DNA from: a virus
Strand: one strand, 5' to 3'
DNA length: 64,000 nt
Virus record (IMG/VR): IMGVR_UViG_3300028048_000061
Location: 32,001 to 96,000 of that record
Part shown: positions 1 to 64,000 of the stretch, piece by piece
Numbering within the stretch: position 1 is the stretch's first letter
Layout: every line of letters starts with the position of its first letter
Translations under genes and position numbers: made by a program
Notes under the pieces: generated by a model
Databases searched by the model: none
What the model was told of the DNA's origin: nothing
What the model saw: only the letters and a program-made list of their open reading frames with translations

Positions 1-3
1 ATA

Positions 4-597
4 GTGACGTTGGAAAACCCAATGACACTAAGAGACGCCGTAAAGAAGGTAAATAAGGGATTGCCAGAATATTTGTTTGTTAGAGATATGTCAATCTCTT
101 GGGACGATGGAGGGCCAATAAAAAATGATTTGGTATTGTCATATAGTCCAGAAGCTCCAGAGCGTGACGCAGATACAAGCACTTCCGCAAAGACCACGAC
201 CACACCTGATAATGTATCATCAGGCACACAAGGCACAGACCAATCTACAAGTGGAAGCGGAATATCTACGCCAACCGATACGCAAACGGAAGACAACAAC
301 AATGTCAATATATGGACAGAAATCTCTAATGTTGTTTTAAATCATATCAAGGTAACAGAGGGAAAACGTAACGGTTATATACGAAGATTATATCTTGCAG
401 ATACAAAATGGGTAAACATTGCAAAGATTATTCAAGGACATAATATTACAGGGGGCGCTCCTTGGACAAAAGACTTGGTCATAAGGACAATTTATTACAT
501 CAAAAAAGATAAGATAACCTCAAAAGAAGCATTCAATAAAGCTTTGAAACACGAACAAGGTTCAAAGGCCTATACATATCAAAGGCATATTAGGTGA
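4..597 (+). CDS. C-terminal part of a baseplate hub-like tail protein (5' truncated by window edge), paralogue of the next gene
   Basis: TLENPM..KGLPEYLFVRDMSISW..LSYSPEAPER matches VTLKNPM..KIPEYLFVEGVSISW..LKYGPESPER in ORF 594..2177; followed by an S/T-rich linker and a different C-terminal domain. Confidence 0.55.
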   Translation: MTLENPMTLRDAVKKVNKGLPEYLFVRDMSISWDDGGPIKNDLVLSYSPEAPERDADTSTSAKTTTTPDNVSSGTQGTDQSTSGSGISTPTDTQTEDNNNVNIWTEISNVVLNHIKVTEGKRNGYIRRLYLADTKWVNIAKIIQGHNITGGAPWTKDLVIRTIYYIKKDKITSKEAFNKALKHEQGSKAYTYQRHIR

Positions 598-2177
598 GAA
601 ATATGACACATTTTGTACTCGGTTCAGATAGAATAGACAAAAATGAAAGGACATGGCTTAATGCCATCAAAAATCGATTGCAACAGTCAGGGCATCAAGT
701 TACTGATGTAGGGGTTGGTCCAAACGTTGTTCAAGCCTATGGAGGAAGGTCTGGAGCTAAGGGGAAAATAGGTCTTATTCTAGTCGGTGGTTCGGATTTA
801 GGAATGTATGAAGATTTTTATCAAGGTCTAACAAGAGGATATTATCATTATGATAAGATGGGTGTCTTGTTTGACTCTTGGTCGGGTTCAAAAAAAGGCA
901 CAACCACTTGTAACGGCATTAAGAATTATAAGTTAGGCAGAGCTCACGACGACCATTATTCTTCCGCAGCAACCATAGCGCGAATTAAGGGGCAAACAGC
1001 TGATGAGTATTTTGCTAAACATTCTGACAAGCTTTTTTATGCCTGTACAGAAAGGTCAGGTGTAGAAGGATGTAATGAGTTGGCAGATATTGCAGCATCA
1101 CAAGGATATGGTTCGTCAACAGGTGGAACAACAACCGTTAATGGTCAATTTTCAAATCCAATGTTGGCGGGTGAAAAGACTTTTCAAGAAATCATATCTG
1201 AAATATGCGATGGAATTGATATTCTCTTCTTGTGCAAAAAGAATAGAGTTGTCGTAACTGATTTTGAACAGATATATGCCGATGCATTATATCTTCGAGA
1301 ACATAATGATGACCACACAAAAGACGAGGACATAAAATTATGGCAATTGGAAGACGGCTCATATGAATTGAATGTCGACCAGTTTGGATTTTACAATGCA
1401 GTCATCGTATACTATAGCGGCGGAAAGATATATGAGCAGTTTGATGACCTTGTTGATGTATATGGAGTGCAAGTTAAAGTGTATAATGACAAGACCCTTA
1501 CAAAATCTCAAGCGCAAGCCAAAGCAAAAGCATACTTGGCAGCTCACGTGCGAGATTTTAATATGGGAATCAATGCATCTGTATTAGAAAATGGTATCGA
1601 CATTGGGGATATAGTAACACTCAAAAATCCAATGAGTTACCATAAGTATAAAAAAATACCAGAATATCTGTTTGTAGAAGGTGTCTCAATCTCTTGGAGT
1701 GGTGATTATATTTATACTGATTTGGAATTGAAATATGGTCCAGAATCACCAGAGCGACCAGAGGTTCCGACGACCGGTGTAGGAAGTGTTAGAGGAAGTA
1801 GTTCAGGCAATACGGACGAAAGCGGATTAATACAAATAGGAAATGACTTGGCGTCAAAATATAAATTCAGTCGTAAAGTAGCATCATCATATTGTGCAAT
1901 GCGTGCCGCAGGAACTGGAGACTGTTTCGCTTGGAGCGGAGCATTATGGCAAGAACTTAAAAACGCCGGATACACACCAAGAGTAGTACAATATCCAACA
2001 GCATACTCTCCACATCATAGAAGCGTTCAATATAAAGACGCAAGTGGGCAATGGGTCGACTATCCATATAGTAGCACAAACATACCATGGGGAGCGAAAG
2101 CAACATCTGGAGCTAAAAACGGAACAATTGTAGTCGACGAAAACGGATTAGGTTCTGCAAGCAATATAGTATGTTAA
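594..2177 (+). CDS. Baseplate hub (gp27/late-control D-like) fused to a C-terminal transglutaminase-like cysteine peptidase; probable virion-associated pseudomurein hydrolase
   Basis: Central region AQAKAKAYLAAH..GIDIGDIVTL resembles hub proteins; C-terminus has GDCFAWS..RVVQY..HHRSVQ..WVDYPY (Cys-His-Asp triad pattern); uncharacterised N-terminal alpha/beta domain (GSDRI..GVGPN..RAHDD). Confidence 0.6.
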   Translation: MRNMTHFVLGSDRIDKNERTWLNAIKNRLQQSGHQVTDVGVGPNVVQAYGGRSGAKGKIGLILVGGSDLGMYEDFYQGLTRGYYHYDKMGVLFDSWSGSKKGTTTCNGIKNYKLGRAHDDHYSSAATIARIKGQTADEYFAKHSDKLFYACTERSGVEGCNELADIAASQGYGSSTGGTTTVNGQFSNPMLAGEKTFQEIISEICDGIDILFLCKKNRVVVTDFEQIYADALYLREHNDDHTKDEDIKLWQLEDGSYELNVDQFGFYNAVIVYYSGGKIYEQFDDLVDVYGVQVKVYNDKTLTKSQAQAKAKAYLAAHVRDFNMGINASVLENGIDIGDIVTLKNPMSYHKYKKIPEYLFVEGVSISWSGDYIYTDLELKYGPESPERPEVPTTGVGSVRGSSSGNTDESGLIQIGNDLASKYKFSRKVASSYCAMRAAGTGDCFAWSGALWQELKNAGYTPRVVQYPTAYSPHHRSVQYKDASGQWVDYPYSSTNIPWGAKATSGAKNGTIVVDENGLGSASNIVC

Positions 2178-2191
2178 TTTTTTTATTAATT

Positions 2192-2203
2192 AACATTTAT
2201 ATA
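2192..2203 (+). promoter_or_regulatory. Archaeal TATA-box promoter upstream of the homing endonuclease
   Basis: AACATTTATATA, identical to the first 12 nt of the repeated viral promoter motif, about 50 nt upstream of the ATG at 2254. Confidence 0.55.
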
Positions 2204-2253
2204 AATTCTTAACTAATAATTATTAATATATAAAAGTTTTTTAGAGGTATTAT

Positions 2254-3093
2254 ATGGCAAAAGGAATATATTGCTATATTGATAAGAAAGATAATCAAAT
2301 AGTATATGTTGGCAAAGATTCGAACATCGACAAAAACAAGAGGCGTAGACAGCATTTAACTCCTTCTAGGTATAATGCACAACCAATCAATTGTATTCTG
2401 CAGAACAATCCAGATAGATACACTTATCAAGTGCTTGTTTGGAGCGTAGAAGACGAAAATACTTTAAATGCTTTGGAAATCCAGTATATACGACAATTAC
2501 AGCCTAGATTTAATTTTACCGAGGGCGGAGATGGGATGTCTGGTTTTAGGCATTCTGAAGAAACAAGAAAAAAGATGAGTGAAGCTCGGAAAGGCGAAAA
2601 TCATCCAATGTATGGAAAAACACATTCCGAAGAAACAAGAAAAAAGATGAGTGAATCTCAGAAAGGCGAAAATAATCCAATGTATGGAAAAACACTTTCT
2701 GAAAAAACAAGAAAAAAGATAAGCGAATCTCAGAATACAACAGGGTTTTATAGAGTGACTAAACAAAAAGACAACAATTGCAAGCAAGGCTTCACGTGGC
2801 GTTATCAATATCCATATAAATCGACAAGAAAAACGATTTCCTCTACTGATTTGAAAAAATTAGAAAAAAAAGTGAGAAAAGAGGGGTTGGAATGGAAAAT
2901 TATTAATGAAAAAAGAGCTCAAAAATCATTGGAAGAAAATAATAGATATCGTACAAACAATAAAAGAAAGTGTTTGTCATCAACCTCTTTAAAAACGTTA
3001 GAAAAAAGAGTTCGAGAAAACAATCTTAAATGGCAAATTGTTAATAATGAAAAAGCAAAACAATCAATATTGTTGGATGGATGTGATATATAA
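2254..3093 (+). CDS. Free-standing GIY-YIG homing endonuclease with NUMOD3 repeats and an AP2-like region
   Basis: N-terminal GIYCY..IVYVGK motif; HSEETRKKMSE..GENHPMYGK repeats; TTGFYRV..WRYQY segment; duplicated C-terminal S.T.LK.LEK.VR...L.W.I motif. Confidence 0.9.
   Translation: MAKGIYCYIDKKDNQIVYVGKDSNIDKNKRRRQHLTPSRYNAQPINCILQNNPDRYTYQVLVWSVEDENTLNALEIQYIRQLQPRFNFTEGGDGMSGFRHSEETRKKMSEARKGENHPMYGKTHSEETRKKMSESQKGENNPMYGKTLSEKTRKKISESQNTTGFYRVTKQKDNNCKQGFTWRYQYPYKSTRKTISSTDLKKLEKKVRKEGLEWKIINEKRAQKSLEENNRYRTNNKRKCLSSTSLKTLEKRVRENNLKWQIVNNEKAKQSILLDGCDI
2551..2734 (+). repeat. 72-bp tandem repeat (about 2.5 copies) encoding NUMOD3 motifs
   Basis: cattc(t/c)gaagaaacaagaaaaaagatgagtgaa...ccaatgtatggaaaaaca at 2551 and 2623, partial copy at 2695. 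Confidence 0.9.
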
Positions 3094-3917
3094 TGGGCGA
3101 CATACGGAATCATTCAGCAACCAACGCTTATTTTCGTGACAATTTTAAAAGGCTCGCAGGAACCAAAACTCAAAAGGGTGATTTAAATACCTCTGATGGC
3201 TCTGTGATTTATGATACTGGCATATTATTGAGAATAGAAAAAAAGAAAATTTTACAGAACGGTTGGATAGTTGAAGTTAATGATAAAACATATCGTTGCA
3301 CAAACGACTCTGAACGACTCACCGTTCCAAAGCATACAGAATCAACAGAGTATTACGTTCCCACAGAAACAATTCAAGTTGACGTATCATTAGACACAAC
3401 ACATAAAATCTACAAGTTATTGCGTATGCGACTGTCAAACGAAGATGGAGTGTCAGTAGTGCAATCAAATGGGCAATTGACATTATTGAGTCCTTCAGCA
3501 TCATCAATATTACCATTCGTTTCATCATCACACGAAACGGCAGAGCAGACAAGAAAAAAGCAAGAAAAGGCAGACGGTAGCGCAATCGCGTTAAGGGAAG
3601 ATAGCATATCACTCGTCGGAAAAGTGTTCGTGAATAACGTGGACCTTGAAAACGCATTAAGTAACACGGTCACCACGGCCTCAGCAACACAGATGGAGAC
3701 AACAAACACCATAATAACGTCAGACGCAATAAACATCAAATTCGAACACGTATATTCGCAAATGCCCAGCTTAACCTTGACAAACGCAAAAAAAGAACCA
3801 TTAAATTACACTTACACATTCATCACCGACACAAACGGAAAATATACAGGAGCTAATGTCCATTTCACAGAAGCTTCTGAACAAGAAATCAACATTCTGA
3901 TAGTAGGAAGTCCATAG
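3093..3917 (+). CDS. Putative baseplate/spike-associated structural protein
   Basis: Position after the hub gene; beta-rich; TAATG overlap with the upstream gene; no diagnostic motif. Confidence 0.35.
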   Translation: MGDIRNHSATNAYFRDNFKRLAGTKTQKGDLNTSDGSVIYDTGILLRIEKKKILQNGWIVEVNDKTYRCTNDSERLTVPKHTESTEYYVPTETIQVDVSLDTTHKIYKLLRMRLSNEDGVSVVQSNGQLTLLSPSASSILPFVSSSHETAEQTRKKQEKADGSAIALREDSISLVGKVFVNNVDLENALSNTVTTASATQMETTNTIITSDAINIKFEHVYSQMPSLTLTNAKKEPLNYTYTFITDTNGKYTGANVHFTEASEQEINILIVGSP

Positions 3918-3926
3918 GAGAATAAA

Positions 3927-5561
3927 ATGACAGAAAATGATAATATAAGACATTATATAGGTAGCTTGGAAGCCACAGAGGACATTGATGTTATGTTCAA
4001 GCATATCTATGACCTTATGCTAGCAAATGGAGGAGAAGGGTCAGGATTAAACGCCGATATGCTTGACGGGTATCATGCATCGGATTTCGCACCGGCATCA
4101 TTAAAGGATGATATGGATTATTCTATCCAAGAAATTATTATTAATGGGCGAAGCTATAACAAAGGCGAGCCATTAGAAATACAGATAGGAGATATCATCA
4201 ATGCTGGTACAACCAATTATACGACAGCAGAATTTGATACACTAGCAAAAATAATTAACAATATTAAAACTTCAATAGAAGGATTAGACACAAGAACAGA
4301 AAATGTCGAAGATGGATTAAATAATGTAGGCAATATATCACGCTTTTTAGATAACGAAGATATGAGAGATGCATTAACCGCATTGACAGAAAATAATCTT
4401 CAAATTATTGGAGAAGGTATTGAGCAAAAATATTATTTAGATGCAGACAGTATTAATGGATTGTCATTACAGGTTGTAACTCAAGAAATGTATGATAATC
4501 TAGAGAATGATATTAAATTAGACCCACGAAACGTTTTCATTATTAATAATGATATCGGAGAGGCAATTGATGATGGAGAGTATGCGCCTCCAAGTATTTT
4601 GCAAGCAGGGATAAATCTTCAATTTGATATTAATCCAAATACTCACAATCTTGAATATTCCATTGACGGACGAACTTGGAAAACACTAAAAAATATTGTA
4701 GGGACAGAAAACAACAAAGGATTCTTGTATCCAACGTGGTTTAGCTTAATAAAAGATGTTATCGAAACCGAAGAACTAGAATTAGACCAAGAAGATTATC
4801 CATTCCTCTTAAATTCAGATGATGCAAAAGCAGAATTAGCCGATGAAATACAAGATTTAACAGAATATAAAGTTGGTGGGGTTACTATTGGATTACAATC
4901 AGTTACACCAACGTCATCAGAAACAAACATTGATATAACAAATCAACTAGACGCCTATTTAAATACATGGGTACAGAACCAAACAAACACTAATACGTTA
5001 AAGCAACAACTAGGTATCAATAATATTCTTTCGACCGTAAGCACCATAAACACACAATATGAAAACAAAAACAATAAACGGTCAAGCATGGTTGGTAGCG
5101 GAAATACAACAGAATATCCATCAACAAAAGCAATTGTTGACTATATTAATCCTATTCAATCGTCATTACAGAATCAAATTAATTCCCTTAAACAACTTTT
5201 AACGTTAAAAACAGGTTCGGCACCGGCATACACAACTTTCTTTAACGGAACAATATACTTCAGGAAAATAGGTGGCTGGGTATTTGTAACTGGAAGTTGT
5301 AAAACAAAAACGACCGTAAATTATACCGGATATGATGATTATTGGAATTTTTGTATGATTCCAAGCGGTTTTGAACCAAATGATACTTGTCGTGTTGTTG
5401 CTCAATGTAATGCATCAGATAAATGTTTTATTTATTTTAATACAGATGGAGCCGCTTTGATAGGCCGATTTGATTATCTTAACAAAAGAGCTGGAACGTA
5501 TACTCTTCCAAAAGATTATTGGATAACTATGTCTACATCATACCCAGCTAAATATCCATAG
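3927..5561 (+). CDS. Tail fibre / receptor-binding protein
   Basis: GSGLNADMLDGYHASDF fibre motif; YPSTKAIVDY repeat variant; coiled coil followed by a C-terminal beta head (YFRKIGGWVFVTG..IPSGFEP). Confidence 0.65.
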   Translation: MTENDNIRHYIGSLEATEDIDVMFKHIYDLMLANGGEGSGLNADMLDGYHASDFAPASLKDDMDYSIQEIIINGRSYNKGEPLEIQIGDIINAGTTNYTTAEFDTLAKIINNIKTSIEGLDTRTENVEDGLNNVGNISRFLDNEDMRDALTALTENNLQIIGEGIEQKYYLDADSINGLSLQVVTQEMYDNLENDIKLDPRNVFIINNDIGEAIDDGEYAPPSILQAGINLQFDINPNTHNLEYSIDGRTWKTLKNIVGTENNKGFLYPTWFSLIKDVIETEELELDQEDYPFLLNSDDAKAELADEIQDLTEYKVGGVTIGLQSVTPTSSETNIDITNQLDAYLNTWVQNQTNTNTLKQQLGINNILSTVSTINTQYENKNNKRSSMVGSGNTTEYPSTKAIVDYINPIQSSLQNQINSLKQLLTLKTGSAPAYTTFFNGTIYFRKIGGWVFVTGSCKTKTTVNYTGYDDYWNFCMIPSGFEPNDTCRVVAQCNASDKCFIYFNTDGAALIGRFDYLNKRAGTYTLPKDYWITMSTSYPAKYP

Positions 5562-5572
5562 GAGACACCAAA

Positions 5573-6397
5573 ATGACAATTTTAAATCAAAATAAAAAGA
5601 TTTCTGAAGATTATACTTTTATTATAGACGCCGAAGAGTTTTTTGGCGATAATCCAGAGATATATGCTTATCAGAACAATGCATGGTCAACATTGACGGG
5701 AGGGGCTTTTGATACAGCATATCAATTGATTCAAGCCGAGATTTTATCAAACAACACATTAACGTTAATGCCTCCAGACGCCGATATTGACAACCTAACG
5801 GATGATGTATATATTGGAGTGAAGACAAGTAATCAAATTGGATTTCCTGACATTGCAAGTGGTCGTCCATTTATAACAATAATTGATGACGGAGCGATAA
5901 CTTGTATGCCGACGAAATTATCTTCTCTCGAAGGAATAAAAATTGCAGATGCATCAACCTACACACCAGAAGACGGAGAGTATTTATCTGCAAAGCAGAT
6001 ATACAATATAATAGGTTCGGAAGGAGGTGGTGGTGGAGCAAATATCTCCATCACAACAAGCTGGGAAACAACACCGTCAGACGAAAAGGTTCCCTCAGAA
6101 AAATTAGTAAAAGATACCATAGATGCTTTAATTGATTCAGGAGGTGGTGGTGGAGCAGATATCTCCATCGTAACAAGTTGGGAGACAACACCGTCAGATG
6201 TAAAGGTTCCCTCAGAAAAATTAGTAAAAGATACCATAGATACTTTAATTGATTCGGGAAGTGGTGATGGAGCAGATACCCCTATCGTAACAAGTTGGGA
6301 GACAACACCGTCAAATGCAAAGGTTCCCTCAGAAAAATTAGTAAGAGATACCATAGATGATTTAATTGGAGACATAATGAACTATATTGAGGGATAA
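5573..6397 (+). CDS. Tail-fibre-associated protein with three 39-aa repeats
   Basis: (I/V)TSWETTPSD.KVPSEKLVKDTID x3; C-terminus DLIGDIMNYIEG. Confidence 0.55.
   Translation: MTILNQNKKISEDYTFIIDAEEFFGDNPEIYAYQNNAWSTLTGGAFDTAYQLIQAEILSNNTLTLMPPDADIDNLTDDVYIGVKTSNQIGFPDIASGRPFITIIDDGAITCMPTKLSSLEGIKIADASTYTPEDGEYLSAKQIYNIIGSEGGGGGANISITTSWETTPSDEKVPSEKLVKDTIDALIDSGGGGGADISIVTSWETTPSDVKVPSEKLVKDTIDTLIDSGSGDGADTPIVTSWETTPSNAKVPSEKLVRDTIDDLIGDIMNYIEG
6023..6373 (+). repeat. 117-bp tandem repeat x3
   Basis: Units start at 6023, 6140 and 6257 (gga(g/a)gtggtg(g/a)tggagca...gttccctcagaaaaattagtaa). Confidence 0.95.
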
Positions 6398-6398
6398 A

Positions 6399-7124
6399 AT
6401 GATAGATTTATATTTTAAAGTAACCCCTCAAAACTTTCTACACAGAATAGATTCAAAATTAATAGAAAACCAACAAGACGAAGAATATATTTGTCATTTC
6501 ATATTCGAAAGTGATGATTGGCAAGATAAACAGAAATTTGTGACATTCTCCATTAGAAATAAGGAATATACATCACCTCTTAACGAAGAAAATGAATATT
6601 CTAGCCCAATTCCTTATATCGCATTAACAAGCTGTATTATCCATATTAAAGTGCATTGCGATGATATAATCACTAGAAATCAAGTATCATTAGTTGTATC
6701 TCAACCAAAAGAAGAGATAATTTATGAATGTAAAGACCAAGAAGATTATCATGACGTATATGCAGATGCATTTAACAAGATTAACACTAAATTTGATAAC
6801 GCACAATTGGATGGAAACGATATAGTTTTCTATGCTAATGGAGAAGAAATATCAAGAATTTCGTTAGGCATTATTGGACATCAAGCTAATTGGGCAGAAA
6901 CGAATGAATTTGATATAACATATATTCAAAATAAACCGAGCATCATTAATAATTTTAAATACGAAAATGATAATTTAATATGTTTAGAAGATGATGAGGT
7001 TAAACAAACAGTTTCTTTAAAACACAATCATCAATCTATAGATGTTACTGATTTTGATGATGAGGTTGATATTGATTTGAATAGTTTATTAATTAATCTT
7101 ACAGAGAATATAAGGAGTTTATAA
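6399..7124 (+). CDS. BppU-N-like tail/baseplate fibre-associated protein
   Basis: CHFIFESDDWQDKQKFVTF..SPIP resembles BppU N-terminal domains; QANWAET..YIQNKP fibre motif; start refined to ATG 6399. Confidence 0.45.
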   Translation: MIDLYFKVTPQNFLHRIDSKLIENQQDEEYICHFIFESDDWQDKQKFVTFSIRNKEYTSPLNEENEYSSPIPYIALTSCIIHIKVHCDDIITRNQVSLVVSQPKEEIIYECKDQEDYHDVYADAFNKINTKFDNAQLDGNDIVFYANGEEISRISLGIIGHQANWAETNEFDITYIQNKPSIINNFKYENDNLICLEDDEVKQTVSLKHNHQSIDVTDFDDEVDIDLNSLLINLTENIRSL

Positions 7125-7125
7125 T

Positions 7126-8364
7126 ATGGCAGTAGACGCGTCAATAGTAGCGGCTTTTGTACAAGCGCTTACGGATAAATTTGAGAACAAAGTAGCAAAT
7201 AAAAAAAGTGATATATCTGGTGATTTCTCATCAGATACAGTAAGTTATCCAACAGTACAAGCAGTAAAGAGTTTTATATCAAGTGCAATTAGTGGAAAAG
7301 CTAATTCGAGTGATTTGGCTGATGTAGCAACAAGCGGTTCATATACTGATTTAACAAACAAGCCAACAATCCCATCAAAAACATCAGATTTAACAAATGA
7401 TAGTAATTTTTTAACAAGTCATCAAGACATTAGCGGGAAACAAGATAAATCAAATATCGTAACATCATGGAGTGTTACAACATCAGATACAAAATATCCA
7501 AGCGAAAAATTAGTCAAAACCGATTTAGATAATAAAGTTGACAAAGTAACCGGAAAAGGATTGTCCACAAATGATTACGACAACACGGCAAAAAATAAAG
7601 TCGATAACTTAAAAACAGTAGCTACAAGTGGAAGCTACAATGACTTAACAAACAAGCCAACAATTCCAACCGTCGTAAGTACCATAGAAAATGGCAATGC
7701 AAATGCAATATCAAGCGATGCGGTTTATGATGCATTAGCATTGAAGGCAGACAATTCAAGCTTAGCAACAGTAGCTACAAGTGGAAGCTATAATGACTTA
7801 ACAAACAAGCCAACGATTAGTGATTTTGGCGGAGTAGTTACTGTTGAAAAAAAACAAACAGCAGAGACTGGCTATCTTGCAACCTATGAAGTTAAACAAA
7901 ATGGAACAAAAGTAGGAGCAAGCATTAATATTCCTAAAGATTATTTAGTTAAATCTGCAACCGTAGGAGTCGTATCAACAGCAAATAATCCCGTTTCTGG
8001 ATATCAAGTTGGAGATAAGTATTTGGATTTTGTTATCAATACAAAGGATAATACAGGAACCGATGAGCATTTGTATGTATTAGTATCTGATTTAATTGAT
8101 ATTTATGAGGCGGATGAAAGTACATTAACATTAAGTGGTCATACATTTAGCGTGAAAAACGGTGGCATTACACTAGCCAAATTATCAAGTAGTGTGCAAA
8201 CAAGCTTAGGTTACGCAGATGCTTGGAATAGTAGTCCGGCTAAAAATATTACGGCTGCTCAAATCACTAGTTGGGATACGGCAGTAGCTGGTGGTTTAAC
8301 AATAAATGATGTTGATTCAGAAATAGAAGCGTATTTAACAGCGATTACAGAAGCATTAGAATAA
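7126..8364 (+). CDS. Tail fibre protein with VATSGSYNDLTNKPTI repeats
   Basis: Three ATSGSY.DLTNKPTI repeats, KVDKVTGKGLSTNDY motif, SW..D.KYPSEKLVK repeat. Confidence 0.65.
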   Translation: MAVDASIVAAFVQALTDKFENKVANKKSDISGDFSSDTVSYPTVQAVKSFISSAISGKANSSDLADVATSGSYTDLTNKPTIPSKTSDLTNDSNFLTSHQDISGKQDKSNIVTSWSVTTSDTKYPSEKLVKTDLDNKVDKVTGKGLSTNDYDNTAKNKVDNLKTVATSGSYNDLTNKPTIPTVVSTIENGNANAISSDAVYDALALKADNSSLATVATSGSYNDLTNKPTISDFGGVVTVEKKQTAETGYLATYEVKQNGTKVGASINIPKDYLVKSATVGVVSTANNPVSGYQVGDKYLDFVINTKDNTGTDEHLYVLVSDLIDIYEADESTLTLSGHTFSVKNGGITLAKLSSSVQTSLGYADAWNSSPAKNITAAQITSWDTAVAGGLTINDVDSEIEAYLTAITEALE

Positions 8365-8382
8365 ATGAACATATAATCAGAG

Positions 8383-9069
8383 GTGTTTATCATTAATCAA
8401 AATCTCATTGATGATTTCACAGACAAAATAAACGAAAAAGAGAAAAAAAATAATAAAGTAACATCTTGGAGTCCGACAACAACAGACGCCCATTATCCTT
8501 CAGAGAAGTTGGTTAAGGATAGTCTTGACAGTAAAGCGAGTTCGTCACATACTCATGGAAATTTGCAGAACAATGGTCAAGTAGGTAGCACCGCCCAAGC
8601 GAACAAGAATGTTGTAACCGATAGTAGTGGGAAGATTACAACAGAGGACAAACCAACAATTCCTGATGTAAGTGGAAAAGAAGACATTAGTAATAAAACA
8701 TCAAGCTGGAATGCAGCCACAAATAATACGCGTTACCCAACAGAAAAGCTTGTGAAAGATTCTTTAGACCTCAAGGCCAATAGCGCGGACTTATCAACAG
8801 TTGCTACAACTGGCGATTATGAGGATTTGTTGAATTTGCCAGAAGAGATATGTATAACAGATTTCTATTATGATGCAACATCTGACGAATTAGTGTTAAA
8901 CACTTGCACAAATAACGACATAAGCACAATAACAAGCAAGGAAGACAAGTCAAATAAAGTAACATCTTGGAGTGCTACGCCAACACACTCCCATTATCCT
9001 TCAGAAAAGTTGGTTAAGGATTACATAGATGATATGATTGGCAATATAATTGAATATATTGAGGGGTAG
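8383..9069 (+). CDS. Tail-fibre-associated protein with three SW..YPSEKLVKD repeats
   Basis: Repeats shared with neighbouring genes; SHTHGNL motif; C-terminus DMIGNIIEYIEG; start codon uncertain. Confidence 0.55.
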   Translation: MFIINQNLIDDFTDKINEKEKKNNKVTSWSPTTTDAHYPSEKLVKDSLDSKASSSHTHGNLQNNGQVGSTAQANKNVVTDSSGKITTEDKPTIPDVSGKEDISNKTSSWNAATNNTRYPTEKLVKDSLDLKANSADLSTVATTGDYEDLLNLPEEICITDFYYDATSDELVLNTCTNNDISTITSKEDKSNKVTSWSATPTHSHYPSEKLVKDYIDDMIGNIIEYIEG

Positions 9070-9070
9070 A

Positions 9071-9598
9071 ATGACAGAATATCGTACATTATTAAGTAAC
9101 TTCATTAAAAAGTCAAACACATCAGGACTAATCAAAAACAATGGAACTGTTGACACAACAACTTATGCCACATTGAATCAAGTGTATCCAGTTGGCTCAA
9201 TTTATATGAGCATAAACTCGACAGACCCATCAACATTGTTCGGTGGTTCTTGGACGAGATTGAAAGACACATTCCTTTTGGCTTGTGGTGATACATACAG
9301 TTCTGATGGAGATGTTGCGACATCACAACATGGAAGTGCTACTGTAACCTTAACATCTGGACAAAGTGGAGTTCCTGCCCACTCACACAAATATCAAGAT
9401 TACAACACCACCTACACATTAAAGACAACAAATCGTAAACCAGGAACTTCAACTGCCGTTGCATATGGTACAAGTTTGACTGCTGGTGGTGGTGCAACAG
9501 AAAGAACATCAAGCAACAACTCTGCTGCTAATGCAAGTCAAGCACACGAGAACATGCCTCCTTACATGGCGGTATATATGTGGAAGCGAATATCATAA
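9071..9598 (+). CDS. Phage baseplate/tail-collar-type protein (gp10 C-terminal-like)
   Basis: YPVGSIYMS..DPSTLFGGSW..FLL..AHSH..HENMPPYMAVYMWKR signature. Confidence 0.75.
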   Translation: MTEYRTLLSNFIKKSNTSGLIKNNGTVDTTTYATLNQVYPVGSIYMSINSTDPSTLFGGSWTRLKDTFLLACGDTYSSDGDVATSQHGSATVTLTSGQSGVPAHSHKYQDYNTTYTLKTTNRKPGTSTAVAYGTSLTAGGGATERTSSNNSAANASQAHENMPPYMAVYMWKRIS

Positions 9599-9612
9599 AA
9601 AAGGTGAGATTA

Positions 9613-11181
9613 ATGAGCAACGAACTTATAATAAAAATAGAAGCCAATCAGACAAATGGAATGAGGGTATCAGAATTAAATCTTGATGGTTCAAACATTA
9701 CCATTGATTGGGGAGATTCAACTATTGATGATTATTCGGAATCCATAGAACACGAATATGATGAAGAAGGCGAGTACACCATAACAATAACTGGAGTGTC
9801 TGGAATACATGCTGGTTTGTTATATGGTGTTGGAAATGTTGTAGAAGTCATTATCCCAAACAACATAACAACATTGTCAAACAGTGTTTTTAGGGGGTGC
9901 GGTAATCTTGAAAAAGTGGTTTTGCCAAATGGAATATCCTCAATTGGAAATAGGTTTTGCTATGATTGTTCAAATCTTGTTGAAATCAACTTGCCTGATG
10001 GACTTGAAGATATAGGAACTTATTTCTTATCTGGGTGTGGATTGGACGAAGTTGTGTTCCCATATGGATTATCTACAATTAGAACCAGAGCATTGTTGGG
10101 TAGTAATGTGAGCAATGTTGTAATTCCAAAATCTGTAACAAGCATTGGAGATTATGCATTTCAAGATTGTCGAAACTTATCATATATTGAAATACCAAAT
10201 AGTGTTGAGTCAATAGGCGCTTTGTTCGGTAAAGGTTCTTCATTGACAACAATCAAATTCCATTCAGAAACACCGCCGACAATGGGCGAAGGTCTGATGA
10301 TGGGTAATTTTGATTGCAGTTTTCATGTTCCAGAAGGAAGTCGTGTTAACTATATGAATACAACAGGTTATCCAACTTCATCTACAAGATATGTTGAATA
10401 TCCTACATTGAAAAGCAAATTGGTTGGCTTAGGCAAAATATTAGAAGACAAACTATTGGATGATGGGATTGCAGCTGACTGGACTGATGGGTTGAACACT
10501 TTAGCAGACGATGTATCAAGGATAGGTGAAGAAGATATTTTAGGGGTAGGAACTATCAATACAACTGCCTTGGATTTTAGAAATTTGGTTAATCAAGTAA
10601 ATGTACCATCAAATGTTACTGAAATTGGGGATAGAAGTTTTGTATGGTTTAATATAACATCTTGCACATTACCAAATGGACTAACATCAATAGGGTCATA
10701 TGCATTTTATCACTCAAAATTGAATACATTAACCATTCCAAGCACTGTTTCAACGATAGGTACATATGCTTTTGGATATACAAACTTAACAACAATAACC
10801 ATTCCTGCAAATGTCCAAATATTAGATTACAGTACATTCCGTAACTGTTCAAGTTTAGTTGAAGTATCTTTTGCTTCAAATTCATCATTGACAACAATAA
10901 AGGACTATGCTTTTTGTTATTGTTACTCTCTTCAAGAAATCGATATACCTTCAGGAGTTACATCAATAGGGTATCGTGCTTTTTGGAGATGCAACAGTCT
11001 TCAAAAGATAAAATTCAACAGTACAACTCCTCCAACATTGGATGCAGAAGCGATTTCAGATTCATATTGGCAATTGCCGACAACTTGTATTATCGAAGTT
11101 CCACAAGGTCGTCTTAATACATACAAAAATGCGACGAACTATCCAGACCCAAGTGTTTACACATATGTAGAGAGTGATTAA
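9613..11181 (+). CDS. BspA-type leucine-rich repeat (LRR_5) protein with a PKD-like N-terminus
   Basis: Multiple L..I.IP..VTSIG.YAF..C repeats; TIDWGD motif; RBS AGGTGA before ATG 9613. Confidence 0.85.
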   Translation: MSNELIIKIEANQTNGMRVSELNLDGSNITIDWGDSTIDDYSESIEHEYDEEGEYTITITGVSGIHAGLLYGVGNVVEVIIPNNITTLSNSVFRGCGNLEKVVLPNGISSIGNRFCYDCSNLVEINLPDGLEDIGTYFLSGCGLDEVVFPYGLSTIRTRALLGSNVSNVVIPKSVTSIGDYAFQDCRNLSYIEIPNSVESIGALFGKGSSLTTIKFHSETPPTMGEGLMMGNFDCSFHVPEGSRVNYMNTTGYPTSSTRYVEYPTLKSKLVGLGKILEDKLLDDGIAADWTDGLNTLADDVSRIGEEDILGVGTINTTALDFRNLVNQVNVPSNVTEIGDRSFVWFNITSCTLPNGLTSIGSYAFYHSKLNTLTIPSTVSTIGTYAFGYTNLTTITIPANVQILDYSTFRNCSSLVEVSFASNSSLTTIKDYAFCYCYSLQEIDIPSGVTSIGYRAFWRCNSLQKIKFNSTTPPTLDAEAISDSYWQLPTTCIIEVPQGRLNTYKNATNYPDPSVYTYVESD

Positions 11182-11183
11182 AA

Positions 11184-11309
11184 ATGACAGTAACACATAC
11201 TATAAGCAAAACAAGAGCAAAAGTTGGAGAAACAGTAACAGTATCAACATCAGGGATTGAAGCTGGAGTGATGAATAATGAGTACAATAACAGCAAAAGT
11301 CGATTTTAA
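11184..11309 (+). pseudogene. 41-codon remnant ORF (MTVTHTISKTRAKVGETVTVS...), possible truncated adhesin gene
   Basis: ATG 2 nt after the upstream stop; Ig-like beta-strand start; out of frame with and overlapping the next gene's RBS and start. Confidence 0.35.
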
Positions 11310-13590
11310 CCCATATATGCAAAGAGAGTTACCTCTTCCAAACATAAACGGTACAAATATACAAGTGGACTGGGGAGACGGAAGCCAAATAGAAACATTC
11401 GCCAATGGAACAGGAAATGCCACACATTCCTATACAAACAACCAGAACCATGATTACAAATATGAAATAATCATAACAGGTGACATAACAGGATTAGGGA
11501 ACGATGCATTCCGTTCGTTTTATTATGTTGAAGTCAAATTGCCCGAAGGAATAACAACCATTGGAAATGCCTGTTTCAGAGAAAGCAGAGTGGAGCAACT
11601 GACAATCCCAAAAACAGTTACGAGCATAGGAGACGAATTCAACTACAGAAACACAGCACTGAAAACATTAACAATAAATGGGAACAGCCTAACCACAATA
11701 GGTACAGATTTCTGTTTCGTAGCATCAAGCCTTGCTACACTGAAACTCCCTGACAGCATAACAAATATAGGAATAAGAGCATTCAGTGCTTGCACTTCCT
11801 TGAAAGAATTCCCAGTCCCCCGAAACTTGACAGGGTTTTCAAGATATTTCTTGCAGAATGCCTCACCTGACTTAATATTAAAATTCAAAAATGGACCAAT
11901 AAGCAACCCACCAATCAATACAAATACAAAAATAATTGTACCATTAAATAAATTACAGGATTTCATTAACCATTCAAGTTACCCTAACGAAAGAGAAAGA
12001 TATGATGTATTTGGAAAAAATTTATCAGAAAAGGTTTATGTTTTAGGAGTGCATTTGGCAGAAAATCTTCAGGATAAAAATATTGTCGCAAGTGCAAATG
12101 ATGGATTGACTACATTGGCAAACAAAATCCCAAAAACAGTTATAACTCAACCAAATTCAAGAAAGACATCATTTGATGAAATACCTGTTGATATAAGGAT
12201 TCCACAAAATGTAACTTCATTAAAAGATTATTGTTTTGGAAAATACGATGCAAATCGTTATTTTGGAATGGTTAATTTAAGAAAAATTGAACTTCCACAA
12301 CAATTAACTTCAATAGGAAAACATGCATTCACATCTTGTGTCAACCTTGAAAAAATAAAGTTCACAAGCACCACACCTCCAACAGTAGATGAAACGACAT
12401 TTTCAGCATTGCCAACTAATTGTATCATAGAAGTTCCATATTCAACCATTCAGACATATCAATCAACACAATATTACCCTAATCCAAAATTTTACCATTA
12501 TAAGGAAACAATATCTGATTCAAACATTGGATTTTTCCACGATGAAAATAATTGGAACAACGACCCAAAGATAAATATAAGTCAAGAAAAGATAACAACA
12601 AATGATATGATATGGTTAAACTCACAGTTTACAACAAGCCAATCTTATATATTGACATTTGATGTTATCTGCACAAAACAGAATAATAATGGAATATTGC
12701 TATTCAGTACATCACAAAGCTTAAATGACTCTGGATATTATATCTATTCTGCAAATTCCAAAACATATGTTTTTGATGGAGAAACAACAAGCCAAATAAA
12801 TAAAGAATACTTAAATTATGGCATTCATAGAATTAAAATAGATTGCTTAAGAAATAATGCTTCCATTGAAATAGATGGTGAGATTGTCATTGATAATTTA
12901 AATGTTTCAAATTTACCCAATACAATAGGATTGAAAGCATCAGATGGAGGGAACATAAGCATTTCAAACATTGACTTGATTGAATATGAATGCATTTACC
13001 ATGACAAATGCAACAGTTCAAGCAATCTGTCAAATTATGGTTCTGCAATTCATATCCATGGGAATGATAAAAATCTTGATTGCCAATTGACATATAATTC
13101 ATCAGGACAATATTATAATTTTGGTGTTCCAGGTGTTGGAACAAATCAATCATTTAGACCAATAACTTCATTAAACAATAAGTCTACAAGTTTTAAAGTA
13201 ATAATGAAATGTCATGGTGGGAACAGTAGTGTAGGATTTGTAGCATATGGCGATTCTTCAAACTTTTGCTATTTTGAATATAAAACATCATATGGTTACC
13301 TTGATGGTGGAGGCAAAATAAATGGAACCTCTTTAATAAGTGGTGGAACAGTATTAGGTCTACAAGAAAACTTAATAGAAATAATTCCTGCAACACTTGA
13401 AATCCATGTTGATATGGAAAATCTAACTATGAGGTGCATAGGCAAATGGGAAAATGAAGAAAAACCATACACTTATACATACCAAATACCATCAAATGTA
13501 ACGAAATTTGGTTTATATACTTCACAAGCATCTAATGGTACATATGGTCTTGGAAACATATATGATATAAAAATTATAGAAAGCATATAA
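11278..13590 (+). CDS. BspA-type LRR protein with C-terminal lectin/ConA-like beta-sandwich domains
   Basis: QVDWGDGS, LRR_5 repeats, LG..LAENL..K.I.AS..DGLTTLANKI motif (related copy in the upstream LRR gene), two beta-rich C-terminal domains. Confidence 0.75.
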   Translation: MSTITAKVDFNPYMQRELPLPNINGTNIQVDWGDGSQIETFANGTGNATHSYTNNQNHDYKYEIIITGDITGLGNDAFRSFYYVEVKLPEGITTIGNACFRESRVEQLTIPKTVTSIGDEFNYRNTALKTLTINGNSLTTIGTDFCFVASSLATLKLPDSITNIGIRAFSACTSLKEFPVPRNLTGFSRYFLQNASPDLILKFKNGPISNPPINTNTKIIVPLNKLQDFINHSSYPNERERYDVFGKNLSEKVYVLGVHLAENLQDKNIVASANDGLTTLANKIPKTVITQPNSRKTSFDEIPVDIRIPQNVTSLKDYCFGKYDANRYFGMVNLRKIELPQQLTSIGKHAFTSCVNLEKIKFTSTTPPTVDETTFSALPTNCIIEVPYSTIQTYQSTQYYPNPKFYHYKETISDSNIGFFHDENNWNNDPKINISQEKITTNDMIWLNSQFTTSQSYILTFDVICTKQNNNGILLFSTSQSLNDSGYYIYSANSKTYVFDGETTSQINKEYLNYGIHRIKIDCLRNNASIEIDGEIVIDNLNVSNLPNTIGLKASDGGNISISNIDLIEYECIYHDKCNSSSNLSNYGSAIHIHGNDKNLDCQLTYNSSGQYYNFGVPGVGTNQSFRPITSLNNKSTSFKVIMKCHGGNSSVGFVAYGDSSNFCYFEYKTSYGYLDGGGKINGTSLISGGTVLGLQENLIEIIPATLEIHVDMENLTMRCIGKWENEEKPYTYTYQIPSNVTKFGLYTSQASNGTYGLGNIYDIKIIESI

Positions 13591-13723
13591 GATAAAACAT
13601 AAATCTGATTGAAAGAGATTGTGGATGTGTGATATTAGGTGATTGTTGTAATCGTATAAATAAAATTAGTGAATTAACTATTAAAGAATTATAAAATAAA
13701 AAATAACAAGGAGACATATTAAA

Positions 13724-13909
13724 ATGTTAGGATTATTATTAATATTTAGCTTTTGGATAGCAATTACCATAATGGTAGTATTACCTTTAATTATCGTATT
13801 TGCTTTAGGAAGCATATTTGCAGAAAGATTAGGACTTGATGGCTTTGATTATTATTGCTTTATGATATTATTCTATATTATCATATTGGGGATATTAATT
13901 ATTATATAA
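13724..13909 (+). CDS. Small two-TM membrane protein (holin candidate)
   Basis: Two hydrophobic segments; directly upstream of the endolysin; RBS AGGAG. Confidence 0.45.
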   Translation: MLGLLLIFSFWIAITIMVVLPLIIVFALGSIFAERLGLDGFDYYCFMILFYIIILGILIII

Positions 13910-13927
13910 AAAATATGAGGTAATCAT

Positions 13928-15028
13928 ATGAAAACATCATTAATCATTCAAGAAGCAAAAGAAATTAAACAATTTATAGATAAAAACAAATCATTGCCAA
14001 AATTCTGTACAATCAATGGCAATACATATAGTATATATACAACGTCATATTTATTAGGAAAATTTTTACAAGATACTAAGAAAACAAGTGTGAATGTTAA
14101 AACTATTCAAACTTATAAGACACACACAAATGATAATATTAATGAGAAAATTTTGCCAAATGACTATTTGGATATGAATAGTAGGTTTGTTAAATATTGT
14201 GAAACGAACAAAAAGGTTCCATCTTATATTACAACTAAAAAATCTCAAATCAAAGTATCATATGAATTATTCGTATATTGTTTATGTAAAATAATTACAT
14301 TTTACTCCAATAATTCAAACACTTTGCCAGCATACTGTACTTTTAATTCATCCGATATTCAAAATAAGACAACCACTAAAACAACCACCCAAAAAACAGC
14401 AACCACATCTACATCAACCACCAAAAAAGTTGTCAAAAAAAGCAATTGTGAAAACCCATTCACAAGCAGCCCACATTACATCACCGAGGGGTGCAACAGA
14501 TTAGGTCAATGTAGAGGTTACTATTGCGCCCCTCATAGCATTCATCAAGCAATGAAAAAATTCGGCATAACAAAATTTTCCGAAAATCAAATCGCACAAT
14601 GGGCCGGAACCACCACGTCAGGCACGGGACATAGCGGCATAAATACGGCCATAGCAAAGATATCAAAGCAATCAGGAGTTAAATTAAGCGTAAAATGGAA
14701 AAACTTCTCTGACATGGGAAAAACCGACAAGGAACGCTTTGAAAACATTGCAAAAATATTATGCAAACCGAATACAGCAATAATTTGGCATATTCTCTAT
14801 ATTAATGGAGGCTCTGGCATCGTAGGAAAGGGATTTGGACACTATGAATGTCTAGATAAGATAAACATAGCAACAAGCCACGTTAGAGCATTGAATTCAT
14901 TAGGGGATAGAAAAGCCGATGGAAGCTATAAGGGAAGATTACAAGATAGAATGTATGCAATACAAGCATATTATGCAAAGCATACCAATGGAGGACAACC
15001 AGCTCTCTGCATAATTACAAAAGGATGA
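13928..15028 (+). CDS. Endolysin: pseudomurein-binding repeats + C39-family peptidase (PeiR-like)
   Basis: N-terminal FI..NK.LP....I / DM..R...Y...NK.VP.YI / FY..N..LP repeats; T-rich linker; LGQC..YYCAPHS..GT..SGI..GHYE..NSLG catalytic pattern. Confidence 0.85.
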   Translation: MKTSLIIQEAKEIKQFIDKNKSLPKFCTINGNTYSIYTTSYLLGKFLQDTKKTSVNVKTIQTYKTHTNDNINEKILPNDYLDMNSRFVKYCETNKKVPSYITTKKSQIKVSYELFVYCLCKIITFYSNNSNTLPAYCTFNSSDIQNKTTTKTTTQKTATTSTSTTKKVVKKSNCENPFTSSPHYITEGCNRLGQCRGYYCAPHSIHQAMKKFGITKFSENQIAQWAGTTTSGTGHSGINTAIAKISKQSGVKLSVKWKNFSDMGKTDKERFENIAKILCKPNTAIIWHILYINGGSGIVGKGFGHYECLDKINIATSHVRALNSLGDRKADGSYKGRLQDRMYAIQAYYAKHTNGGQPALCIITKG

Positions 15029-15032
15029 TAAT

Positions 15033-15203
15033 ATGTACTTAAAAGCATTACAAAAAATCAACAATGGCTTATACAAAGCTATTGGACCACGAAACATCGT
15101 TATCGAAATACAAGTTTACATCAATAAGAAGCGCAACGAAAAAGACAAAGTTGATGAAAAGGAAATTCTAACATATGATGATGAACAACCATTTGTTCAA
15201 TAA
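15033..15203 (+). CDS. Hypothetical 56-aa protein (not in ORF track)
   Basis: MYLKALQKINNGLYKAIGPRNIVIEIQVYIN..., starts 4 nt after the endolysin stop. Confidence 0.5.
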   Translation: MYLKALQKINNGLYKAIGPRNIVIEIQVYINKKRNEKDKVDEKEILTYDDEQPFVQ

Positions 15204-15242
15204 TTATCATTTAAATAAATTTAAAAATATATTTTAATACTA

Positions 15243-15542
15243 ATGAAAAGGAATCATCAAAAACTTGGAGTAGGGCTTCTTGCCCTTTTTTTTATTTTCT
15301 TAATTATCACACTATTATATGTCAATCCTCTTGTAGAGGAACGACATGCTCCATATAATCGGACAGAAATCATTCCTCAATATGGTTTTTATATGACAAA
15401 CATCACGTGTCCACATTGTGACTCGACAGACATCAATCCATACACAGCACATATTCAGGAGGATAATCGCAATAAAAAGGTCATAACATTTTTTTATTGT
15501 CATAACTGTTCGACAATCTTTTCAATACGACCGAGCAAGTGA
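15243..15542 (+). CDS. Membrane-anchored zinc-ribbon protein
   Basis: N-terminal TM segment; CPHC...CHNC. Confidence 0.55.
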   Translation: MKRNHQKLGVGLLALFFIFLIITLLYVNPLVEERHAPYNRTEIIPQYGFYMTNITCPHCDSTDINPYTAHIQEDNRNKKVITFFYCHNCSTIFSIRPSK

Positions 15543-15889
15543 AATTTATGACGAAGCAATCAAGAGATTTAATGAAAAAGATACATTATAGACGAACCGT
15601 CTATAGCTGCGGTTTCGTTAAAAGCGTTGTAACGTCTATTTTGGGTTTCGGCACATTATTAATTTTTCAAAACCTCATGGTTGCTATGGGGAATCCTCTA
15701 ACCCCCTCAACCCAATTGATTTTTGGAATATTGATAATGATGGGCTGTGTATCAGCAATATTATTGTTTGATTCACAAAGAGAGAAAACTAAAGAGGCAG
15801 AATTAGACGCTATATTTGACGAAATTTTAAAAATCAAAGGAATCAAAGAAGCAGAATTAGCAAAGGAAGGAGAGGAAACTGATGAATGA
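15539..15889 (+). CDS. Two-TM membrane protein (holin-like candidate)
   Basis: Two hydrophobic helices and a charged C-terminal tail. Confidence 0.45.
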   Translation: MKFMTKQSRDLMKKIHYRRTVYSCGFVKSVVTSILGFGTLLIFQNLMVAMGNPLTPSTQLIFGILIMMGCVSAILLFDSQREKTKEAELDAIFDEILKIKGIKEAELAKEGEETDE

Positions 15890-16130
15890 GGAATTCGTAG
15901 GAAACGTATCAACAATTGTAAAAGTATTAGTATTGACATTTGTGCCAGCTGCATTTTTAGAACAAGTCGATGCAAATGCTTTAAGCGTAGTTTTAACTGG
16001 AATCATTATGTTTATTTTCAGTATTATTGACGCAAAATATTCAAACACTTTTAAAATTTTAGGTAAAGGCAATACAGAACCAATCGAAGAAGAAATCAAC
16101 GAAGAAGAAATTAACGAAGAGGGGATTTAA
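15882..16130 (+). CDS. Putative holin
   Basis: 82 aa, two TM segments, acidic C-terminus, within the lysis cluster. Confidence 0.5.
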   Translation: MNEEFVGNVSTIVKVLVLTFVPAAFLEQVDANALSVVLTGIIMFIFSIIDAKYSNTFKILGKGNTEPIEEEINEEEINEEGI

Positions 16131-16343
16131 ATGGGAATGAATAGAAAATGGAATATGAAAGTATTTGAACTTCACGAGCTTGAACAATCAAATGATTCTA
16201 GCACTCCAGAGAAACCAACTCCTATAGATAATCCGGACAATCCAGCAAACCCAGATAATCCAGCAAACCCAGATAATCCAGAAAACCCAGAAAACCCAGA
16301 TAATCCAGAAAACCCAGAAAACCCAGATAGTCCAACTTTATAA
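16131..16343 (+). CDS. Small protein with (D/E/A)NP tripeptide repeats
   Basis: DNPDNPANPDNPANPDNPENPENPDNPENPENPDSP. Confidence 0.55.
   Translation: MGMNRKWNMKVFELHELEQSNDSSTPEKPTPIDNPDNPANPDNPANPDNPENPENPDNPENPENPDSPTL
16227..16334 (+). repeat. 9-bp tandem repeat x12
   Basis: gataatcca / gcaaaccca / gaaaaccca units. Confidence 0.95.
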
Positions 16344-16379
16344 AATTATATTTTGCAAATAAGATAGAGGTAACAAAAA

Positions 16380-17537
16380 ATGGTTAGTGTACAGATACTA
16401 GACGAACAAGAAATCTTAGCTGATTTAAACCGAATTGCACAAGAACTCGGTTTAATCAACGAGGTTTTTGAAGCTTCACATATTTATATTTATTATTCTG
16501 TATTTGCAAGAGTCTTCGGCAAAATCAGTCGAGTTTTTGGAACATATATTGATAATATAGACATTAATGAAACAACAGATGAAGCATTATTAGAGCGATT
16601 AATCGCGCCTTTGGTTGTAAAACGAAGCGCAAGTACGGCAAAAGTTATTCTTACTTTTACAAGAAGAAATATGGAATCTGATAGTGATATCTTTATTCCA
16701 AGAAACTTTGAAGTAATGACTGAAATGACCGATAATCCTATCGTATTTAGAACAGCAGAAGCAAGGATTCTTTGGAGAGACACTTATTCCGTAAAAGTGC
16801 CTGCTTATTCAATCGATTTAGGCGCAATAAACAATGTTAATGCAAATACACTAACTTATTTTGTTGATTCAGAATTTGCAAATATTAGTGTTACAAATGA
16901 AGAGCCGGCGTACGGAGGAGCTGATGAAGAGACAAGCTTTGATTCAAGGCAAAGAATATTGTCATTTAGGTATGCGAGAGAGGGTGCTAAAGCACAATTG
17001 CAAGGATTATTAGCAGATGCTGGCATCCCCGTTGACGGCTTTAGATTAACAGAGTTTTATGATGGATATGGTTCATTATTGCTTGCTTTAGAGTGCGATA
17101 GTGATTCTATGTTTCAAGATGTTATAAATAGAATCGAAGTGTCACGTCCTCAAGGAATTATGTATCATTATTGTAGAGTAGAACCCAAATATATGAATTT
17201 TGATATCAAGGTATGGATTACAGGTTCAAGAATTTATGACGAATACTCTATTGACGCAATAAATGCATCAATTAAATCAGCGATAGAGCTATATTTCTCC
17301 CAAGATGTCTGGGTAGGAATGCCTCTTAGTCTAAAACGATTACAAGCGTTTGTTCTCAATTATATCGTAGCGGAAAATTACGAGATTTACGAAATCGATA
17401 TGAGCATTGAAAATGAGGAAAAATATGAACACGATTTCAAAACAAAACAAATTATCGTGAAACCGTGGGAAAAACTATATGCAAATAAGCTTACAATTGA
17501 TATAGATTACGAAACCGAAGAGGATTATGAGGGATAA
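16380..17537 (+). CDS. Baseplate wedge protein J-like (gp6/gp47 family)
   Basis: A.V.LTF..IP..FEV.T..IVF.T..V.V.A...G..NNV..TL..VTN..PAYGGADEETS..RQRI signature. Confidence 0.85.
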   Translation: MVSVQILDEQEILADLNRIAQELGLINEVFEASHIYIYYSVFARVFGKISRVFGTYIDNIDINETTDEALLERLIAPLVVKRSASTAKVILTFTRRNMESDSDIFIPRNFEVMTEMTDNPIVFRTAEARILWRDTYSVKVPAYSIDLGAINNVNANTLTYFVDSEFANISVTNEEPAYGGADEETSFDSRQRILSFRYAREGAKAQLQGLLADAGIPVDGFRLTEFYDGYGSLLLALECDSDSMFQDVINRIEVSRPQGIMYHYCRVEPKYMNFDIKVWITGSRIYDEYSIDAINASIKSAIELYFSQDVWVGMPLSLKRLQAFVLNYIVAENYEIYEIDMSIENEEKYEHDFKTKQIIVKPWEKLYANKLTIDIDYETEEDYEG

Positions 17538-17540
17538 TAT

Positions 17541-17987
17541 ATGGTTGAAAGAGCAGAAATACAAGATTTATTAGTCGACCAAGAAGATGTATTATTTGTT
17601 CAAGGAGCATTAGACTTCTATGATAATACCGTAATAGAAGACGATGACATCACCATATTAAATAACAGAGAAGCCCTAAAGCAAGGTATAGAGAATCTTT
17701 TGAGAACCCCAACTGGTGTTATAGATGGTGTTGGAATGGAGCGATTCGGAACCGATTTCTTGACTCTTCGAGGACAGCAAATCACTTATCATACAGTAGA
17801 ATTAGCAAAAAAATATATCAACGATTGTATCCCACAGTTACAAGGAAAAGTCCGAAAAATAGACGTACAAGCATTTAATCCAAGAAAGGATACACAAGAG
17901 CAAGACCCATATGGTAGATTTACAATGGGTTTCATATTAACAGTTGACAGCGTATATGGAGAAATAAGATTTCCCGTTTTATTATAA
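17541..17987 (+). CDS. Baseplate gp25/GpW-like protein
   Basis: EALKQGIENLLRTPTG..FGT..LRG pattern; about 150 aa; next to baseplate J. Confidence 0.65.
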   Translation: MVERAEIQDLLVDQEDVLFVQGALDFYDNTVIEDDDITILNNREALKQGIENLLRTPTGVIDGVGMERFGTDFLTLRGQQITYHTVELAKKYINDCIPQLQGKVRKIDVQAFNPRKDTQEQDPYGRFTMGFILTVDSVYGEIRFPVLL

Positions 17988-17999
17988 TGAGGTGAAAAA

Positions 18000-20261
18000 A
18001 TGGGACGTTTTGACAATTATAATTACGAAATTAATAAAAGACTGCCAGAGTATTGGAATCAAGACGTTTTCTTAACCCCTATTGAACGATTTTCAGCAAT
18101 ATTAATGAGAGATACAGTACAACGCTTTATGGAAAAGATAACTGTATTACAACCATTTATGGTTTGGAAAACCCTTCCCGAAGAATATAATTGGGAATAC
18201 GGGTTTGAAGACTTCGATTTAAGATTAGCAAATAATGAAGAGAATGCCAATTCCAATCAAACATTACAATTATCCCCTAATAATCACATTGTAGCTCAAT
18301 TACCTTTGACAAAAAGAGATGTACACGCATATATTGTCATAGATTTGAGTTCAATGTCTTTTTCTGATGTCACAGAGTTTACCAAAATCGAGGAACTTAT
18401 AGTCAAGAATGCTGGGCAAACACTTAAAATTAAAAATATTGATTCTAAAACAGTTATCGAAATCAATACAAGAGAACAGTCTATTTTGATAAATGATATC
18501 GAACCAAAAGTCGACCAAATTGAAGGCTCATTGGATATCATAAAAAGAAGCCCACGAGAAGACCCAAGCTTAATTGATGACCCATTGGATATCAATGAGG
18601 TCTGTGAAGTTGAAATCTACTTGCCAAATGGTGAATCTGCATATTGTGACCTATACATAGAGCTTTTGAATCCCGTTTATGTAACAGAACAAAATATTCG
18701 TATTCACACATTAAGCGCATTTCCAATAGAATACGTAAGATTATATGGTTATATGTGCCACCAATTTAATAATAAACACCAATGGGTGTATCTTTGGGAA
18801 AAAACATACGCATATAACGATAGAATCATATATGACCGAGTGACAAAGCAGTATGATTGTGAAATCTTTTATATAGAAATTAAGCTATATGGACTTCCAG
18901 CTCCTATGTATGTTGGATTCCCAGCGAGTAAAGTTGATTCAGTTGATGGAATATTCACATTGAATGATAATTTAGATTATTGGGGAGAAATCTTTCATAT
19001 GCCACGACGGGAATACAAAACGGATATTCTTGAAGATGAAGAAAGATATTGTTTCCCTAAATATTATGCTTACCCAATTGAACAAGATTATCCTTACGAA
19101 CAGAGAATAATCAACGAATACAAATACAATGAGGATTGGCAAGATTACATTAGCATTATGGATACGGAGGGCAATGATATAGCATTAGTAAAATGCAAAG
19201 ACCCTTACATAGAGAATTTATATATGTATACAGAAACCATATTGCCAACTGATGCTTTAAATTCAAAAACAACATACTTGCCTTTATGTGTGCGACAAGA
19301 AGAGAACGGCACATGGGAAAACCCTGACAACTTACGATATGACTCAAAATCATTTAGTATCACCACATTAAAAAATCGAAATGAGGAAAATATAACAGAA
19401 AAATCATATCAATCAAGCATATTGACATTGTGTTTTGATTTAGAGAGCTTGCCAGAAAATTGCAAGGTCAGAGGTATGGAACTTAAATTTAAGGGTGTTT
19501 CAAATACTCACGCCGATAATATTTATATTGATGATAGGAGTTTTTTAAGATACACAAAGAAAACGTTAGAGGATGGCACAGGAAATCACTACTGGCAAAA
19601 AGTAAGCGTGCCATTGTCAAGCTACTTTGACCATTGGAGCCCAGACAACGCGTCATATGTGTTAGGCGATTCAGAATCAATTTTTGGATTGGATGAAATC
19701 ATTGATAAGGATTCCATTGAAAAGGGAGTTTATGAAAATGGATTATATCAAGCAAATCAAATTAGATTTGACATAGGATTTTCTAATACAAGTGATTATC
19801 TTGACTTGATTATTAAATTATTCAATATTCAGCTTACTGTTTATTTTGATGTGATTAAGGAAGACATCAAAATGAATGTGGATATTCCAAATAAAATCAT
19901 TACATATGGAGAGGAGGAATCATCCGTTATAGACGTCAACGTTACATTCAAAAACAATGGAGAGATGAAGGTCATTGATTATAATAGCTTTATTATCCTT
20001 CCTTCAGAGCTATGTTTTGCAGATAGCGAAAAAACAATTGATGACTTTAAATTGGGTAATTTATCTACACTTAATTATATTACAGATAATCGAGAATTTA
20101 ACATATTGAATATTGATGAAGAGTGGACAAAGACAATACAGGTTAAAGCAGCTAAAAATGATTCTAATTTCAAATCTGGAAGATATGATATCTTATTTGT
20201 TTCTGGAGATAAAATAATAATAGAAGAGGTATATGTATATGACGAAAATAGCGTTAACTAG
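18000..20261 (+). CDS. Large baseplate wedge protein (P2 gpI-like core with inserted domains)
   Basis: RLPEYW at the N-terminus and LDYWGEIFHMPRR motif; follows J and gp25. Confidence 0.45.
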   Translation: MGRFDNYNYEINKRLPEYWNQDVFLTPIERFSAILMRDTVQRFMEKITVLQPFMVWKTLPEEYNWEYGFEDFDLRLANNEENANSNQTLQLSPNNHIVAQLPLTKRDVHAYIVIDLSSMSFSDVTEFTKIEELIVKNAGQTLKIKNIDSKTVIEINTREQSILINDIEPKVDQIEGSLDIIKRSPREDPSLIDDPLDINEVCEVEIYLPNGESAYCDLYIELLNPVYVTEQNIRIHTLSAFPIEYVRLYGYMCHQFNNKHQWVYLWEKTYAYNDRIIYDRVTKQYDCEIFYIEIKLYGLPAPMYVGFPASKVDSVDGIFTLNDNLDYWGEIFHMPRREYKTDILEDEERYCFPKYYAYPIEQDYPYEQRIINEYKYNEDWQDYISIMDTEGNDIALVKCKDPYIENLYMYTETILPTDALNSKTTYLPLCVRQEENGTWENPDNLRYDSKSFSITTLKNRNEENITEKSYQSSILTLCFDLESLPENCKVRGMELKFKGVSNTHADNIYIDDRSFLRYTKKTLEDGTGNHYWQKVSVPLSSYFDHWSPDNASYVLGDSESIFGLDEIIDKDSIEKGVYENGLYQANQIRFDIGFSNTSDYLDLIIKLFNIQLTVYFDVIKEDIKMNVDIPNKIITYGEEESSVIDVNVTFKNNGEMKVIDYNSFIILPSELCFADSEKTIDDFKLGNLSTLNYITDNREFNILNIDEEWTKTIQVKAAKNDSNFKSGRYDILFVSGDKIIIEEVYVYDENSVN

Positions 20262-21285
20262 CGATTTAAAACAATTAGCGTTACAGCAATATCATCCTTT
20301 TGTTAACATTGAGCTATGGAGTTTAGAGCAAGAGGAATATGATAATGAGCATAGAAACGACGAGGAGGACAATATTGTTGTAAATGATACAGTCAATATC
20401 AAAATTCTAAATAAAGATATAGAAGAATTACTTCGCCAAGATGGATATGGAGCCAATAACTGGTCACCACTATCAGTATATCAAAAGTATACCTCAAATT
20501 CTGACTTTACGAATATTATATTCACCCCATTTGATTCAAAAACAGATTCTCCTATTACAGATATCATTATCCCATCAGAATACTACAATGGAGTGTTTTA
20601 TCTCGAAATGCCTCGCTTTTATAGAATAATCTCTATGCATTTGCTTACAAATTATTATGATGCAAGCGATGATGTTGTCCTTTTTCACACAGAAAATATC
20701 ATTGACTATGTAAAGAAAAATCCGACGTCTTGGATAGCAAAGGTCAGTCAAGAAGACAAAGATATGGACGAGATTAGCATTGTAGCAGACAATGAAGTTG
20801 GTCGATATCTTATACCGTTGCCACAACATCTTCGAAAAATCCCTTCCATTGAAATAGATGCCTTTTATCAATATACAGACGAACATGGTATAGATAAAAA
20901 TCAAATTGGAATTATTGATACATCCATTAGAGGATATAAACAAAGAGATGGAACAGATGATACGGACAAGGAATATGAAGACCAAAGAACCCTTATCAAC
21001 ACCAATGACGATGTATATAAAACCGTAACGAGTGTTGAGAGAGACCCAAGTCAAAACAATATTCAACAAGATGAGTATTTTACATATACACCATCAAACA
21101 ACAAGTTTGCAACAGAACTTACAGAGCCGAATCAGATTTATGAAACAACAGTTAAATATTCAAATGATAATATATATATCGAAAAATACAATTATCGAGG
21201 CGAAAATGATTCTATTAATAGAGTTAATGAATTAACGACAAATGGACATTATAATTACATATTCACGGAATGGGAAGAAGAATAG
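20233..21285 (+). CDS. Virion structural protein (unknown)
   Basis: Acidic, in the structural operon, overlaps the upstream gene. Confidence 0.4.
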   Translation: MYMTKIALTSDLKQLALQQYHPFVNIELWSLEQEEYDNEHRNDEEDNIVVNDTVNIKILNKDIEELLRQDGYGANNWSPLSVYQKYTSNSDFTNIIFTPFDSKTDSPITDIIIPSEYYNGVFYLEMPRFYRIISMHLLTNYYDASDDVVLFHTENIIDYVKKNPTSWIAKVSQEDKDMDEISIVADNEVGRYLIPLPQHLRKIPSIEIDAFYQYTDEHGIDKNQIGIIDTSIRGYKQRDGTDDTDKEYEDQRTLINTNDDVYKTVTSVERDPSQNNIQQDEYFTYTPSNNKFATELTEPNQIYETTVKYSNDNIYIEKYNYRGENDSINRVNELTTNGHYNYIFTEWEEE

Positions 21286-21298
21286 AGGTGTTAAGTAA

Positions 21299-24200
21299 AT
21301 GTCTAAAACAAGCATACAAGCAACAAAAATTACACAGCCACTTGCAGGAAAAAGGATACAAAACTCAAAAGGGAAAAACATAAAATCCCCAAGCATTTGC
21401 AGAGATGGTGACGCAAACCCATCATATCATCCGTGGGAAATTGGAACATTAAATAATTTTATCAAAGGAAAAGGAATACAATGTGGCCGAAAATCAACAT
21501 ATTTGTGTAATCTTAAAACTGTGCGATGGATTAAAGGATATAGAAACACTTGTCCACTTGCTGGATGCTGCGGAACATTCAATAGGCCAGCTCCATTGAT
21601 ATTAAGCAAGTTTAATTTTTCACAAAAGAACATTACAAAAAAAATTAAAATATCTGATGTGAAAATCTCTTACAAGCATCACGCAACCGGTGTGGATGTT
21701 GGAGTGGGCTCTGGGTCCGAAAAGAAAAATTGGACTGGATATTTTCCTTATGTAGACATTATTTTATACAAAAATTCAGATAAAATACAGACCATTCGTC
21801 ACAACAAAGCTGTTCCTTTGGCAAAAGATTCCACGGTAAGCGTTGCTTTTACTAAAGATATAACACCTTTTGACCCATCAAAAGACGACCTTAGAATTGA
21901 AATCAATTATTCTGCAAATGGAGCAGGAAAATATTATACAAAAGCAACGAATCCAGCCATCATTTATGCAAAAGACCTCAAGGTTGATATGACATATGAA
22001 TTTTTAGAAGAGCCAAAAATTCAATCAATATCAGTAACATCATCAAAGAGCACTTTAATAACTGACCCAAGAAATCCTAAAAACACGGCTGGAGACCAAA
22101 ATTGTCGAGATACAATTGTTCATACTCTTACATATGAAAATACAACAGCATCTGATATTATTGTAACTGTTCCAAAAGGAGTAATATATTCAAAGAAAAA
22201 TCAAGCATCAGAGAACAAAATTGTATATACGTATCAAGACACATCTGGAGTCATTGGAACGAAATCAATAACATACACACTTGATTCAAATAAGAAAAAA
22301 CAAATAACAAGAAAATATACTGCAAAAGCATATACAAAACCAACGGTACAAATTCATACAGAATACACAAAAAACCAAAAATATAATAATCAAAATTTTG
22401 TTTCCATATCAGGAACTTGTTGGAATAATATAGCGATTTATGTCGATGGAGACAAAAAGAAATTAATTGAGTGGGAAAACAACAATATTAATCAAGCAGA
22501 CTTTTTAAGAGAGATAAATAAGCTATCTTGTGGATATCACGACCTTAATGTACATATTGACGATGTCTTTCATAAAACATTTCGCATTTATATTAAGGCT
22601 CCTCAAATCATATTTGAATCTGATTTAAAAGGAGAATATATTCAAGATAAAACACAAGAAATTACCGTTAGCATAAAGCGAGTTGATAATAGCTTATTAG
22701 AAATGTTTGATGCTGAACAAGAAGAATTTATAGAAAAGCCTATTTACGTAACAATCATTGATACAGCAAATAAAGAAGTTCCCCCACAAGAAATACCATT
22801 TTATCCTGAAACCTCATATGAACACACTATCAATATGCAAGAAGCGGGTATTTTTGAATTAAAATATTCTTATAATAATGGATGCGGAGATGTAGACAAA
22901 ACCTTTGGAGAATATGTTATTACTCCACCACATAGCCAATCTTATGACAATCTTTTAATTCGAGGCGAAGATACAGACGTCAAATATGAATCAATAGTCA
23001 TTAGAAGAGGAGATAATCAGAAAAAGCCAGTTACATATGTAGATGTTGAAATGAGAGACTCAATGTCTGATTTTGTCTTGTTCGGAAAAGATGGACGCTG
23101 TGCATTAGGAGAATTAGGATATGGTATTTTAGCCATCAAGAATGTGAGCCAGCATAAAATTCATAATTTGTGTATAGAACTCAATCCTTTAATTGAATCA
23201 GACATAGATGACGGAGAAGAATATAATCCATTAGTTATGGAATGGCAAACAGGTATGTTACAAAATTTTGTCAAGAATTTTAACATTCTAAATCCAGCAT
23301 TTAAAGACATAGTAGAAATCTATAATATTCAAAACAAAGACTTAATCAACGAAGGAACAGAAAATGTAGTTTTGTGTATCAAGGAAATCAAGTCAAGCTC
23401 TGAAGAAAACAATATTATCGAACTCAAGATTCCTTTCTCATATTCATATGAAAAAGAAATCTATATGAACTTTTTAATATTAGGGGAACCAAATGATTTC
23501 GTTGATTTAGATGACAGAACAAATGGAATATATTCCAATGAAGAGTTTTATCATAAAGACAATTACGGAGATATAAACCTTTTTGCATCTCATACATTAA
23601 AACAAGAAACACGAGGATGTATGTGTATCTCATTAAAAACAATTGACTTGCTATCAACAGAATTATCAATTACTGGAGATGACCTTGATAGAAATGATAT
23701 CGAAAATCCTGATGACTTGGATATAAAATACACAATCAACATTTCAGAGGAAGACTGCGACGAGAACGGTGCAGATATCTTTGTTGATACGGAAATTGTC
23801 AATGATGCTCGGCTAATCCCAACGGGATATCAAATAGGCGATGGAGAAAAACAAAATATTGATTTAGGCGATGGCTTTATTCAAGAGACAATGTCTGACG
23901 GCAATGGAAATTTCATAGGCACAATCAATTTCAACAGAGGATTTACGCAAGTGGAAAATGGATTGCCGGGACAAAACGTGTTCTTGCGTTATCTTGACAG
24001 AAATAGCCAAGTTCAATTCATAAGAGCAACCACAAACAAAAACGGAATTGCTAAATTTGAATATACAATTCCAGATTATTATCAAGATAACGACGATGAA
24101 GATTCGGGTCCAACAGTCGATACAAAAGAAAAATATTATTTAACTGATATTTTAAAAACGATTGATATCTTCTATAAGGGCGATTCATTTAGAAAATCAG

Positions 24201-25963
24201 CTTTATTAGGAAATGAAGAACATTATCAATCAATACAGACAGAAATCGATATTTGGGGAATTGTTTATCAGCAAGATAATCAAGACATATTCGTAAGAAA
24301 AGATGACTACTCTGCTATAAGCAGACTAAATGTTAATGAATTTTCAATAGTCGGTCAATTACGAGAAAAAGACTCTCAAAGAGGAATAAACAATCAAATA
24401 GTTAAATATAATTATCCATATATTGTTATTAGTGAAAACGAGGACAAGATTTCTCAATCAAATACTACAACAACAAACAAAACATTGTTGTATGGAGAGG
24501 AGAAACTAGATTTAGACGGATTCTTTAAAATCTCTTTTGCTTCTGAACAAAATTTCAATATTCAACAAATGTTAAATAATGGATATATAGCTTATAATGG
24601 CGATTTGACTTATGGAAAAACAAATTCAAATGCTAACACAACATTATCTGATGATACAAACAAGAAAGAGTCACGTTTATCATTTATTAATGATTATGGA
24701 TTATATCGAAGAGGAGAAACCGTAAACATTGTTGTTCAGTTGACAGGACAAGATGAAAAATTTATTAACACAATAGATATTCATCACCAAATCAAACAAT
24801 GCTGCCAAAGAATTCATATATTCTATACTACCTGTTCTGAGCATAATACCGAAGGATTTAAAACAATTTTCAAAACAACCTCCGATAATGTCATTCCTAA
24901 TCAGATAGAGCAATTAATCTATTGTGGCGTTGAAACGGACCTTCGAGTTTTAGCAAGACTTCAAAAAAGAATTATTGAAAAACACAATGTCAATGTCTTA
25001 ACAATCAATGCAATAAACGGCTACAAGCCAAACAAAAATGTTCTTATCAAAGCGCTGATTGGTCCAAATCCTGACAAAAAACGATTAGGAGATTATTTAG
25101 CGTTAAGCGCCGTTGATATTGATAAGGAAAAGTATTCATACGACCAAAGCTCCGACATCATTTATTGGCAAATCGGCGATATGAATAGCTATGAAACTCA
25201 AATATGCAACATATTATTAGAGGGAGAAGAAATAGGAGACAATACAATATATGTCTGCGGATTTGATTATCTTCAAGAAGATGTTGCAAAAACAGTTACT
25301 ACACAATTAACTTTGGAAAAAGCTAATGAGAAAGATAAGTATTATGTTGGAGACACGGTAGAATATCACGCATTCCTCAAGCAAATAGATGAAAATGACC
25401 AACCAGTCAAAGATGTATTCGGACAAATATACTTTGACATAGAAAATGAAGATATTCAAAATGCACATCACAAGACTCAAGCACAAGCAGAAATATTAAC
25501 ATTTGAGGGGCAACATTACGCAATTGGACACGCGAGACTCATATCGGAATCTCCTACGAGCATAACAGCAAAATATGATGGAGGAAAAATGATATCAACC
25601 ACATATGAGCCAAGCATATCTAACACTCTCACCTATGATAATGTTTATAAATATGACACAGTTGTAGAACTACATTCTGAACAAGAGCAATTTGTCGTTA
25701 ATCAAAATATTCAAATTGCCGCATCTGTATTCTACAACAATGGACAAGATAAATACTTTAGTCAAGACCTCAATATCAAATTCATTGTTGAAAATCAAGA
25801 GATTAATAATGTCTTATATTCAGATAATGATTATATCATCAACTTTGCTGTAACAGTTCCGGGTGAATATATGATTAGAGTTTTCATTCCAGAAACAAAT
25901 AAAACGCAGGAATCTTCTAATATGATGAAAATAAACGTAAGCGGTGAAAATAATGAGCAATGA
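21299..25963 (+). CDS. Giant virion protein (1554 aa) with Ig-like/DUF11-like domains
   Basis: Ig-like motif (ATTNKNGIAKFEY) and DUF11-like motif (IIYWQIGDMNSYET); Cys-rich N-terminus. Confidence 0.5.
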   Translation: MSKTSIQATKITQPLAGKRIQNSKGKNIKSPSICRDGDANPSYHPWEIGTLNNFIKGKGIQCGRKSTYLCNLKTVRWIKGYRNTCPLAGCCGTFNRPAPLILSKFNFSQKNITKKIKISDVKISYKHHATGVDVGVGSGSEKKNWTGYFPYVDIILYKNSDKIQTIRHNKAVPLAKDSTVSVAFTKDITPFDPSKDDLRIEINYSANGAGKYYTKATNPAIIYAKDLKVDMTYEFLEEPKIQSISVTSSKSTLITDPRNPKNTAGDQNCRDTIVHTLTYENTTASDIIVTVPKGVIYSKKNQASENKIVYTYQDTSGVIGTKSITYTLDSNKKKQITRKYTAKAYTKPTVQIHTEYTKNQKYNNQNFVSISGTCWNNIAIYVDGDKKKLIEWENNNINQADFLREINKLSCGYHDLNVHIDDVFHKTFRIYIKAPQIIFESDLKGEYIQDKTQEITVSIKRVDNSLLEMFDAEQEEFIEKPIYVTIIDTANKEVPPQEIPFYPETSYEHTINMQEAGIFELKYSYNNGCGDVDKTFGEYVITPPHSQSYDNLLIRGEDTDVKYESIVIRRGDNQKKPVTYVDVEMRDSMSDFVLFGKDGRCALGELGYGILAIKNVSQHKIHNLCIELNPLIESDIDDGEEYNPLVMEWQTGMLQNFVKNFNILNPAFKDIVEIYNIQNKDLINEGTENVVLCIKEIKSSSEENNIIELKIPFSYSYEKEIYMNFLILGEPNDFVDLDDRTNGIYSNEEFYHKDNYGDINLFASHTLKQETRGCMCISLKTIDLLSTELSITGDDLDRNDIENPDDLDIKYTINISEEDCDENGADIFVDTEIVNDARLIPTGYQIGDGEKQNIDLGDGFIQETMSDGNGNFIGTINFNRGFTQVENGLPGQNVFLRYLDRNSQVQFIRATTNKNGIAKFEYTIPDYYQDNDDEDSGPTVDTKEKYYLTDILKTIDIFYKGDSFRKSALLGNEEHYQSIQTEIDIWGIVYQQDNQDIFVRKDDYSAISRLNVNEFSIVGQLREKDSQRGINNQIVKYNYPYIVISENEDKISQSNTTTTNKTLLYGEEKLDLDGFFKISFASEQNFNIQQMLNNGYIAYNGDLTYGKTNSNANTTLSDDTNKKESRLSFINDYGLYRRGETVNIVVQLTGQDEKFINTIDIHHQIKQCCQRIHIFYTTCSEHNTEGFKTIFKTTSDNVIPNQIEQLIYCGVETDLRVLARLQKRIIEKHNVNVLTINAINGYKPNKNVLIKALIGPNPDKKRLGDYLALSAVDIDKEKYSYDQSSDIIYWQIGDMNSYETQICNILLEGEEIGDNTIYVCGFDYLQEDVAKTVTTQLTLEKANEKDKYYVGDTVEYHAFLKQIDENDQPVKDVFGQIYFDIENEDIQNAHHKTQAQAEILTFEGQHYAIGHARLISESPTSITAKYDGGKMISTTYEPSISNTLTYDNVYKYDTVVELHSEQEQFVVNQNIQIAASVFYNNGQDKYFSQDLNIKFIVENQEINNVLYSDNDYIINFAVTVPGEYMIRVFIPETNKTQESSNMMKINVSGENNEQ

Positions 25964-28900
25964 AGAGACCCCTAAAACAAATATAATAGATTTAAAATCA
26001 ACGATTATAAATCAAAAGAAAAAGCTATTCTTGCACGTTGTACAATCAAAAGATTTAGTTTGGCCTAATTCAACATATGATTATCAAGTATATGTGAAGA
26101 ATATTTCAGGTCAAGAAATTAAAAATCTTAAAATATATATTACAAATCCTAAAGAAGTTGTCATCGAAGAGAAAGGAGATACAACAACATATGAGATTCC
26201 TACCCTTAAATCTGGACAATCAGTATTGCTAAACATTAATGATTGTTTAATAATGCAAGAAGGATACTATTACGTTAATTTCATCGCAATGGGAGACGAA
26301 ACGGAAATCGCAACAAAATCATTAATGATAAAATGTGGGTTCGAAAATGATAATAAAAACATCTTGCATCGAATAGCGTTTTACAACTTTTCACCGTACG
26401 AAAATGCATATATGCAAAGAGCATCCGACTTCAATGAAAATGTAACACAATTAACCAAGATTCAAACAAAACCATTTGAGGCATACAATCAACCTTTCGA
26501 AATGGATACCTTAGAATTGGATTTATATGCTCAGGACGCCTTTCTCACAAACACCGATGATATGCCATCGATGTACTTAGGAAGAGAAAATTGGGAGTCT
26601 AATTTAGAAGAAGGTTTTGTCGGCCAAAGCTTATTAAATCTTATACAAAAAATCAATAAAGAGTCTAATCTTGTAGAAATAGACTATTTACGAGCTGGAA
26701 ACAATGAAATGTTTACAGACCTTCAACAAATCTTTCCAAATGGTTTTATACATCGTTTTGGTCTATTAAAATCTGAATTTTATAAGCTTTTGGGCGTTAT
26801 TCCTAATGTCTATTCAATAAATGATGATTTGTTTCGCTGGGCGAGAAGAGATGATGAACCGATTGTCTATCCAAAACGAGAAAACGACAAATGGAACCAA
26901 AAGCCTTGGTGCGGTACAGGATACTATGTATATGAGTCAAAAATAGAAAATGAAAAAAGGATTTATACAATAGAAAAAGCTATCTTTACAAAAAAAGAAG
27001 ATGCAGAGTTTTATGTAAACAACCTTAATACCTTTAATTCATTGCATTTCATAGAAGACATCATATATGAAATCAAAAAACGAGATTGGTTACCGGGAAT
27101 TTTCTATGTAGAAATTCCATTGCGTGATATTCCTGCAAACTTTTATATTCCTGATATAGACCAAATTCAAGCAGTTATAGAATTAGTAAAACCCTATGGG
27201 CTTAAAGGATACCCTCGTTTTGTTGTAAACAATGAATTTATGCATACAATGACCTTTTCAGCCATTCCAAACATTGCACCATATATCAACATTGATTTGG
27301 GAGAAGATGATACGTTTATAGATTACCATATTAGGCAAAGAAGATATCAACAGCTTGAAAATGGTCCTATAGAATTACTTGAATATGGATTGCAAGCCGA
27401 TAAAATTAGCTTTCCATCATCACTTGCTAGCTTTTTCAGCTATGCCCCAAAGCCAAGCATTTTTGAAAATTTTATGCAAAAAATCAAGTATTTTATAGAC
27501 AATAATGAAGTATTTGTTCATATTTATTCTCTTGGATTAGCAGAAAAACTACAAGGATTGGGAATCCCAACTATTCGTAGTACAGCAGAAAATTTATTCG
27601 CTCTTATCAATGACGACAATATGAAGATTGATGGAATTTACTTAAATCCAGACTTAAATATTATAGATGAGGACGAAGAGGAAATAGAAACCTATCAAGA
27701 GCAAAAAATTTATTTACAAGATATACTTGACAATATTATATCCTTACCAGAGGAATTTCTTATTGTTGTTGGTTCTCAACAAAATCCAGATGACCAATAC
27801 AATATTTTAAATATGACTGAAGAATTCGATATATCTTGTAATTCTCAAAAGAGCTTTGACGGCCGAGTTCTCAACAATAATTCAATTAACGAATTAGTAA
27901 TGAAAAATCCAGAGGATATTAGTTTTTACGTAAAAGATTATTATATTGATAATAACTATAACTTTGAAGCAAAAAATATCGTCATTCCGTTAAAATATAA
28001 GACATTAGATTATTATGATGACGAAACAAGTGTTAACATCGATTTCGACGACATCAATGCAAAAAATAGACCAGAACCATCTGTCATCAAATTATCAAAA
28101 CAAGCGTTACCACAACACGTGAATGTTAATTTAGTCTTGTCAAATGTTACAAGAACTCAAGATTTCATTATTTCTTATAAATTATTATATGATGACGTAT
28201 ACCAAATCAGTTATAAAACACGTAAAAAATCAGAGATTATTGTTAAAGAGATTGTTACTAAATTTGATTATATCTTATGTGAAATAAATAGCATTTCCTT
28301 AAGCACAGATTTGATTAAAATATATTATAAGTCAGAAGACAAGATAAACTTTATGACTGCATTCACCACCAGTTTATTGAGAGACAATGGATATCCTGTT
28401 CGCGTTGCCCTTACAAATGACTTAACCTTATCTGAAAGATTTGAGTTCAATACAAAAGGAAATCTATTCTTTGGAAGAGCATCGCTTCCAACCATTAGAG
28501 ATGATGAGCTCCAATATCCGAGCTGGTATCTATCAAATAAACCATACTCAAGCATTATTAGTACAGATAATTATCAAATAAAAGAAGTGCCACGACAAAA
28601 TATCGCCTCTTGGACAAATCTATATAGGGTAAACAAAGACGAAACAAGCTTCGCATTATTTGAAAATAATGCTAATGAGAAAGTTCAAATTAATGATATC
28701 GAATTATTCTTGACAGAATTGAATATTCCAAGAAATAGTGTTATTGACAAAATTTTTATGACAGTATACGCAGATTCCAGAGAGAAAATGCTTATATATC
28801 CGTCATATCAGACAAATACAAACATTGTCAATCAAGACAATTTAATTTCAAGTATTTTTGATATCAAGTCCTACGAGATTTATATCAAAAACAATCAAAA

Positions 28901-30350
28901 ATATCTATATCAACAATTAGCATATTATATCGAAAAGGATAACGAGAAACAAATCGAGTACTACAAAGCATTAATTGATGCAAATAATCGACAAAATAGC
29001 GAAATTAATACTGACATATCTGAAGACAATCCGATGCATATCACCAATAATTTTTGGAATGAAGTTAGCTTTAAGAAAACAGAAAATTTACGAACATCAG
29101 AAACAAAATCAGTATATCTTATTTTAGAAGGATATAATGACTCCAATGATGTTGAGATTGAATCTCAATTAGTTTATTATGATGGAGTGGGAGACTCTAC
29201 AAAAACAACAATAAATGCTGGATACTTCTATCAAAAAATTCCAATTAATTTTGATGCAAAATACGATATTAGCGATTTAAGTCTTCGATTTAAGTTTAAT
29301 AATGTTCGTAGTCTTAATCTTTATAATGTTAAAGCCGAAATTATCTTTACTGAGGCTCAAAATATCGAAAGAGAAAGTACCGATGTCGAACCATTAACCA
29401 TTGACGGCTTAAATAAATATTCTTGTGTATTATGCGAAAATATTGACGGAGATAACGTAATTAATGGTTTAACCGTAAAATTAAGCTTTGATGAAATACA
29501 AAACTATCTTAAGCTTTATAGTGTTGTTATCAATATTGTATATCACGAAAAAGCATTTACAAATATTATAGAAACATCAAAAGACTTTAATGCGATATCT
29601 GCAACAGAAGTAAATGGCTTGTTCAGAGGAAATGTTTTTGATGAAAAAGTCTCTGATATGAGACAAGATAATTATACGACAACAAAACCAAATGGAGAAT
29701 ATGACGCTGGCTTTGAATTAGATAATCGCATTTACCAAGCATTTACCGCAGAAGAAGATAATATTACAAGTATCGAATTAAGACCAAATGGAAAAACGGG
29801 TTCTCCAGATAGATATTTGAAGATTGCAATATTAGATAATTATGAAAATCTTCCTAATAATGTTTTAAAAGAAGCGATTATTGATATGTCTAAAATAAAG
29901 CTTTCTGATGACGAGGCTTATAAATACAACATTTATGTAAACAATCTTATCGTTGGAAACACATACTGGTTTAGTATTGAGCCGTTGAATAAAGCAAAAC
30001 AAGGAGCTAGAAGATTCCTTTATAATAATTATCAAATTGGCGATTTTAAATTATTAAGCGTTCATAATGGTGATTTGATTAATCAGCACGCAAGTTTATA
30101 TTTCAGACTATACTCAAAACAAAATAACTATGCATTCAATAACGTTCCGTATCGGTTCACTATTGAAAATGATTATACAAAAGATATCAATTTAATAACT
30201 GAAATTCAAATATATGATGGATATATTCAAGACCTCACACAATCACTTTTCGAAGGGTGTCCTTTCGTTAACGAGGAATCAACAGATGATGACGAAGAAG
30301 CGCAACCAAGTGATGTATCTGACGAAGAAGATATTCCAGATGAACCTTGA
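25944..30350 (+). CDS. Giant baseplate-associated protein (1468 aa)
   Basis: N-terminal DUF11/CARDB-like region (VYVKN..IPTLKSGQS); IELVKPYG wedge-type motif; C-terminal beta-sandwich. Confidence 0.45.
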   Translation: MKIMSNEETPKTNIIDLKSTIINQKKKLFLHVVQSKDLVWPNSTYDYQVYVKNISGQEIKNLKIYITNPKEVVIEEKGDTTTYEIPTLKSGQSVLLNINDCLIMQEGYYYVNFIAMGDETEIATKSLMIKCGFENDNKNILHRIAFYNFSPYENAYMQRASDFNENVTQLTKIQTKPFEAYNQPFEMDTLELDLYAQDAFLTNTDDMPSMYLGRENWESNLEEGFVGQSLLNLIQKINKESNLVEIDYLRAGNNEMFTDLQQIFPNGFIHRFGLLKSEFYKLLGVIPNVYSINDDLFRWARRDDEPIVYPKRENDKWNQKPWCGTGYYVYESKIENEKRIYTIEKAIFTKKEDAEFYVNNLNTFNSLHFIEDIIYEIKKRDWLPGIFYVEIPLRDIPANFYIPDIDQIQAVIELVKPYGLKGYPRFVVNNEFMHTMTFSAIPNIAPYINIDLGEDDTFIDYHIRQRRYQQLENGPIELLEYGLQADKISFPSSLASFFSYAPKPSIFENFMQKIKYFIDNNEVFVHIYSLGLAEKLQGLGIPTIRSTAENLFALINDDNMKIDGIYLNPDLNIIDEDEEEIETYQEQKIYLQDILDNIISLPEEFLIVVGSQQNPDDQYNILNMTEEFDISCNSQKSFDGRVLNNNSINELVMKNPEDISFYVKDYYIDNNYNFEAKNIVIPLKYKTLDYYDDETSVNIDFDDINAKNRPEPSVIKLSKQALPQHVNVNLVLSNVTRTQDFIISYKLLYDDVYQISYKTRKKSEIIVKEIVTKFDYILCEINSISLSTDLIKIYYKSEDKINFMTAFTTSLLRDNGYPVRVALTNDLTLSERFEFNTKGNLFFGRASLPTIRDDELQYPSWYLSNKPYSSIISTDNYQIKEVPRQNIASWTNLYRVNKDETSFALFENNANEKVQINDIELFLTELNIPRNSVIDKIFMTVYADSREKMLIYPSYQTNTNIVNQDNLISSIFDIKSYEIYIKNNQKYLYQQLAYYIEKDNEKQIEYYKALIDANNRQNSEINTDISEDNPMHITNNFWNEVSFKKTENLRTSETKSVYLILEGYNDSNDVEIESQLVYYDGVGDSTKTTINAGYFYQKIPINFDAKYDISDLSLRFKFNNVRSLNLYNVKAEIIFTEAQNIERESTDVEPLTIDGLNKYSCVLCENIDGDNVINGLTVKLSFDEIQNYLKLYSVVINIVYHEKAFTNIIETSKDFNAISATEVNGLFRGNVFDEKVSDMRQDNYTTTKPNGEYDAGFELDNRIYQAFTAEEDNITSIELRPNGKTGSPDRYLKIAILDNYENLPNNVLKEAIIDMSKIKLSDDEAYKYNIYVNNLIVGNTYWFSIEPLNKAKQGARRFLYNNYQIGDFKLLSVHNGDLINQHASLYFRLYSKQNNYAFNNVPYRFTIENDYTKDINLITEIQIYDGYIQDLTQSLFEGCPFVNEESTDDDEEAQPSDVSDEEDIPDEP

Positions 30351-30357
30351 GTCAATG

Positions 30358-30365
30358 TTTATATA
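30358..30365 (+). promoter_or_regulatory. Internal TATA box
   Basis: TTTATATA in the only long gap of the structural operon. Confidence 0.4.
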
Positions 30366-30408
30366 AATACTATATACAATATTAATATATAATGCAGGAG
30401 TATGTTTT

Positions 30409-30510
30409 ATGTTTTTATCACAAGTTGATATGCAAGCAACAGAAATCAAAATAACAAATAAAGAAACAGATGAAGTTAAAATTATAAAGCAAGAAGAGGA
30501 TGAGGAATAA
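30409..30510 (+). CDS. Hypothetical 33-aa acidic peptide (not in ORF track)
   Basis: MFLSQVDMQATEIKITNKETDEVKIIKQEEDEE; GGAG 8 nt upstream; stop abuts the next ATG. Confidence 0.35.
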   Translation: MFLSQVDMQATEIKITNKETDEVKIIKQEEDEE

Positions 30511-30511
30511 A

Positions 30512-30952
30512 ATGACTAAAAAACAACAAATAATTTTTTTAAAAGGTAAAACAGAGGGGTTGAAAACCCTCTTTAATTCAGATAATTTCGGATATCTCGC
30601 TGTCGGATACAAGGAAGAAGATAACGGTTTTGAAAACCCAACTTCCTCACAATCTCAGTCTGAAAATGGGTTTGTTGAAATTAGCAAAAATGACGATGGA
30701 ACATATATGAGGGTTCCTTTACAATTTGTAAAAGAATCCGAAGATTATGATACAGGAAGAACTGTCTGTACTTTTACAGCAACATTGACAACATCAAATA
30801 TCATAAATAATCAACCAATTAATCAATTTGCTATTTGCAATAGTATCAATCCCGATGATTTGAATACAACATTTTATTGCGCATCCACATTCCCAACTTT
30901 CACCAAAAACGAAAATCTTGAAATTAGCTTTACAATTGACTTAGGAATTTAG
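30512..30952 (+). CDS. Tail-fibre attachment/baseplate protein
   Basis: YLAVG..INQFAI..FPTFTKN..FTI pattern typical of fibre N-terminal anchor domains; start refined to 30512. Confidence 0.45.
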   Translation: MTKKQQIIFLKGKTEGLKTLFNSDNFGYLAVGYKEEDNGFENPTSSQSQSENGFVEISKNDDGTYMRVPLQFVKESEDYDTGRTVCTFTATLTTSNIINNQPINQFAICNSINPDDLNTTFYCASTFPTFTKNENLEISFTIDLGI

Positions 30953-30960
30953 GTGATGAA

Positions 30961-33900
30961 ATGCCTTATTACGAACGACACGAAGGAACTTTGTTTCCCG
31001 GAAAAATAGCAAGGTCCGAAGATATTCACCAAATTCAAACAAATATTGATGAGGCTATCCGGTCATTGATTGAAGACCAATACGACCATACAGCATTCAT
31101 CTTGGGCAGTAGAGAAAATGATTTCCTTATTAGCCCAGCTCCAAAAAGACTAGGTCGATATATGGACAATATGAATGCCGTTAATGAATCTAATGAAATA
31201 TGGTTAGATATTGATAATTTCGGATATAAGCAAGCGATAAAAACATCAAAAACATCATTGTATTCTGTTATCGTCAAATTAAGAAACTTATACTCACAAC
31301 CTCAAGATGTAAGCTTTGAATTATGGTCAGAAGACAACAAGATAGCTAAACAAACAGTTACTGTTCCAGCAAAAACGCAAAATTCAGAATTTGAAATCAT
31401 TTTCGGTTTAGACCATTTCTCAACACAACACGGCCGAACCGCAGAGGAATTGGAAAAACCAGATGCAGATTTTATTATGAAGCCGGGCATTGAAAGCCAT
31501 CTTGAAAAAGAATATGCAAGGCCAAATAATCCAAACAATCAATCTATAGGTTCAACAGTATTATATCTTGTCGTAAAGGCAATTCATAAAGCAACAGAAG
31601 TTGTTACAACAGCAGAAGAAGTTGAACTTATTGATGAAAACACCTTTATGATTTGCGCAGACTCTCAAGGAAATTACGGTCAATTATTAGAAAGAACAGC
31701 AGATGATGGTCGTAATTACGAATCAACTGATTACGACTTATTCTTTAAAAGCATATATTCCAATGCTCCAACGTATCTCTGTAACGGAGGAGTAGCTGTT
31801 GTACATGGAGAACCAGTCATTTGTAACGATACTCACGTAACTGTCGATGGAGCAAGTGCTGGAGGAAATACAAAATCATATATTTGTATGGATGCTTGGG
31901 GTCAGCTAAAGAGTTATACATCACATGCTTATTGGGGAGACGAATCAAACGCAATCTTTGATGAATTCCCAAATGGTGACTTAGTTATAGCAATTATATA
32001 CACCTACAATGCTGATACAAAACAACCGAAAATCGTCCAAGATGATACATTAATTGAAGACTTGTTGAAAAAGGATGGATTCGGCGAACACGAGTTCGGT
32101 ATGCCAATCAGACAACGTAGCCACCACGAAAGGTTAAGAAGATTAGAAAAAGAAATGGCTTATCATAGAGATGTGGCAATGCCAAGCCGTTTAAAATATA
32201 ACCTTACGGGTTCTGATATCATAGATGAGGCATCAACAGCAGATGATGGAGGATTGCAGGTATCATCATTAAATGCACAAGCAAATCCTCAACTTACCAT
32301 ATCAGCCAATAAAAAAGCAATTGATTGGTCAAAATACTTTATTGCAACCGACAAATATGGTAATTTTGTTATAAAAAGTATTGATGCAGAAACAGAACAA
32401 ATTCCAGTTACACTAAAAGAAACCCCAACAACCGAAAATAAAACAGGCATTAAATTAGCTCAAACTATCGTATCAACAGAAAATGTCACTATTGATAGAA
32501 ATAAGGGCGTAGCCGAATTAGAAGAATATAAGGTAGAACAACCTAAAAAGGTTGATAAGGCAACATCTGTATACGGAGTTGGATTAACATCTAAAGAAGC
32601 AAAAGAAACTGAATTGAATCCTTGGGATGATAAAGCTGGCAATAGACCAGAAACAGCAGACATCAAGCCAAAAACTCACGTATTCACAATGAAAAAGGGT
32701 GTGAATGGAGTTCACGTACGCAGTAGTGAATATCCTGCCATGACATTATATTTACCAGAAAAAATCACATTAAAGGAATTAGCGGTTCCAGTCACTAAAT
32801 TTAAAAACGTAGAAACCGTTCAATTCCATATATGGGAACGACAAGGCCCTAACAACAAACACAATACAGTATGGTTAGAAAAACTTGTTTACAGTTCAAA
32901 AAAATTCAGTCTTAAAAACGCAAAAACAAAAGACGGATATCAAATTCTTGATGAGCCATTTAAAATAGAGATAAAAGATGGCTTAAAAATGAGAAAGCAC
33001 CAATATATCATTTTAGTACAGATTGTTCCAAAATCCGGTGAGGGCTCTGTTTACGTCGAAACTTACAAGCCAAAAGACTCCACAGATTTCTTAATTAGAT
33101 ATCACGGTTCAGCTGATTGTGCTCACTTCAGACTTAAAACAAGATACAGAGAAGTATGGTATACTTCTTCACAAGGAAAAAATAATGCTACGATAAAAGC
33201 ATATGTAAATGAATTTTACAAAGAAGGCCGTATTGAATCTGGAGAGGTCGTATGGGAAAATAGCGAACCTATTGCTTCAATAACTCCACATATGAATTCT
33301 GTAATCCCAACGGGATGTAGCATAGAGCTTCAAGCAAACGTTGGAAACGGTTGGAAAACGTTAACCAACGAAAAGCCAACAACCATTACAGGAGGAACAA
33401 GCTCATTCAAATGGCGAGCTATTCTTAAAGGAGATGGGAAGCATACACCTCAAATCACTTATGATGAAGATAAAAAATACGCCATTAACTTTACGATTAC
33501 AAAACAAAAACCTCGTGTAGGAACGGGGCTACAAAATAACGAGCTTCAAGATAAAAATGTTCTTACAACCAAAACATTCTATCCCGGAGATATCCTAAGA
33601 AAATACATTGGAGACGACAATCTCAACACTTGCAACAAATTCTCCAATTACGAATGGATTCGTATCTTCGCAGAAAACGAAGGAAATACAAGTGCATTAA
33701 TTGACATTGCTGCGTCTGATAAAAGAATGACAATCAATCCAGTTAATTCAGAAAGCGAATGTCCAAAGAATAATGGCGGAGTATACTCCTCTGGTTTCTG
33801 CGTAACCACAACAAATTCGGATGCTTGTCCACCAGATATCAATCAATATGACGTATTTACACTTTACTACGCCGATTTAACACTCGCAGACTTTATTCAA

Positions 33901-36099
33901 GAAAGTGTAGATTATTCCAATTATGATAACAATATTGAGTATGACGAACATAATTTAAGGTTCAAAATCGATACCGATAAAGCATACAACGATGATGATG
34001 TTGCCTTTATCACGTTACAAGACGCAAAAACATTCGTTGAGGAACGTGATGAATCAAAGATTATCATTGATGGGGGTTCACAAATTGATAATAATGCTCC
34101 AATTACAATCGATACAAATCAAAATTATATTACAGTATTCTTTAATCAATTTGCAACATCACAAGAAAACTTGTATGCAGAAGATAACGCATTTATTTGG
34201 AAATATACATTACCGGGAGATAGGACACTTGATTTAAGTAATTATAGTGCTTTAAAAATTGGATACAATTTCAATTCAGAAAATGCCGATGATACAGAAG
34301 CAACTCTTTCGGGTATAGGATTATACATCAGTTCCGCTATCGAAGAGGAAGCTCCAAGTAATAATTATGATATTGGACAAACCATTGAAGGTAAAGAGAT
34401 TCGTGAATATGAAGATATGGCTCCAGAAACTTTGGTTTCTGAAGAACTTGAGCGATATAAAAATAGTGTTTTAAAAGTTACACGAGTAGTAAATGATGTA
34501 ACTTATGTGGAGTACTATTATTACGAGCCAGATGAAAATGGAGTCTGGAGAAGACATCAATATCATAATGTTCAAAGTTTCACAATATACGAGCTTGGCA
34601 AGTTCACATCCGCACTTAGTACGAATGAAACATCAAATAGTAAGTATATTACCATTCTGATTGATGACCAAAATGAAAATTTCAAATATGTAAAAGAAAT
34701 TGGATTAGTGGCTTTAACAGATAAAGATAAGATTTCTGACGCAGATAAAAATGAATTAAACTTCAATGCTTTAGGAACAAGCTCTCTCCAAATTACAGAC
34801 ATTAAAGGAGTAATTCAAGGATATAGTACAATTTATTCCGCAGAAAAAAGCATAACAATGGCAAATGATAGTTTCAATAAGGAAAATGGACATTATCAAA
34901 CAGCATTGTTTAAGGATGCGTCTGACCAAATTTCCTCTTTAACTCGAGTATACTACAATAACTTGGATGCTAATGGTGAAATGATTGGATATATCAATAA
35001 TGAGACAATCACTTCTGACGCAAATAACTTTGCTATACAATTCGCTTGTGATACATACTTGCCAAAAGACTCTCTTCTTATCAAGCTTTGTTCTGAAAAG
35101 AACGGTGTCAGTCCAGTATTCACTTTGAATATGCCTACATTAAATCAAATCTATTATGACCCATCATTACAAAGCACTCAAATCTTCAATAGAACAGAGG
35201 ATTCAAATACAATCAAAACACTTTCAGGAGGAACTGAAGTCAACAAAATTACAGAAGGAACATATGACGTCTCCTTAAATGACCCACAAATTAAACTACC
35301 GACAGGCGAATCAGAAATAGTCTATAAAATGACTATTGAACCAACAAATACAACATTGAGTGCTGACCAAGATAAATTAGGATGGAATTTGTACCGACAA
35401 AAAGTTACCGCGAATGGCAACAAGGAAGTGTTAGGCAATAAAGAGCTTGTAACAGAAATTTATCCAGCAACAGGAGGAAGCACCAAAATCAAACCGGTAT
35501 TCCTTTTGAAAACTGGAGACTCACTCTATTCAAACACTTATTCTGCAACTGCAGGTGAAAACCATAATGATGAGATGTATGATTCAGAAGCTCAACGATT
35601 CGGTGTTCAATTTGACTACAGCCCAAGCCAATATAAAGTCAAAATTGGATTCAAGGGATACACCACACAAAAAATCACAGCAACATCTGACACCGAACAT
35701 AATGACAAGACTATCACATACAGAAGTGCAGAAGCAGAATTTACCGTCGATATGTATTGGGTAATCAAAAACACAGTAAACTTCTCTCAAATTTACAAGA
35801 AAATCAATGAAGAAAAAAACATCAAGAGTGTATCTATCCATACAACAAACAAGTTCCAAGACTATATGAACACCATTAGGGGAACAAAGAAAACAGACGT
35901 TCTTCCACCATCTGAGGGCATAGCAGCTCCATGTATGCACTTCTTCATCAAGAATATGGTATTGCACGAAGCAGAACATATTCCTATGTTCCATCCAAAC
36001 GTAAGAATGAAGATATACTCAAAGGCTGCGGATGGTAGCGATACAGATGTTGAAGCCGTAGGAGTCAGAAAGATAGGAGCTATAATCGAGTATAAATAA
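30961..36099 (+). CDS. Giant virion structural protein (1712 aa), probable fibre/baseplate component
   Basis: Long, beta-rich and acidic; RLRRLEKEMAY coiled segment; at the end of the structural operon. Confidence 0.5.
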   Translation: MPYYERHEGTLFPGKIARSEDIHQIQTNIDEAIRSLIEDQYDHTAFILGSRENDFLISPAPKRLGRYMDNMNAVNESNEIWLDIDNFGYKQAIKTSKTSLYSVIVKLRNLYSQPQDVSFELWSEDNKIAKQTVTVPAKTQNSEFEIIFGLDHFSTQHGRTAEELEKPDADFIMKPGIESHLEKEYARPNNPNNQSIGSTVLYLVVKAIHKATEVVTTAEEVELIDENTFMICADSQGNYGQLLERTADDGRNYESTDYDLFFKSIYSNAPTYLCNGGVAVVHGEPVICNDTHVTVDGASAGGNTKSYICMDAWGQLKSYTSHAYWGDESNAIFDEFPNGDLVIAIIYTYNADTKQPKIVQDDTLIEDLLKKDGFGEHEFGMPIRQRSHHERLRRLEKEMAYHRDVAMPSRLKYNLTGSDIIDEASTADDGGLQVSSLNAQANPQLTISANKKAIDWSKYFIATDKYGNFVIKSIDAETEQIPVTLKETPTTENKTGIKLAQTIVSTENVTIDRNKGVAELEEYKVEQPKKVDKATSVYGVGLTSKEAKETELNPWDDKAGNRPETADIKPKTHVFTMKKGVNGVHVRSSEYPAMTLYLPEKITLKELAVPVTKFKNVETVQFHIWERQGPNNKHNTVWLEKLVYSSKKFSLKNAKTKDGYQILDEPFKIEIKDGLKMRKHQYIILVQIVPKSGEGSVYVETYKPKDSTDFLIRYHGSADCAHFRLKTRYREVWYTSSQGKNNATIKAYVNEFYKEGRIESGEVVWENSEPIASITPHMNSVIPTGCSIELQANVGNGWKTLTNEKPTTITGGTSSFKWRAILKGDGKHTPQITYDEDKKYAINFTITKQKPRVGTGLQNNELQDKNVLTTKTFYPGDILRKYIGDDNLNTCNKFSNYEWIRIFAENEGNTSALIDIAASDKRMTINPVNSESECPKNNGGVYSSGFCVTTTNSDACPPDINQYDVFTLYYADLTLADFIQESVDYSNYDNNIEYDEHNLRFKIDTDKAYNDDDVAFITLQDAKTFVEERDESKIIIDGGSQIDNNAPITIDTNQNYITVFFNQFATSQENLYAEDNAFIWKYTLPGDRTLDLSNYSALKIGYNFNSENADDTEATLSGIGLYISSAIEEEAPSNNYDIGQTIEGKEIREYEDMAPETLVSEELERYKNSVLKVTRVVNDVTYVEYYYYEPDENGVWRRHQYHNVQSFTIYELGKFTSALSTNETSNSKYITILIDDQNENFKYVKEIGLVALTDKDKISDADKNELNFNALGTSSLQITDIKGVIQGYSTIYSAEKSITMANDSFNKENGHYQTALFKDASDQISSLTRVYYNNLDANGEMIGYINNETITSDANNFAIQFACDTYLPKDSLLIKLCSEKNGVSPVFTLNMPTLNQIYYDPSLQSTQIFNRTEDSNTIKTLSGGTEVNKITEGTYDVSLNDPQIKLPTGESEIVYKMTIEPTNTTLSADQDKLGWNLYRQKVTANGNKEVLGNKELVTEIYPATGGSTKIKPVFLLKTGDSLYSNTYSATAGENHNDEMYDSEAQRFGVQFDYSPSQYKVKIGFKGYTTQKITATSDTEHNDKTITYRSAEAEFTVDMYWVIKNTVNFSQIYKKINEEKNIKSVSIHTTNKFQDYMNTIRGTKKTDVLPPSEGIAAPCMHFFIKNMVLHEAEHIPMFHPNVRMKIYSKAADGSDTDVEAVGVRKIGAIIEYK

Positions 36100-36109
36100 G
36101 GTGATTTAA

Positions 36110-36400
36110 ATGGCAGAAGAATTCGAAGGACAAAGTCATAGCGCTGTAGCGAACATTAGAGCAAGAGAAGACTTGAATAATACAATTACAGAGATTGAAG
36201 GCATTGCGCCTGAAATCTCTAATATTGCTCAAAAAATTGACATTAATTTAGAAAAACAAGTAAACTTGGATGAAATTCACGAATACAATCAAAACAGTCG
36301 CAAAACATTTAATAAACGTTTCACAACAATTGAAAACAAAATCAAAGAGCAAGATGAAAAACTAGATAAAATTTTGTCATTGTTGGAGGATAAAAAATGA
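36110..36400 (+). CDS. Coiled-coil hypothetical protein
   Basis: Heptad-rich; RBS AGGTGA. Confidence 0.5.
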   Translation: MAEEFEGQSHSAVANIRAREDLNNTITEIEGIAPEISNIAQKIDINLEKQVNLDEIHEYNQNSRKTFNKRFTTIENKIKEQDEKLDKILSLLEDKK

Positions 36401-36693
36401 GTATGTTTTCAGACAAGATTTTAAAAGGTATCAACAAACAATTTGACGATAATACTACCTTTAAGACTGTCGAAGATGTTTGTGTAAACATTTATCTTGC
36501 CGATGCTGTATTTCGAGCTTGTTTTATTCTTGACGAAGATAAAGACCTATTAACCTTTGTTGCAACAGATTCTGAAGGACGAGAAAAGCTTAAGGTTATT
36601 AACAAAAACTTCATTCAAAGCGTCGAAATTTATTATTTAGATGATGAAATGACTGAAAAAATGAACGAAGAAGAAGATATAATGGTTAGATAA
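36397..36693 (+). CDS. Hypothetical protein
   Basis: ATGA overlap with the upstream gene. Confidence 0.55.
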   Translation: MSMFSDKILKGINKQFDDNTTFKTVEDVCVNIYLADAVFRACFILDEDKDLLTFVATDSEGREKLKVINKNFIQSVEIYYLDDEMTEKMNEEEDIMVR

Positions 36694-36772
36694 TATTTAA
36701 ATAATAATGATAATATAGTTATTAATATCCATAGTAATATCACCTCCTATTTTATTTTTTTTTGAAAAACTC

Positions 36773-36800
36773 AAAACATAGAAATCTATGTTTTTATTTT
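36773..36800 (+). terminator. Hairpin + U-tract terminator for the structural operon
   Basis: AAAACATAG-AAAT-CTATGTTTT followed by T-rich sequence. Confidence 0.5.
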
Positions 36801-36806
36801 AATATT

Positions 36807-36836
36807 AAAAAAGACTCGCCCAATGGCGAGTCTTTT
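36807..36836 (-). terminator. Hairpin + U-tract terminator after rubrerythrin
   Basis: AAAAGACTCGCC-caat-GGCGAGTCTTTT 12-bp stem; T-run follows on the minus strand. Confidence 0.7.
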
Positions 36837-36868
36837 GACTGGTAAGATTACCTTCACATAAGTCAGCA

Positions 36869-37414
36869 TTAATAGTTTTCATCTAAAAGTTCAAAATAAG
36901 CTTTTGGATGGTCACAAACAGGGCAAATATCTGGAGCTTCCTCTCCTACGTGAATATGGCCGCAATTACCACATTTCCATTTGGTGAGGATATTTTTCTT
37001 GAAAACAGCATCCTCTTCAATATTTGCCAAAAGCTTTGCATATCGTTCTGCGTGATGCTGTTCGATAGCTCCAACTTGTGTAAATAAATCTCCGATTTCA
37101 GTATATCCCTCTTCGTATGCTGTTTTTGCAAAATCGGCATACATTGTATTATATTCATATAATTCTCCCTTAATGCCATCCTTTAAATTTTCTGTTGTCT
37201 CAGGAACGCCATCATGCAATAATTTAAACCAAATCTTTGCGTGTTCCTTTTCGTTGCGAGAGGTCTCATCAAATATGTTTGACATTTGTACAAAGCCATC
37301 TTTTTTTGCTCTACTTGCATAGTATTCGTATTTTACACGTGCTTGAGACTCGCCAGCATATGCTGCGAGTAAATTTTCATATGTTTTTGAATTTTTATCT
37401 AATTTTTTAGTCAT
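36869..37414 (-). CDS. rbr: Rubrerythrin
   Basis: NLLAAYAGESQAR..NEKEHA..EQHHAERY diiron ligands plus a C-terminal CGNCG..CPVC rubredoxin-like site; RBS GGTGA before ATG 37414. Confidence 0.95.
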   Translation of the reverse strand: MTKKLDKNSKTYENLLAAYAGESQARVKYEYYASRAKKDGFVQMSNIFDETSRNEKEHAKIWFKLLHDGVPETTENLKDGIKGELYEYNTMYADFAKTAYEEGYTEIGDLFTQVGAIEQHHAERYAKLLANIEEDAVFKKNILTKWKCGNCGHIHVGEEAPDICPVCDHPKAYFELLDENY

Positions 37415-37482
37415 TTTTTCACCTATATAAGTGTTGTTTGTTTGCATTTACCATATATACACCTCATTTATATAAAATATTA

Positions 37483-39486
37483 TTAATATCGTTTACGTTC
37501 TTTAAATTCACTTATTTTACCTTTATTCCATGTTTTAGTGTTGGTTACATATCCTGTAATACGAGAAAATGTATCTGTTTCAACATGGCAGAACGGACAT
37601 TCGGAAATATTACCTTTAAATGTAGAAAAGCATTGTGGACATAAACTAAATTCGCTAGTAAAGGCAAAGAAATATGCTCCAGTATAGTCTCTGATTTTTT
37701 CACATAAACTTGCTAATGCACTTGCCTGAGCATAGCTTTCACCAAGATACAGATTCATAATATTACCAGCTGGTCCTAATGGTTGATTAGCTCCTTCTAA
37801 TTTAATACGTTCAATAATATCAATTGAATTATCCACAGCAATATGATTACTATTTGTATAATATGGTGCATTTGATGTTCCTTTTGCGTATGAATTTTTA
37901 AATCCAAATCGATTTACCATTTTAGTCGCTAATTTTCCAGCTGCAGATTCACAAGGTGTTTGAAACAATCCCCATCTTAAATTTTCGTTTTGCTTCCATT
38001 CATCTGTGTGTTTTTTCATAAATTTCATTATTTCTTGACATTTATCATTGTTTTCTCTTGATAATGGACCGTACCCGAGAATCTCTAAACATTCAGACAT
38101 TCCTAAATAACCCACAACAATAGTGGCGTCTTCCAAACGATACATTGGAACCCCATTATCGTCTTCTTGAATCATAAAATCAGCAACATGATAATCATAC
38201 CATAATTTTTTAATCCAGTCTAATCGATTTAAATTATAATCATGTACCAAATATAACATTTCTTCAAGAACATCATAAAAATCACGATTATCTTCCTTTG
38301 CTTTTAATGCAACAGCTGGTAAACTAATTGTAGTATAAACGGAATTCCCAGTACCCATACAATCTATATTAGGGTCTCCAGTCCAATTATTCGGTAAAGC
38401 AGAACGACATCCAAGTGTTGACTGATAATCTACGTTATTATTTTTAGCCGAACAAAAATACGGCAATGAAAATTTTGCACTAAGGTCAAATACATTTTCA
38501 AAATCACGTAAATTAGCATTATCGATATTATAAATTAAATTTGGGAAAAATATAGGTTTGCCTTCACCATCACCATTAAATGAGATGTTGGTGATAATAT
38601 CTAAAATCAAACGCGCTTCCTTATCAAAATCGGCGTATGTTTTTGTTAGTTCAACTCCACCCGGCCCAATAGCTTTTTGATTTTTTAAAAATTCAGGACA
38701 TACCATATCTAACGTAATAGAGGAGAACATTGATTGAGACCCTCTATTTTTATGGCTTTGATTCATTTGAAACATAAACCCTTGTAAACTCTGATAAACA
38801 CTTTCATAGGATAAATTTTCCATATATGGAGCTAACATATAATTAAAACAAGCAATGGAAACGCCACCCGCAATATAAGGTGTTGCGAGTCCTAATGTTT
38901 GTTCACAAATTTCTAATGCTGTATCAAAATGTTTAGGTGGTTTAGATACAACTCCAACGTGATTATCTCCATAGGTACGAAGACCTTTTTTAAATACAAA
39001 ACGTGGGTCGAGAGTAAAACAGTTTAAGCCTTTATAAAGCTCTTGTGCAGCATCATGATTGTATACAAGCCCGTATTCACGTGCCTCACGCCATTCATTA
39101 GAATATTGTGTTGTCATATATCGTTTTGCAATCATTTCAAATAAGCTATATTCTAATGCTCCTGCAGTACGTACTTGATTTGCATTGTTTTTATCATAAT
39201 CCTCTAATATATTCATAATATCAGATTCTTTAATGATGACATATGGCTCTTCACTAATTCCTTCTTTTAATAATTGAGATGAGACCTCTGCACGAATTTG
39301 GGGTGTAGAGACTTCCCCCAAACCATCCTTTTTTAGCTTATAAAACTTATCAGCTATTCTTTTTTGAATTTTATATGCTAATTCTTCATCTACACCTGTT
39401 TCATTGACAATCGCTTGACCAATTCTTCGTGGCTTAAAAGGTTCTGCTGTTCCGTCACTATGTATTACTGTTATTTTATCAGTCAT
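37483..39486 (-). CDS. nrdD: Anaerobic (class III) ribonucleoside-triphosphate reductase with N-terminal ATP cone
   Basis: ATP cone at the N-terminus; LNCF and LGCRS cysteines; CPQC..CPFC; SRITGY glycyl-radical motif. Confidence 0.95.
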   Translation of the reverse strand: MTDKITVIHSDGTAEPFKPRRIGQAIVNETGVDEELAYKIQKRIADKFYKLKKDGLGEVSTPQIRAEVSSQLLKEGISEEPYVIIKESDIMNILEDYDKNNANQVRTAGALEYSLFEMIAKRYMTTQYSNEWREAREYGLVYNHDAAQELYKGLNCFTLDPRFVFKKGLRTYGDNHVGVVSKPPKHFDTALEICEQTLGLATPYIAGGVSIACFNYMLAPYMENLSYESVYQSLQGFMFQMNQSHKNRGSQSMFSSITLDMVCPEFLKNQKAIGPGGVELTKTYADFDKEARLILDIITNISFNGDGEGKPIFFPNLIYNIDNANLRDFENVFDLSAKFSLPYFCSAKNNNVDYQSTLGCRSALPNNWTGDPNIDCMGTGNSVYTTISLPAVALKAKEDNRDFYDVLEEMLYLVHDYNLNRLDWIKKLWYDYHVADFMIQEDDNGVPMYRLEDATIVVGYLGMSECLEILGYGPLSRENNDKCQEIMKFMKKHTDEWKQNENLRWGLFQTPCESAAGKLATKMVNRFGFKNSYAKGTSNAPYYTNSNHIAVDNSIDIIERIKLEGANQPLGPAGNIMNLYLGESYAQASALASLCEKIRDYTGAYFFAFTSEFSLCPQCFSTFKGNISECPFCHVETDTFSRITGYVTNTKTWNKGKISEFKERKRY

Positions 39487-39603
39487 TTTTATCACAAATT
39501 ATTTGTTATATTAAAAAAAATATGTTTTTCCGTATAAAATAATTTGTTTATTCAACTATATAAATATTGTGTATGAAAAAAAAGAGTAATAAAAATATAT
39601 TTA

Positions 39604-39636
39604 TCGTATAGGAATTAAGTATAAACTCCTATACGA
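39604..39636. repeat. 10-bp inverted repeat upstream of the nrdD promoter
   Basis: TCGTATAGGA-N13-TCCTATACGA. Confidence 0.6.
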
Positions 39637-39678
39637 GAGAAAAAATATACAAAAGTTTTCTCACTATTAGAGAAAAAA

Positions 39679-39776
39679 TGGAGTTGAGAGGATTTGAACC
39701 TCCGCGTTCTACCTTCGGCAGCGCTCTGGCCTATATATATCTGCCGGCAGATAACCCAAACCTGAGCTACAACTCC
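39679..39776 (-). ncRNA. tRNA-like RNA lacking an anticodon loop, with a 26-nt D-loop insertion (YrlA/Y-RNA-like candidate or tRNA pseudogene)
   Basis: Minus strand: perfect GGAGTTG/CAACTCC acceptor stem, GCTC/GAGC D stem, GGAGG-TTCAAAT-CCTCT T arm; anticodon arm is only CTGCC-GAA-GGTAG. Confidence 0.75.
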
Positions 39777-39782
39777 AAAAAA

Positions 39783-39813
39783 AAGCCAACCTATAATGAT
39801 TATAAGTTGGCTT
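39783..39813 (-). ncRNA. Hairpin followed by a U-run directly 5' of the tRNA-like RNA
   Basis: AAGCCAAC-c-TATAATgATTATA-a-GTTGGCTT near-palindrome; 8 T on the minus strand abut the tRNA-like 5' end. Confidence 0.5.
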
Positions 39814-39817
39814 ATAT

Positions 39818-39876
39818 TTTGTCTTTAAATAGGTCATTACTAGTGGCTTAGCAGTAACCTAACTAAAAAAGACAAA
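39818..39876 (-). ncRNA. Long interrupted hairpin downstream of the DUF2828 gene
   Basis: TTTGTCTTT/AAAGACAAA outer stem, TAGGT/ACCTA and TACTG/TAGTA inner stems, loop CTAAGCCAC. Confidence 0.45.
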
Positions 39877-39906
39877 GAAATTACAAAAATGCATAAATAT
39901 GAAAAA

Positions 39907-41418
39907 TTATTTACATACAATAGCATCATAACGTGGAGAGGTAATAGTCTCAACTAAAATATCATAAGGGTTAAGATTATTAGTCATAACCATCTTAAGA
40001 ACATTTTGACTAAAACCACTAACTAACGCAACACCCAATTCATTTTCAACCAAAGGAATTGTTTGGGTTCTTGAATTAACATTCCAAAAAATTAATTTTG
40101 GTAGCGCATATCCTGCGTCAGAATATCTGCGTTTAATTAAATCGAACAATGGTTGAGTCAAGACAGGGTCATCATTTCGCCACATTTTTTGTGCCGCATC
40201 AAACTCCATGTCAGAAATAATGAGAATATTCTTTATCATCTCATTTTGTGGAATACTGTTTTTAATGGCTGTTTGGAGTATAAGATTGAAAACGGCCTCG
40301 ATATTAGTGTTAGACACTTCGCTATGTTTCTTAGCAATTTGGAGTTTTTCATGTAAACTATTGGCATTTGAGAAATCTACAAATTGTGGTTTGCTTGAAA
40401 ATGTAATATACTTGTTTTTGTATACTCCAGAATTATGTTCTGAGGTATAAATCGCAAGAGCATTAGCAACATCAAGAGCTCTTGTATTACCACTAACTTC
40501 TGTAAGCATTGAGCCGCTACCGTCTGCGACAACAAGAGTATCCTCAACCAACACATCTTTAAGATTCTTCCAAGCCAATTCAAGCGCAGGGTCAAAATCT
40601 CCAATATTCCATCTGCTAGCACGATATTTTGAAACAACATCAACTGGTGTAGCAACTTTCATATTAAGTTTGCTTTCACCTTTTGCAACAGAAGAAAGGT
40701 AATCTAATCTTCTTTCCATATCGTGTTTCATAAAGGCGTCTTTGTATTTTAAATTCGCCAAAGATGGAACCTTTTCGTAATCTATTTCACCCCACTTGTT
40801 ATTACACATTTGTGTTTCAACTACGTTAGAATGAGAGCGAAGCTTTGATAACATCAAACGATATTGTCTTGGAGACATATTTAATAACTTCATTAATTGT
40901 CTTGCTAAAGCCTTGGTTTGCCTGCTGCTTGCGTTTTCAGAAGGCATCCATTTACTAAGCAAAGAAATCGGCTTGTTAGATTCGTAATTGTGTATATCCT
41001 CTGCCAATTGGCTGCGAATAATGCTGATAATATATTTATCGCTATCATAGCTAATACCCAGAAGAGATATAAGGTCGTCCCAACGGCCGTATTCTACGAT
41101 ATTATGAAGGTTTAGCCTGAATAAGACATTGTTTAGCTCAAATAATCTTTTATAGCAAATCCTAAACAATCTACGCTCACCTAATCCTTCGCGAATATCT
41201 CTCGCAAAGAATAGCCATTTTAAAGCGTACTCCTTATTTTCCTTGAAGGCCTCGTCAAATAATGCTACGATTTCATCTTCATCGCTATTACGTAGACTAG
41301 CAACCTTATAGTTTATGTCAACAAGTGCAGATTTACTGGATTTATATCCTACTGCCCCATTCTCTGTTAAAGAATAATTATCTTGTTCTTCAAGTTCTTC
41401 TTTGATTAAATGTAACAT
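39907..41418 (-). CDS. DUF2828-family protein (TROVE/Ro60-like helical domain + vWA domain)
   Basis: TENGA, ARDIREGLGERR, YGRWDDL, KWMPSE, IDYEKVPS, VVADGSGSM (MIDAS DxSxS), ITFS, NTN, IISDMEFD, IFWNVN, LVSGFS motifs; RBS GGAGG. Confidence 0.85.
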   Translation of the reverse strand: MLHLIKEELEEQDNYSLTENGAVGYKSSKSALVDINYKVASLRNSDEDEIVALFDEAFKENKEYALKWLFFARDIREGLGERRLFRICYKRLFELNNVLFRLNLHNIVEYGRWDDLISLLGISYDSDKYIISIIRSQLAEDIHNYESNKPISLLSKWMPSENASSRQTKALARQLMKLLNMSPRQYRLMLSKLRSHSNVVETQMCNNKWGEIDYEKVPSLANLKYKDAFMKHDMERRLDYLSSVAKGESKLNMKVATPVDVVSKYRASRWNIGDFDPALELAWKNLKDVLVEDTLVVADGSGSMLTEVSGNTRALDVANALAIYTSEHNSGVYKNKYITFSSKPQFVDFSNANSLHEKLQIAKKHSEVSNTNIEAVFNLILQTAIKNSIPQNEMIKNILIISDMEFDAAQKMWRNDDPVLTQPLFDLIKRRYSDAGYALPKLIFWNVNSRTQTIPLVENELGVALVSGFSQNVLKMVMTNNLNPYDILVETITSPRYDAIVCK

Positions 41419-41457
41419 TATTTAACAACCTCCTAAAAAATTTTTTATAAATGCTAC

Positions 41458-41513
41458 AAAGTGCTTTTTTTAGAATTTCTCCGATTCAATCATTTATTTG
41501 CTGTAAGCACTTT
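41458..41513 (-). ncRNA. Stem unit 3 of the RCAGCAA array
   Basis: Minus strand AAAGTGCTT-ACAGCAAAT...AAGCACTTT-G (9-bp terminal stem). Confidence 0.65.
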
Positions 41514-41526
41514 TTAATTTTGTTTC

Positions 41527-41609
41527 AAGGTGCGTGCTAAAATGACTACATTTCGTAGCCCCTTCATTCATTATTACTCATTGTGCATATTAATTGCTGC
41601 TTGCACCTT
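41527..41609 (-). ncRNA. Stem unit 2 of the RCAGCAA array
   Basis: Minus strand AAGGTGCAA-GCAGCAATT...GCACCTT-G (7-bp terminal stem); internal hairpin GGCTAC-GAAAT-GTAGTC. Confidence 0.6.
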
Positions 41610-41619
41610 TCTACTCACC

Positions 41620-41683
41620 AAGATACTGTGGATATTAATTTTGCAGATTAATTCTATTCAGTAATTTTTGCTGTCAGTATCTT
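41620..41683 (-). ncRNA. Stem unit 1 of the RCAGCAA array
   Basis: Minus strand AAGATACTG-ACAGCAAAA...CAGTATCTT-G (9-bp terminal stem); internal ATTAAT-CTGCAAA-ATTAAT hairpin. Confidence 0.65.
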
Positions 41684-41697
41684 ACATATACTATTAT

Positions 41698-41720
41698 ATT
41701 TTTTATAGTATATAAATGTT
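41698..41720 (-). promoter_or_regulatory. Conserved viral promoter motif (copy 1)
   Basis: AACATTTATATACTATAAAAAAT on the minus strand; identical copies at 58830 and 61873. Confidence 0.8.
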
Positions 41721-41727
41721 TGCATTA

Positions 41728-41809
41728 TGGCACAAGTCGGATTTGAACCGACGAAGCACTAAGCACAAGGTCCTAAACCTTGCATTTTTGACCACTCAAT
41801 CATTGTGCC
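41728..41809 (-). tRNA. trnL: tRNA-Leu(TAG)
   Basis: GGCACAA/TTGTGCC acceptor, CAAGG-TTTAGGA-CCTTG anticodon arm, long variable region, GTCGG-TTCAAAT-CCGAC T arm; no CCA. Confidence 0.9.
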
Positions 41810-41812
41810 AAA

Positions 41813-41884
41813 CAGAGCTAGAGGGATTCGAACCCCCACAAAAGGCTCCGAAGACCTTTATGCTCTCCATTACATCATAGCTCC
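41813..41884 (-). tRNA. trnR: tRNA-Arg(TCG)
   Basis: GGAGCTA/TAGCTCT acceptor, AAGGT-CTTCGGA-GCCTT anticodon arm, TTCGAAT T loop, G discriminator. Confidence 0.9.
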
Positions 41885-41892
41885 AAAAAAAA

Positions 41893-41978
41893 ATGAGACC
41901 ATTGAAACAACATGATAATGCTGTTGTCTAAGCCGGATACTCTCCAAACTTAGTAGCCGCTAAGCCCTATGGTCTCAT
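41893..41978 (-). ncRNA. Multi-branched structured RNA between tRNA-Trp and tRNA-Arg
   Basis: 10-bp perfect outer stem ATGAGACCAT/ATGGTCTCAT enclosing three hairpins, followed by 8 T. Confidence 0.55.
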
Positions 41979-42010
41979 ACATCATGACTGTTGTCTTAAA
42001 GACCCCAGAA

Positions 42011-42081
42011 TGGAAGCTAGAGGAGTCGAACCTCTACTTGTTGGTCTGGAGCCAACCGTACTACCGTTATACTAAGCAACC
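42011..42081 (-). tRNA. trnW: tRNA-Trp(CCA), intronless, with two U-U mismatches in the acceptor stem
   Basis: GTTGG-CTCCAGA-CCAAC anticodon arm, AGAGG-TTCGACT-CCTCT T arm; acceptor GGTTGCT/AGCTTCC. Confidence 0.85.
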
Positions 42082-42085
42082 AAGT

Positions 42086-42118
42086 AAAAAAAATCCCACT
42101 AGCGTAAACTAGTGGGAT
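42086..42118 (-). terminator. Hairpin + U-run upstream of tRNA-Trp
   Basis: ATCCCACTAG-N6-CTAGTGGGAT followed by 7 T on the minus strand. Confidence 0.55.
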
Positions 42119-42255
42119 GGTGTGTTATGAATCTTTTTCTAATAGATGGAAATTAGAAAAAATCTGAAAGAAATTTAACAAGGCCATTTGCCTATGTACT
42201 ACTATAAACTTCGTACACATATATATATAAATATCCTCATATATATAGTTTACGA

Positions 42256-42531
42256 TTATTTGCCTAGCAAACGAATATCCCACATTGTTTCTCTGTTAAA
42301 GAGTCTTTCTTCTTTATCAGTAGAATCGTGAACAATATGATAAAATATTCGATAATTACTTTTCTTGTGACAACAAGAACAAGTATGATATATCTCGTCA
42401 GTAAACAAGAATCTTATTTTCAAAAGAAAAAAAGGCACATAATGGTCGCAGCCACAATAATTACAATGCAAACGATACTTACTAAAAAACCGTCCTTTTT
42501 TAATATTCAAATTTTCAGAAATGTTAATCAC
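42256..42531 (-). CDS. Small Cys-rich (zinc-finger-like) protein
   Basis: CNYCGC ... CSCCH. Confidence 0.5.
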   Translation of the reverse strand: MINISENLNIKKGRFFSKYRLHCNYCGCDHYVPFFLLKIRFLFTDEIYHTCSCCHKKSNYRIFYHIVHDSTDKEERLFNRETMWDIRLLGK

Positions 42532-42535
42532 CCAA

Positions 42536-43066
42536 TTATTCTTCGTATTCTGGGTTAATTAAATCAGATTCATCTTCTTTATATATTTTGTTATGCTGAT
42601 AATCTCCGTTATAGCCATCGGTTTCAGATGTTAATTTGTGTGTAATGGCTTGAACAATACGTTCATTTTTCTCAATTACAAGAGATGCCACTCCTGACAC
42701 CTTTACAGCAAAGATTAAATCACCAGAATATCCAGCATCACCAACAGCAGAATATAGCTCGAGTCCAGCTCTCATCAATGTGCTTCTAGGATAATAAAAT
42801 TGGGCACAATCTTTTGGAATATCTATATGACCACAGTTGATGAAATACTTTTTGCCGGGATTAAGAATATAAGCGCCGTCTAAAACAGGAATCTCAATTA
42901 GTTGCGGAATTATCTTTTGACCTTTGGTAATTCCAAAAACCCCTCTGCTAATATTCTCAGGAAGATAAACTGCTTTTAAACGCAAATCAACTCCATTTGG
43001 AGTAAATTGTTCATCATCAAAATCTTTATATATTTTTCTTAATTCTTTTTCAGCTAAAATTGTCAT
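42536..43066 (-). CDS. dut: Trimeric dUTPase / dCTP deaminase-family protein
   Basis: PNGVDLRL, PRSTLMR, VGDAGYSG, ERIVQ, YNGDYQ motifs. Confidence 0.85.
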   Translation of the reverse strand: MTILAEKELRKIYKDFDDEQFTPNGVDLRLKAVYLPENISRGVFGITKGQKIIPQLIEIPVLDGAYILNPGKKYFINCGHIDIPKDCAQFYYPRSTLMRAGLELYSAVGDAGYSGDLIFAVKVSGVASLVIEKNERIVQAITHKLTSETDGYNGDYQHNKIYKEDESDLINPEYEE

Positions 43067-43068
43067 TC

Positions 43069-43419
43069 TTATACCTCTTTAATATTGCAAATTTCTATGC
43101 CTTTGTTTAAAAATACTAAATTTTCGTTTGTGTTGTATAGTAAAATATAATCATTCAATATTTGTAAAATTATTCCAGTTTCTCCTATTAAGTTTTCTAC
43201 AATATACGTTGCATTATTTTCACTTTGTTTTTCAAAAGGTATTAAATAAGAGACCTTTGGTTCAATAATATAAAGGGTATCATATTTTTCTCCATCAAAA
43301 ACACGTGTTGATGTATTTATCAATACCTTTTTATTAAAGTTTTTAATGCTTTTGCTAATGATATAAACATTTTCAAAGTCAACATCTATCTTGAAAATCT
43401 TATCTAAAGTAATTATCAT
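43069..43419 (-). CDS. Hypothetical protein
   Basis: ORF in operon context. Confidence 0.5.
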   Translation of the reverse strand: MIITLDKIFKIDVDFENVYIISKSIKNFNKKVLINTSTRVFDGEKYDTLYIIEPKVSYLIPFEKQSENNATYIVENLIGETGIILQILNDYILLYNTNENLVFLNKGIEICNIKEV

Positions 43420-43420
43420 A

Positions 43421-43984
43421 TTAATCCTCTAACTTAATCCAATGTGTGAATAAATTTTGTAAAAATTTCTTAATAACTATTCTTCTAGCCATCGCTTCAA
43501 TATGTTCTTCGTTTGTGTTTAGAGAGCTATATTTGTTATAAGCATTTGTGTATACAAAATCATATACTGGATTATAGCGAACTAATTTATGAGATATTCT
43601 CAAAAGCAACTTGTGCAAGTTTTTATTATAATTTTGAGCATTAGGATACATACCAGCATACGCCAATAAATTATTTGATGTATTAAATTTTCTGATGTCC
43701 TTAATCTCACATACTAACTCTGCTGAATCATAAAGATTAATTCCATTAACGTGTCGAAGGAATATGTTATAGATAGGAATTGTCTCTAAAAAACGAGATA
43801 TTTCGTTTCCTACTTCTAACAAAGCCAAATCTAAGGGATTAATCACTTGATTAATTAACTTGTCTTTGCCTTTTTCATTAAATAATTTATTATTTTTGAT
43901 TCTTGAATAATTTGATTTTTTCGATGTATGAAGATTTTTAGAAATATTAATCAATATTTTTAAAGCTTCAATATTCTCGTTCAT
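43421..43984 (-). CDS. IS110 Transposase_20-like (HhH/Tnp) domain-only protein
   Basis: FLRHVNGINLYDSAELVCEIKDIRKFNTSNNLLAYAGMYP matches the IS110 C-terminal domain pattern; no RuvC-like N-terminal domain. Confidence 0.6.
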   Translation of the reverse strand: MNENIEALKILINISKNLHTSKKSNYSRIKNNKLFNEKGKDKLINQVINPLDLALLEVGNEISRFLETIPIYNIFLRHVNGINLYDSAELVCEIKDIRKFNTSNNLLAYAGMYPNAQNYNKNLHKLLLRISHKLVRYNPVYDFVYTNAYNKYSSLNTNEEHIEAMARRIVIKKFLQNLFTHWIKLED

Positions 43985-43996
43985 TGTTACACCTCT

Positions 43997-44263
43997 TTAT
44001 CTTCCGATTTCGTGTCGAATTAAATACCAAAATTCTTCCATAAATGTTAATTTATTCCCCTCTTCTTTTCGTTTTTGCTTGTTTGTTTTTCTATCTTTAA
44101 AGTCATCTTTGTCAAGACCAATCATCTTCATATATTCGGAGACATAAGATGTCGCAACATTAAATTCTCTTCCTATTTCTTCTAAAGTGTATCCTTCTTC
44201 TAAAAATTGTTTTAATTTGTCAACTGGCAATTTTTTGCGTGGTCTAAACTTTCTTTTACTCAT
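43997..44263 (-). CDS. Helix-turn-helix DNA-binding protein
   Basis: LEEGYTLEEIGREFNVATSYVSEYM. Confidence 0.65.
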   Translation of the reverse strand: MSKRKFRPRKKLPVDKLKQFLEEGYTLEEIGREFNVATSYVSEYMKMIGLDKDDFKDRKTNKQKRKEEGNKLTFMEEFWYLIRHEIGR

Positions 44264-44966
44264 TTTTCACACCATTTTCGTATACTTGTTTTAATTCCTT
44301 AATGTTAGCAACCATTGAATTTCCAACGCCTTTGATTTTCAACAAGTCTTCTCTGGAAGCATTTAATACAGCCTCAGGAGAACCAAACTCATCTAATAAC
44401 ATTTTGGCTTTTTGAAAGCCGATATTATCTTGTGCTGCTAAAATTTTAATATCTGGGCGAGCCTTCATTCCTCCACTCAAAGACATAGACTCTAATGCTC
44501 TGCCATGATGTTTAGCAACAGTTTCTGCTATCATAAGAGCTAGCTTTAAATATTGTTTTTCATCAGAAACAAAAAATATAGGCAATTTGTAAAACAACAT
44601 TAAATTGGCCGTCATTTTATCAACAGAGTCCTGAGAAATCCTCCTTAGTGCGGAAACTCTTTGAAGGTCTCGTATATTTCCGTGAACGATGCAAGCATAA
44701 TAATTATATTCAGATAATCGTATCGCTTGGTCTTGAATATGATTGTTTTTAATGTAGCTGCTAACATAATCAGAAAATGATTTTCTTTCGATGTATACTT
44801 TCTCTTGATTTTGAAGCAAGAATACCAAGTCGCCATCTTTAAGTGTTTTAATTTCGGCTATGATATGACGGCCACTAAAAAACGACAAAGCTTTTTTTGC
44901 CATTTTTTGTTCGCGAGAATCTACAAGAACCTTTGATACCAATTGCTTTTTAGTCAGAAATACCAT
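44256..44966 (-). CDS. ERCC4/XPF-family nuclease with tandem HhH motifs
   Basis: VDSRE, GD, IERKS..DY catalytic motifs; NIGFQKA and IKGVGNS HhH motifs; start refined to 44966 (RBS GGAGG). Confidence 0.9.
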   Translation of the reverse strand: MVFLTKKQLVSKVLVDSREQKMAKKALSFFSGRHIIAEIKTLKDGDLVFLLQNQEKVYIERKSFSDYVSSYIKNNHIQDQAIRLSEYNYYACIVHGNIRDLQRVSALRRISQDSVDKMTANLMLFYKLPIFFVSDEKQYLKLALMIAETVAKHHGRALESMSLSGGMKARPDIKILAAQDNIGFQKAKMLLDEFGSPEAVLNASREDLLKIKGVGNSMVANIKELKQVYENGVKNE

Positions 44967-45474
44967 CTCCTCCAAACAAGCTATCCATAGATTGTTGAAT
45001 ATTAACTCGCACCCTATCTCTCCAATCATCGTCTAAATCATTAACAAAGTCTTGATATGATGATGATATTATTTCGTGTAAAAAGTCATAAGTAAGGTCA
45101 TCAATCTTTTTTTGAGTTAAAAAGGGACAGTTTTCCATTACATCATATTTTTGAAAGAATCCAGATTCAGACATATCGCCTGTAAATGCACAAACCCAAC
45201 ATACCCCATTGTCTCTTTTTGCAAAACAATTATTGCATTGTGTTGGGATATCTAACGAAGAACGACTAATATCTATCTTCTCGATATCTTGAAGCCTATC
45301 TTTAATTTGCTTCAATATATCAAATGCAACAACTGCCTTTATTAACTGATATGACATTTCTTGAGTATTTTCTGCAATACTCTTGTCTGTGTTGATATGA
45401 TATACACTAGACATTCCATATTGTTTCTGAATATAATCTAATATAGCGTCCACATCTTTTTTATCATATATCAT
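44950..45474 (-). CDS. Hypothetical protein with a Cys cluster
   Basis: CNNC..CWVC..C; start refined. Confidence 0.5.
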   Translation of the reverse strand: MIYDKKDVDAILDYIQKQYGMSSVYHINTDKSIAENTQEMSYQLIKAVVAFDILKQIKDRLQDIEKIDISRSSLDIPTQCNNCFAKRDNGVCWVCAFTGDMSESGFFQKYDVMENCPFLTQKKIDDLTYDFLHEIISSSYQDFVNDLDDDWRDRVRVNIQQSMDSLFGGDGISD

Positions 45475-45862
45475 CTTGAAGCTCCTTTTGCATTTTCTCA
45501 AATATATAATCAAAATAAAATATTAAAGCCTTTTGTAACTTTAGGCAATTTATGTTTAAATTTAAACCGTACTCCCCCGCCCAAGGAAATGTCTCACATA
45601 CTTTATAAGGAAGCTTGTCGTGAGTGGTGCACAAGTTATGCTCTTCATCAAAATATACACAACCCATCATTTGTCGACAACACCAACCACATTTTGCACA
45701 AGAAAAATAAGAAATATATTCAGGGCTAAAAATTTGAGCATTATTATTAATCACATATTGAATTTTTTTTATTTTCTCGGCTGGTTCTATATCTAAAAAT
45801 TCAAAAGAATAATACTCAATCAACCAGTCAACAAGTTTTTCGTGACTCATCTTCTCTGTCAT
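45464..45862 (-). CDS. YkgJ / CxxCxxCC-family Fe-S or Zn cluster protein
   Basis: FSCAKCGWCCR..C..LCTTHD..P..C.TFPW. Confidence 0.75.
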   Translation of the reverse strand: MTEKMSHEKLVDWLIEYYSFEFLDIEPAEKIKKIQYVINNNAQIFSPEYISYFSCAKCGWCCRQMMGCVYFDEEHNLCTTHDKLPYKVCETFPWAGEYGLNLNINCLKLQKALIFYFDYIFEKMQKELQDDI

Positions 45863-46029
45863 TTTGCTTCCTCTCTCGTTTTATACATTTCTTTTTGCAA
45901 AAAGTGAATGATATTTATAATTTCTTCAATGTCATCAAAATTATCTAATGATTCAGCATATTTTTGCAATATGTGAATAATTTTCTGTAATGTATCAACA
46001 TATATTGTTATAGAACAGCTATTTTTCAT
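45859..46029 (-). CDS. Hypothetical 56-aa protein (not in ORF track)
   Basis: MKNSCSITIYVDTLQKIIHIL...; RBS AGGTGA; ATGA overlap with the next gene. Confidence 0.55.
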   Translation of the reverse strand: MKNSCSITIYVDTLQKIIHILQKYAESLDNFDDIEEIINIIHFLQKEMYKTREEAK

Positions 46030-46037
46030 TTTATCAC

Positions 46038-48446
46038 CTATAATTGTAATGCTTGTATAATATCAACAAAAGGCGCATTCATATCTGTCTTGTTAAAAAA
46101 TAAAATGCTACCGTCTAAAATATCAAAAGACTCGTATCCACAAACTAGTTGTCCATCAAGGCTATATTCTTCATTAATATATAAACTAAAAGATACACAA
46201 TTATTGCCCTTTTTTGAAACAAATGATGATGCATCTTTTGTTATGCCAATATTATAATCTGGATTGTCCTTTTGCAAATTCTCTAATATCTCATATGTAT
46301 TTCCAGTAAACAAAGAATATTCTGAAGAATATTTATTCATATTTTTTAATTCAATTAGAGAAATTAATGATAATTTTGAGCCTTCCTTTTTAATCTTAAG
46401 TAATACTGGCTCGCCAACACTTTGTAGTGTATCTAAATAGCGAGTAATACCCCCTTGAGAAACATATATAGATTCGTTAGCGATATTATCAGTAACACTT
46501 AAGAACGCATAGTTTGTTTTAATTTTTAAAGAAGAAATCATTGTTTTTACGAAATAAATACCTTCTTCAACATCTTTAATCTCAGATAATGATAATATAG
46601 CTTCTGTTGTATTTATCTCATAACAAGAGAGTAAATTCTTTTTTGGATTCAATGATAATACACTAAATTCATTAAAGAGCTTTTCTTCTTCTGTCCAATG
46701 TTCATTTTCGGTTTCGTCAAACAAATGCATCAAATAACCCCTATCTGGATTAAAAGAGTCAAATGCTCCAGCTTTTAATAAAGCTTTAACAACCTTCTTA
46801 TTGACTTTTCGAGAATCTTTTCTTTCTAAAAAATCATTGAAATTATAATACGGTTGATTACTAATGATTGATTCAACAGCCTTTTCACCAACACCTTTAA
46901 TAAGATTAAAAGATAAATAAACATTATTATCATTTGTAGATACAATGGTATCTTTAGAAATGTTAATATCTGGATTATGAATAAGATAACCAGAGTTTTT
47001 CATTTCATTATAAATCTGCATTCTTTTGTCTTCGTTATCTGTGTTGTTTAATAGAGCGATATAAAATTCAATCGGATAATATGTTTTTAAATAACCAGTA
47101 ATATAAGTTAAAGCCGTATAAGACACGGCGTGTGCTTTATTAAAGGAATAAGAGGCACTTGCCTCCATTTTTTTAAAGACAGTTTCTGCAATATCTTGAG
47201 AGATTCCTCTATCTAAACAAGCTTGAATGAATTTTGGATAATACTCATCAAAAATGGCTTGAATTTTTTTACCGATACCTTTTCTAATGGTGTCTGCGTC
47301 CGCAGCTGACATCCCAGCAAAATCCGTAACAATCCTCATTGCTTGTTCTTGATAAACAATTGCTCCATAAGTCTTTTCCAAGATAGGTTCAAGTAATGGA
47401 TGGTCATATTCCACACTCTCCAACCCAAATTTCCTATTAATATAATGTTTTGTATCTCCAGAGTCTTGAGCTCCCGGCCTTGCCAATGCAGTTACGTCTG
47501 TTAATTCCTCAAAGTTTCTTGGTTGAATTTGGCGACAAGTTTCTGCAACCCCAGCTCCCTCAAATTGGAAGAGGCCTAATTGAGACTTATTAATTGTATC
47601 ATAAACACGTTCGTCATCATATGTAGATGGCAATCGAATATGTTTATTTAACTCCATTGCATCAGCAACAATGGTTAGTGTATTGAGCCCAAGCATATCT
47701 TGTTTTAACATGGATAAACTATCACAAGTTCTTCCATCTATATCAAGACATTCTACACCATTAATTTTTAATATAGAAGTGTATTTTTCAACAGAATCTG
47801 GTAATATAATATTTGCTCCAGCGTGAATACCATAAGTCTTTATCAATCCTTTTAAATCTTCGTAATTATCTCTAATAAATGGATTAGCGTTTAGGAAGGA
47901 TATCACTTCAAACGGTAAAGAATCTTCGTCAACGATTAAACCAGTTATCTTATTTACGTATTGAAAATCTAACCCAATAATACGTGCTAAATCTTTAATT
48001 GCGGTTTTGGCCGTCCAAGATAATTTATTAATGACTTGATAACTTTTATTTGACCCAAAATCTTGTTTAATTTGTTTCAAAATAGCTTGTCTTTTATCTC
48101 TAGGGATATCTACATCAATATCAGGATTTGCAATAGACGCTACTCTTGTTGGGTTTAAAAAACGCTCAAAAATTAAACTATGTTTAATAGGGTCAATATC
48201 TGTAATCTGTAAACAATAACAAACCAAGCTTCCAGCAGCACTTCCTCTGCCTCTATTTACAACAATTCCTTGAGATTTAAGTTTACAAACAATATATGCA
48301 GTATTTAAAAAGAAATCTTCAAGATTTCCACTATAAATAACATCTAATTCATAATTAAGACGTTTAACATAGTTAAAATCTTCTATAAAACCTCTTCTTT
48401 CAAGCCCTTCAAAACATTTTTTTCTTAAAAAATCTTTATTATCCAT
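46038..48446 (-). CDS. dnaE: Family C DNA polymerase (DnaE-like) catalytic subunit lacking the PHP domain
   Basis: GRGSAAGSLVCYCL.IT.IDP, FERFLNP, PDIDVD, KQDMLGL, GLFQFE, YSFNKAHA, HhH and OB fold; likely start 48446 after GGTGA. Confidence 0.95.
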   Translation of the reverse strand: MDNKDFLRKKCFEGLERRGFIEDFNYVKRLNYELDVIYSGNLEDFFLNTAYIVCKLKSQGIVVNRGRGSAAGSLVCYCLQITDIDPIKHSLIFERFLNPTRVASIANPDIDVDIPRDKRQAILKQIKQDFGSNKSYQVINKLSWTAKTAIKDLARIIGLDFQYVNKITGLIVDEDSLPFEVISFLNANPFIRDNYEDLKGLIKTYGIHAGANIILPDSVEKYTSILKINGVECLDIDGRTCDSLSMLKQDMLGLNTLTIVADAMELNKHIRLPSTYDDERVYDTINKSQLGLFQFEGAGVAETCRQIQPRNFEELTDVTALARPGAQDSGDTKHYINRKFGLESVEYDHPLLEPILEKTYGAIVYQEQAMRIVTDFAGMSAADADTIRKGIGKKIQAIFDEYYPKFIQACLDRGISQDIAETVFKKMEASASYSFNKAHAVSYTALTYITGYLKTYYPIEFYIALLNNTDNEDKRMQIYNEMKNSGYLIHNPDINISKDTIVSTNDNNVYLSFNLIKGVGEKAVESIISNQPYYNFNDFLERKDSRKVNKKVVKALLKAGAFDSFNPDRGYLMHLFDETENEHWTEEEKLFNEFSVLSLNPKKNLLSCYEINTTEAILSLSEIKDVEEGIYFVKTMISSLKIKTNYAFLSVTDNIANESIYVSQGGITRYLDTLQSVGEPVLLKIKKEGSKLSLISLIELKNMNKYSSEYSLFTGNTYEILENLQKDNPDYNIGITKDASSFVSKKGNNCVSFSLYINEEYSLDGQLVCGYESFDILDGSILFFNKTDMNAPFVDIIQALQL

Positions 48447-48451
48447 TAACA

Positions 48452-49369
48452 TCACCATATTTTTGAAAAGATTTCATCAAATTCCTTATGTTTAGTAAAG
48501 ACAGGTATTTTATCTGATTTATCACGAATTGATGCATTGCATCTATTTGCAATGACATATGTTTGCTCGAGAGCATTGTTAACAACATTTATATCTTCAA
48601 AGCCAGATTGAATGGCATTATTTCGAATAATTTCTGCTGACCCAACGCAATTTGAATCCATACTTTCGTTAACGTCAGCCAACTTTTTATGCCAACTAAT
48701 TGATTGGACAATTCTTCTTAAATTTTTATCAGTTTTGTCTACAAAGTGTGAATCGCAAGAAACTGTCAAAGGAATGCCATAACTTTCTGATAATGTCACC
48801 AATTTTTCATTGATAATTTTTTGGTCATCATATAAAGGGTGGAATTGTAGTTCAAGAGAAAAGTTATGATTAAAAATGTCGTCAAACAACAAAACGTAAT
48901 CCTCTGCCTTATCAATATTCTCGTCCAAAATACTTCTTGCTATGCTACCAAGAGAGCACGCACTTGTGCAATAAATCCCATCAGTAGGATATGTTTTTAA
49001 ACACTCATATGACAATATAGGTTTATAATAAAAATTTTCCACAGCAATACGTTGAAAACGTCGAATATTTTCCAATCCTTCTTGATTCATTGCGAGCATT
49101 ACTAAATGATATCTATCACGTGTTTTTGCTTCATTATATGAATCTCTACAATAAAACTCATTGCCAAAAATCGGTTTTATTTCATTATCTTGCATTACTT
49201 GGTCAAACTCAATCCATCCAGCACAACTAGAATGGTCAGTAATAGCACAAGCTTTTTGGTTATACTCCTTGAGCTTCATAGCTAACTTAGGAATCTTTAT
49301 AACAGAATCTTGTATGCTATACATACTATGTAAATGCAAATTAACAAAATCAGAATCTTTAAACGTCAT
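48452..49369 (-). CDS. PHP domain of DNA polymerase III alpha, encoded as a separate gene
   Basis: HLHSMYSIQD, AITDH, KPIFGNE, HLVMLAMN..G, SCDSHF metal ligands. Confidence 0.9.
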   Translation of the reverse strand: MTFKDSDFVNLHLHSMYSIQDSVIKIPKLAMKLKEYNQKACAITDHSSCAGWIEFDQVMQDNEIKPIFGNEFYCRDSYNEAKTRDRYHLVMLAMNQEGLENIRRFQRIAVENFYYKPILSYECLKTYPTDGIYCTSACSLGSIARSILDENIDKAEDYVLLFDDIFNHNFSLELQFHPLYDDQKIINEKLVTLSESYGIPLTVSCDSHFVDKTDKNLRRIVQSISWHKKLADVNESMDSNCVGSAEIIRNNAIQSGFEDINVVNNALEQTYVIANRCNASIRDKSDKIPVFTKHKEFDEIFSKIW

Positions 49370-49712
49370 TCATACCCTCCAAAGTTAATGCAGCAATACG
49401 TTCTTTATTCACACTAATATCAAAAGACGGTTGCTTATCATTATCAGAAGAAGTACACTCAATAAATAGTGTAGAAGGTTCTCCAATGCCTAACGCCAAG
49501 CAAATCTTTTCATTGCATTGTGTTTCAAATTCAATCTCTAAATCTATCAAATCATAATCTTGTTTGTCTTTGATTTGTTGATTATAAAATTGAGCAAATT
49601 GTTCTGCAATCCTTTGAACGGTACCAATATTGTAAATCACCATATCTAGTTCATTTTCTGACTGGATATGCTTGTCTAAAAAAGTAATAAAAGTTTTATA
49701 TTCCTTTGTCAT
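49359..49712 (-). CDS. Hypothetical protein
   Basis: ORF with RBS GAGGTG. Confidence 0.5.
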   Translation of the reverse strand: MTKEYKTFITFLDKHIQSENELDMVIYNIGTVQRIAEQFAQFYNQQIKDKQDYDLIDLEIEFETQCNEKICLALGIGEPSTLFIECTSSDNDKQPSFDISVNKERIAALTLEGMNDV

Positions 49713-49766
49713 TTTTCACACCTCAATTTTAATAATATATATAACTTTTATAATATTTAAATGTAT

Positions 49767-50021
49767 TTATTCTTTTTCTTCTTTGTCTTCGTTGTCAGTT
49801 TGATACATTTTTAATAATTCCAAGTCTTTTGCTAGCAAATAAAAATACTCTTTTTTCAACTGCAAATATTTCTCTTGAGCTAATCCTTTAATGATTGGCG
49901 ATTTAATTTGTGTTAAATCTAATTGTATTAATCGTAGCTCTTGCTCCATCTCTTGTAAAAGAATTAAAAAATTAACGTCAGGGTTATTAAATTCTTGTGT
50001 TAAGTCAATATCGTCACTCAT
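49767..50021 (-). CDS. Hypothetical coiled-coil protein
   Basis: ORF in operon context. Confidence 0.5.
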   Translation of the reverse strand: MSDDIDLTQEFNNPDVNFLILLQEMEQELRLIQLDLTQIKSPIIKGLAQEKYLQLKKEYFYLLAKDLELLKMYQTDNEDKEEKE

Positions 50022-50031
50022 TATAATGCCT

Positions 50032-50613
50032 CTATTCTTTTTCTATAAAATCTGCCTCAATAATCTCAGCATCTATTCTCTCTTCATCATCTAAATTCAT
50101 AGCTTCTATCATACTAGATAAGTTATTTTCAAATTCAACTGTGAGCTTTTGTCCCTCATTGATGTCGTGAATAGATTTTGTGATGTTTACTAATGATGTC
50201 ATAGCAGCTTGAGTATCTTGTTCAAGTCCTAAATTCATTTCGTTTTCATATTGAATTCCTCTACGCAATCGTGTAGCTTCAATAGAAAATAACTCTTGTA
50301 AAATAGCTACGGGTTCAAATTCAACCTTTGCAAGCTCTAAAGCTGCTCTATAAGAATCCTCTGGCATTTCTCCAAGAGCAACATCAATCAAAGATGTGAC
50401 TCCGTCTTTTGTTACGGTATAATTTTTGCGCTTCATCAAGGAAACACCCTCTTCTTCGGCTCTTTTCTTGAAATCATCTAACTCATCTTGTGTGCTAATG
50501 ATATCAGAGCCTTTTTTTGAAGGACTTGTAAAAATATCCCTATCTTTTTTATAAGGATATTGTGCGGCCAATAACTGCTTTTCTTTTTGTGATAACTCAT
50601 CATAACGAGACAT
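50032..50613 (-). CDS. Hypothetical helical protein (weakly reminiscent of a terminase small subunit)
   Basis: Helical, with an acidic IDAEIIEADF tail; family assignment weak. Confidence 0.35.
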   Translation of the reverse strand: MSRYDELSQKEKQLLAAQYPYKKDRDIFTSPSKKGSDIISTQDELDDFKKRAEEEGVSLMKRKNYTVTKDGVTSLIDVALGEMPEDSYRAALELAKVEFEPVAILQELFSIEATRLRRGIQYENEMNLGLEQDTQAAMTSLVNITKSIHDINEGQKLTVEFENNLSSMIEAMNLDDEERIDAEIIEADFIEKE

Positions 50614-50614
50614 T

Positions 50615-50809
50615 TTAATCACCGTCGGTTATATATTGAATGATGATTTTCTTAAAATCTTCGTCATCTAATACATCAAGAAAGTTTTTTGTTAGTCCTG
50701 AAAAATAGATAATAGCAGTTTTTGCGTCAATTTTTTCCAACGCCTTTGTTAAAATTGGAGTTAATTCTTTATTTACCTCTTCTAATTCTGTTATAATTTC
50801 CTCTTGCAT
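50615..50809 (-). CDS. Hypothetical protein
   Basis: ORF with RBS AGGTGA. Confidence 0.5.
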   Translation of the reverse strand: MQEEIITELEEVNKELTPILTKALEKIDAKTAIIYFSGLTKNFLDVLDDEDFKKIIIQYITDGD

Positions 50810-50837
50810 TTATATCACCTTAAAAAAATAGTAAATA

Positions 50838-50912
50838 TATCAGAGATAAATTTTAACTTTTATTATACTGATATAAATTACAGAAGAGGTGTATATAAAA
50901 TTATCTCTGATA
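50838..50912. repeat. 12-bp inverted repeat flanking a TATA box
   Basis: TATCAGAGATAA (50838) / TTATCTCTGATA (50901). Confidence 0.65.
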
Positions 50913-50949
50913 ATAATATATATCCCTCTTAAATTTATTTAAATTTTAA

Positions 50950-51300
50950 TTAATCCTCTGTTTCTTCATATAGTGAAAAGAAATTCTCTAAACAAATACT
51001 CCAAGCAGATTCTACTAATAACGACATATTATAATTAAATATCTTGAATTTTGTTTGCAAGCAGTATTTAATGTATTTATAAAAAAATACTTCTGATGCT
51101 TGCTTAACATTAGTAAAGTCTATAATAAAAACTTTATAATCATCTTTATATTGATTAATGTGTTCAAATAGGCTATCTGCTGTATTTGCACAATTGAGAT
51201 TCTCTTCATTAATAGGAATCATTAATGCATCCAAGTCAAGCGTTGGATTTGCATATCTGTAAGCATCCTCTTTTAATTCATTTCTTGGTTCTTGAAACAT
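50950..51300 (-). CDS. STAS-like (DUF4325-type) domain protein
   Basis: A..LF....FIIDFTNVKQASEVFF...I.NYN pattern; start refined to 51300. Confidence 0.55.
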   Translation of the reverse strand: MFQEPRNELKEDAYRYANPTLDLDALMIPINEENLNCANTADSLFEHINQYKDDYKVFIIDFTNVKQASEVFFYKYIKYCLQTKFKIFNYNMSLLVESAWSICLENFFSLYEETED

Positions 51301-51310
51301 TTTATCACCA

Positions 51311-52663
51311 TTATGGGGATTCTGTTTGATTATTTGCTTCGATTTCAAAACCATCAACAATGGCATTTCCATCGTAAACGGCTTTAACATACATTACATC
51401 ATCTTCTTGTAATCCGTAATTATTAAGATTAATTGATATATAGTCTGTGCTTGTTATTAGAGAATATACTCCGTTTAAAAATGTTACATCATATTTGGTA
51501 GCTGTATAAAAAGGTAGACCACCATCTAAAGTTCCCCAATTTCCTTGATTATTTTTCAAATAAAAATTGATACTACCATATGTATGAGCTAACATATTAA
51601 AGCCACTATCCTCTGTACAAAAAGTATTACCAGAAACTTGTTCTACGTCGAAAGAAAGACTAGTCTCAAAACCACTTAATAAACCATTAACATCTAGGGC
51701 TATATTAGTGGGTTCTGTGGTAAAAATTTGAGTGCTTTTTGTTGCGGAGTCAGAAGACACAAAGCTATTTCCTTCAAATATTGCTTGTATAACAATCTCT
51801 GTATTTCGATATTCTTGAGGAACAACAATATCAATAGCACTTGTAGTTTGATTTTCTACTTTCCGAAGATTACTTGAACCTAAAAAAACACTATCTTGGT
51901 CTTTATGTAGATAAAACAAAACCTTTCCAGCCAATAAGCTTGACTCATCAATATCTAATCCTAAATTTCTAAATCCATCAACCAAATTAGTATTACCCAT
52001 CGATATCTTATATGCTATACGAACCCCACCATCTGTATTAATACATTCATTTACAGTTGATGTTGTATTGCTTATTTGATTTCCGTGCAAATCAATAAGT
52101 ACATATTTTGATGTTGATTTTCTATATATCTTGTTTCCTAAATACTCAAAATGCAAAATTATTTGTTCATCACTAAATACAGGAGTATCAAAATGATAAT
52201 TAAATGTAGCTTCACCTTGTCTATTTGTTATCGCAGAAGCCACAGATTCAGATGGATTATTACTTAGGTACATAAATACAGATTGATTTTTTAACGGCTC
52301 ATTAGTTTCAGAATCTACTAATTTTATTTTAATCTGACTATTAACGTCTGTTAAAGATTCCTCTGTAATATCAGTTAAAATATCAATTTTTGTTGGAGCA
52401 TAATCCTTAACAAAAATATCTCCATCCAATGCTGACATATACTTATCGTTTTCGACATCATAATATAATTGAGAACGAATAACAAAATTCTTATAGACAA
52501 CAGCTCCATTTTGTGTATTTGTTTCCTTCAAATACAATGTAATCTCTTCATAATCACATTCTTGAGCTACATCATAGTCTATAATACAAATGTTAATATT
52601 TAAATCATTTGCATTTTGTTTTAATATATGTAATATTTTCTTAAAACGTGTTGTATTAATCAT
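51311..52663 (-). CDS. Ig-like domain protein (methanogen adhesin-like)
   Basis: KIKLVDSETNEPLKNQSV..AITNRQGEATF..F.YLG and A.FEGN repeats. Confidence 0.55.
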   Translation of the reverse strand: MINTTRFKKILHILKQNANDLNINICIIDYDVAQECDYEEITLYLKETNTQNGAVVYKNFVIRSQLYYDVENDKYMSALDGDIFVKDYAPTKIDILTDITEESLTDVNSQIKIKLVDSETNEPLKNQSVFMYLSNNPSESVASAITNRQGEATFNYHFDTPVFSDEQIILHFEYLGNKIYRKSTSKYVLIDLHGNQISNTTSTVNECINTDGGVRIAYKISMGNTNLVDGFRNLGLDIDESSLLAGKVLFYLHKDQDSVFLGSSNLRKVENQTTSAIDIVVPQEYRNTEIVIQAIFEGNSFVSSDSATKSTQIFTTEPTNIALDVNGLLSGFETSLSFDVEQVSGNTFCTEDSGFNMLAHTYGSINFYLKNNQGNWGTLDGGLPFYTATKYDVTFLNGVYSLITSTDYISINLNNYGLQEDDVMYVKAVYDGNAIVDGFEIEANNQTESP

Positions 52664-53178
52664 AAAAGGCCTTCTTTAATTTTTGCAAAAATATAGTCTA
52701 TAATATAATTATATTTATTTATAGAATTATTTATACTATAATTCTTTTCACAATAAATATAGTCAAAATCGTTAAAAATTATATCCTCTCTATTGGGATA
52801 AAATAAAATAAAATATGTAAAACTTTCTATTGATTGTTCTTTTTTGAAACCTTGATTACAAACGCCCCGAATTTCAAACTGATAATGTGTCGTGCGCTGA
52901 ATCCAAGAAATTGCCTCTTGAAAGATGTCGGATTCGGAATATAATAAATTTTCGCTCGCTTTAAGTAATATAAATTGTGCTCCTCCAATGGCACAAAGTT
53001 CAAAGACTCTTGTATAAATTTCTCTTCGTCTTGCGGTTCTTGTATTAATTCGTTCCCACGTACAGAGCTCGTCAAGGTCTGCAATAACTGCATCAATTCT
53101 TGTTTCTTCATCTGCATCTACCTCATTGAATAACCCCCCCAAATGATAATCATCAGACGTTAAATTAACGTAATTCAT
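52660..53178 (-). CDS. Hypothetical protein
   Basis: ORF in operon context. Confidence 0.5.
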   Translation of the reverse strand: MNYVNLTSDDYHLGGLFNEVDADEETRIDAVIADLDELCTWERINTRTARRREIYTRVFELCAIGGAQFILLKASENLLYSESDIFQEAISWIQRTTHYQFEIRGVCNQGFKKEQSIESFTYFILFYPNREDIIFNDFDYIYCEKNYSINNSINKYNYIIDYIFAKIKEGLL

Positions 53179-53335
53179 TATAAAAATCCTCAGAATAATT
53201 TTTTTTAATCTTTTTCTTTTCCTCTAACTCAACAATATATGAGTCTGGATATTCGCTCATTTGCTCTAATATCAAGTCTAATGAAAAAGATGTAAATATA
53301 ATACCGTCTTTTGTTGTTGCTAATCCGTATTTCAT
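53165..53335 (-). CDS. Hypothetical 56-aa protein (not in ORF track)
   Basis: MKYGLATTKDGIIFTSFSLD...; RBS GAGGTG. Confidence 0.5.
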   Translation of the reverse strand: MKYGLATTKDGIIFTSFSLDLILEQMSEYPDSYIVELEEKKKIKKNYSEDFYNELR

Positions 53336-53348
53336 AGTTGCACCTCTA

Positions 53349-53381
53349 AAAAAAAAGCCTCCATGTCAGAAACATGGAGGC
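53349..53381 (-). terminator. Hairpin + U-tract terminator
   Basis: GCCTCCATGT-N5-ACATGGAGGC followed by 8 T on the minus strand, 18 nt after the upstream stop. Confidence 0.75.
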
Positions 53382-53399
53382 CGTAAAATGTCAAAGAAT

Positions 53400-53990
53400 T
53401 TAGATGAAATTTTGAATAACTTCTTTGGTAGTTTGATTCGGAGAGTTACCAAATCTAGTGAATTCAGTAAGAATCATACATTTTGGTTTACTTTCTAAGA
53501 ACGCAAAGAAATCTTGATATGATTTGATACTTGGATTGAATTCTTGTGCTCTTGCCAACAATTTAGAGAAGTAACTTGCATATTGAGAGCTTGCGCTGTT
53601 ACTCCAAAAGCGGTCAAGTTGTGGTTGTCCGTTTGCATCAAGAATTGGATTTCCAGCTTCGTCTGCAACTGGATAGAATCTTAACCCACCATATGCGTCA
53701 GATGATTCGACAGTTTCCCCTGTTTCAGGGTGTTTAAATTCTGTTCTTACGTAAACACGAACTTTGTAGAATTTTTTACTTGCATCATTTTGGTTGAATT
53801 TTAATTCACCATCCCTCTGCAATTTGATACCAACAATAGTCGCTTCAGTCGGAACTTCAAGGATTGGTTTCTCTTGAGGTTCTGCATTGATGCTTTGACT
53901 TAATTTATCTTTTCCTAACGCAGATAAGTCAATGTCTACTGCGGTACTTTGGTTGCTATTTGGTTGAATTAAATTATTTGGCATATTCAT
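53400..53990 (-). CDS. Hypothetical protein, possible OB-fold single-stranded DNA-binding protein
   Basis: Beta-rich with aromatic residues; has its own promoter and terminator; next to mre11. Fold is a guess. Confidence 0.3.
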   Translation of the reverse strand: MNMPNNLIQPNSNQSTAVDIDLSALGKDKLSQSINAEPQEKPILEVPTEATIVGIKLQRDGELKFNQNDASKKFYKVRVYVRTEFKHPETGETVESSDAYGGLRFYPVADEAGNPILDANGQPQLDRFWSNSASSQYASYFSKLLARAQEFNPSIKSYQDFFAFLESKPKCMILTEFTRFGNSPNQTTKEVIQNFI

Positions 53991-54132
53991 ATATATCACG
54001 TCTCCATTTAGTTTTTCACTTTTTACTTTATTTTTCGCCTATATAACATTCGTTCTTTACGGCGTATTACAAATTCGACAGTCTAAATGTGTTATGACAC
54101 AATAACACAAGTACATTATTATATTAAACTTC

Positions 54133-54148
54133 ATAGTATATAAAGGTT
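54133..54148 (-). promoter_or_regulatory. Variant of the viral promoter motif
   Basis: AACCTTTATATACTAT on the minus strand. Confidence 0.6.
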
Positions 54149-54154
54149 TCGTTT

Positions 54155-55276
54155 TTAATAATTATCTTCAAAATATTTATCGGCTAATTCAATAGCAGAA
54201 ACAATATTGTCATTCTTGGTGCTATTCTTATTGAAAATTTGCAATAAGTCATATGCAAAGACGGCCTCATTTTTAGACACCTTTTGTTCTAACATTTCTT
54301 GAAGAGAGGAAATTGATTGTTCGTGCAATAATTCACCATCTTCATCGTTGTCAACGTCATTTGATACAACAACATTTAATCTTAAGCAATCATCACTAAT
54401 AATATTTGCTATTTCGTGAGCTCTCTCTACATCAAATGACTGAAAAGATAACTCAACAATCGGTTTTCTTAGGCTTTTGATATTTTCTTTAATTGTCTTT
54501 ATGCTATCTTCATCAACATTTTCAAAAAAATAAAACTGACGGAATAATGGAATGTTAACCCAGCCACATTGATTTTTCTCTGTATCCAAGATATAAAATC
54601 CTTTGCCTCTATTTATAGCATCTCTTGCTTCTGTAACAGAGCTTCTTTCAATAGAGCCGGGATAGATGATTTGACAATTGTTATGTTCTCTTGCGATACG
54701 AGAATGCAAATGCCCAATGAAAATATAATCAAAATCATTATATGGTAAATCTTCCTCTGTCAATTCTGCTCCATAAATCAAGTCAAGGTCTACAGCTTGG
54801 TGCAATAGCAAAACTTTTAAACCATTATGCTTTTTGGATGCTTCAACGTGTTTTTGAATAACTTCCAATAAATCTGTCTTGTTGGATTCTGAACGATATT
54901 TTGCCCCAGCAATAAACACATCACCAATTGTGATATGGGTGTCATCTAAAGATGTCGCCTCAGAAATCTTAAAAAACAAATCATCGGGGCTCATAAAATT
55001 TTTCTTTCTAATTATAGTATGATTTCCAGTAATAGAATAATATTGAATATCTGCTTCTTGTAATTTGGCCAATCCTTTCTCGTATTCATATAAAGCGATT
55101 GAAGAAGGGATATGAGTATCAAAAATATCCCCTAACTGCAAGATTACATCTATATTCTTTCTGCTAATAATATCATCTATGATTTGATTCCATCTTTGAT
55201 AAAAGTCTTGTTCTCTTTCATCAAGGCCATATTGTCTATACCCCAAATGTAAATCTCCTATGATTGCTATGTTCAT
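54155..55276 (-). CDS. mre11: Mre11/SbcD nuclease
   Basis: GDLHLG, LGDIFD, ITGNH, LLHQ, GHLH, YPGS..E phosphoesterase motifs. Confidence 0.95.
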   Translation of the reverse strand: MNIAIIGDLHLGYRQYGLDEREQDFYQRWNQIIDDIISRKNIDVILQLGDIFDTHIPSSIALYEYEKGLAKLQEADIQYYSITGNHTIIRKKNFMSPDDLFFKISEATSLDDTHITIGDVFIAGAKYRSESNKTDLLEVIQKHVEASKKHNGLKVLLLHQAVDLDLIYGAELTEEDLPYNDFDYIFIGHLHSRIAREHNNCQIIYPGSIERSSVTEARDAINRGKGFYILDTEKNQCGWVNIPLFRQFYFFENVDEDSIKTIKENIKSLRKPIVELSFQSFDVERAHEIANIISDDCLRLNVVVSNDVDNDEDGELLHEQSISSLQEMLEQKVSKNEAVFAYDLLQIFNKNSTKNDNIVSAIELADKYFEDNY

Positions 55277-55284
55277 ATAATCAC

Positions 55285-55428
55285 CTATATTATATATTCA
55301 CTTATAACATCCTCTTCTTTAACTTCAAAAATCTGATTACAAGACAAACACTTATATTTAATAATTAATGTTTGATTATTCTTTGACCTAAATTGTATTC
55401 TTTGACTACCACAAACTGGACATTCCAT
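55285..55428 (-). CDS. 47-aa zinc-ribbon protein (not in ORF track)
   Basis: MECPVCGS...YKCLSCNQIFE; RBS GGTG; stop abuts the mre11 RBS. Confidence 0.65.
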   Translation of the reverse strand: MECPVCGSQRIQFRSKNNQTLIIKYKCLSCNQIFEVKEEDVISEYII

Positions 55429-55430
55429 TT

Positions 55431-56006
55431 TTACCACACCTCTTGACCACCAAATGATTGTATCATCAATGCTAATCTGTTCTTATTAAAGAAACGATTT
55501 GGTTTTGCAAAAACACCTTTGATAGGATATTTATATTCAAAATCTTCAAACTCTACGAATATCAATGAATCTGGTTCTACGATACCTAATATCAAATTTC
55601 TTAATTCATTGTCTGATTCAAAAGATACAACTCCTTTTTTTAATTCAATGCTATTAATATCAAAAGAGCCGTAAGTATTTTGAGAATTTGTTAAGTCAAT
55701 AAATTCTATTTTTCCACGTTCAATACTAAAAACGATTTTAAAAATACTTTGATAAGAAAACATAGTTAAAATAATTGATGCTAAATCGCATAAATTATCA
55801 TAAAAATTAATGTCTTTTCTTAAAAATCTTTCCACAACAGCTGAAGAAATGTTGGGGCAAATAACCAAGGTGAAATTTTCACAAGTCATCATTCCTTCAT
55901 TTTCATCCATTTTAAAGCAAGATTGAGAACAAGTCTCTTTGCTTTTTATAGAATCACTTTTTTTCTTTGGCTCATAATTTAAACAAAAATCACAAAGATT
56001 ATTCAT
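55431..56006 (-). CDS. Hypothetical protein with a Cys-rich N-terminus and a possible clamp-like domain
   Basis: CDFC..C..C..C followed by an alpha/beta segment; fold speculative. Confidence 0.4.
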   Translation of the reverse strand: MNNLCDFCLNYEPKKKSDSIKSKETCSQSCFKMDENEGMMTCENFTLVICPNISSAVVERFLRKDINFYDNLCDLASIILTMFSYQSIFKIVFSIERGKIEFIDLTNSQNTYGSFDINSIELKKGVVSFESDNELRNLILGIVEPDSLIFVEFEDFEYKYPIKGVFAKPNRFFNKNRLALMIQSFGGQEVW

Positions 56007-56517
56007 CGAAAACATCCTCCCTAGACATAATGCTTAAATAAGGCCTTTGCTTATTCAATGATAATTTAAAAATCAAATCATCTTCATCTAATAAATTATA
56101 GACACCAATGTATTCGCTATGTAATAAATTAATTTGGTCTATAAAAATCTTTATCTCTTTATCTTGAATATGAATTTCAGACCCTGTACAAGGACATATA
56201 AACTCTGCACAATCATTTACAAAATCAATAAAATAACTAATATTATCGTCTTGGGGAGCAGACTCTCTTAGTCTTGTGTTTGCAATAATTAATTGAGGAT
56301 TATTTTCATTGAAGAAAACTGTATCAGGAGAGAATACGTCCCTAAATTTATTAATTTCATTAACAAGCAACATAGAAACACCGTGTTGAATATAAATAGA
56401 AAACTCATCTGGAGTAACAGCAATATAATCTATAACACCAGCTCCACCTAAAATTTCTTCTATATCATTCACGAATGCCAATAATTTTTTTACGCTATAT
56501 TTTCTTTTTTCTTTCAT
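55999..56517 (-). CDS. Hypothetical protein with an internal duplication
   Basis: FVNDIEEI..IAVTPDEFSIYI / FVNDCAEF..IHIQDKEIKIFI. Confidence 0.45.
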   Translation of the reverse strand: MKEKRKYSVKKLLAFVNDIEEILGGAGVIDYIAVTPDEFSIYIQHGVSMLLVNEINKFRDVFSPDTVFFNENNPQLIIANTRLRESAPQDDNISYFIDFVNDCAEFICPCTGSEIHIQDKEIKIFIDQINLLHSEYIGVYNLLDEDDLIFKLSLNKQRPYLSIMSREDVFDE

Positions 56518-56671
56518 CTTTAATCTCCTTGTCTATCTTATTATTTGTTGCTTTTCTACAACCCTTCTCTCTATGACAATCTGCTATATTACAATCAGTT
56601 AGTGAAATAACCTTTTGTTTTTTATAACAAAAACATTTATTTTCCTTTAATAAATTTAAATATGAAGTCAT
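56495..56671 (-). CDS. Small Cys-rich protein
   Basis: CFC..C..C..C; start refined. Confidence 0.4.
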   Translation of the reverse strand: MTSYLNLLKENKCFCYKKQKVISLTDCNIADCHREKGCRKATNNKIDKEIKDERKKKI

Positions 56672-56672
56672 T

Positions 56673-57008
56673 TTAGTCCTCTTTGATATCATCAGAGTAA
56701 TCATATTCTACATCACTATTATCTAAATAATTAGTAATAGCTGTGATATAAACATCTCTAATTTTATCCCCACTTGTCTCTTTTCTTTCTCTAACCCTTT
56801 TTGTAAAGGATTCTTCAACATTCAAGCATAATACGCACATATTCTCACCTAATTCTGGTCGTGATGTCGCATATGTTAATTCATTATTATCCAATATCTT
56901 GTTTACTTCTTCTATTAATGCGTCTTTCATAGTTATTTGATTAATGGAACAAGCAATTTTAAATGCTTGTCTTAATTCTGTACTCATTTCAATTGCTATT
57001 TTTTTCAT
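56673..57008 (-). CDS. Tandem ribbon-helix-helix-like DNA-binding protein
   Basis: KKIAIEMSTELRQAFKIAC..TMKDALIE and LCLNVEESF..IRDVYITAI. Confidence 0.55.
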   Translation of the reverse strand: MKKIAIEMSTELRQAFKIACSINQITMKDALIEEVNKILDNNELTYATSRPELGENMCVLCLNVEESFTKRVRERKETSGDKIRDVYITAITNYLDNSDVEYDYSDDIKED

Positions 57009-57012
57009 TTAA

Positions 57013-58803
57013 TCACCTTAAAGCTATTGCTTCGTTTTTTAATAACCTTTCACATATAGGACGAATTTCCTTATATGCATCATTTGGCAAATTTTTATAT
57101 AATTCTGTTAATTTTACTACTGTTGGCTTATCCATCTTTTTTATTTCTCCTAAAACCACTTGTTCATTAAATCTTTCATTCTCATAGCTTTTTCGTTTAT
57201 CTGGAGATAGTCTAGTCTCATCTAAAATGATAATCTCTTTGTTAATCCAACTATCTACAAATCCTTCAAGCATATATCCAGTAACCAAAGAGCTTTTTCC
57301 CAATAAGGAATCAATATCTGAATCAATCAAATAAGTATCTCCCCAATCATTTGGAGACCTCACAATTCTTCCATACATTTGAGAAAGCACTTTAGACCTC
57401 AATTCAAAAATCCAATGAAAATCAGATACTCTATCTCTTGCTTCATACTGATTATTTCCAAACATATTTGGGAATGGATTTTTTGCAATAATCTGAAATC
57501 TTGCTAAATCATCTTTAAAGTCAACACCTTCAAATGAATAAGGAGACACAAGAATTTTGGGCTCATCAGATTCAATAAATCTTTGTGTTTGACTTTGTCT
57601 ATTTTTTGAGTTATGAAAAATAAACCTATCATTTGTCCTTAACCTATCCTCAATCATTTTGCTAATAACATAAGTGTAAGTGTGTACAACACCTTTTTCA
57701 TTAGGATACTTTTCCGCAATTTCAAGAATCTTTGCAACAATATTATCAATATTTGCATTTCTGTTTTTCAAACTCATACTCCCAGCATATTCCTTATAAA
57801 TGGGTCGTTGAATTGGCTTAATAATAGAAGGAACCTCAATAATATGAGAATCACTTAAATCTAATCCTAATGTTTCACAGAAACTATGATTTTTTAATAT
57901 ACTTCCAGACATAAGCAGTCTAGTTCTTCCAAAAGAAAGCAATGATTTATCAGCATATTTATTGATAAGAATAGGTTTAAACAATAAATTTGCATTGTCT
58001 GTATCAATAACCCAATTTTCTGGACTTTCTCTCATCAAGTATGCTGTTGTTTTATATTTCTCATATTTAGATATAAATGCATCACTCTTTTCCTTGTTGC
58101 CTTTATTTAATTCTTTTTTAGCTGCGTCCTTGTATATGTCTCCAATTTCAAGGAAAATATCACTCCATAATTGAATATCTTTTAAATTAACATTTATATT
58201 ATATTTAATATCATTATATAATTGTCTCGGAGATATTTCAACTTCAAGAAAACCCATCAATTCTGCTTCGATATTGTGTGCCTCATCAAAAACTGCAAAA
58301 TCACGTGGCAAAAAGTGCTTGACAAAGCTACGGTCAATTAGCCCAAAAGCATAATTGATAATTGATATTGGGGCATTAATTGCTTCTATCTTTTGAACCC
58401 AATAAGGACAAGAATCATCTCTGTCTTTTTTTAGCTCTAAACTTGAATCCACAGCATTAGGACAAGAAAAACCACATATCTCTTTACAACTACCTTTATC
58501 ACAAGTTCTTTTGTTGTGTATACAATCAAAATTATTTCTTCCTTTGACTGTTTTTAGCTGTGGAAAGTCGCGTAAATATTGGTTTTGCAAAAACTTTGTT
58601 GAAGTAAATATAAGGCTGTTTTTTTCTTTTTCACATCTCAAATATTCTGCAACTGTATATGCAATAAGAGATTTTCCACTTGCAACTGGAGCTTTAAGAA
58701 TGATATTAGGAACTTCTGTATCTTCTATTTCAATAATTTCTTTAATAACGTCTTCTTGGTGTTCTCTAAAATCACCAAAAGGATTATATTGTTTTACATT
58801 CAT
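57013..58803 (-). CDS. DinG/XPD (Rad3)-family SF2 helicase
   Basis: FREHQ, APVASGKS, FDEAH, LMSGS, EGVDF..IIAKNPFP, QMYGRIVRSPNDWG; four Cys in the Fe-S region; start refined (RBS GAGGTGA). Confidence 0.9.
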   Translation of the reverse strand: MNVKQYNPFGDFREHQEDVIKEIIEIEDTEVPNIILKAPVASGKSLIAYTVAEYLRCEKEKNSLIFTSTKFLQNQYLRDFPQLKTVKGRNNFDCIHNKRTCDKGSCKEICGFSCPNAVDSSLELKKDRDDSCPYWVQKIEAINAPISIINYAFGLIDRSFVKHFLPRDFAVFDEAHNIEAELMGFLEVEISPRQLYNDIKYNINVNLKDIQLWSDIFLEIGDIYKDAAKKELNKGNKEKSDAFISKYEKYKTTAYLMRESPENWVIDTDNANLLFKPILINKYADKSLLSFGRTRLLMSGSILKNHSFCETLGLDLSDSHIIEVPSIIKPIQRPIYKEYAGSMSLKNRNANIDNIVAKILEIAEKYPNEKGVVHTYTYVISKMIEDRLRTNDRFIFHNSKNRQSQTQRFIESDEPKILVSPYSFEGVDFKDDLARFQIIAKNPFPNMFGNNQYEARDRVSDFHWIFELRSKVLSQMYGRIVRSPNDWGDTYLIDSDIDSLLGKSSLVTGYMLEGFVDSWINKEIIILDETRLSPDKRKSYENERFNEQVVLGEIKKMDKPTVVKLTELYKNLPNDAYKEIRPICERLLKNEAIALR

Positions 58804-58829
58804 AAGCATCACCTCGTACACATATATTT

Positions 58830-58852
58830 ATTTTTTATAGTATATAAATGTT
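58830..58852 (-). promoter_or_regulatory. Conserved viral promoter motif (copy 2)
   Basis: Exact 23-bp copy, upstream of the helicase. Confidence 0.8.
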
Positions 58853-61229
58853 ATACTATAATGGATTGTCCATTTTTCTTCTCAACAATAATGACATTTG
58901 TGGCAGCGTTTTCTAACTCTGCATCGTGAGTGATAATAATCATTTGTGGAACAAGAGAAATGCTTTGAATCACATTAACAAATTCTTGCTTTCTAAATCC
59001 ATCAAGATAAGTTGTCGGCTCGTCTAACAAGATAGTCTCAATTACATTAGCAGTAATTGCACTAGCAATTCCTAATCTTAAAGATAACGCAATAGCAATT
59101 TTTTCTCCACCACTCGCCATTGATATATCGCTTTCTCCAGATGGACCAACGATATTGATGTCATAATCTTCAGATAAAACTAGTCCAGAATAATCAAAAT
59201 CAAATTTACTAAAGAAATCTTGAGTATATTTTTCAATCTGCGGCCTAAATGCTAATCTGATATCCTTTTGAAGGCCATCTTTTGAATAAATTTCACGAAT
59301 ATCTTTTAAAAACTTAATAAACTCATCTAATTTCTTGACTTGTTCTTTATTTAATTTATTTTGCTTGATTTTATCGTCAAGAGTTTTAATTTGAGATTCT
59401 GTATATTTAATATTGTTCTCAAGCTGGCCGACTTCCTTCACTAAAGGATAATATTGATTATGCAATTGAGATTGCTGTGCTTGATACTGTTGTAACAAGT
59501 CAGAGTCAAAACCTATACTTAAAATATCTTGATTAACTTCCTCTAATAAAGCTTCTTTTTCAGAATATTGTTTTAATAAGTTTTCGTGTTTTTCTCTCAT
59601 ATCTTGTTGGCTTTGAACAATTAATTTTGCTTGCTCATAGTCCTTATTCTTTGCCAATAAGGTATTATAAATATTATGAATGTCATATTCTTTTTCTAAA
59701 TAATTATCGTCAAGCTCTAATTCTTCTGCTATCTTTTTCATTGTCATGTCCAAATCTGATATAGATTGTTTTTGTTCAGAAACATTTTGTTGAATCTTAT
59801 CAATCATATCTGTAGATATGACACCTTTTTCAATTTGAGAAACAAACGCTTGTTTTTCTTTTAACATTTCTGATAATTCATTATACTCTGTCTTTAAAAC
59901 AACAAGTTCTTTATTTCTCTTCTCTAGCTTATCTGTATCCTCTGCAATCAAGGCAGAATAGTTATCAATCATCTCTTGTTTGTGTTCATCATCAATCTGA
60001 GACTGACAAATAGGGCAAACACTTTGAACAGTATTTAAAGAATCAATAATCTCATTATTATTTGCTATAAGTGTATTTAAAACACTAATTTTAGCTGATA
60101 AATTCTTGATTTGTTCATCAATATTGTTTTTTGCATTGAGAGTTTGTTCATAATCTTTGCCAACAATCTCTTGTAATTTCAAAAATCCTTGCTTATCATA
60201 ATTATCTATTCCAACAATATTGTCAATTTTATATATTTCACAAATATTATTGATAAAATAAATATCAGCAAGAGCTTCTTCAAGTTCAATTGACACAGTA
60301 TGATAATCGTGAACATACTGTTTTCTTGTTTCCAAAGAATTTACAAGGCCTTCATATACCTTGATTGTCTCTTCAATCCCTTTGTTTTCATCGATAAAAT
60401 CTTCATATTGTTTGATATTTTGAGTATATTTATTTGCCTCTTCAATATCTTTTGACAACAACTCAAGCTCTCCTAATAAACGTTGTTGTGTAATATGAGA
60501 TTGATGAAATTTTACACTAAGAGCGTTTTGTTCATTTACTTTCTCTTTTATATCAGACATTTGTTTTTGCAATATATCCAATGCATTGCTTTTGTCATCA
60601 AATTGACTTTTTAAAGAGTTTTTTTCTTCAATCAAAGCATCTTTATTATCTGCAATGCTATCATCTATAAGACCATTAAGCTGTGTTCGTTTCAATTCAT
60701 AATTTGAAATTACATTTGCTATATCTTTATATGAAGTCTCCAAATTATCTAATCTTAATAATTTAGAGATATTTTTCTTACGTTCAGATGCCTTTTGTGT
60801 AACAAGACTATCAATTTCCCCTTGTCTAATATAAATCGCGTTCAAGAACAAATCTGCATCTATTTCCAATAACTCTTCAATATAATTATTAACCTCTTTA
60901 TCTCCAGATACAACACTATTATAATTGTTTTCTTGTAAAACAAACAACTCTGCTGTTGATTTCTTTTGGCTACGAGTTCTTTTGACTTTATATTCTTGAT
61001 TGCCAATCAAAAAAGATAAAGTTACAATCATACTATCTGATTGTGTATTTATCAAGTCATTTAATGACTTTGTATTATATTTTTTATACAATGCAAAGTT
61101 AATGCCTTCAAAGATAGATGATTTTCCAGCTCCATTATCACCCAATATGATTGTAGTACCTTTATTAAACTCAATTTCTGTATTTATATGTGACTTAAAA
61201 TTCTGTAGCGTCAATTTTTTAAAAATCAT
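58851..61229 (-). CDS. rad50: Rad50/SbcC ATPase
   Basis: NFKSH, GDNGAGKSS, YIRQGEI, CPIC zinc hook, SGGEK, LLDEPT. Confidence 0.95.
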   Translation of the reverse strand: MIFKKLTLQNFKSHINTEIEFNKGTTIILGDNGAGKSSIFEGINFALYKKYNTKSLNDLINTQSDSMIVTLSFLIGNQEYKVKRTRSQKKSTAELFVLQENNYNSVVSGDKEVNNYIEELLEIDADLFLNAIYIRQGEIDSLVTQKASERKKNISKLLRLDNLETSYKDIANVISNYELKRTQLNGLIDDSIADNKDALIEEKNSLKSQFDDKSNALDILQKQMSDIKEKVNEQNALSVKFHQSHITQQRLLGELELLSKDIEEANKYTQNIKQYEDFIDENKGIEETIKVYEGLVNSLETRKQYVHDYHTVSIELEEALADIYFINNICEIYKIDNIVGIDNYDKQGFLKLQEIVGKDYEQTLNAKNNIDEQIKNLSAKISVLNTLIANNNEIIDSLNTVQSVCPICQSQIDDEHKQEMIDNYSALIAEDTDKLEKRNKELVVLKTEYNELSEMLKEKQAFVSQIEKGVISTDMIDKIQQNVSEQKQSISDLDMTMKKIAEELELDDNYLEKEYDIHNIYNTLLAKNKDYEQAKLIVQSQQDMREKHENLLKQYSEKEALLEEVNQDILSIGFDSDLLQQYQAQQSQLHNQYYPLVKEVGQLENNIKYTESQIKTLDDKIKQNKLNKEQVKKLDEFIKFLKDIREIYSKDGLQKDIRLAFRPQIEKYTQDFFSKFDFDYSGLVLSEDYDINIVGPSGESDISMASGGEKIAIALSLRLGIASAITANVIETILLDEPTTYLDGFRKQEFVNVIQSISLVPQMIIITHDAELENAATNVIIVEKKNGQSIIV

Positions 61230-61534
61230 TATTTACCCATCCTATCTTTCATTTTTCTTTTTGCCTCTTGTCTTTTATAATCAAGATTTTTGTCATTAAT
61301 AGGGTGCCCCATGATTATTTGGTATTCTTCCCAACTATGCAAAATGATTTGCTCTTTTCCTTCAAAGAAATCAGCAACCTCATCTTTAGGAATCACCTGA
61401 AATTGATGAAAATCATTATCCAATGATTTTAAAATTTTTATTGTCAAATCAATATTATTAGTCAATACATACTCATTTTTTAAATTCACTATCTGATATA
61501 CATTATCGTTTGCTAAATTTACCCATTTGTTCAT
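61229..61534 (-). CDS. Hypothetical protein
   Basis: ORF with RBS GAGGT; stop overlaps the rad50 start. Confidence 0.5.
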   Translation of the reverse strand: MNKWVNLANDNVYQIVNLKNEYVLTNNIDLTIKILKSLDNDFHQFQVIPKDEVADFFEGKEQIILHSWEEYQIIMGHPINDKNLDYKRQEAKRKMKDRMGK

Positions 61535-61583
61535 ATAAATACCTCATTTATTTCTATGTTTTTCATCATCAATAAAAAAAAGA

Positions 61584-61835
61584 TTATAAATAATTTATAA
61601 TCTTAATGTTGCAAAATTTTTCAACAAACTGTGTTCCATATTCTCTTGCAATATTTACACCAATTTTTGATTCCAAATTACGAAATAGCTGTTGTTCTGG
61701 ATTTAACTTGTGAATAGCACATATAATATCAATTTTATCTTGCTCTACGTCATATCCAGTCCATACATCTTCAAATTCGTCATAACATTTTCCAACAATC
61801 TTTCCAATTTTTACAATACTAATATTATCTTTCAT
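61584..61835 (-). CDS. Hypothetical protein
   Basis: RBS AGGTGA; downstream of promoter copy 3. Confidence 0.5.
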   Translation of the reverse strand: MKDNISIVKIGKIVGKCYDEFEDVWTGYDVEQDKIDIICAIHKLNPEQQLFRNLESKIGVNIAREYGTQFVEKFCNIKIINYL

Positions 61836-61872
61836 AACAATCACCTTTTGTTTTTTTTGTAAATAATATTAT

Positions 61873-61895
61873 ATTTTTTATAGTATATAAATGTT
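61873..61895 (-). promoter_or_regulatory. Conserved viral promoter motif (copy 3)
   Basis: Exact 23-bp copy (28 bp identical to copy 1). Confidence 0.8.
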
Positions 61896-61896
61896 T

Positions 61897-62415
61897 TCAT
61901 AAATTGCTATAAAAGACAGGCCATTTTTGAGAACATAAGGAAATGATATCCAAGCAAGCGTGATGAACGCTCATATTGTTCTCCACAATGTTAATATTTG
62001 AACAAGAATCAGGAATCACTTGATTTAGATTACGGCCAGCTCGGTCCTTATCGATATCGATATTATCGCGTTTCAATCGAACAATCAAAACATCTTCTTT
62101 ATTGAAATAGTTGATGACATCTAACGCGCCTTTATCATCAACAGTATAGATATTTATAACATCCTCATTGAATTGTTCAGGAAATGAGCAATAAATCTCG
62201 CCATTGATAATAGTGGAAGCTACAAAATCCTCATTAAACATTTTATATAGCAAATTGTGTTTTCTTACGAAAATATGGTCCTTATCATTAATGTTTCTGC
62301 GAAAACGAGTTGTATAAGACTTGACTATATTAAAATAATTATAATCGTTTTGCAATGCCTTGGAAATTGTTGTCTTTCCAGAACCAGAGTCCCCCAAAAG
62401 TAATAAAATCATCAT
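61897..62415 (-). CDS. Guanylate kinase-like P-loop kinase
   Basis: GDSGSGKTT, SYTTR..R, HIFV, YTVD..G motifs; start refined. Confidence 0.75.
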   Translation of the reverse strand: MMILLLLGDSGSGKTTISKALQNDYNYFNIVKSYTTRFRRNINDKDHIFVRKHNLLYKMFNEDFVASTIINGEIYCSFPEQFNEDVINIYTVDDKGALDVINYFNKEDVLIVRLKRDNIDIDKDRAGRNLNQVIPDSCSNINIVENNMSVHHACLDIISLCSQKWPVFYSNL

Positions 62416-62510
62416 TCGTGCCACCCCCAATACTCGGTTGCCAATACAATAAGAGCAACGCATAACATTCCAATAAATAATAATAAATAAATTCCTGTTA
62501 ATGTATTCAT
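62412..62510 (-). CDS. 32-aa single-TM peptide (not in ORF track)
   Basis: MNTLTGIYLLLFIGMLCVALIVLATEYWGWHE; ATGA overlap with the kinase. Confidence 0.4.
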   Translation of the reverse strand: MNTLTGIYLLLFIGMLCVALIVLATEYWGWHE

Positions 62511-62929
62511 TCTCGTTTTTCTCCGTATTTTTTAATCAAATCTCTTTCGTTATTTACTAAATCTCCATTCATGTCAATATTTGCCTTTGCGATAGCAAAG
62601 ATATCTATATAATCGTGTAGATTTTGTATCTTATTATTAAGTTCATTGCATAATCTGCTAGATTCATTCATATAAAATGATAGTGTTTCATCAAGGCCAT
62701 CTAATTCTTGTGTCTCCTCGTTAAAATATAAAAAGCTAACGAGCTGGTCCATAACAAAAATTGATTGCTTGATTTCAGTAATCTCTTTCATCTTCTTATT
62801 AATTTGCTTCTTAATATTTTGAATATATTCTTCTTCCGTTTTCGATTTCAAAATAATTTTGATGCAGTTTCTTGAAACAGAATTATGATAAGTCTCTTCA
62901 AGATACTGCGCTAAATTGTTCTTCATCAA
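62507..62929 (-). CDS. Hypothetical coiled-coil protein
   Basis: ORF with RBS GAGGTGA. Confidence 0.5.
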   Translation of the reverse strand: MMKNNLAQYLEETYHNSVSRNCIKIILKSKTEEEYIQNIKKQINKKMKEITEIKQSIFVMDQLVSFLYFNEETQELDGLDETLSFYMNESSRLCNELNNKIQNLHDYIDIFAIAKANIDMNGDLVNNERDLIKKYGEKRE

Positions 62930-62935
62930 TTCACC

Positions 62936-63169
62936 TCATTCTGGCAACATTACATAAGCAGTTAGAATATTTTTTGCTTGTCTTAACCCAATCAAAATGT
63001 GTTGAATCTCCTCTTTACTATATTTTTGGTCTTTTCTACGTCTAAAATATCTTTCCTCTTCCATTTTGCGCTCATAATAAGCAATTTCTTTATCTAACAA
63101 AGCCCCATAATCTTGAAGCGTTTTAACTATACTATCACGCTCCCATTGAATGTTTGAATAGCAACGCAA
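62936..63169 (-). CDS. Hypothetical protein
   Basis: ORF in operon context; start uncertain. Confidence 0.45.
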   Translation of the reverse strand: MRCYSNIQWERDSIVKTLQDYGALLDKEIAYYERKMEEERYFRRRKDQKYSKEEIQHILIGLRQAKNILTAYVMLPE

Positions 63170-63363
63170 ATCAATATAAATACTAAAATTCCATGAAAAA
63201 TTGCCATTAAAATACTAACATTTTGAGCTATATTCTTTGCTGATTTGATATCAGCCCCTTGATTATGAAGTTTCCTGTAAATATATAAATTTGATGCGTA
63301 TTGCACAATAATACAGAAAACTATAATAACTAATATGATAACAATTAAATGCGATAATAACAT
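63127..63363 (-). CDS. Two-TM membrane protein
   Basis: Two hydrophobic segments. Confidence 0.5.
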   Translation of the reverse strand: MLLSHLIVIILVIIVFCIIVQYASNLYIYRKLHNQGADIKSAKNIAQNVSILMAIFHGILVFILICVAIQTFNGSVIV

Positions 63364-63365
63364 TT

Positions 63366-63584
63366 TTATTTACTCCTTAACATTCTTTTAAATTTATTAA
63401 CAAAAGCTTTTGCGTCTGACTTAAGATAATGCTTTTTTAGCTTTTTATCTTGTTGTTGCAACAATTCTTCTTCAAATTCAAAAACATTACTGTCTCCGTA
63501 AAAATTCCAAACCTTATCCTTATCAGCATCAGATAATATAAGGCCACGTCCCTTTTTGCAAATTTTTGATACTAATTTAGTCAT
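63366..63584 (-). CDS. Hypothetical protein
   Basis: ORF in operon context. Confidence 0.45.
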   Translation of the reverse strand: MTKLVSKICKKGRGLILSDADKDKVWNFYGDSNVFEFEEELLQQQDKKLKKHYLKSDAKAFVNKFKRMLRSK

Positions 63585-63777
63585 CGAGAATCTCTTCCAT
63601 ATAGAAAATATCGGCCGTATTATTTAATACAAGCTCTAAACAAGAGGAATCTGAAAAATACACAACAATATGTGTTGGGTCTTCGTCCTCTGATACCATA
63701 ATTTCTTCAATTGTTTTGCCAAGTAAGATTTGATGATTAAAAAAATCATCCTCTGTTATAAAATCATTCGTCGACAT
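63577..63777 (-). CDS. Hypothetical acidic protein
   Basis: ORF with RBS GGAG. Confidence 0.45.
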   Translation of the reverse strand: MSTNDFITEDDFFNHQILLGKTIEEIMVSEDEDPTHIVVYFSDSSCLELVLNNTADIFYMEEILDD

Positions 63778-63961
63778 CGTCTTCTTCTCCCGATATGATA
63801 ATATCGTTATTTAATAAATCAACTAAAAATCTTGAATTTAATAAAATACCACGAGCTCTGTTAGACCTATAATTCTGTAAACGTCTTTGTTTTGGTTCTT
63901 TAAGGCCATATTCTTCTTGATATTGTTTTAATTCTCCCCACACTCCTTGTATGGTCATCAT
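63764..63961 (-). CDS. Hypothetical protein
   Basis: ORF in operon context. Confidence 0.45.
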   Translation of the reverse strand: MMTIQGVWGELKQYQEEYGLKEPKQRRLQNYRSNRARGILLNSRFLVDLLNNDIIISGEEDDVDE

Positions 63962-64000
63962 AATATTTTCAGTATTTTTATAGATTTCACGAATGTTCTT

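What the first reader, a model, noticed from the sequence alone, without database searches (positions are those of the whole stretch)
41458..41683. Array of three sequence-diverse stem units with a positionally fixed RCAGCAA motif
Seen (minus strand): AAGATACTG|ACAGCAAAA..CAGTATCTT-G; AAGGTGCAA|GCAGCAATT..GCACCTT-G; AAAGTGCTT|ACAGCAAAT..AAGCACTTT-G. Each unit starts with AAR, has the motif at nt 10, closes with a complementary 3' arm followed by G, and has a different stem sequence (compensatory-like variation) and a different 38-65 nt interior. Units are 10-13 nt apart. The predicted TSS of the promoter at 41698-41720 falls 2-4 nt before unit 1, and unit 3 ends 39 nt before the DUF2828 ATG. 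Inference: a polycistronic set of Y-RNA-like small RNAs with a constant protein-binding handle and variable cargo loops, or a triple RNA operator for autoregulation of the DUF2828 mRNA. It is not a CRISPR array.
Basis: partly seen in the sequence, partly recalled or inferred. Interest (0 to 1): 0.88.

Follow-up and report, generated by a model that had tools for sequence, protein, structure and literature searches.

The report
Handle-tagged small RNAs beside Ro60-like gene
Three small hairpin RNA genes that share one conserved "handle" (a 7-9-bp closing stem followed by ACAGCAA) lie just upstream of a gene for a protein predicted to fold like the RNA-binding ring Ro60, in a virus that probably infects methanogenic archaea. 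The same RNA-protein pairing recurs in many phages and is in no RNA catalogue, so it is probably an undescribed relative of the Ro60/Y-RNA particle.

Summary
Minus-strand units U1 (41683-41619), U2 (41609-41526) and U3 (41513-41457) each have a closing stem, RCAGCAA at nt 10 and a 3' G.

They are not chance. All 13 related contigs keep 2-3 units directly upstream of the DUF2828 ATG, although the genes further upstream differ. The stems show compensatory changes while the loops diverge.

A covariance model of the handle found:
- 150 hits, all on the sense strand, in 80 other viral DUF2828 loci;
- 59 hits (56 sense) in 80 loci from cellular genomes or MAGs;
- 0 hits in 832 kb of unrelated viral DNA.

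The DUF2828 protein is predicted to fold like Ro60 over its whole length (Z 23.1). Some family members elsewhere carry a YrlA-like tRNA mimic.

The best reading is Y-RNA-like partner RNAs of a divergent Ro60-like protein. Expression and binding are untested.

This scan has noted the family on other DNA before (135 notes). New here is the host setting. The genome encodes an archaeal-type histone and a pseudomurein-binding repeat. A TTTATATA box lies 25 nt before U1. The nearest cellular relative is a Methanobrevibacter MAG contig. I found no published description of the family.

The parts
41709..41716 (-). TTTATATA box, probable archaeal TATA-box promoter of the array
   Evidence: It lies 25 nt upstream of the first base of U1. 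The same or a near-identical box lies 25-26 nt upstream of U1 in L003, L139, L234, L235, L238, L232 and L236. TTTATATA occurs 26 times in the window against 13.6 expected. Promoter function is inferred.
41619..41683 (-). Unit U1: 9-bp closing stem, ACAGCAA (41674-41668), 39-nt loop, 3' G
   Evidence: Sequence. R1 covariance model 49.2 bits (this unit was in the training set). Orthologues outside the training set score 32-48 bits. Compensatory changes occur in L237 (AAGACAC/GUGUCUU) and L238 (AAGAUGCC/GGCAUCUU).
41526..41609 (-). Unit U2: 7-bp closing stem, AA, GCAGCAA (41600-41594), 60-nt loop with an inner hairpin, 3' G
   Evidence: R1 36.1 bits. RNAalifold on a structure-blind alignment predicts this stem. 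Pair 4 is GC in 5 sequences and AU in 5; pair 6 is GC in 9 and AU in 1; none is broken.
41457..41513 (-). Unit U3: 9-bp closing stem, ACAGCAA (41504-41498), 31-nt loop, 3' G
   Evidence: R1 42.5 bits. RNAalifold predicts the stem, with compensatory changes at pairs 6, 8 and 9. Weak Rfam Dicty_Class_I_RNA match of 18.8 bits sharing CUUACAGCAA.
41429..41434 (-). AGGAGG ribosome-binding site of the DUF2828 gene, preceded by a T6 run
   Evidence: Sequence. Purine-rich GGAGG- or GAGG-like sites align at this position in the related leaders. No hairpin terminator lies between U3 and the gene.
39907..41418 (-). DUF2828/DUF7788 protein (503 aa), predicted Ro60-like ring plus vWA domain; candidate protein partner
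   Evidence: Pfam DUF7788 4e-48 and DUF2828 1e-33. AlphaFold2 model pLDDT 90.5. Foldseek top matches are all Ro60/TROVE. VIA-align Z 23.1, rmsd 4.0 A, 421 residues against Xenopus Ro60, compared with Z 11.8 or less for vWA-only chains. MIDAS residues D299, S301, S303, T371 and D403 are invariant.
41727..42082 (-). tRNA cluster (Trp-CCA, Arg-TCG, Leu-TAG) directly upstream on the same strand
   Evidence: ARAGORN and Rfam. In relatives L231, L237 and L240, U1 follows a tRNA 3' end by only 4-8 nt with no TATA box. Family members in other viruses lie inside tRNA clusters.

Best explanation
U1-U3 are members of a widespread, uncatalogued family of small structured RNAs. The family is defined by a 'handle': the 5' and 3' ends pair in a 7-9-bp helix (consensus N-A-G-R-Y-R-C with its complement), followed after 2-3 nt by invariant CAGCAA and closed by an unpaired 3' G. 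The interior is free to vary.

The handle is most likely the binding site for the DUF2828 protein encoded directly downstream. That protein is a divergent Ro60-like ring with a vWA domain, so the pair would form a Y-RNA-like ribonucleoprotein.

In this virus the three RNAs are probably transcribed from an archaeal TATA-box promoter that starts at or just before U1. They would be made either as a short precursor or as the leader of the DUF2828 mRNA. By analogy with Ro60 and Y RNA, the handle would dock the RNA on the protein, and the variable loop would gate the ring or recruit other factors. In other members the loop mimics tRNA anticodon arms, T-arms or a whole YrlA-type tRNA-like domain. A plausible role is tRNA or RNA surveillance, repair, or decoying of host tRNA-targeting nucleases during infection.

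Shown by computation: the anatomy, conservation and covariation, genomic linkage to DUF2828, and the Ro60-like predicted fold. Inferred: transcription, processing, binding and biological role.
For: 1. Orthology. Thirteen relatives with 62-85% identical DUF2828 proteins keep 2-3 units directly before the ATG: L001-L003, L139, L141 and L231-L239, counting the near-identical pair L232/L233 once. The Methanobrevibacter MAG contig L240 does too. The upstream neighbour differs between them: tRNAs, NrdD, GIY-YIG or NUMOD3 endonucleases, an IS605 OrfB, or small ORFs.

2. Covariation. In a structure-blind MAFFT alignment of 10 leaders, RNAalifold predicts only the U2 and U3 closing stems. Five pairs change on both sides and none is broken; the only missing cells are L236, which lacks U3. 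The loops diverge. Across 48 family members all 9 pairs change on both sides, and CAGCAA is invariant.

3. Linkage.
- An exact-stem scan of 80 viral DUF2828 loci with 37-52% protein identity gave 93 sense and 7 antisense hits. Shuffles gave 0-4 on the sense strand and permuted motifs gave 0-4.
- Model R1 gave 150 hits, all sense, in 60 of the 80 loci.
- It gave 59 hits (56 sense) in 31 of 80 loci from cellular genomes or MAGs.
- It gave 0 hits in 832 kb of unrelated viral loci.
- In a looser scan that allows G-U pairs and one mismatch (381 sense, 109 antisense hits), the sense hits peak within 250 nt upstream of the gene.
- Four of five viral records found through the U1-type RNA pattern alone carry DUF2828 within about 6 kb on the same strand.

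4. Protein. The predicted fold matches Ro60 over the whole length. A profile search of PDB puts Ro60 first, at E 0.04.

5. Family members L122:2011-2134(-) and L123:4262-4376(+) hold a T-arm, a closed acceptor stem and a D-arm. They hit Rfam YrlA at 34.8 and 28.1 bits.

6. Chen et al. 2014 (PMC4201824) report that bacterial Y RNAs carry a short 5'-proximal motif, GNCGAAN0-1G, thought to be the Ro60 contact. They also note that Ro60 mainly reads the 5' strand. That is an analogous layout.
Against: - There is no expression, processing or binding evidence.
- The window's three units carry no tRNA-like module, do not match Rfam Y_RNA or YrlA, and lack the GNCGAA motif.
- The DUF2828 protein does not match Pfam TROVE. 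This virus encodes no RtcB.
- In this lineage the units always sit in the mRNA leader, so a purely cis role cannot be separated from a trans role.
- 20 of the 80 viral DUF2828 loci and 49 of the 80 genome or MAG loci had no model hit within the flanks searched.
- Single-sequence folding z-scores are weak.
- The 48-sequence covariation count was made on units selected for having at least 8 perfect pairs, so it is partly circular.
Confidence: 0.6

Rival explanations
1. The three hairpins are cis-acting elements of the DUF2828 mRNA leader. They would be operators for autoregulation by the protein, or stability or translation elements, and are not released as separate RNAs.
For: In all 13 close relatives and in the window, the array lies between a promoter (or a tRNA) and the ribosome-binding site of DUF2828. 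No hairpin terminator intervenes. In other phages the commonest position is within 250 nt upstream of the gene.
Against: The same handle occurs downstream of the gene (L231 3855-4006, L237 3534-3594). It also occurs kilobases away inside tRNA clusters (L122, L123, L125) and in arrays with no adjacent gene start (L124, L060). Some members are tRNA-shaped. In L231, L237 and L240, U1 abuts a tRNA 3' end, as a co-processed RNA gene would.
Confidence: 0.15
2. The units are stand-alone decoys or processing substrates recognised by host enzymes, such as RNase P or Z, tRNA-modifying enzymes, or anticodon nucleases. DUF2828 would be linked only by pathway and would not bind them directly.
For: The units are tightly associated with tRNA clusters. 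Cargo loops mimic anticodon arms: L231 3947-4006 and L237 3534-3594 share one stem but carry CUCAGGA and CUUUGAA loops. One search shows many CUUUUAA or CUGUUAA loops, as well as T-arms.
Against: This does not explain an invariant handle unrelated to tRNA, or its strand-specific linkage to one protein family across hosts from archaea to Clostridia and Bacteroidota. The window's own loops are poorly conserved, and the CUGCAAA loop of U1 is not kept in L234 or L139.
Confidence: 0.15
3. These are DNA-level elements such as iterons, recombination sites or miniature inverted-repeat elements, or a chance cluster of inverted repeats in AT-rich DNA.
For: Short inverted repeats are common in DNA of 32% G+C. 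Single-sequence fold z-scores are modest.
Against: The hits show extreme strand bias: 150:0 and 93:7. Compensatory changes keep pairing but not sequence. The 3' G and CAGCAA are fixed on one strand only. There were no hits in 832 kb of control DNA.
Confidence: 0.03

Closest known systems
Ro60/Rsr with Y RNAs, especially bacterial and phage YrlA/YrlB (Rfam RF02553; Chen et al. 2014, PMC4201824)
   Same: - The small RNAs have paired 5' and 3' ends.
- They carry a short conserved motif near the 5' end.
- They are encoded beside, and on the same strand as, a ring-plus-vWA protein of Ro60 fold.
- The interiors are modular, and in some members they mimic tRNA in the YrlA topology.
   Different: - The protein belongs to Pfam DUF2828/DUF7788, not TROVE, and is about 12% identical to Ro60.
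- The handle is a 7-bp helix plus ACAGCAA, not GNCGAA or GGUCCGA.
- The window's units are 56-84 nt with no tRNA-like domain.
- Up to three or more copies occur in tandem.
- The host here is probably archaeal.
- No Rfam match reaches threshold.
Class I RNAs of dictyostelid social amoebae (Rfam RF01414; Kjellin et al. 2021, PMC7919456)
   Same: - The design is the same: about 60 nt, with a short terminal stem whose sequence varies through compensatory changes.
- AA precedes a conserved G at the 5' end.
- A mostly unpaired conserved motif directly follows the 5' arm. The Rfam consensus is CUUACAGCAA, and U3 reads CUUACAGCAA.
- The 3' end is conserved, and the interior is variable.
   Different: - Class I RNAs are eukaryotic nuclear genes with their own DUSE promoter.
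- They are reported as unique to Dictyostelia, and their known binder is the RRM protein Rnp1A.
- U3 scores only 18.8 bits against a gathering score of 41.5. U1 and U2 do not hit.
- Homology is unproven.
Ro60 homologue of Thermus phage phiLo (PDB 9l5y; PMC12135203)
   Same: It is a virus-encoded Ro60-fold protein, and among the top structural matches (E 2.5e-7; Z 15.7).
   Different: It is a canonical TROVE protein. No handle-type RNA is described for it in the paper's abstract or in the passages I saw.

Membership tests
Y RNA / YrlA (Rfam RF02553, RF00019) | Encoded next to a Ro60/TROVE-fold protein gene | tested here: met
   U3 ends 39 nt before the DUF2828 gene. The model matches Ro60 at Z 23.1 over 421 residues. 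Pfam TROVE itself does not hit.
Y RNA / YrlA (Rfam RF02553, RF00019) | 5' and 3' ends pair in a conserved stem | tested here: met
   Stems of 7-9 bp with compensatory changes.
Y RNA / YrlA (Rfam RF02553, RF00019) | Ro60-contact motif GNCGAAN0-1G (bacteria) or GGUCCGA (vertebrates) near the 5' end | tested here: not met
   The motif here is RCAGCAA. The definition comes from PMC4201824.
Y RNA / YrlA (Rfam RF02553, RF00019) | tRNA-like domain (T-arm, D-arm, closed acceptor stem) | tested here: not met
   Absent from U1-U3. Present in other family members, L122 and L123, at 34.8 and 28.1 bits, below the gathering score of 69.
Y RNA / YrlA (Rfam RF02553, RF00019) | Physical association with the Ro60-type protein | not testable with these tools
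   Needs RIP, EMSA or a structure.
Dictyostelium Class I RNA (Rfam RF01414) | About 60 nt, short terminal stem that covaries, conserved motif after the 5' arm | tested here: met
Dictyostelium Class I RNA (Rfam RF01414) | Rfam gathering score of 41.5 bits | tested here: not met
   U3 scores 18.8 bits (E 0.4 in a 261-nt search). U1 and U2 do not hit.
Dictyostelium Class I RNA (Rfam RF01414) | DUSE promoter and dictyostelid genome | tested here: not met
   This is a viral genome with a TTTATATA box or a tRNA upstream of U1.
Ro60/TROVE protein family (for the DUF2828 gene) | HEAT-repeat ring plus C-terminal vWA domain with MIDAS motif | tested here: met
   Predicted fold. DxSxS, T and D are invariant. 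This rests on prediction only.
Ro60/TROVE protein family (for the DUF2828 gene) | Match to Pfam TROVE PF05731 | tested here: not met
   No match in the whole viral genome at E 0.1 or better. Pfam gives only DUF2828, DUF7788 and a weak VWA_2 match.
CRISPR array | Near-identical direct repeats separated by unique spacers | tested here: not met
   Only the 6-7-nt motif and AAR/YUUG are shared. The stems differ and pair within each unit.
Archaeal BHB-flanked or permuted tRNA precursors | Bulge-helix-bulge at the paired termini, and tRNA halves inside | tested here: not met
   The closing stems are continuous with no 3-nt bulges. There are no tRNA halves in U1-U3.

The most novel reading that the evidence does not exclude
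The 'short stem + ACAGCAA' handle may be one ancient recognition module shared by viruses of archaea and bacteria, by gut bacteria, and by the Class I RNAs of Dictyostelium. If so, Class I RNAs are not unique to amoebae. Their function and the viral one would converge on a Ro60-like (DUF2828-type) particle that displays tRNA-part mimics, used by viruses to sense, repair or decoy attacks on tRNAs.
Probability: 0.15. Interest if true: 0.92.

Novelty: new variant of a known kind. Interest (0 to 1): 0.8.

Why it matters
Ro60 and Y RNAs are a classic but poorly understood RNA-surveillance particle. Their known RNA partners are few and are restricted to TROVE-annotated genomes.

This finding points to a second, much larger branch. 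A DUF2828 protein family with thousands of clusters (6,884 at 50% identity with E 0.001 or better) has its own RNA handle. The handle carries interchangeable cargo loops that often copy parts of tRNAs.

This window appears to extend that pairing to a virus of methanogenic archaea that uses an archaeal-type promoter. The module would then cross domains of life.

The system gives a directly testable hypothesis, protein-handle binding, and a sequence signature for finding hundreds of new non-coding RNAs. It may also explain what the enigmatic Dictyostelium Class I RNAs resemble.

Tried and rejected
- Rfam at gathering and E-value thresholds found no family for U1-U3 apart from the weak Class I match on U3.
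- The phage GenBank blastn search found no match.
- My first 15-base pattern scan of viral contigs returned mostly chance hits and had to be filtered by the closing arm.
- Extra model hits were examined. Window 60016-60077(-) at 26.1 bits lies inside a 792-aa ORF and was rejected as chance. G000:4792-4854(-) at 26.9 bits is kept only as a weak candidate.
- I tested whether the loops act as antisense guides. The longest complementarity to the rest of the viral genome is 11-14 nt, no better than shuffled loops. An earlier run was invalid because the locus matched itself. Host targets could not be tested.
- C/D-box sRNA, bulge-helix-bulge or permuted tRNA, and CRISPR readings were considered and rejected on sequence.
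- The anticodon-loop mimic in U1 (CUGCAAA) is not conserved in L234 or L139.
I therefore laid no reads and did not try another route.
- DUF2828 was found in only 1 of 151 genomes searched from the family of the Methanobrevibacter MAG. It is therefore viral rather than a host gene, and gives no independent host proof.
- Literature searches for DUF2828 and ACAGCAA found no description of this system.

Full report
**What is there.** On the minus strand the order is:
- tRNA-Trp, tRNA-Arg and tRNA-Leu (42082-41727);
- a TTTATATA box (41716-41709);
- three hairpin units;
- an AGGAGG ribosome-binding site;
- a 503-aa DUF2828/DUF7788 gene (41418-39907).

Each starts with AAR and has RCAGCAA at nt 10. 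Each closes with a complementary 3' arm (9, 7 and 9 bp) followed by G. The gaps are 10 and 13 nt, and U3 ends 39 nt before the ATG. Each unit alone folds only modestly better than shuffled sequence (z -2.1, -1.3, -0.4). The motif is not enriched window-wide, but 3 of its 6 minus-strand copies lie in these 180 nt.

**Orthologues.** Relatives of the protein were fetched from viral contigs and public assemblies. All 13 contigs with 62-85% identical proteins carry 2-3 units directly before the ATG, and all are on the gene's strand. What lies further upstream differs: tRNAs, NrdD, homing-endonuclease genes, an IS605 OrfB or small ORFs. The array therefore travels with the gene.

I aligned ten leaders with MAFFT without any structural input. 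RNAalifold predicted only the closing stems of U2 and U3. Several pairs changed on both sides:
- U2 pair 4: GC in 5 sequences, AU in 5.
- U3 pair 6: GC in 6, AU in 3.
- U3 pair 8: UA in 6, CG in 3.

No pair was broken, and the loops are poorly conserved. The U1 stem shifts from AAGAUAC to AAGACAC (L237) and to AAGAUGCC (L238), each with a matching 3' arm.

**A wider family.** A pattern for the U1-type hairpin found copies in unrelated viral contigs, usually inside tRNA clusters. Four of five such records encode a DUF2828 protein within about 6 kb on the same strand.

I then took 80 viral DUF2828 loci with only 37-52% protein identity. An exact-stem scan gave 93 units on the gene's strand against 7 on the other. 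Shuffled DNA gave 0-4 on the sense strand, and permuted motifs gave 0-4.

Forty-eight units aligned cleanly at both ends. CAGCAA is invariant, the 3' G is nearly so, and every stem pair shows double changes. These units were selected for perfect stems, so that count is partly circular.

A covariance model (R1) gave:
- 150 hits, all sense, in 60 of the 80 viral loci;
- 59 hits, 56 sense, in 31 of 80 loci from cellular genomes or MAGs;
- none in 832 kb of unrelated viral loci.

In a looser scan that allows G-U pairs and one mismatch (381 sense, 109 antisense hits), the sense hits peak within 250 nt upstream of the gene, with a second peak just downstream.

**Cargo.** Loops in other members often copy parts of tRNAs:
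- 5-bp stems with 7-nt loops such as CUUUUAA or CUGUUAA;
- T-arms next to the 3' arm;
- a permuted T-arm, closed acceptor stem and D-arm.

The last type hits Rfam YrlA below threshold: L122 at 34.8 bits and L123 at 28.1 bits, against a gathering score of 69.

In the archaeal-virus relatives, units downstream of the gene carry the same inner stem with different anticodon-like loops: CUCAGGA in L231 and CUUUGAA in L237. The window's own loops are plain. They show no antisense complementarity to the viral genome beyond chance.

**The protein.** A 38-sequence alignment gave a confident model (pLDDT 90.5). Foldseek's top twelve matches are all Ro60/TROVE structures and span the whole length. VIA-align gives Z 23.1, rmsd 4.0 A and 421 aligned residues against Xenopus Ro60, compared with Z 11.8 or less for vWA-only chains. 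The MIDAS residues are invariant. Pfam TROVE does not match, so this is a divergent branch recognised by predicted fold.

**Host.** The window lies in a 154.7-kb virus record. That record encodes:
- a histone-fold protein, which hit only archaea among the 14 control genomes;
- a pseudomurein-binding repeat.

Relatives also carry a histone gene. The only close cellular hit is a Methanobrevibacter MAG contig at 69% identity; the next hits are bacterial at 51% or less. TTTATATA is over-represented in the window. It lies 25-26 nt before U1 in seven relatives, whereas in three others U1 abuts a tRNA 3' end. This points to a virus of Methanobacteriales that uses archaeal promoters. It is an inference, not proof.

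**Interpretation.** The layout parallels Ro60 and Y RNA. The RNA ends are paired, a short conserved motif sits near the 5' end, and the genes lie beside the protein gene (PMC4201824). I therefore read U1-U3 as Y-RNA-like partners of the DUF2828 protein (confidence 0.6). A purely cis leader role is the main rival in this lineage.

The design also matches the Dictyostelium Class I RNAs (PMC7919456). U3 gives a weak Rfam match that shares CUUACAGCAA. This is a resemblance only, not membership.

**Novelty.** I found no Rfam family and no paper that describes this system. Earlier agents of this scan reached the same reading on other genomes (135 notes). None of those notes mentions an archaeal virus.

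Noticed in passing
window 39679-39776 (-): A tRNA-like RNA lies downstream of the DUF2828 gene, after a U8 terminator hairpin. It matches Rfam tRNA at 38.7 bits, with intact acceptor, D and T arms and a 3' CCA. It has a 35-nt hairpin insert in the D-loop and only a 3-nt 'anticodon loop'. The 247-nt region folds with z -6.6.
   Followed up: partly
G000:C1:4792-4854 (-), outside the window (L226): Weak fourth handle candidate: AAGAUAGCA-ACAGCAC...UGCUAUCUU-G, R1 26.9 bits. It lies about 600 nt downstream of a second tRNA cluster (Thr, Ser, Met, Ser, Cys) on the same strand, inside a doubtful 58-aa ORF.
   Followed up: partly
L125 4262-4815 (+): A ROOL RNA (Rfam RF03087, 363 bits) lies 15 nt upstream of a handle unit (4831-4886), followed by tRNA-Asp. 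The same contig carries a DUF2828 gene about 4 kb downstream.
   Followed up: no
L001 2340-2610 and L002 2730-3000: These two relatives have only two units. They are followed by a roughly 250-nt non-coding stretch with a shared block (TATAGGAAAA[AT]GGGTTTA...) before the DUF2828 ATG. It may be another structured RNA.
   Followed up: no
G000:C1:6256-6441 (-) and window about 13955-14236 (+): The virus encodes an archaeal-type histone and a protein with pseudomurein-binding repeats. It also encodes a bacterial-type DnaE polymerase (window 46038-48458), NrdD and rubrerythrin. This is an unusual mix for an archaeal virus.
   Followed up: partly
L314 1627-1857 (-): In one Prevotella-labelled contig, three strong handle units lie on the strand opposite to DUF2828, directly upstream and divergent. 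This is the only exception to the strand rule in 80 genome loci.
   Followed up: no
L122 2138-2214 and 7038-7115 (-): Two tRNAs with a CUA anticodon (amber suppressors, called 'Pyl' by ARAGORN) lie in the tRNA cluster that also holds handle units. This hints at stop-codon recoding in that 179-kb phage.
   Followed up: no
window 41885-42010 (-): A 125-nt structured spacer between tRNA-Trp and tRNA-Arg ends in a U9 run and contains ACAGCAU and ACAGUCAU words. The handle model did not call it.
   Followed up: no

Follow-up and report, generated by a model that had tools for sequence, protein, structure and literature searches.

Two overlapping genes on the minus strand of the window (the whole 64,000-nucleotide stretch of viral DNA analysed here) encode, as judged from their sequences, one bacterial-type family C (DnaE) DNA polymerase, in which a stand-alone polymerase-and-histidinol-phosphatase (PHP) protein (P0001) and a PHP-less catalytic core (P0002) are separate polypeptides. 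We consider it probable that these are two subunits of one family C polymerase, that this enzyme is the replicative polymerase of a Methanobrevibacter virus, and that it works by the mechanism proposed below. The positions of the two genes, their junction and the neighbouring genes are collected in Table 1.

Table 1. Location of the polymerase genes and of other features in the window
Feature	Position	Strand	Basis
ERCC4/XPF-type nuclease with C-terminal HhH	44256..45029	-	Pfam ERCC4 1.1e-12, HHH_5 8.7e-07
Small ORF of 132 aa, Cys-rich (C-x2-C-G-x-C-C type), next after the core gene	45464..45862	-	
DnaE core gene, 806 aa, P0002: palm, thumb, fingers, HhH, family-specific C-terminal domain	46038..48458	-	Pfam
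Gene junction: ATG(48458)-GTG-ATG...ATG(48446)	48444..48458	-	sequence
PHP subunit gene, 305 aa, P0001	48452..49369	-	Pfam PHP 2.7e-33
Mre11-like phosphoesterase, upstream end of the conserved replication/recombination module	54155..55276	-	Pfam Metallophos 2.7e-14
Rad50-like ATPase with zinc hook	58851..61229	-	Pfam SMC_N, AAA_23, Rad50_zn_hook
Putative AEP primase gene, 3' end; 911 aa, continues beyond the window (L004:764-3499)	63764..64000	-	

A DnaE polymerase divided between two overlapping genes

The presence of clear DnaE motifs in the core, proposed in an initial annotation, was confirmed both by Pfam matches to the palm, finger and HhH domains (DNA_pol3_alpha 1.7e-54, DNA_pol3_finger 6.9e-42, HHH_6 8.6e-21) and by the three catalytic aspartates, i.e. 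D113 and D115 (PDIDVD), equivalent to E. coli D401 and D403, and D254 (KQDMLGL), equivalent to D555, which are invariant in 46 relatives of P0002. Residues 5-580 of P0002 align unbroken to residues 286-902 of E. coli Pol III alpha, where the HMMER alignment stops; the internal beta-binding motif of E. coli alpha lies just beyond residue 902. In agreement with the annotation, neither an intein domain nor a large insertion was detected in P0001 or P0002 by the Pfam search and the alignment to E. coli alpha. When GTDB representative genomes were scanned with P0002, only bacterial chromosomal DnaE proteins were retrieved, at 31-37% identity.

P0001 aligns to the N-terminal ~280 residues of the Taq and E. 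coli Pol III alpha subunits, its residues 6-291 matching E. coli residues 4-281, and the protein is therefore cut at the PHP/palm boundary. Its nine metal ligands (H12, H14, D21, H46, E71, H88, C138, D206 and H208) occur in every one of 116 stand-alone homologues (100% conservation), as expected for the intact upstream PHP gene that had been described, and they fit the HHDHEH[C/H]DH motif of 'active' PHP domains (PMC12926913). Stand-alone homologues of ~300 aa number 235 at E<=1e-10, and P0002-like cores have their PHP domain on a separate polypeptide throughout the family. Because no DnaQ or RNase_T match was found in the virus, the stand-alone PHP protein is the only candidate proofreader, and its intact ligands agree with the earlier suggestion of such a role; it is the presumed 3'-5' proofreading exonuclease.

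The two genes share 7 nt, with the core read in the -1 frame relative to PHP. The PHP stop codon TGA (48454-48452) lies within an SD-like GGTGAT (48456-48451) located 4 nt upstream of the second ATG of the core, at 48446, so that describing the PHP stop as overlapping the Shine-Dalgarno sequence of the catalytic gene was a fair reading; translation of the core could start at 48458 or at 48446. The PHP protein ends in SKIW and the core begins with MVMLMDNK, and together they align to contiguous E. coli sequence. An A5 run is found 2 nt upstream of the overlap, where one more A would fuse the two frames, and a fused relative (P0271, 1128 aa) exists, as might be expected if a homopolymer error in sequencing or assembly had broken a single DnaE gene of ~1100 aa. 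Nevertheless, this explanation retains next to no probability. The identical split is present in more than 100 independent clusters from many assemblies, and over 120 clusters of ~800-aa cores, 45-97% identical, lie on contigs of up to 165 kb; relatives that lack the junction homopolymer are split too, with four different offsets; and the genes are also separate in the cultured virus PhiF1 and in two chromosomal copies that have been subject to purifying selection (see below). Comparison of relatives, rather than inspection of reads, thus settles the question of a frameshift error that the initial annotation had raised: it indicates that the split is genuine and family-wide, and that the artefact reading is already refuted. 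Relatives end their PHP protein at the same residue, with junction offsets of -13, -7, -7, 0 and +3 nt and either TAA or TGA as stop codon, and this variation around a constant PHP end suggests translationally coupled separate genes with no conserved frameshift site. Since the fused P0271 is nested among split members in the tree, the split appears to be dispensable for function.

The -1 frame of the core and the A-rich stretch ahead of the PHP stop would also suit programmed -1 frameshifting, and in two relatives (L142 and L168) both ORFs share one frame and are parted only by a stop codon, as would suit read-through; either process would yield a fused DnaE alongside or instead of the subunits. 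However, the canonical slippery heptamer is absent, and read-through of the TGA in the window runs into a TAA two codons on. Moreover, the frame relation varies (-1 in four members, in-frame in two), most of the stop codons are TAA, and every core begins with a start codon of its own. No single recoding mechanism is thus conserved, and we regard recoding as very unlikely.

Probable host of the virus and chromosomal copies in Methanobrevibacter

The record that contains the window has ~155 kb, a GC content of 32% and a CheckV completeness of ~90%. It encodes a histone (PF00808 match, 3.4e-13), a tRNA-iMet with A1:U72 (the archaeal/eukaryotic initiator type) and a tRNA-Thr(UGU) that contains a 63-nt intron at position 37/38. 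The tRNA-iMet is 84-89% identical to a tRNA of the genus Methanobrevibacter in 38 of 41 genomes, and the DNA of the viral Rad50 gene is matched in 103 of 103 genomes of this presumed host genus, at 65-74% identity; MCR alpha is present in 18 of the 31 genomes sampled from the genus, and close homologues carry the NCBI label 'Methanobrevibacter sp.'. The view of the virus as archaeal and methanogen-infecting is supported by these features, and the host is most likely Methanobrevibacter, a genus of gut methanogens; the polymerase pair would thus belong to a ~155-kb tailed virus of that genus. Of the two host checks suggested earlier, tRNA matching supports this assignment, and CRISPR spacers gave no link: when two virus segments (33 kb in total) were compared by BLAST with all 103 genomes of the genus, homologous genes were matched but no spacer-like stretches. 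The genus-level assignment rests for that reason on gene and tRNA likeness. Two 36-nt matches of 92% identity (G081:C32 and G016:C16) were rejected as spacers, being A-rich and having no adjoining repeat array. A Peptidase_C71 (Pei) profile search of the virus gave no match, but the controls gave none either, so that it carries no information on a pseudomurein-walled methanogen as host.

A bacteriophage, for instance of a low-GC gut Firmicute, that had acquired a few archaeal-looking genes and carried an ordinary DnaE would be in keeping with the missing CRISPR link to an archaeon, with the frequency of DnaE in cultured phages (1427 phage records match) and with the BspA-type LRR proteins and the bile-salt-hydrolase-like gene of the virus, both common in gut bacteria. 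It is, however, extremely unlikely in view of the archaeal histone, the A1:U72 initiator and the short intron at tRNA position 37/38, and of the likeness of Rad50 and tRNA DNA to genomes of a methanogen genus. Furthermore, most viral genes have no PHROG match, the nearest cellular copies of the polymerase are flanked by core Methanobrevibacter genes, and a cultured member of the family, PhiF1, infects Methanothermobacter.

In an unrooted tree of DnaE proteins (LG+G4 quick search, no outgroup), the methanogen-virus enzymes form one clade of 24 rows (SH-aLRT 99) that includes ORF57 of PhiF1 and excludes every bacterial and phage DnaE sampled; the donor may have been a phage or a bacterium. The phylogeny called for in the initial annotation therefore places the enzyme in a separate clade, and the capture that it had proposed is neither recent nor private to this virus, the enzyme being one of an old and monophyletic group of DnaEs found in methanogen viruses. 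The split would go back to the ancestor of a large Methanobacteriales-virus clade, PhiF1 included.

The PHP and core pair is also present in the chromosomes of two Methanobrevibacter species (G001, GCA_050872065.1, and G032), where it lies between core chromosomal genes; these copies are nested in the viral clade and have been under strong purifying selection since the two species diverged (dN/dS 0.06-0.07). Such a working-looking chromosomal pair is new here. One viral branch may have passed into the Methanobrevibacter chromosome and then been kept by selection. We suggest tentatively, as a view for and against which the balance is nearly even, that family C polymerase is part of archaeal biology twice: as the replicase of a large and abundant clade of Methanobacteriales viruses, working without the bacterial accessory proteins on histone-bearing DNA, perhaps with PCNA, and as a cellular enzyme of two genes that some Methanobrevibacter species have domesticated. 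If this is true, some archaea keep a working family C polymerase of their own, an enzyme that textbooks, to our knowledge, treat as exclusively bacterial. Methanobrevibacter is a dominant methanogen of gut and rumen, and its chromosomal copies represent a possible virus-to-host domestication of a replicase.

Replication genes and a proposed two-subunit model

A Pfam search of the whole ~90%-complete record, with working controls, found no PCNA, beta clamp, DnaB, clamp loader, RNase_T/DnaQ, MCM, PolB or PolA; the beta clamp and clamp-loader profiles PF00712 and PF13177 gave no match, and no DnaG-type primase was found in the virus. The DnaE pair is the only recognisable DNA polymerase of the virus, although a second polymerase or a clamp could sit in the missing part of the record or escape Pfam. 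The likely primase is the 911-aa protein, because its N-terminus looks archaeo-eukaryotic (AEP): residues 16-190 match PHROG 1156 'DNA primase' (6.3e-10) and PHROG 3022 (5.4e-06), and an ESM-Atlas feature search led to Prim-Pol clusters at 0.95-0.98, with Pfam DNA_primase_S reaching only 0.067. The initial annotation, which proposed the capture of a bacteriophage-type replisome, was thus overstated: only the polymerase is of bacterial type.

The genes around the pair are in part conserved. The ERCC4 nuclease gene is syntenic with the polymerase genes in all relatives examined (L166, L168, L169, L171, L187 and PhiF1, ORF54), and the Mre11-like gene occupies the same position in L166 and L168. 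Homologues of the Cys-rich ORF follow the core in L166, L167, L168, L169 and L009 (29-41% identity, E 1e-10 to 1e-30), a position kept across the viral family; the ORF is absent from the chromosomal copies, has a weak Pfam CxxCxxCC match (E 0.19) and may encode an accessory factor. A PIP box in this ORF (Q-x-x-L-x-x-Y-F, the only canonical near-terminal one of the module) was rejected, as it is not conserved in the homologues. The module also contains an XPD-like helicase gene, and the virus encodes an anaerobic ribonucleotide reductase (NrdD) and a dCTP deaminase-like enzyme. Ten small ORFs of the module have no PHROG or Pfam match, and for a 450-aa ORF (51311-52663) an Atlas search gave weak Ig-like leads only.

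A model of the complex between core residues 1-600 and PHP reached an ipSAE of 0.84, compared with 0.00 for the best control. Of 80 solved complexes 58 attained that mark, as did 2 of 110 mismatched pairs, and since single-chain DnaE structures are solved, the pass may reflect likeness to them. The runs agree in >=94% of contacts with a partner pLDDT >=91, and the modelled contacts join PHP residues 283-305 to core residues 7-21 and 45-62. The following mechanism is therefore proposed as a working model. The two genes would be co-transcribed and translationally coupled through the stop/start overlap and its SD-like GGTGAT. The PHP protein is predicted to dock on the N-terminal palm/thumb face of the core, largely by its conserved C-terminal tail, and the docked pair would rebuild the architecture of single-chain Pol III alpha. 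By analogy with the Taq and M. tuberculosis DnaE1 enzymes, and because all nine ligands are retained and DnaQ was not found, PHP would supply metal-dependent 3'-5' proofreading in trans. The enzyme would come without a bacterial replisome, with priming probably carried out by the viral AEP-type primase; since no clamp of either kind was recognised in the virus, processivity would have to depend on the PCNA of the presumed host, which has one, on some factor that escaped recognition or on the enzyme alone.

The abundance of recombination and repair genes in the module (Mre11, Rad50, XPD-like helicase, XPF) is also what would be expected of a repair, recombination or translesion polymerase acting with Mre11, Rad50 and XPF while host PolB or PolD replicates the virus, or of a PHP protein with an independent nuclease or phosphoesterase role. 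Bacterial DnaE2, a non-replicative family C enzyme, provides a precedent, and the chromosomal copies persist in cells already equipped with replicases and PCNA, as would suit an accessory role in those cells. We nevertheless regard this as rather unlikely, because a virus of ~155 kb with a primase candidate, NrdD and a dCTP deaminase-like enzyme is expected to encode its replicase and the pair is the only polymerase found, because PHP retains its ligands, like replicative DnaE1, and because its gene is invariably next to that of the core, to which the protein is modelled to bind. The PHP tail itself adds ~12 residues compared with E. coli and Taq alpha, is conserved across the family as ...F-x-x-[LI]-F-x-x-x-W-stop and is located exactly at the cut point; it might alternatively be a degenerate PIP box ([HY]-x-x-[LF]-[DN]-x-[LI]-F...W-stop), exposed by the split to grip host PCNA. 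In spacing the tail is similar to x-x-x-hydrophobic-x-x-hydrophobic-F, the virus has no recognised clamp, and only a short stretch separates the end of the alignable region (E. coli alpha 902) from the C-terminal domain. However, the motif has no canonical Gln, the fused P0271 keeps a similar segment internally, and in the model tail residues 283-305 are buried, at the lowest predicted errors, on core helices 7-21 and 45-62, more as expected of a subunit zipper than of a free peptide; a PCNA grip is thus improbable, and docking of the tail on the core is the reading that we keep.

Comparison with known family C polymerases

Family C polymerases were exclusive to bacteriophages in a 2016 survey (PMC4889955), and archaeal viruses encode family B enzymes according to a 2024 survey (PMC11348598); Pol III subunits are mentioned in passing for six DPANN viruses (PMC12647753). 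Contrary to both surveys, the window, hundreds of relatives and PhiF1 represent a lineage of methanogen viruses built on DnaE, which here appears to be naturally divided into a proofreading and a polymerase subunit. Among the full texts searched for DnaE or Pol III of methanogens and of viruses of archaea, which do not include the main methanogen-virus compendium (Medvedeva et al. 2023, Nat Microbiol), no description of the split enzyme was found. The pair offers a natural system for asking how a family C core manages in the absence of beta, tau and epsilon, what a PHP domain provided in trans adds, and by what routes polymerases pass from one domain of life to another.

The two-gene kind of DnaE is itself not new, because the layout is already on record in the cultured Methanobacterium virus PhiF1 (GenBank MK994522.1). 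There, the PHP gene ORF58 lies directly upstream of and overlaps the PHP-less core gene ORF57, as in the window, and both products (QGH71214.1 and QGH71213.1, respectively) are annotated as 'putative DNA polymerase III DnaE superfamily protein'. The PhiF1 core is 30% identical to P0002 in BLASTP over P0002 residues 63-804, reaching the last residues of both and including the shared family-specific C-terminal domain; the PHP proteins are likewise 30% identical, and PhiF1 also has the downstream ERCC4 nuclease. In contrast, the PhiF1 PHP subunit has 447 aa with an N-terminal family-4 UDG domain (according to the record's own note), whereas the window genes carry no UDG, and its 1176-aa core contains a ~350-residue insertion after the GRG motif, probably intein-like, which is absent from the window core. 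PhiF1, of 74 kb, infects the thermophile Methanothermobacter thermautotrophicus, unlike the ~155-kb virus of the window with its GC content of 32%, and at ~30% identity the two belong to different sub-clades.

Bacterial DnaE1 enzymes with an active PHP domain (T. aquaticus 2HPI; M. tuberculosis 5LEW/7PU7) have the same domain order and catalytic residues and share with P0001 the full HHDHEHCDH ligand set, which is tied to intrinsic proofreading. They are, however, single chains of ~1160-1220 aa, only ~33-37% identical to the viral enzyme, whose core P0002 does not align after residue 580, and they operate with the beta clamp, tau and the clamp loader, for which the virus has no genes. Phage DnaEs, such as those of Rhizobium phage RHph_X66, Bacillus phage Leo2 and Streptomyces phage Annadreamy (PHROG 405), are virus-encoded family C polymerases too, and P0001 and P0002 map consecutively on PHROG 405 (positions 40-339 and 335-1081 of 1190), but the phage enzymes are single genes of 1024-1123 aa from viruses of bacterial hosts and fall outside the methanogen-virus clade. 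A family C polymerase in two pieces is also known from the cyanobacterial split-intein DnaE (DnaE-n/DnaE-c) and from 'fractured genes' (PMC2677866). In that case the cut is inside the polymerase and the halves are rejoined by trans-splicing inteins, whereas the pair in the window is cut at the PHP/palm linker, has no intein motif or Pfam intein domain at the junction, and its two pieces are expected to stay separate.

Two adjacent genes for a family C polymerase

The 154,713-bp virus record (completeness about 90% by CheckV; GC content 32%) carries two adjacent ORFs that together fill the interval in which the initial annotation had placed a split family C replicase, and its description of a separate PHP gene followed by a catalytic gene with clear DnaE motifs was confirmed by Pfam matches, alignments and conserved residues. 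In alignments against solved structures, residues 4-281 of E. coli Pol III alpha correspond to residues 6-291 of the stand-alone PHP protein (P0001), and residues 286-902 to residues 5-580 of the PHP-less DnaE core (P0002); because one alignment ends at alpha residue 281 and the other begins at residue 286, the cut lies in the linker that joins PHP to the palm. Three catalytic aspartates of P0002, D113, D115 and D254, occupy the places of D401, D403 and D555 in the E. coli enzyme and were invariant across 46 relatives, and the nine metal ligands of P0001 (H12, H14, D21, H46, E71, H88, C138, D206 and H208) were 100% kept in 116 stand-alone homologues. This ligand set fits the HHDHEH[C/H]DH pattern used as the criterion for an "active" PHP domain (PMC12926913). 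No intein domain or large insertion was found in P0001 or P0002. With its nine ligands intact and no DnaQ match in the record, the PHP protein is probably the proofreader, as had been proposed.

The TGA stop codon of the PHP gene (48454-48452) overlaps an ATG (48458) and is contained in an SD-like GGTGAT, with a second ATG (48446) 4 nt further on. This bears out the reported overlap of stop and SD. An A5 run just upstream of the junction could in principle mask a sequencing error, but such an error as the cause of the split was ruled out by comparison with the clusters and junctions of relatives. A word-seeded search recovered more than 120 clusters of PHP-less cores (about 800-830 aa, 45-97% identity, on contigs of up to 165 kb) together with 235 stand-alone PHP proteins of about 300 aa. 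The PHP gene ended at the same place in all six junctions read, with the conserved tail ...L-F-E-x-x-E-W-stop and either TAA or TGA as stop, and the core started at offsets of -13, -7, -7, -7, 0 and +3 nt. The core was in the -1 frame relative to PHP in four of these junctions and in the same frame in the other two, and therefore no single recoding mechanism, whether a shared frameshift or read-through, fits all six. The split is thus genuine, and the junction pattern is, as judged from the sequences, that of two translationally coupled genes. The cultured-phage DnaEs that we opened were all single genes. Many uncultured phage contigs (IMG/VR loci L019-L059) have a DnaE cut at another point, between palm and fingers, with PHP and palm in one ORF and fingers plus HhH in a second ORF (about 520-690 aa); one contig with a DnaE cut in this way was assigned to a genome of the presumed host genus.

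The complex of the PHP protein with core residues 1-600 was modelled using a separate family alignment for each partner and gave an ipSAE of 0.84, the best control giving 0.00; this mark is attained by 58 of 80 solved complexes and by 2 of 110 mismatched pairs. At least 94% of the contacts agreed between model runs, partner pLDDT was at least 91, and the lowest-error modelled contacts joined PHP tail residues 283-305 to core helices 7-21 and 45-62. The model supports, but does not show, a P0001-P0002 heterodimer, and its pass may reflect likeness to known folds because single-chain DnaE structures are solved.

Features of the virus record and of related loci (window positions unless a locus is named; L002 and L004-L007 are pieces of the record, the other loci belong to other genomes)
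Feature	Location	Strand	Details
PHP gene (P0001)	48452-49369	minus	305 aa; Pfam PHP 2.7e-33
DnaE core gene (P0002)	46038-48458	minus	806 aa; DNA_pol3_alpha 1.7e-54, DNA_pol3_finger 6.9e-42, HHH_6 8.6e-21
Small Cys-rich protein	45464-45862	minus	C-x2-C-G-x-C-C ... C; always 3' of DnaE core in viral relatives
187-aa ORF	43421-43984	minus	between dCTP-deaminase-like and XPF genes; weak Transposase_20 match (IS110-family C-terminal domain), 2.2e-05
AEP-primase-like protein	63764-64000 and beyond; L004:764-3499	minus	911 aa; starts just past window
tRNA-Gly with 27-nt insert	39678-39777 (genome 71678-71777)		ARAGORN call, intron option
Two BspA-type leucine-rich-repeat proteins	9580-11181; 11278-13590	plus	LRR_5 1.8e-76 and 2.1e-37; tail-gene region
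tRNA cluster around histone gene	L002:5458-6898 (genome coordinates, outside window)		includes A1:U72 initiator tRNA and intron-bearing tRNA-Thr(UGU)
Choloylglycine (bile-salt) hydrolase family gene	L005:3544-4485 (genome 117544-118485, outside window)	minus	Pfam CBAH 6.2e-48
DprA-like protein	L006:13253-13963 (outside window)		DNA_processg_A 1.3e-36
Two PcfJ-like proteins	L005:9264-10625; L006:7798-9147 (outside window)		about 450 aa each
Short tandem repeats at record ends	L002:1-100; last 100 bases of L007		unit differs between ends
Chromosomal pair, first	L142:5092-8403 (G001:C33, JBNMGD010000003.1)		MAG GCA_050872065.1; 54.8-kb contig
Chromosomal pair, second	L154:8309-11620 (G032:C10)		second species-level genome
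Palm/fingers-cut DnaE	L155:599-5828 (G084:C27)		PHP+palm and fingers+HhH ORFs 1.2 kb apart
Intein/insertion-bearing loci of virus family	L166:11636-14394; L167:6001-9678; L187:6785-10315		inteins frequent in family

Replication module and host of the virus

Several neighbours of the pair are kept in the window and in relatives, namely Mre11, Rad50, an XPD-like helicase, the small Cys-rich ORF, an ERCC4/XPF nuclease, a dCTP-deaminase-like enzyme, the anaerobic ribonucleotide reductase NrdD and rubrerythrin. The Cys-rich protein, which is lacking beside the chromosomal copies of the pair described below, may assist the polymerase as an accessory factor with a metal cluster. An ORF similar to the 187-aa one occupies the same place in a relative (L171). 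No match to PolA, PolB, DnaQ, beta clamp, PCNA, clamp loader, DnaB or MCM was found in the roughly 90%-complete record. The 911-aa protein, whose N-terminus matched PHROG 1156 DNA primase (6.3e-10) and Atlas Prim-Pol clusters (0.95-0.98), is probably the primase of the virus, perhaps in fusion with a helicase; upstream of its gene is that of a 409-aa HNH-domain protein. As no other bacterial replisome part was found and the primase candidate is of AEP type, only the polymerase is bacterial-type, and the initial annotation went too far in suggesting the capture of a phage-type replisome. Outside this module, the record encodes DprA-like and PcfJ-like proteins and two leucine-rich-repeat proteins that may be receptor-binding or adhesin-like. 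Its repetitive ends could be assembly stops in repeat arrays or genuine terminal repeat islands.

The archaeal host proposed earlier is upheld by a histone-fold protein (PF00808, 3.4e-13), by a tRNA-Met of the archaeal/eukaryotic initiator type (A1:U72 and a G-C-rich anticodon stem), by a tRNA-Thr(UGU) interrupted at position 37/38 by a 63-nt intron, the ends of which pair as an 8-bp helix, and by likeness of Rad50 and tRNA to a methanogen genus. Two close homologues of the core are labelled "Methanobrevibacter sp." by NCBI, and a set of 103 genomes was centred on the genome holding one of them; MCR alpha was present in 18 of 31 genomes sampled. The viral Rad50 gene was 65-74% identical in DNA to Rad50 of the genus in all 103 genomes, and the viral initiator tRNA was 84-89% identical to its counterpart in 38 of 41. 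Of the two host checks suggested, tRNA matching thus gave a link, but no CRISPR spacer match was found when two segments of the virus (33 kb in total) were compared with the 103 genomes. The host is almost certainly an archaeon and probably a Methanobrevibacter. The choloylglycine hydrolase gene is an auxiliary gene in keeping with a gut habitat.

Copies of the pair in Methanobrevibacter chromosomes

A chromosomal pair was found in two genomes of the genus, G001 and G032. The G001 core (P0095, 800 aa, 47% identical to P0002) has a 301-aa PHP gene upstream, and the pair is flanked by a sodium/solute symporter gene on one side and by ABC-transporter, FmdE, adenine glycosylase and NAC genes on the other, an arrangement assembled independently from three SRA runs. 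The G032 pair is at the same place and shows about 90% nucleotide and 93% protein identity, like the flanking genes. These flanking genes are present in 101 of 101 genomes (74-87% DNA identity), and 99 of these first 101 searched lack the pair. The interval holds only CMD, PNPOx, binding-protein and FecCD genes in a pair-less relative (G014), and CMD, binding-protein and FecCD genes plus the polymerase pair in G032. Both pair-bearing genomes encode PCNA.

Between the two species, dN/dS was 0.064 for the core and 0.068 for PHP (dS about 0.48), and the PHP ligands and catalytic DxD are intact in the chromosomal copies, which are nested in the viral clade adjoining the window's sub-clade (LG+G4 tree, no outgroup). 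The simplest reading of these sequences would be that just these two genes passed from a virus to the host and were then retained by selection. The chromosomal copies are a new observation here, and their possible domestication merits separate study.

A clade of split polymerases and the PhiF1 precedent

An exhaustive HMMER search over 1.84 billion representatives ranked first a small set of proteins sharing the family-specific C-terminal domain of P0002, followed by thousands of ordinary bacterial DnaEs matching residues 5-585 or so only (33-40% identity). A quick LG+G4 tree built from 74 cores placed the P0002 family in one clade (SH-aLRT 99), outside which fell all the sampled DnaEs from bacterial chromosomes (19), cultured phages (3) and other viruses. 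The phylogeny called for by the initial annotation therefore yielded a separate clade; in this tree, which has no outgroup, the donor could be either a bacterium or a phage. A fused member of 1128 aa (P0271) has the same gene order and, since it is nested among split members, its position suggests a secondary re-fusion. Inteins with a LAGLIDADG domain occur in the cores of some members (P0069 and P0071), and NrdD of one relative has two Intein_splicing matches.

The surveys consulted restrict family C polymerases to phages (PMC4889955) and assign family B enzymes to archaeal viruses (PMC11348598). The cultured virus PhiF1 (MK994522.1; 74 kb; host Methanothermobacter thermautotrophicus) nevertheless carries ORF58 and ORF57, both annotated "putative DNA polymerase III DnaE superfamily protein" and followed by PD-(D/E)XK and ERCC4 nuclease genes, so that a two-gene layout in a methanogen virus was already public and the novelty claimed for the window was overstated. 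ORF58 (447 aa) joins UDG to PHP, and ORF57 (1176 aa) has an insertion of about 350 residues after the GRG motif, aligns with P0002 up to the very last residues (30% identity) and is placed inside the P0002 clade in the tree. The window pair is thus a new member of a kind for which PhiF1 is the earlier example, in a family that is large and under-described.
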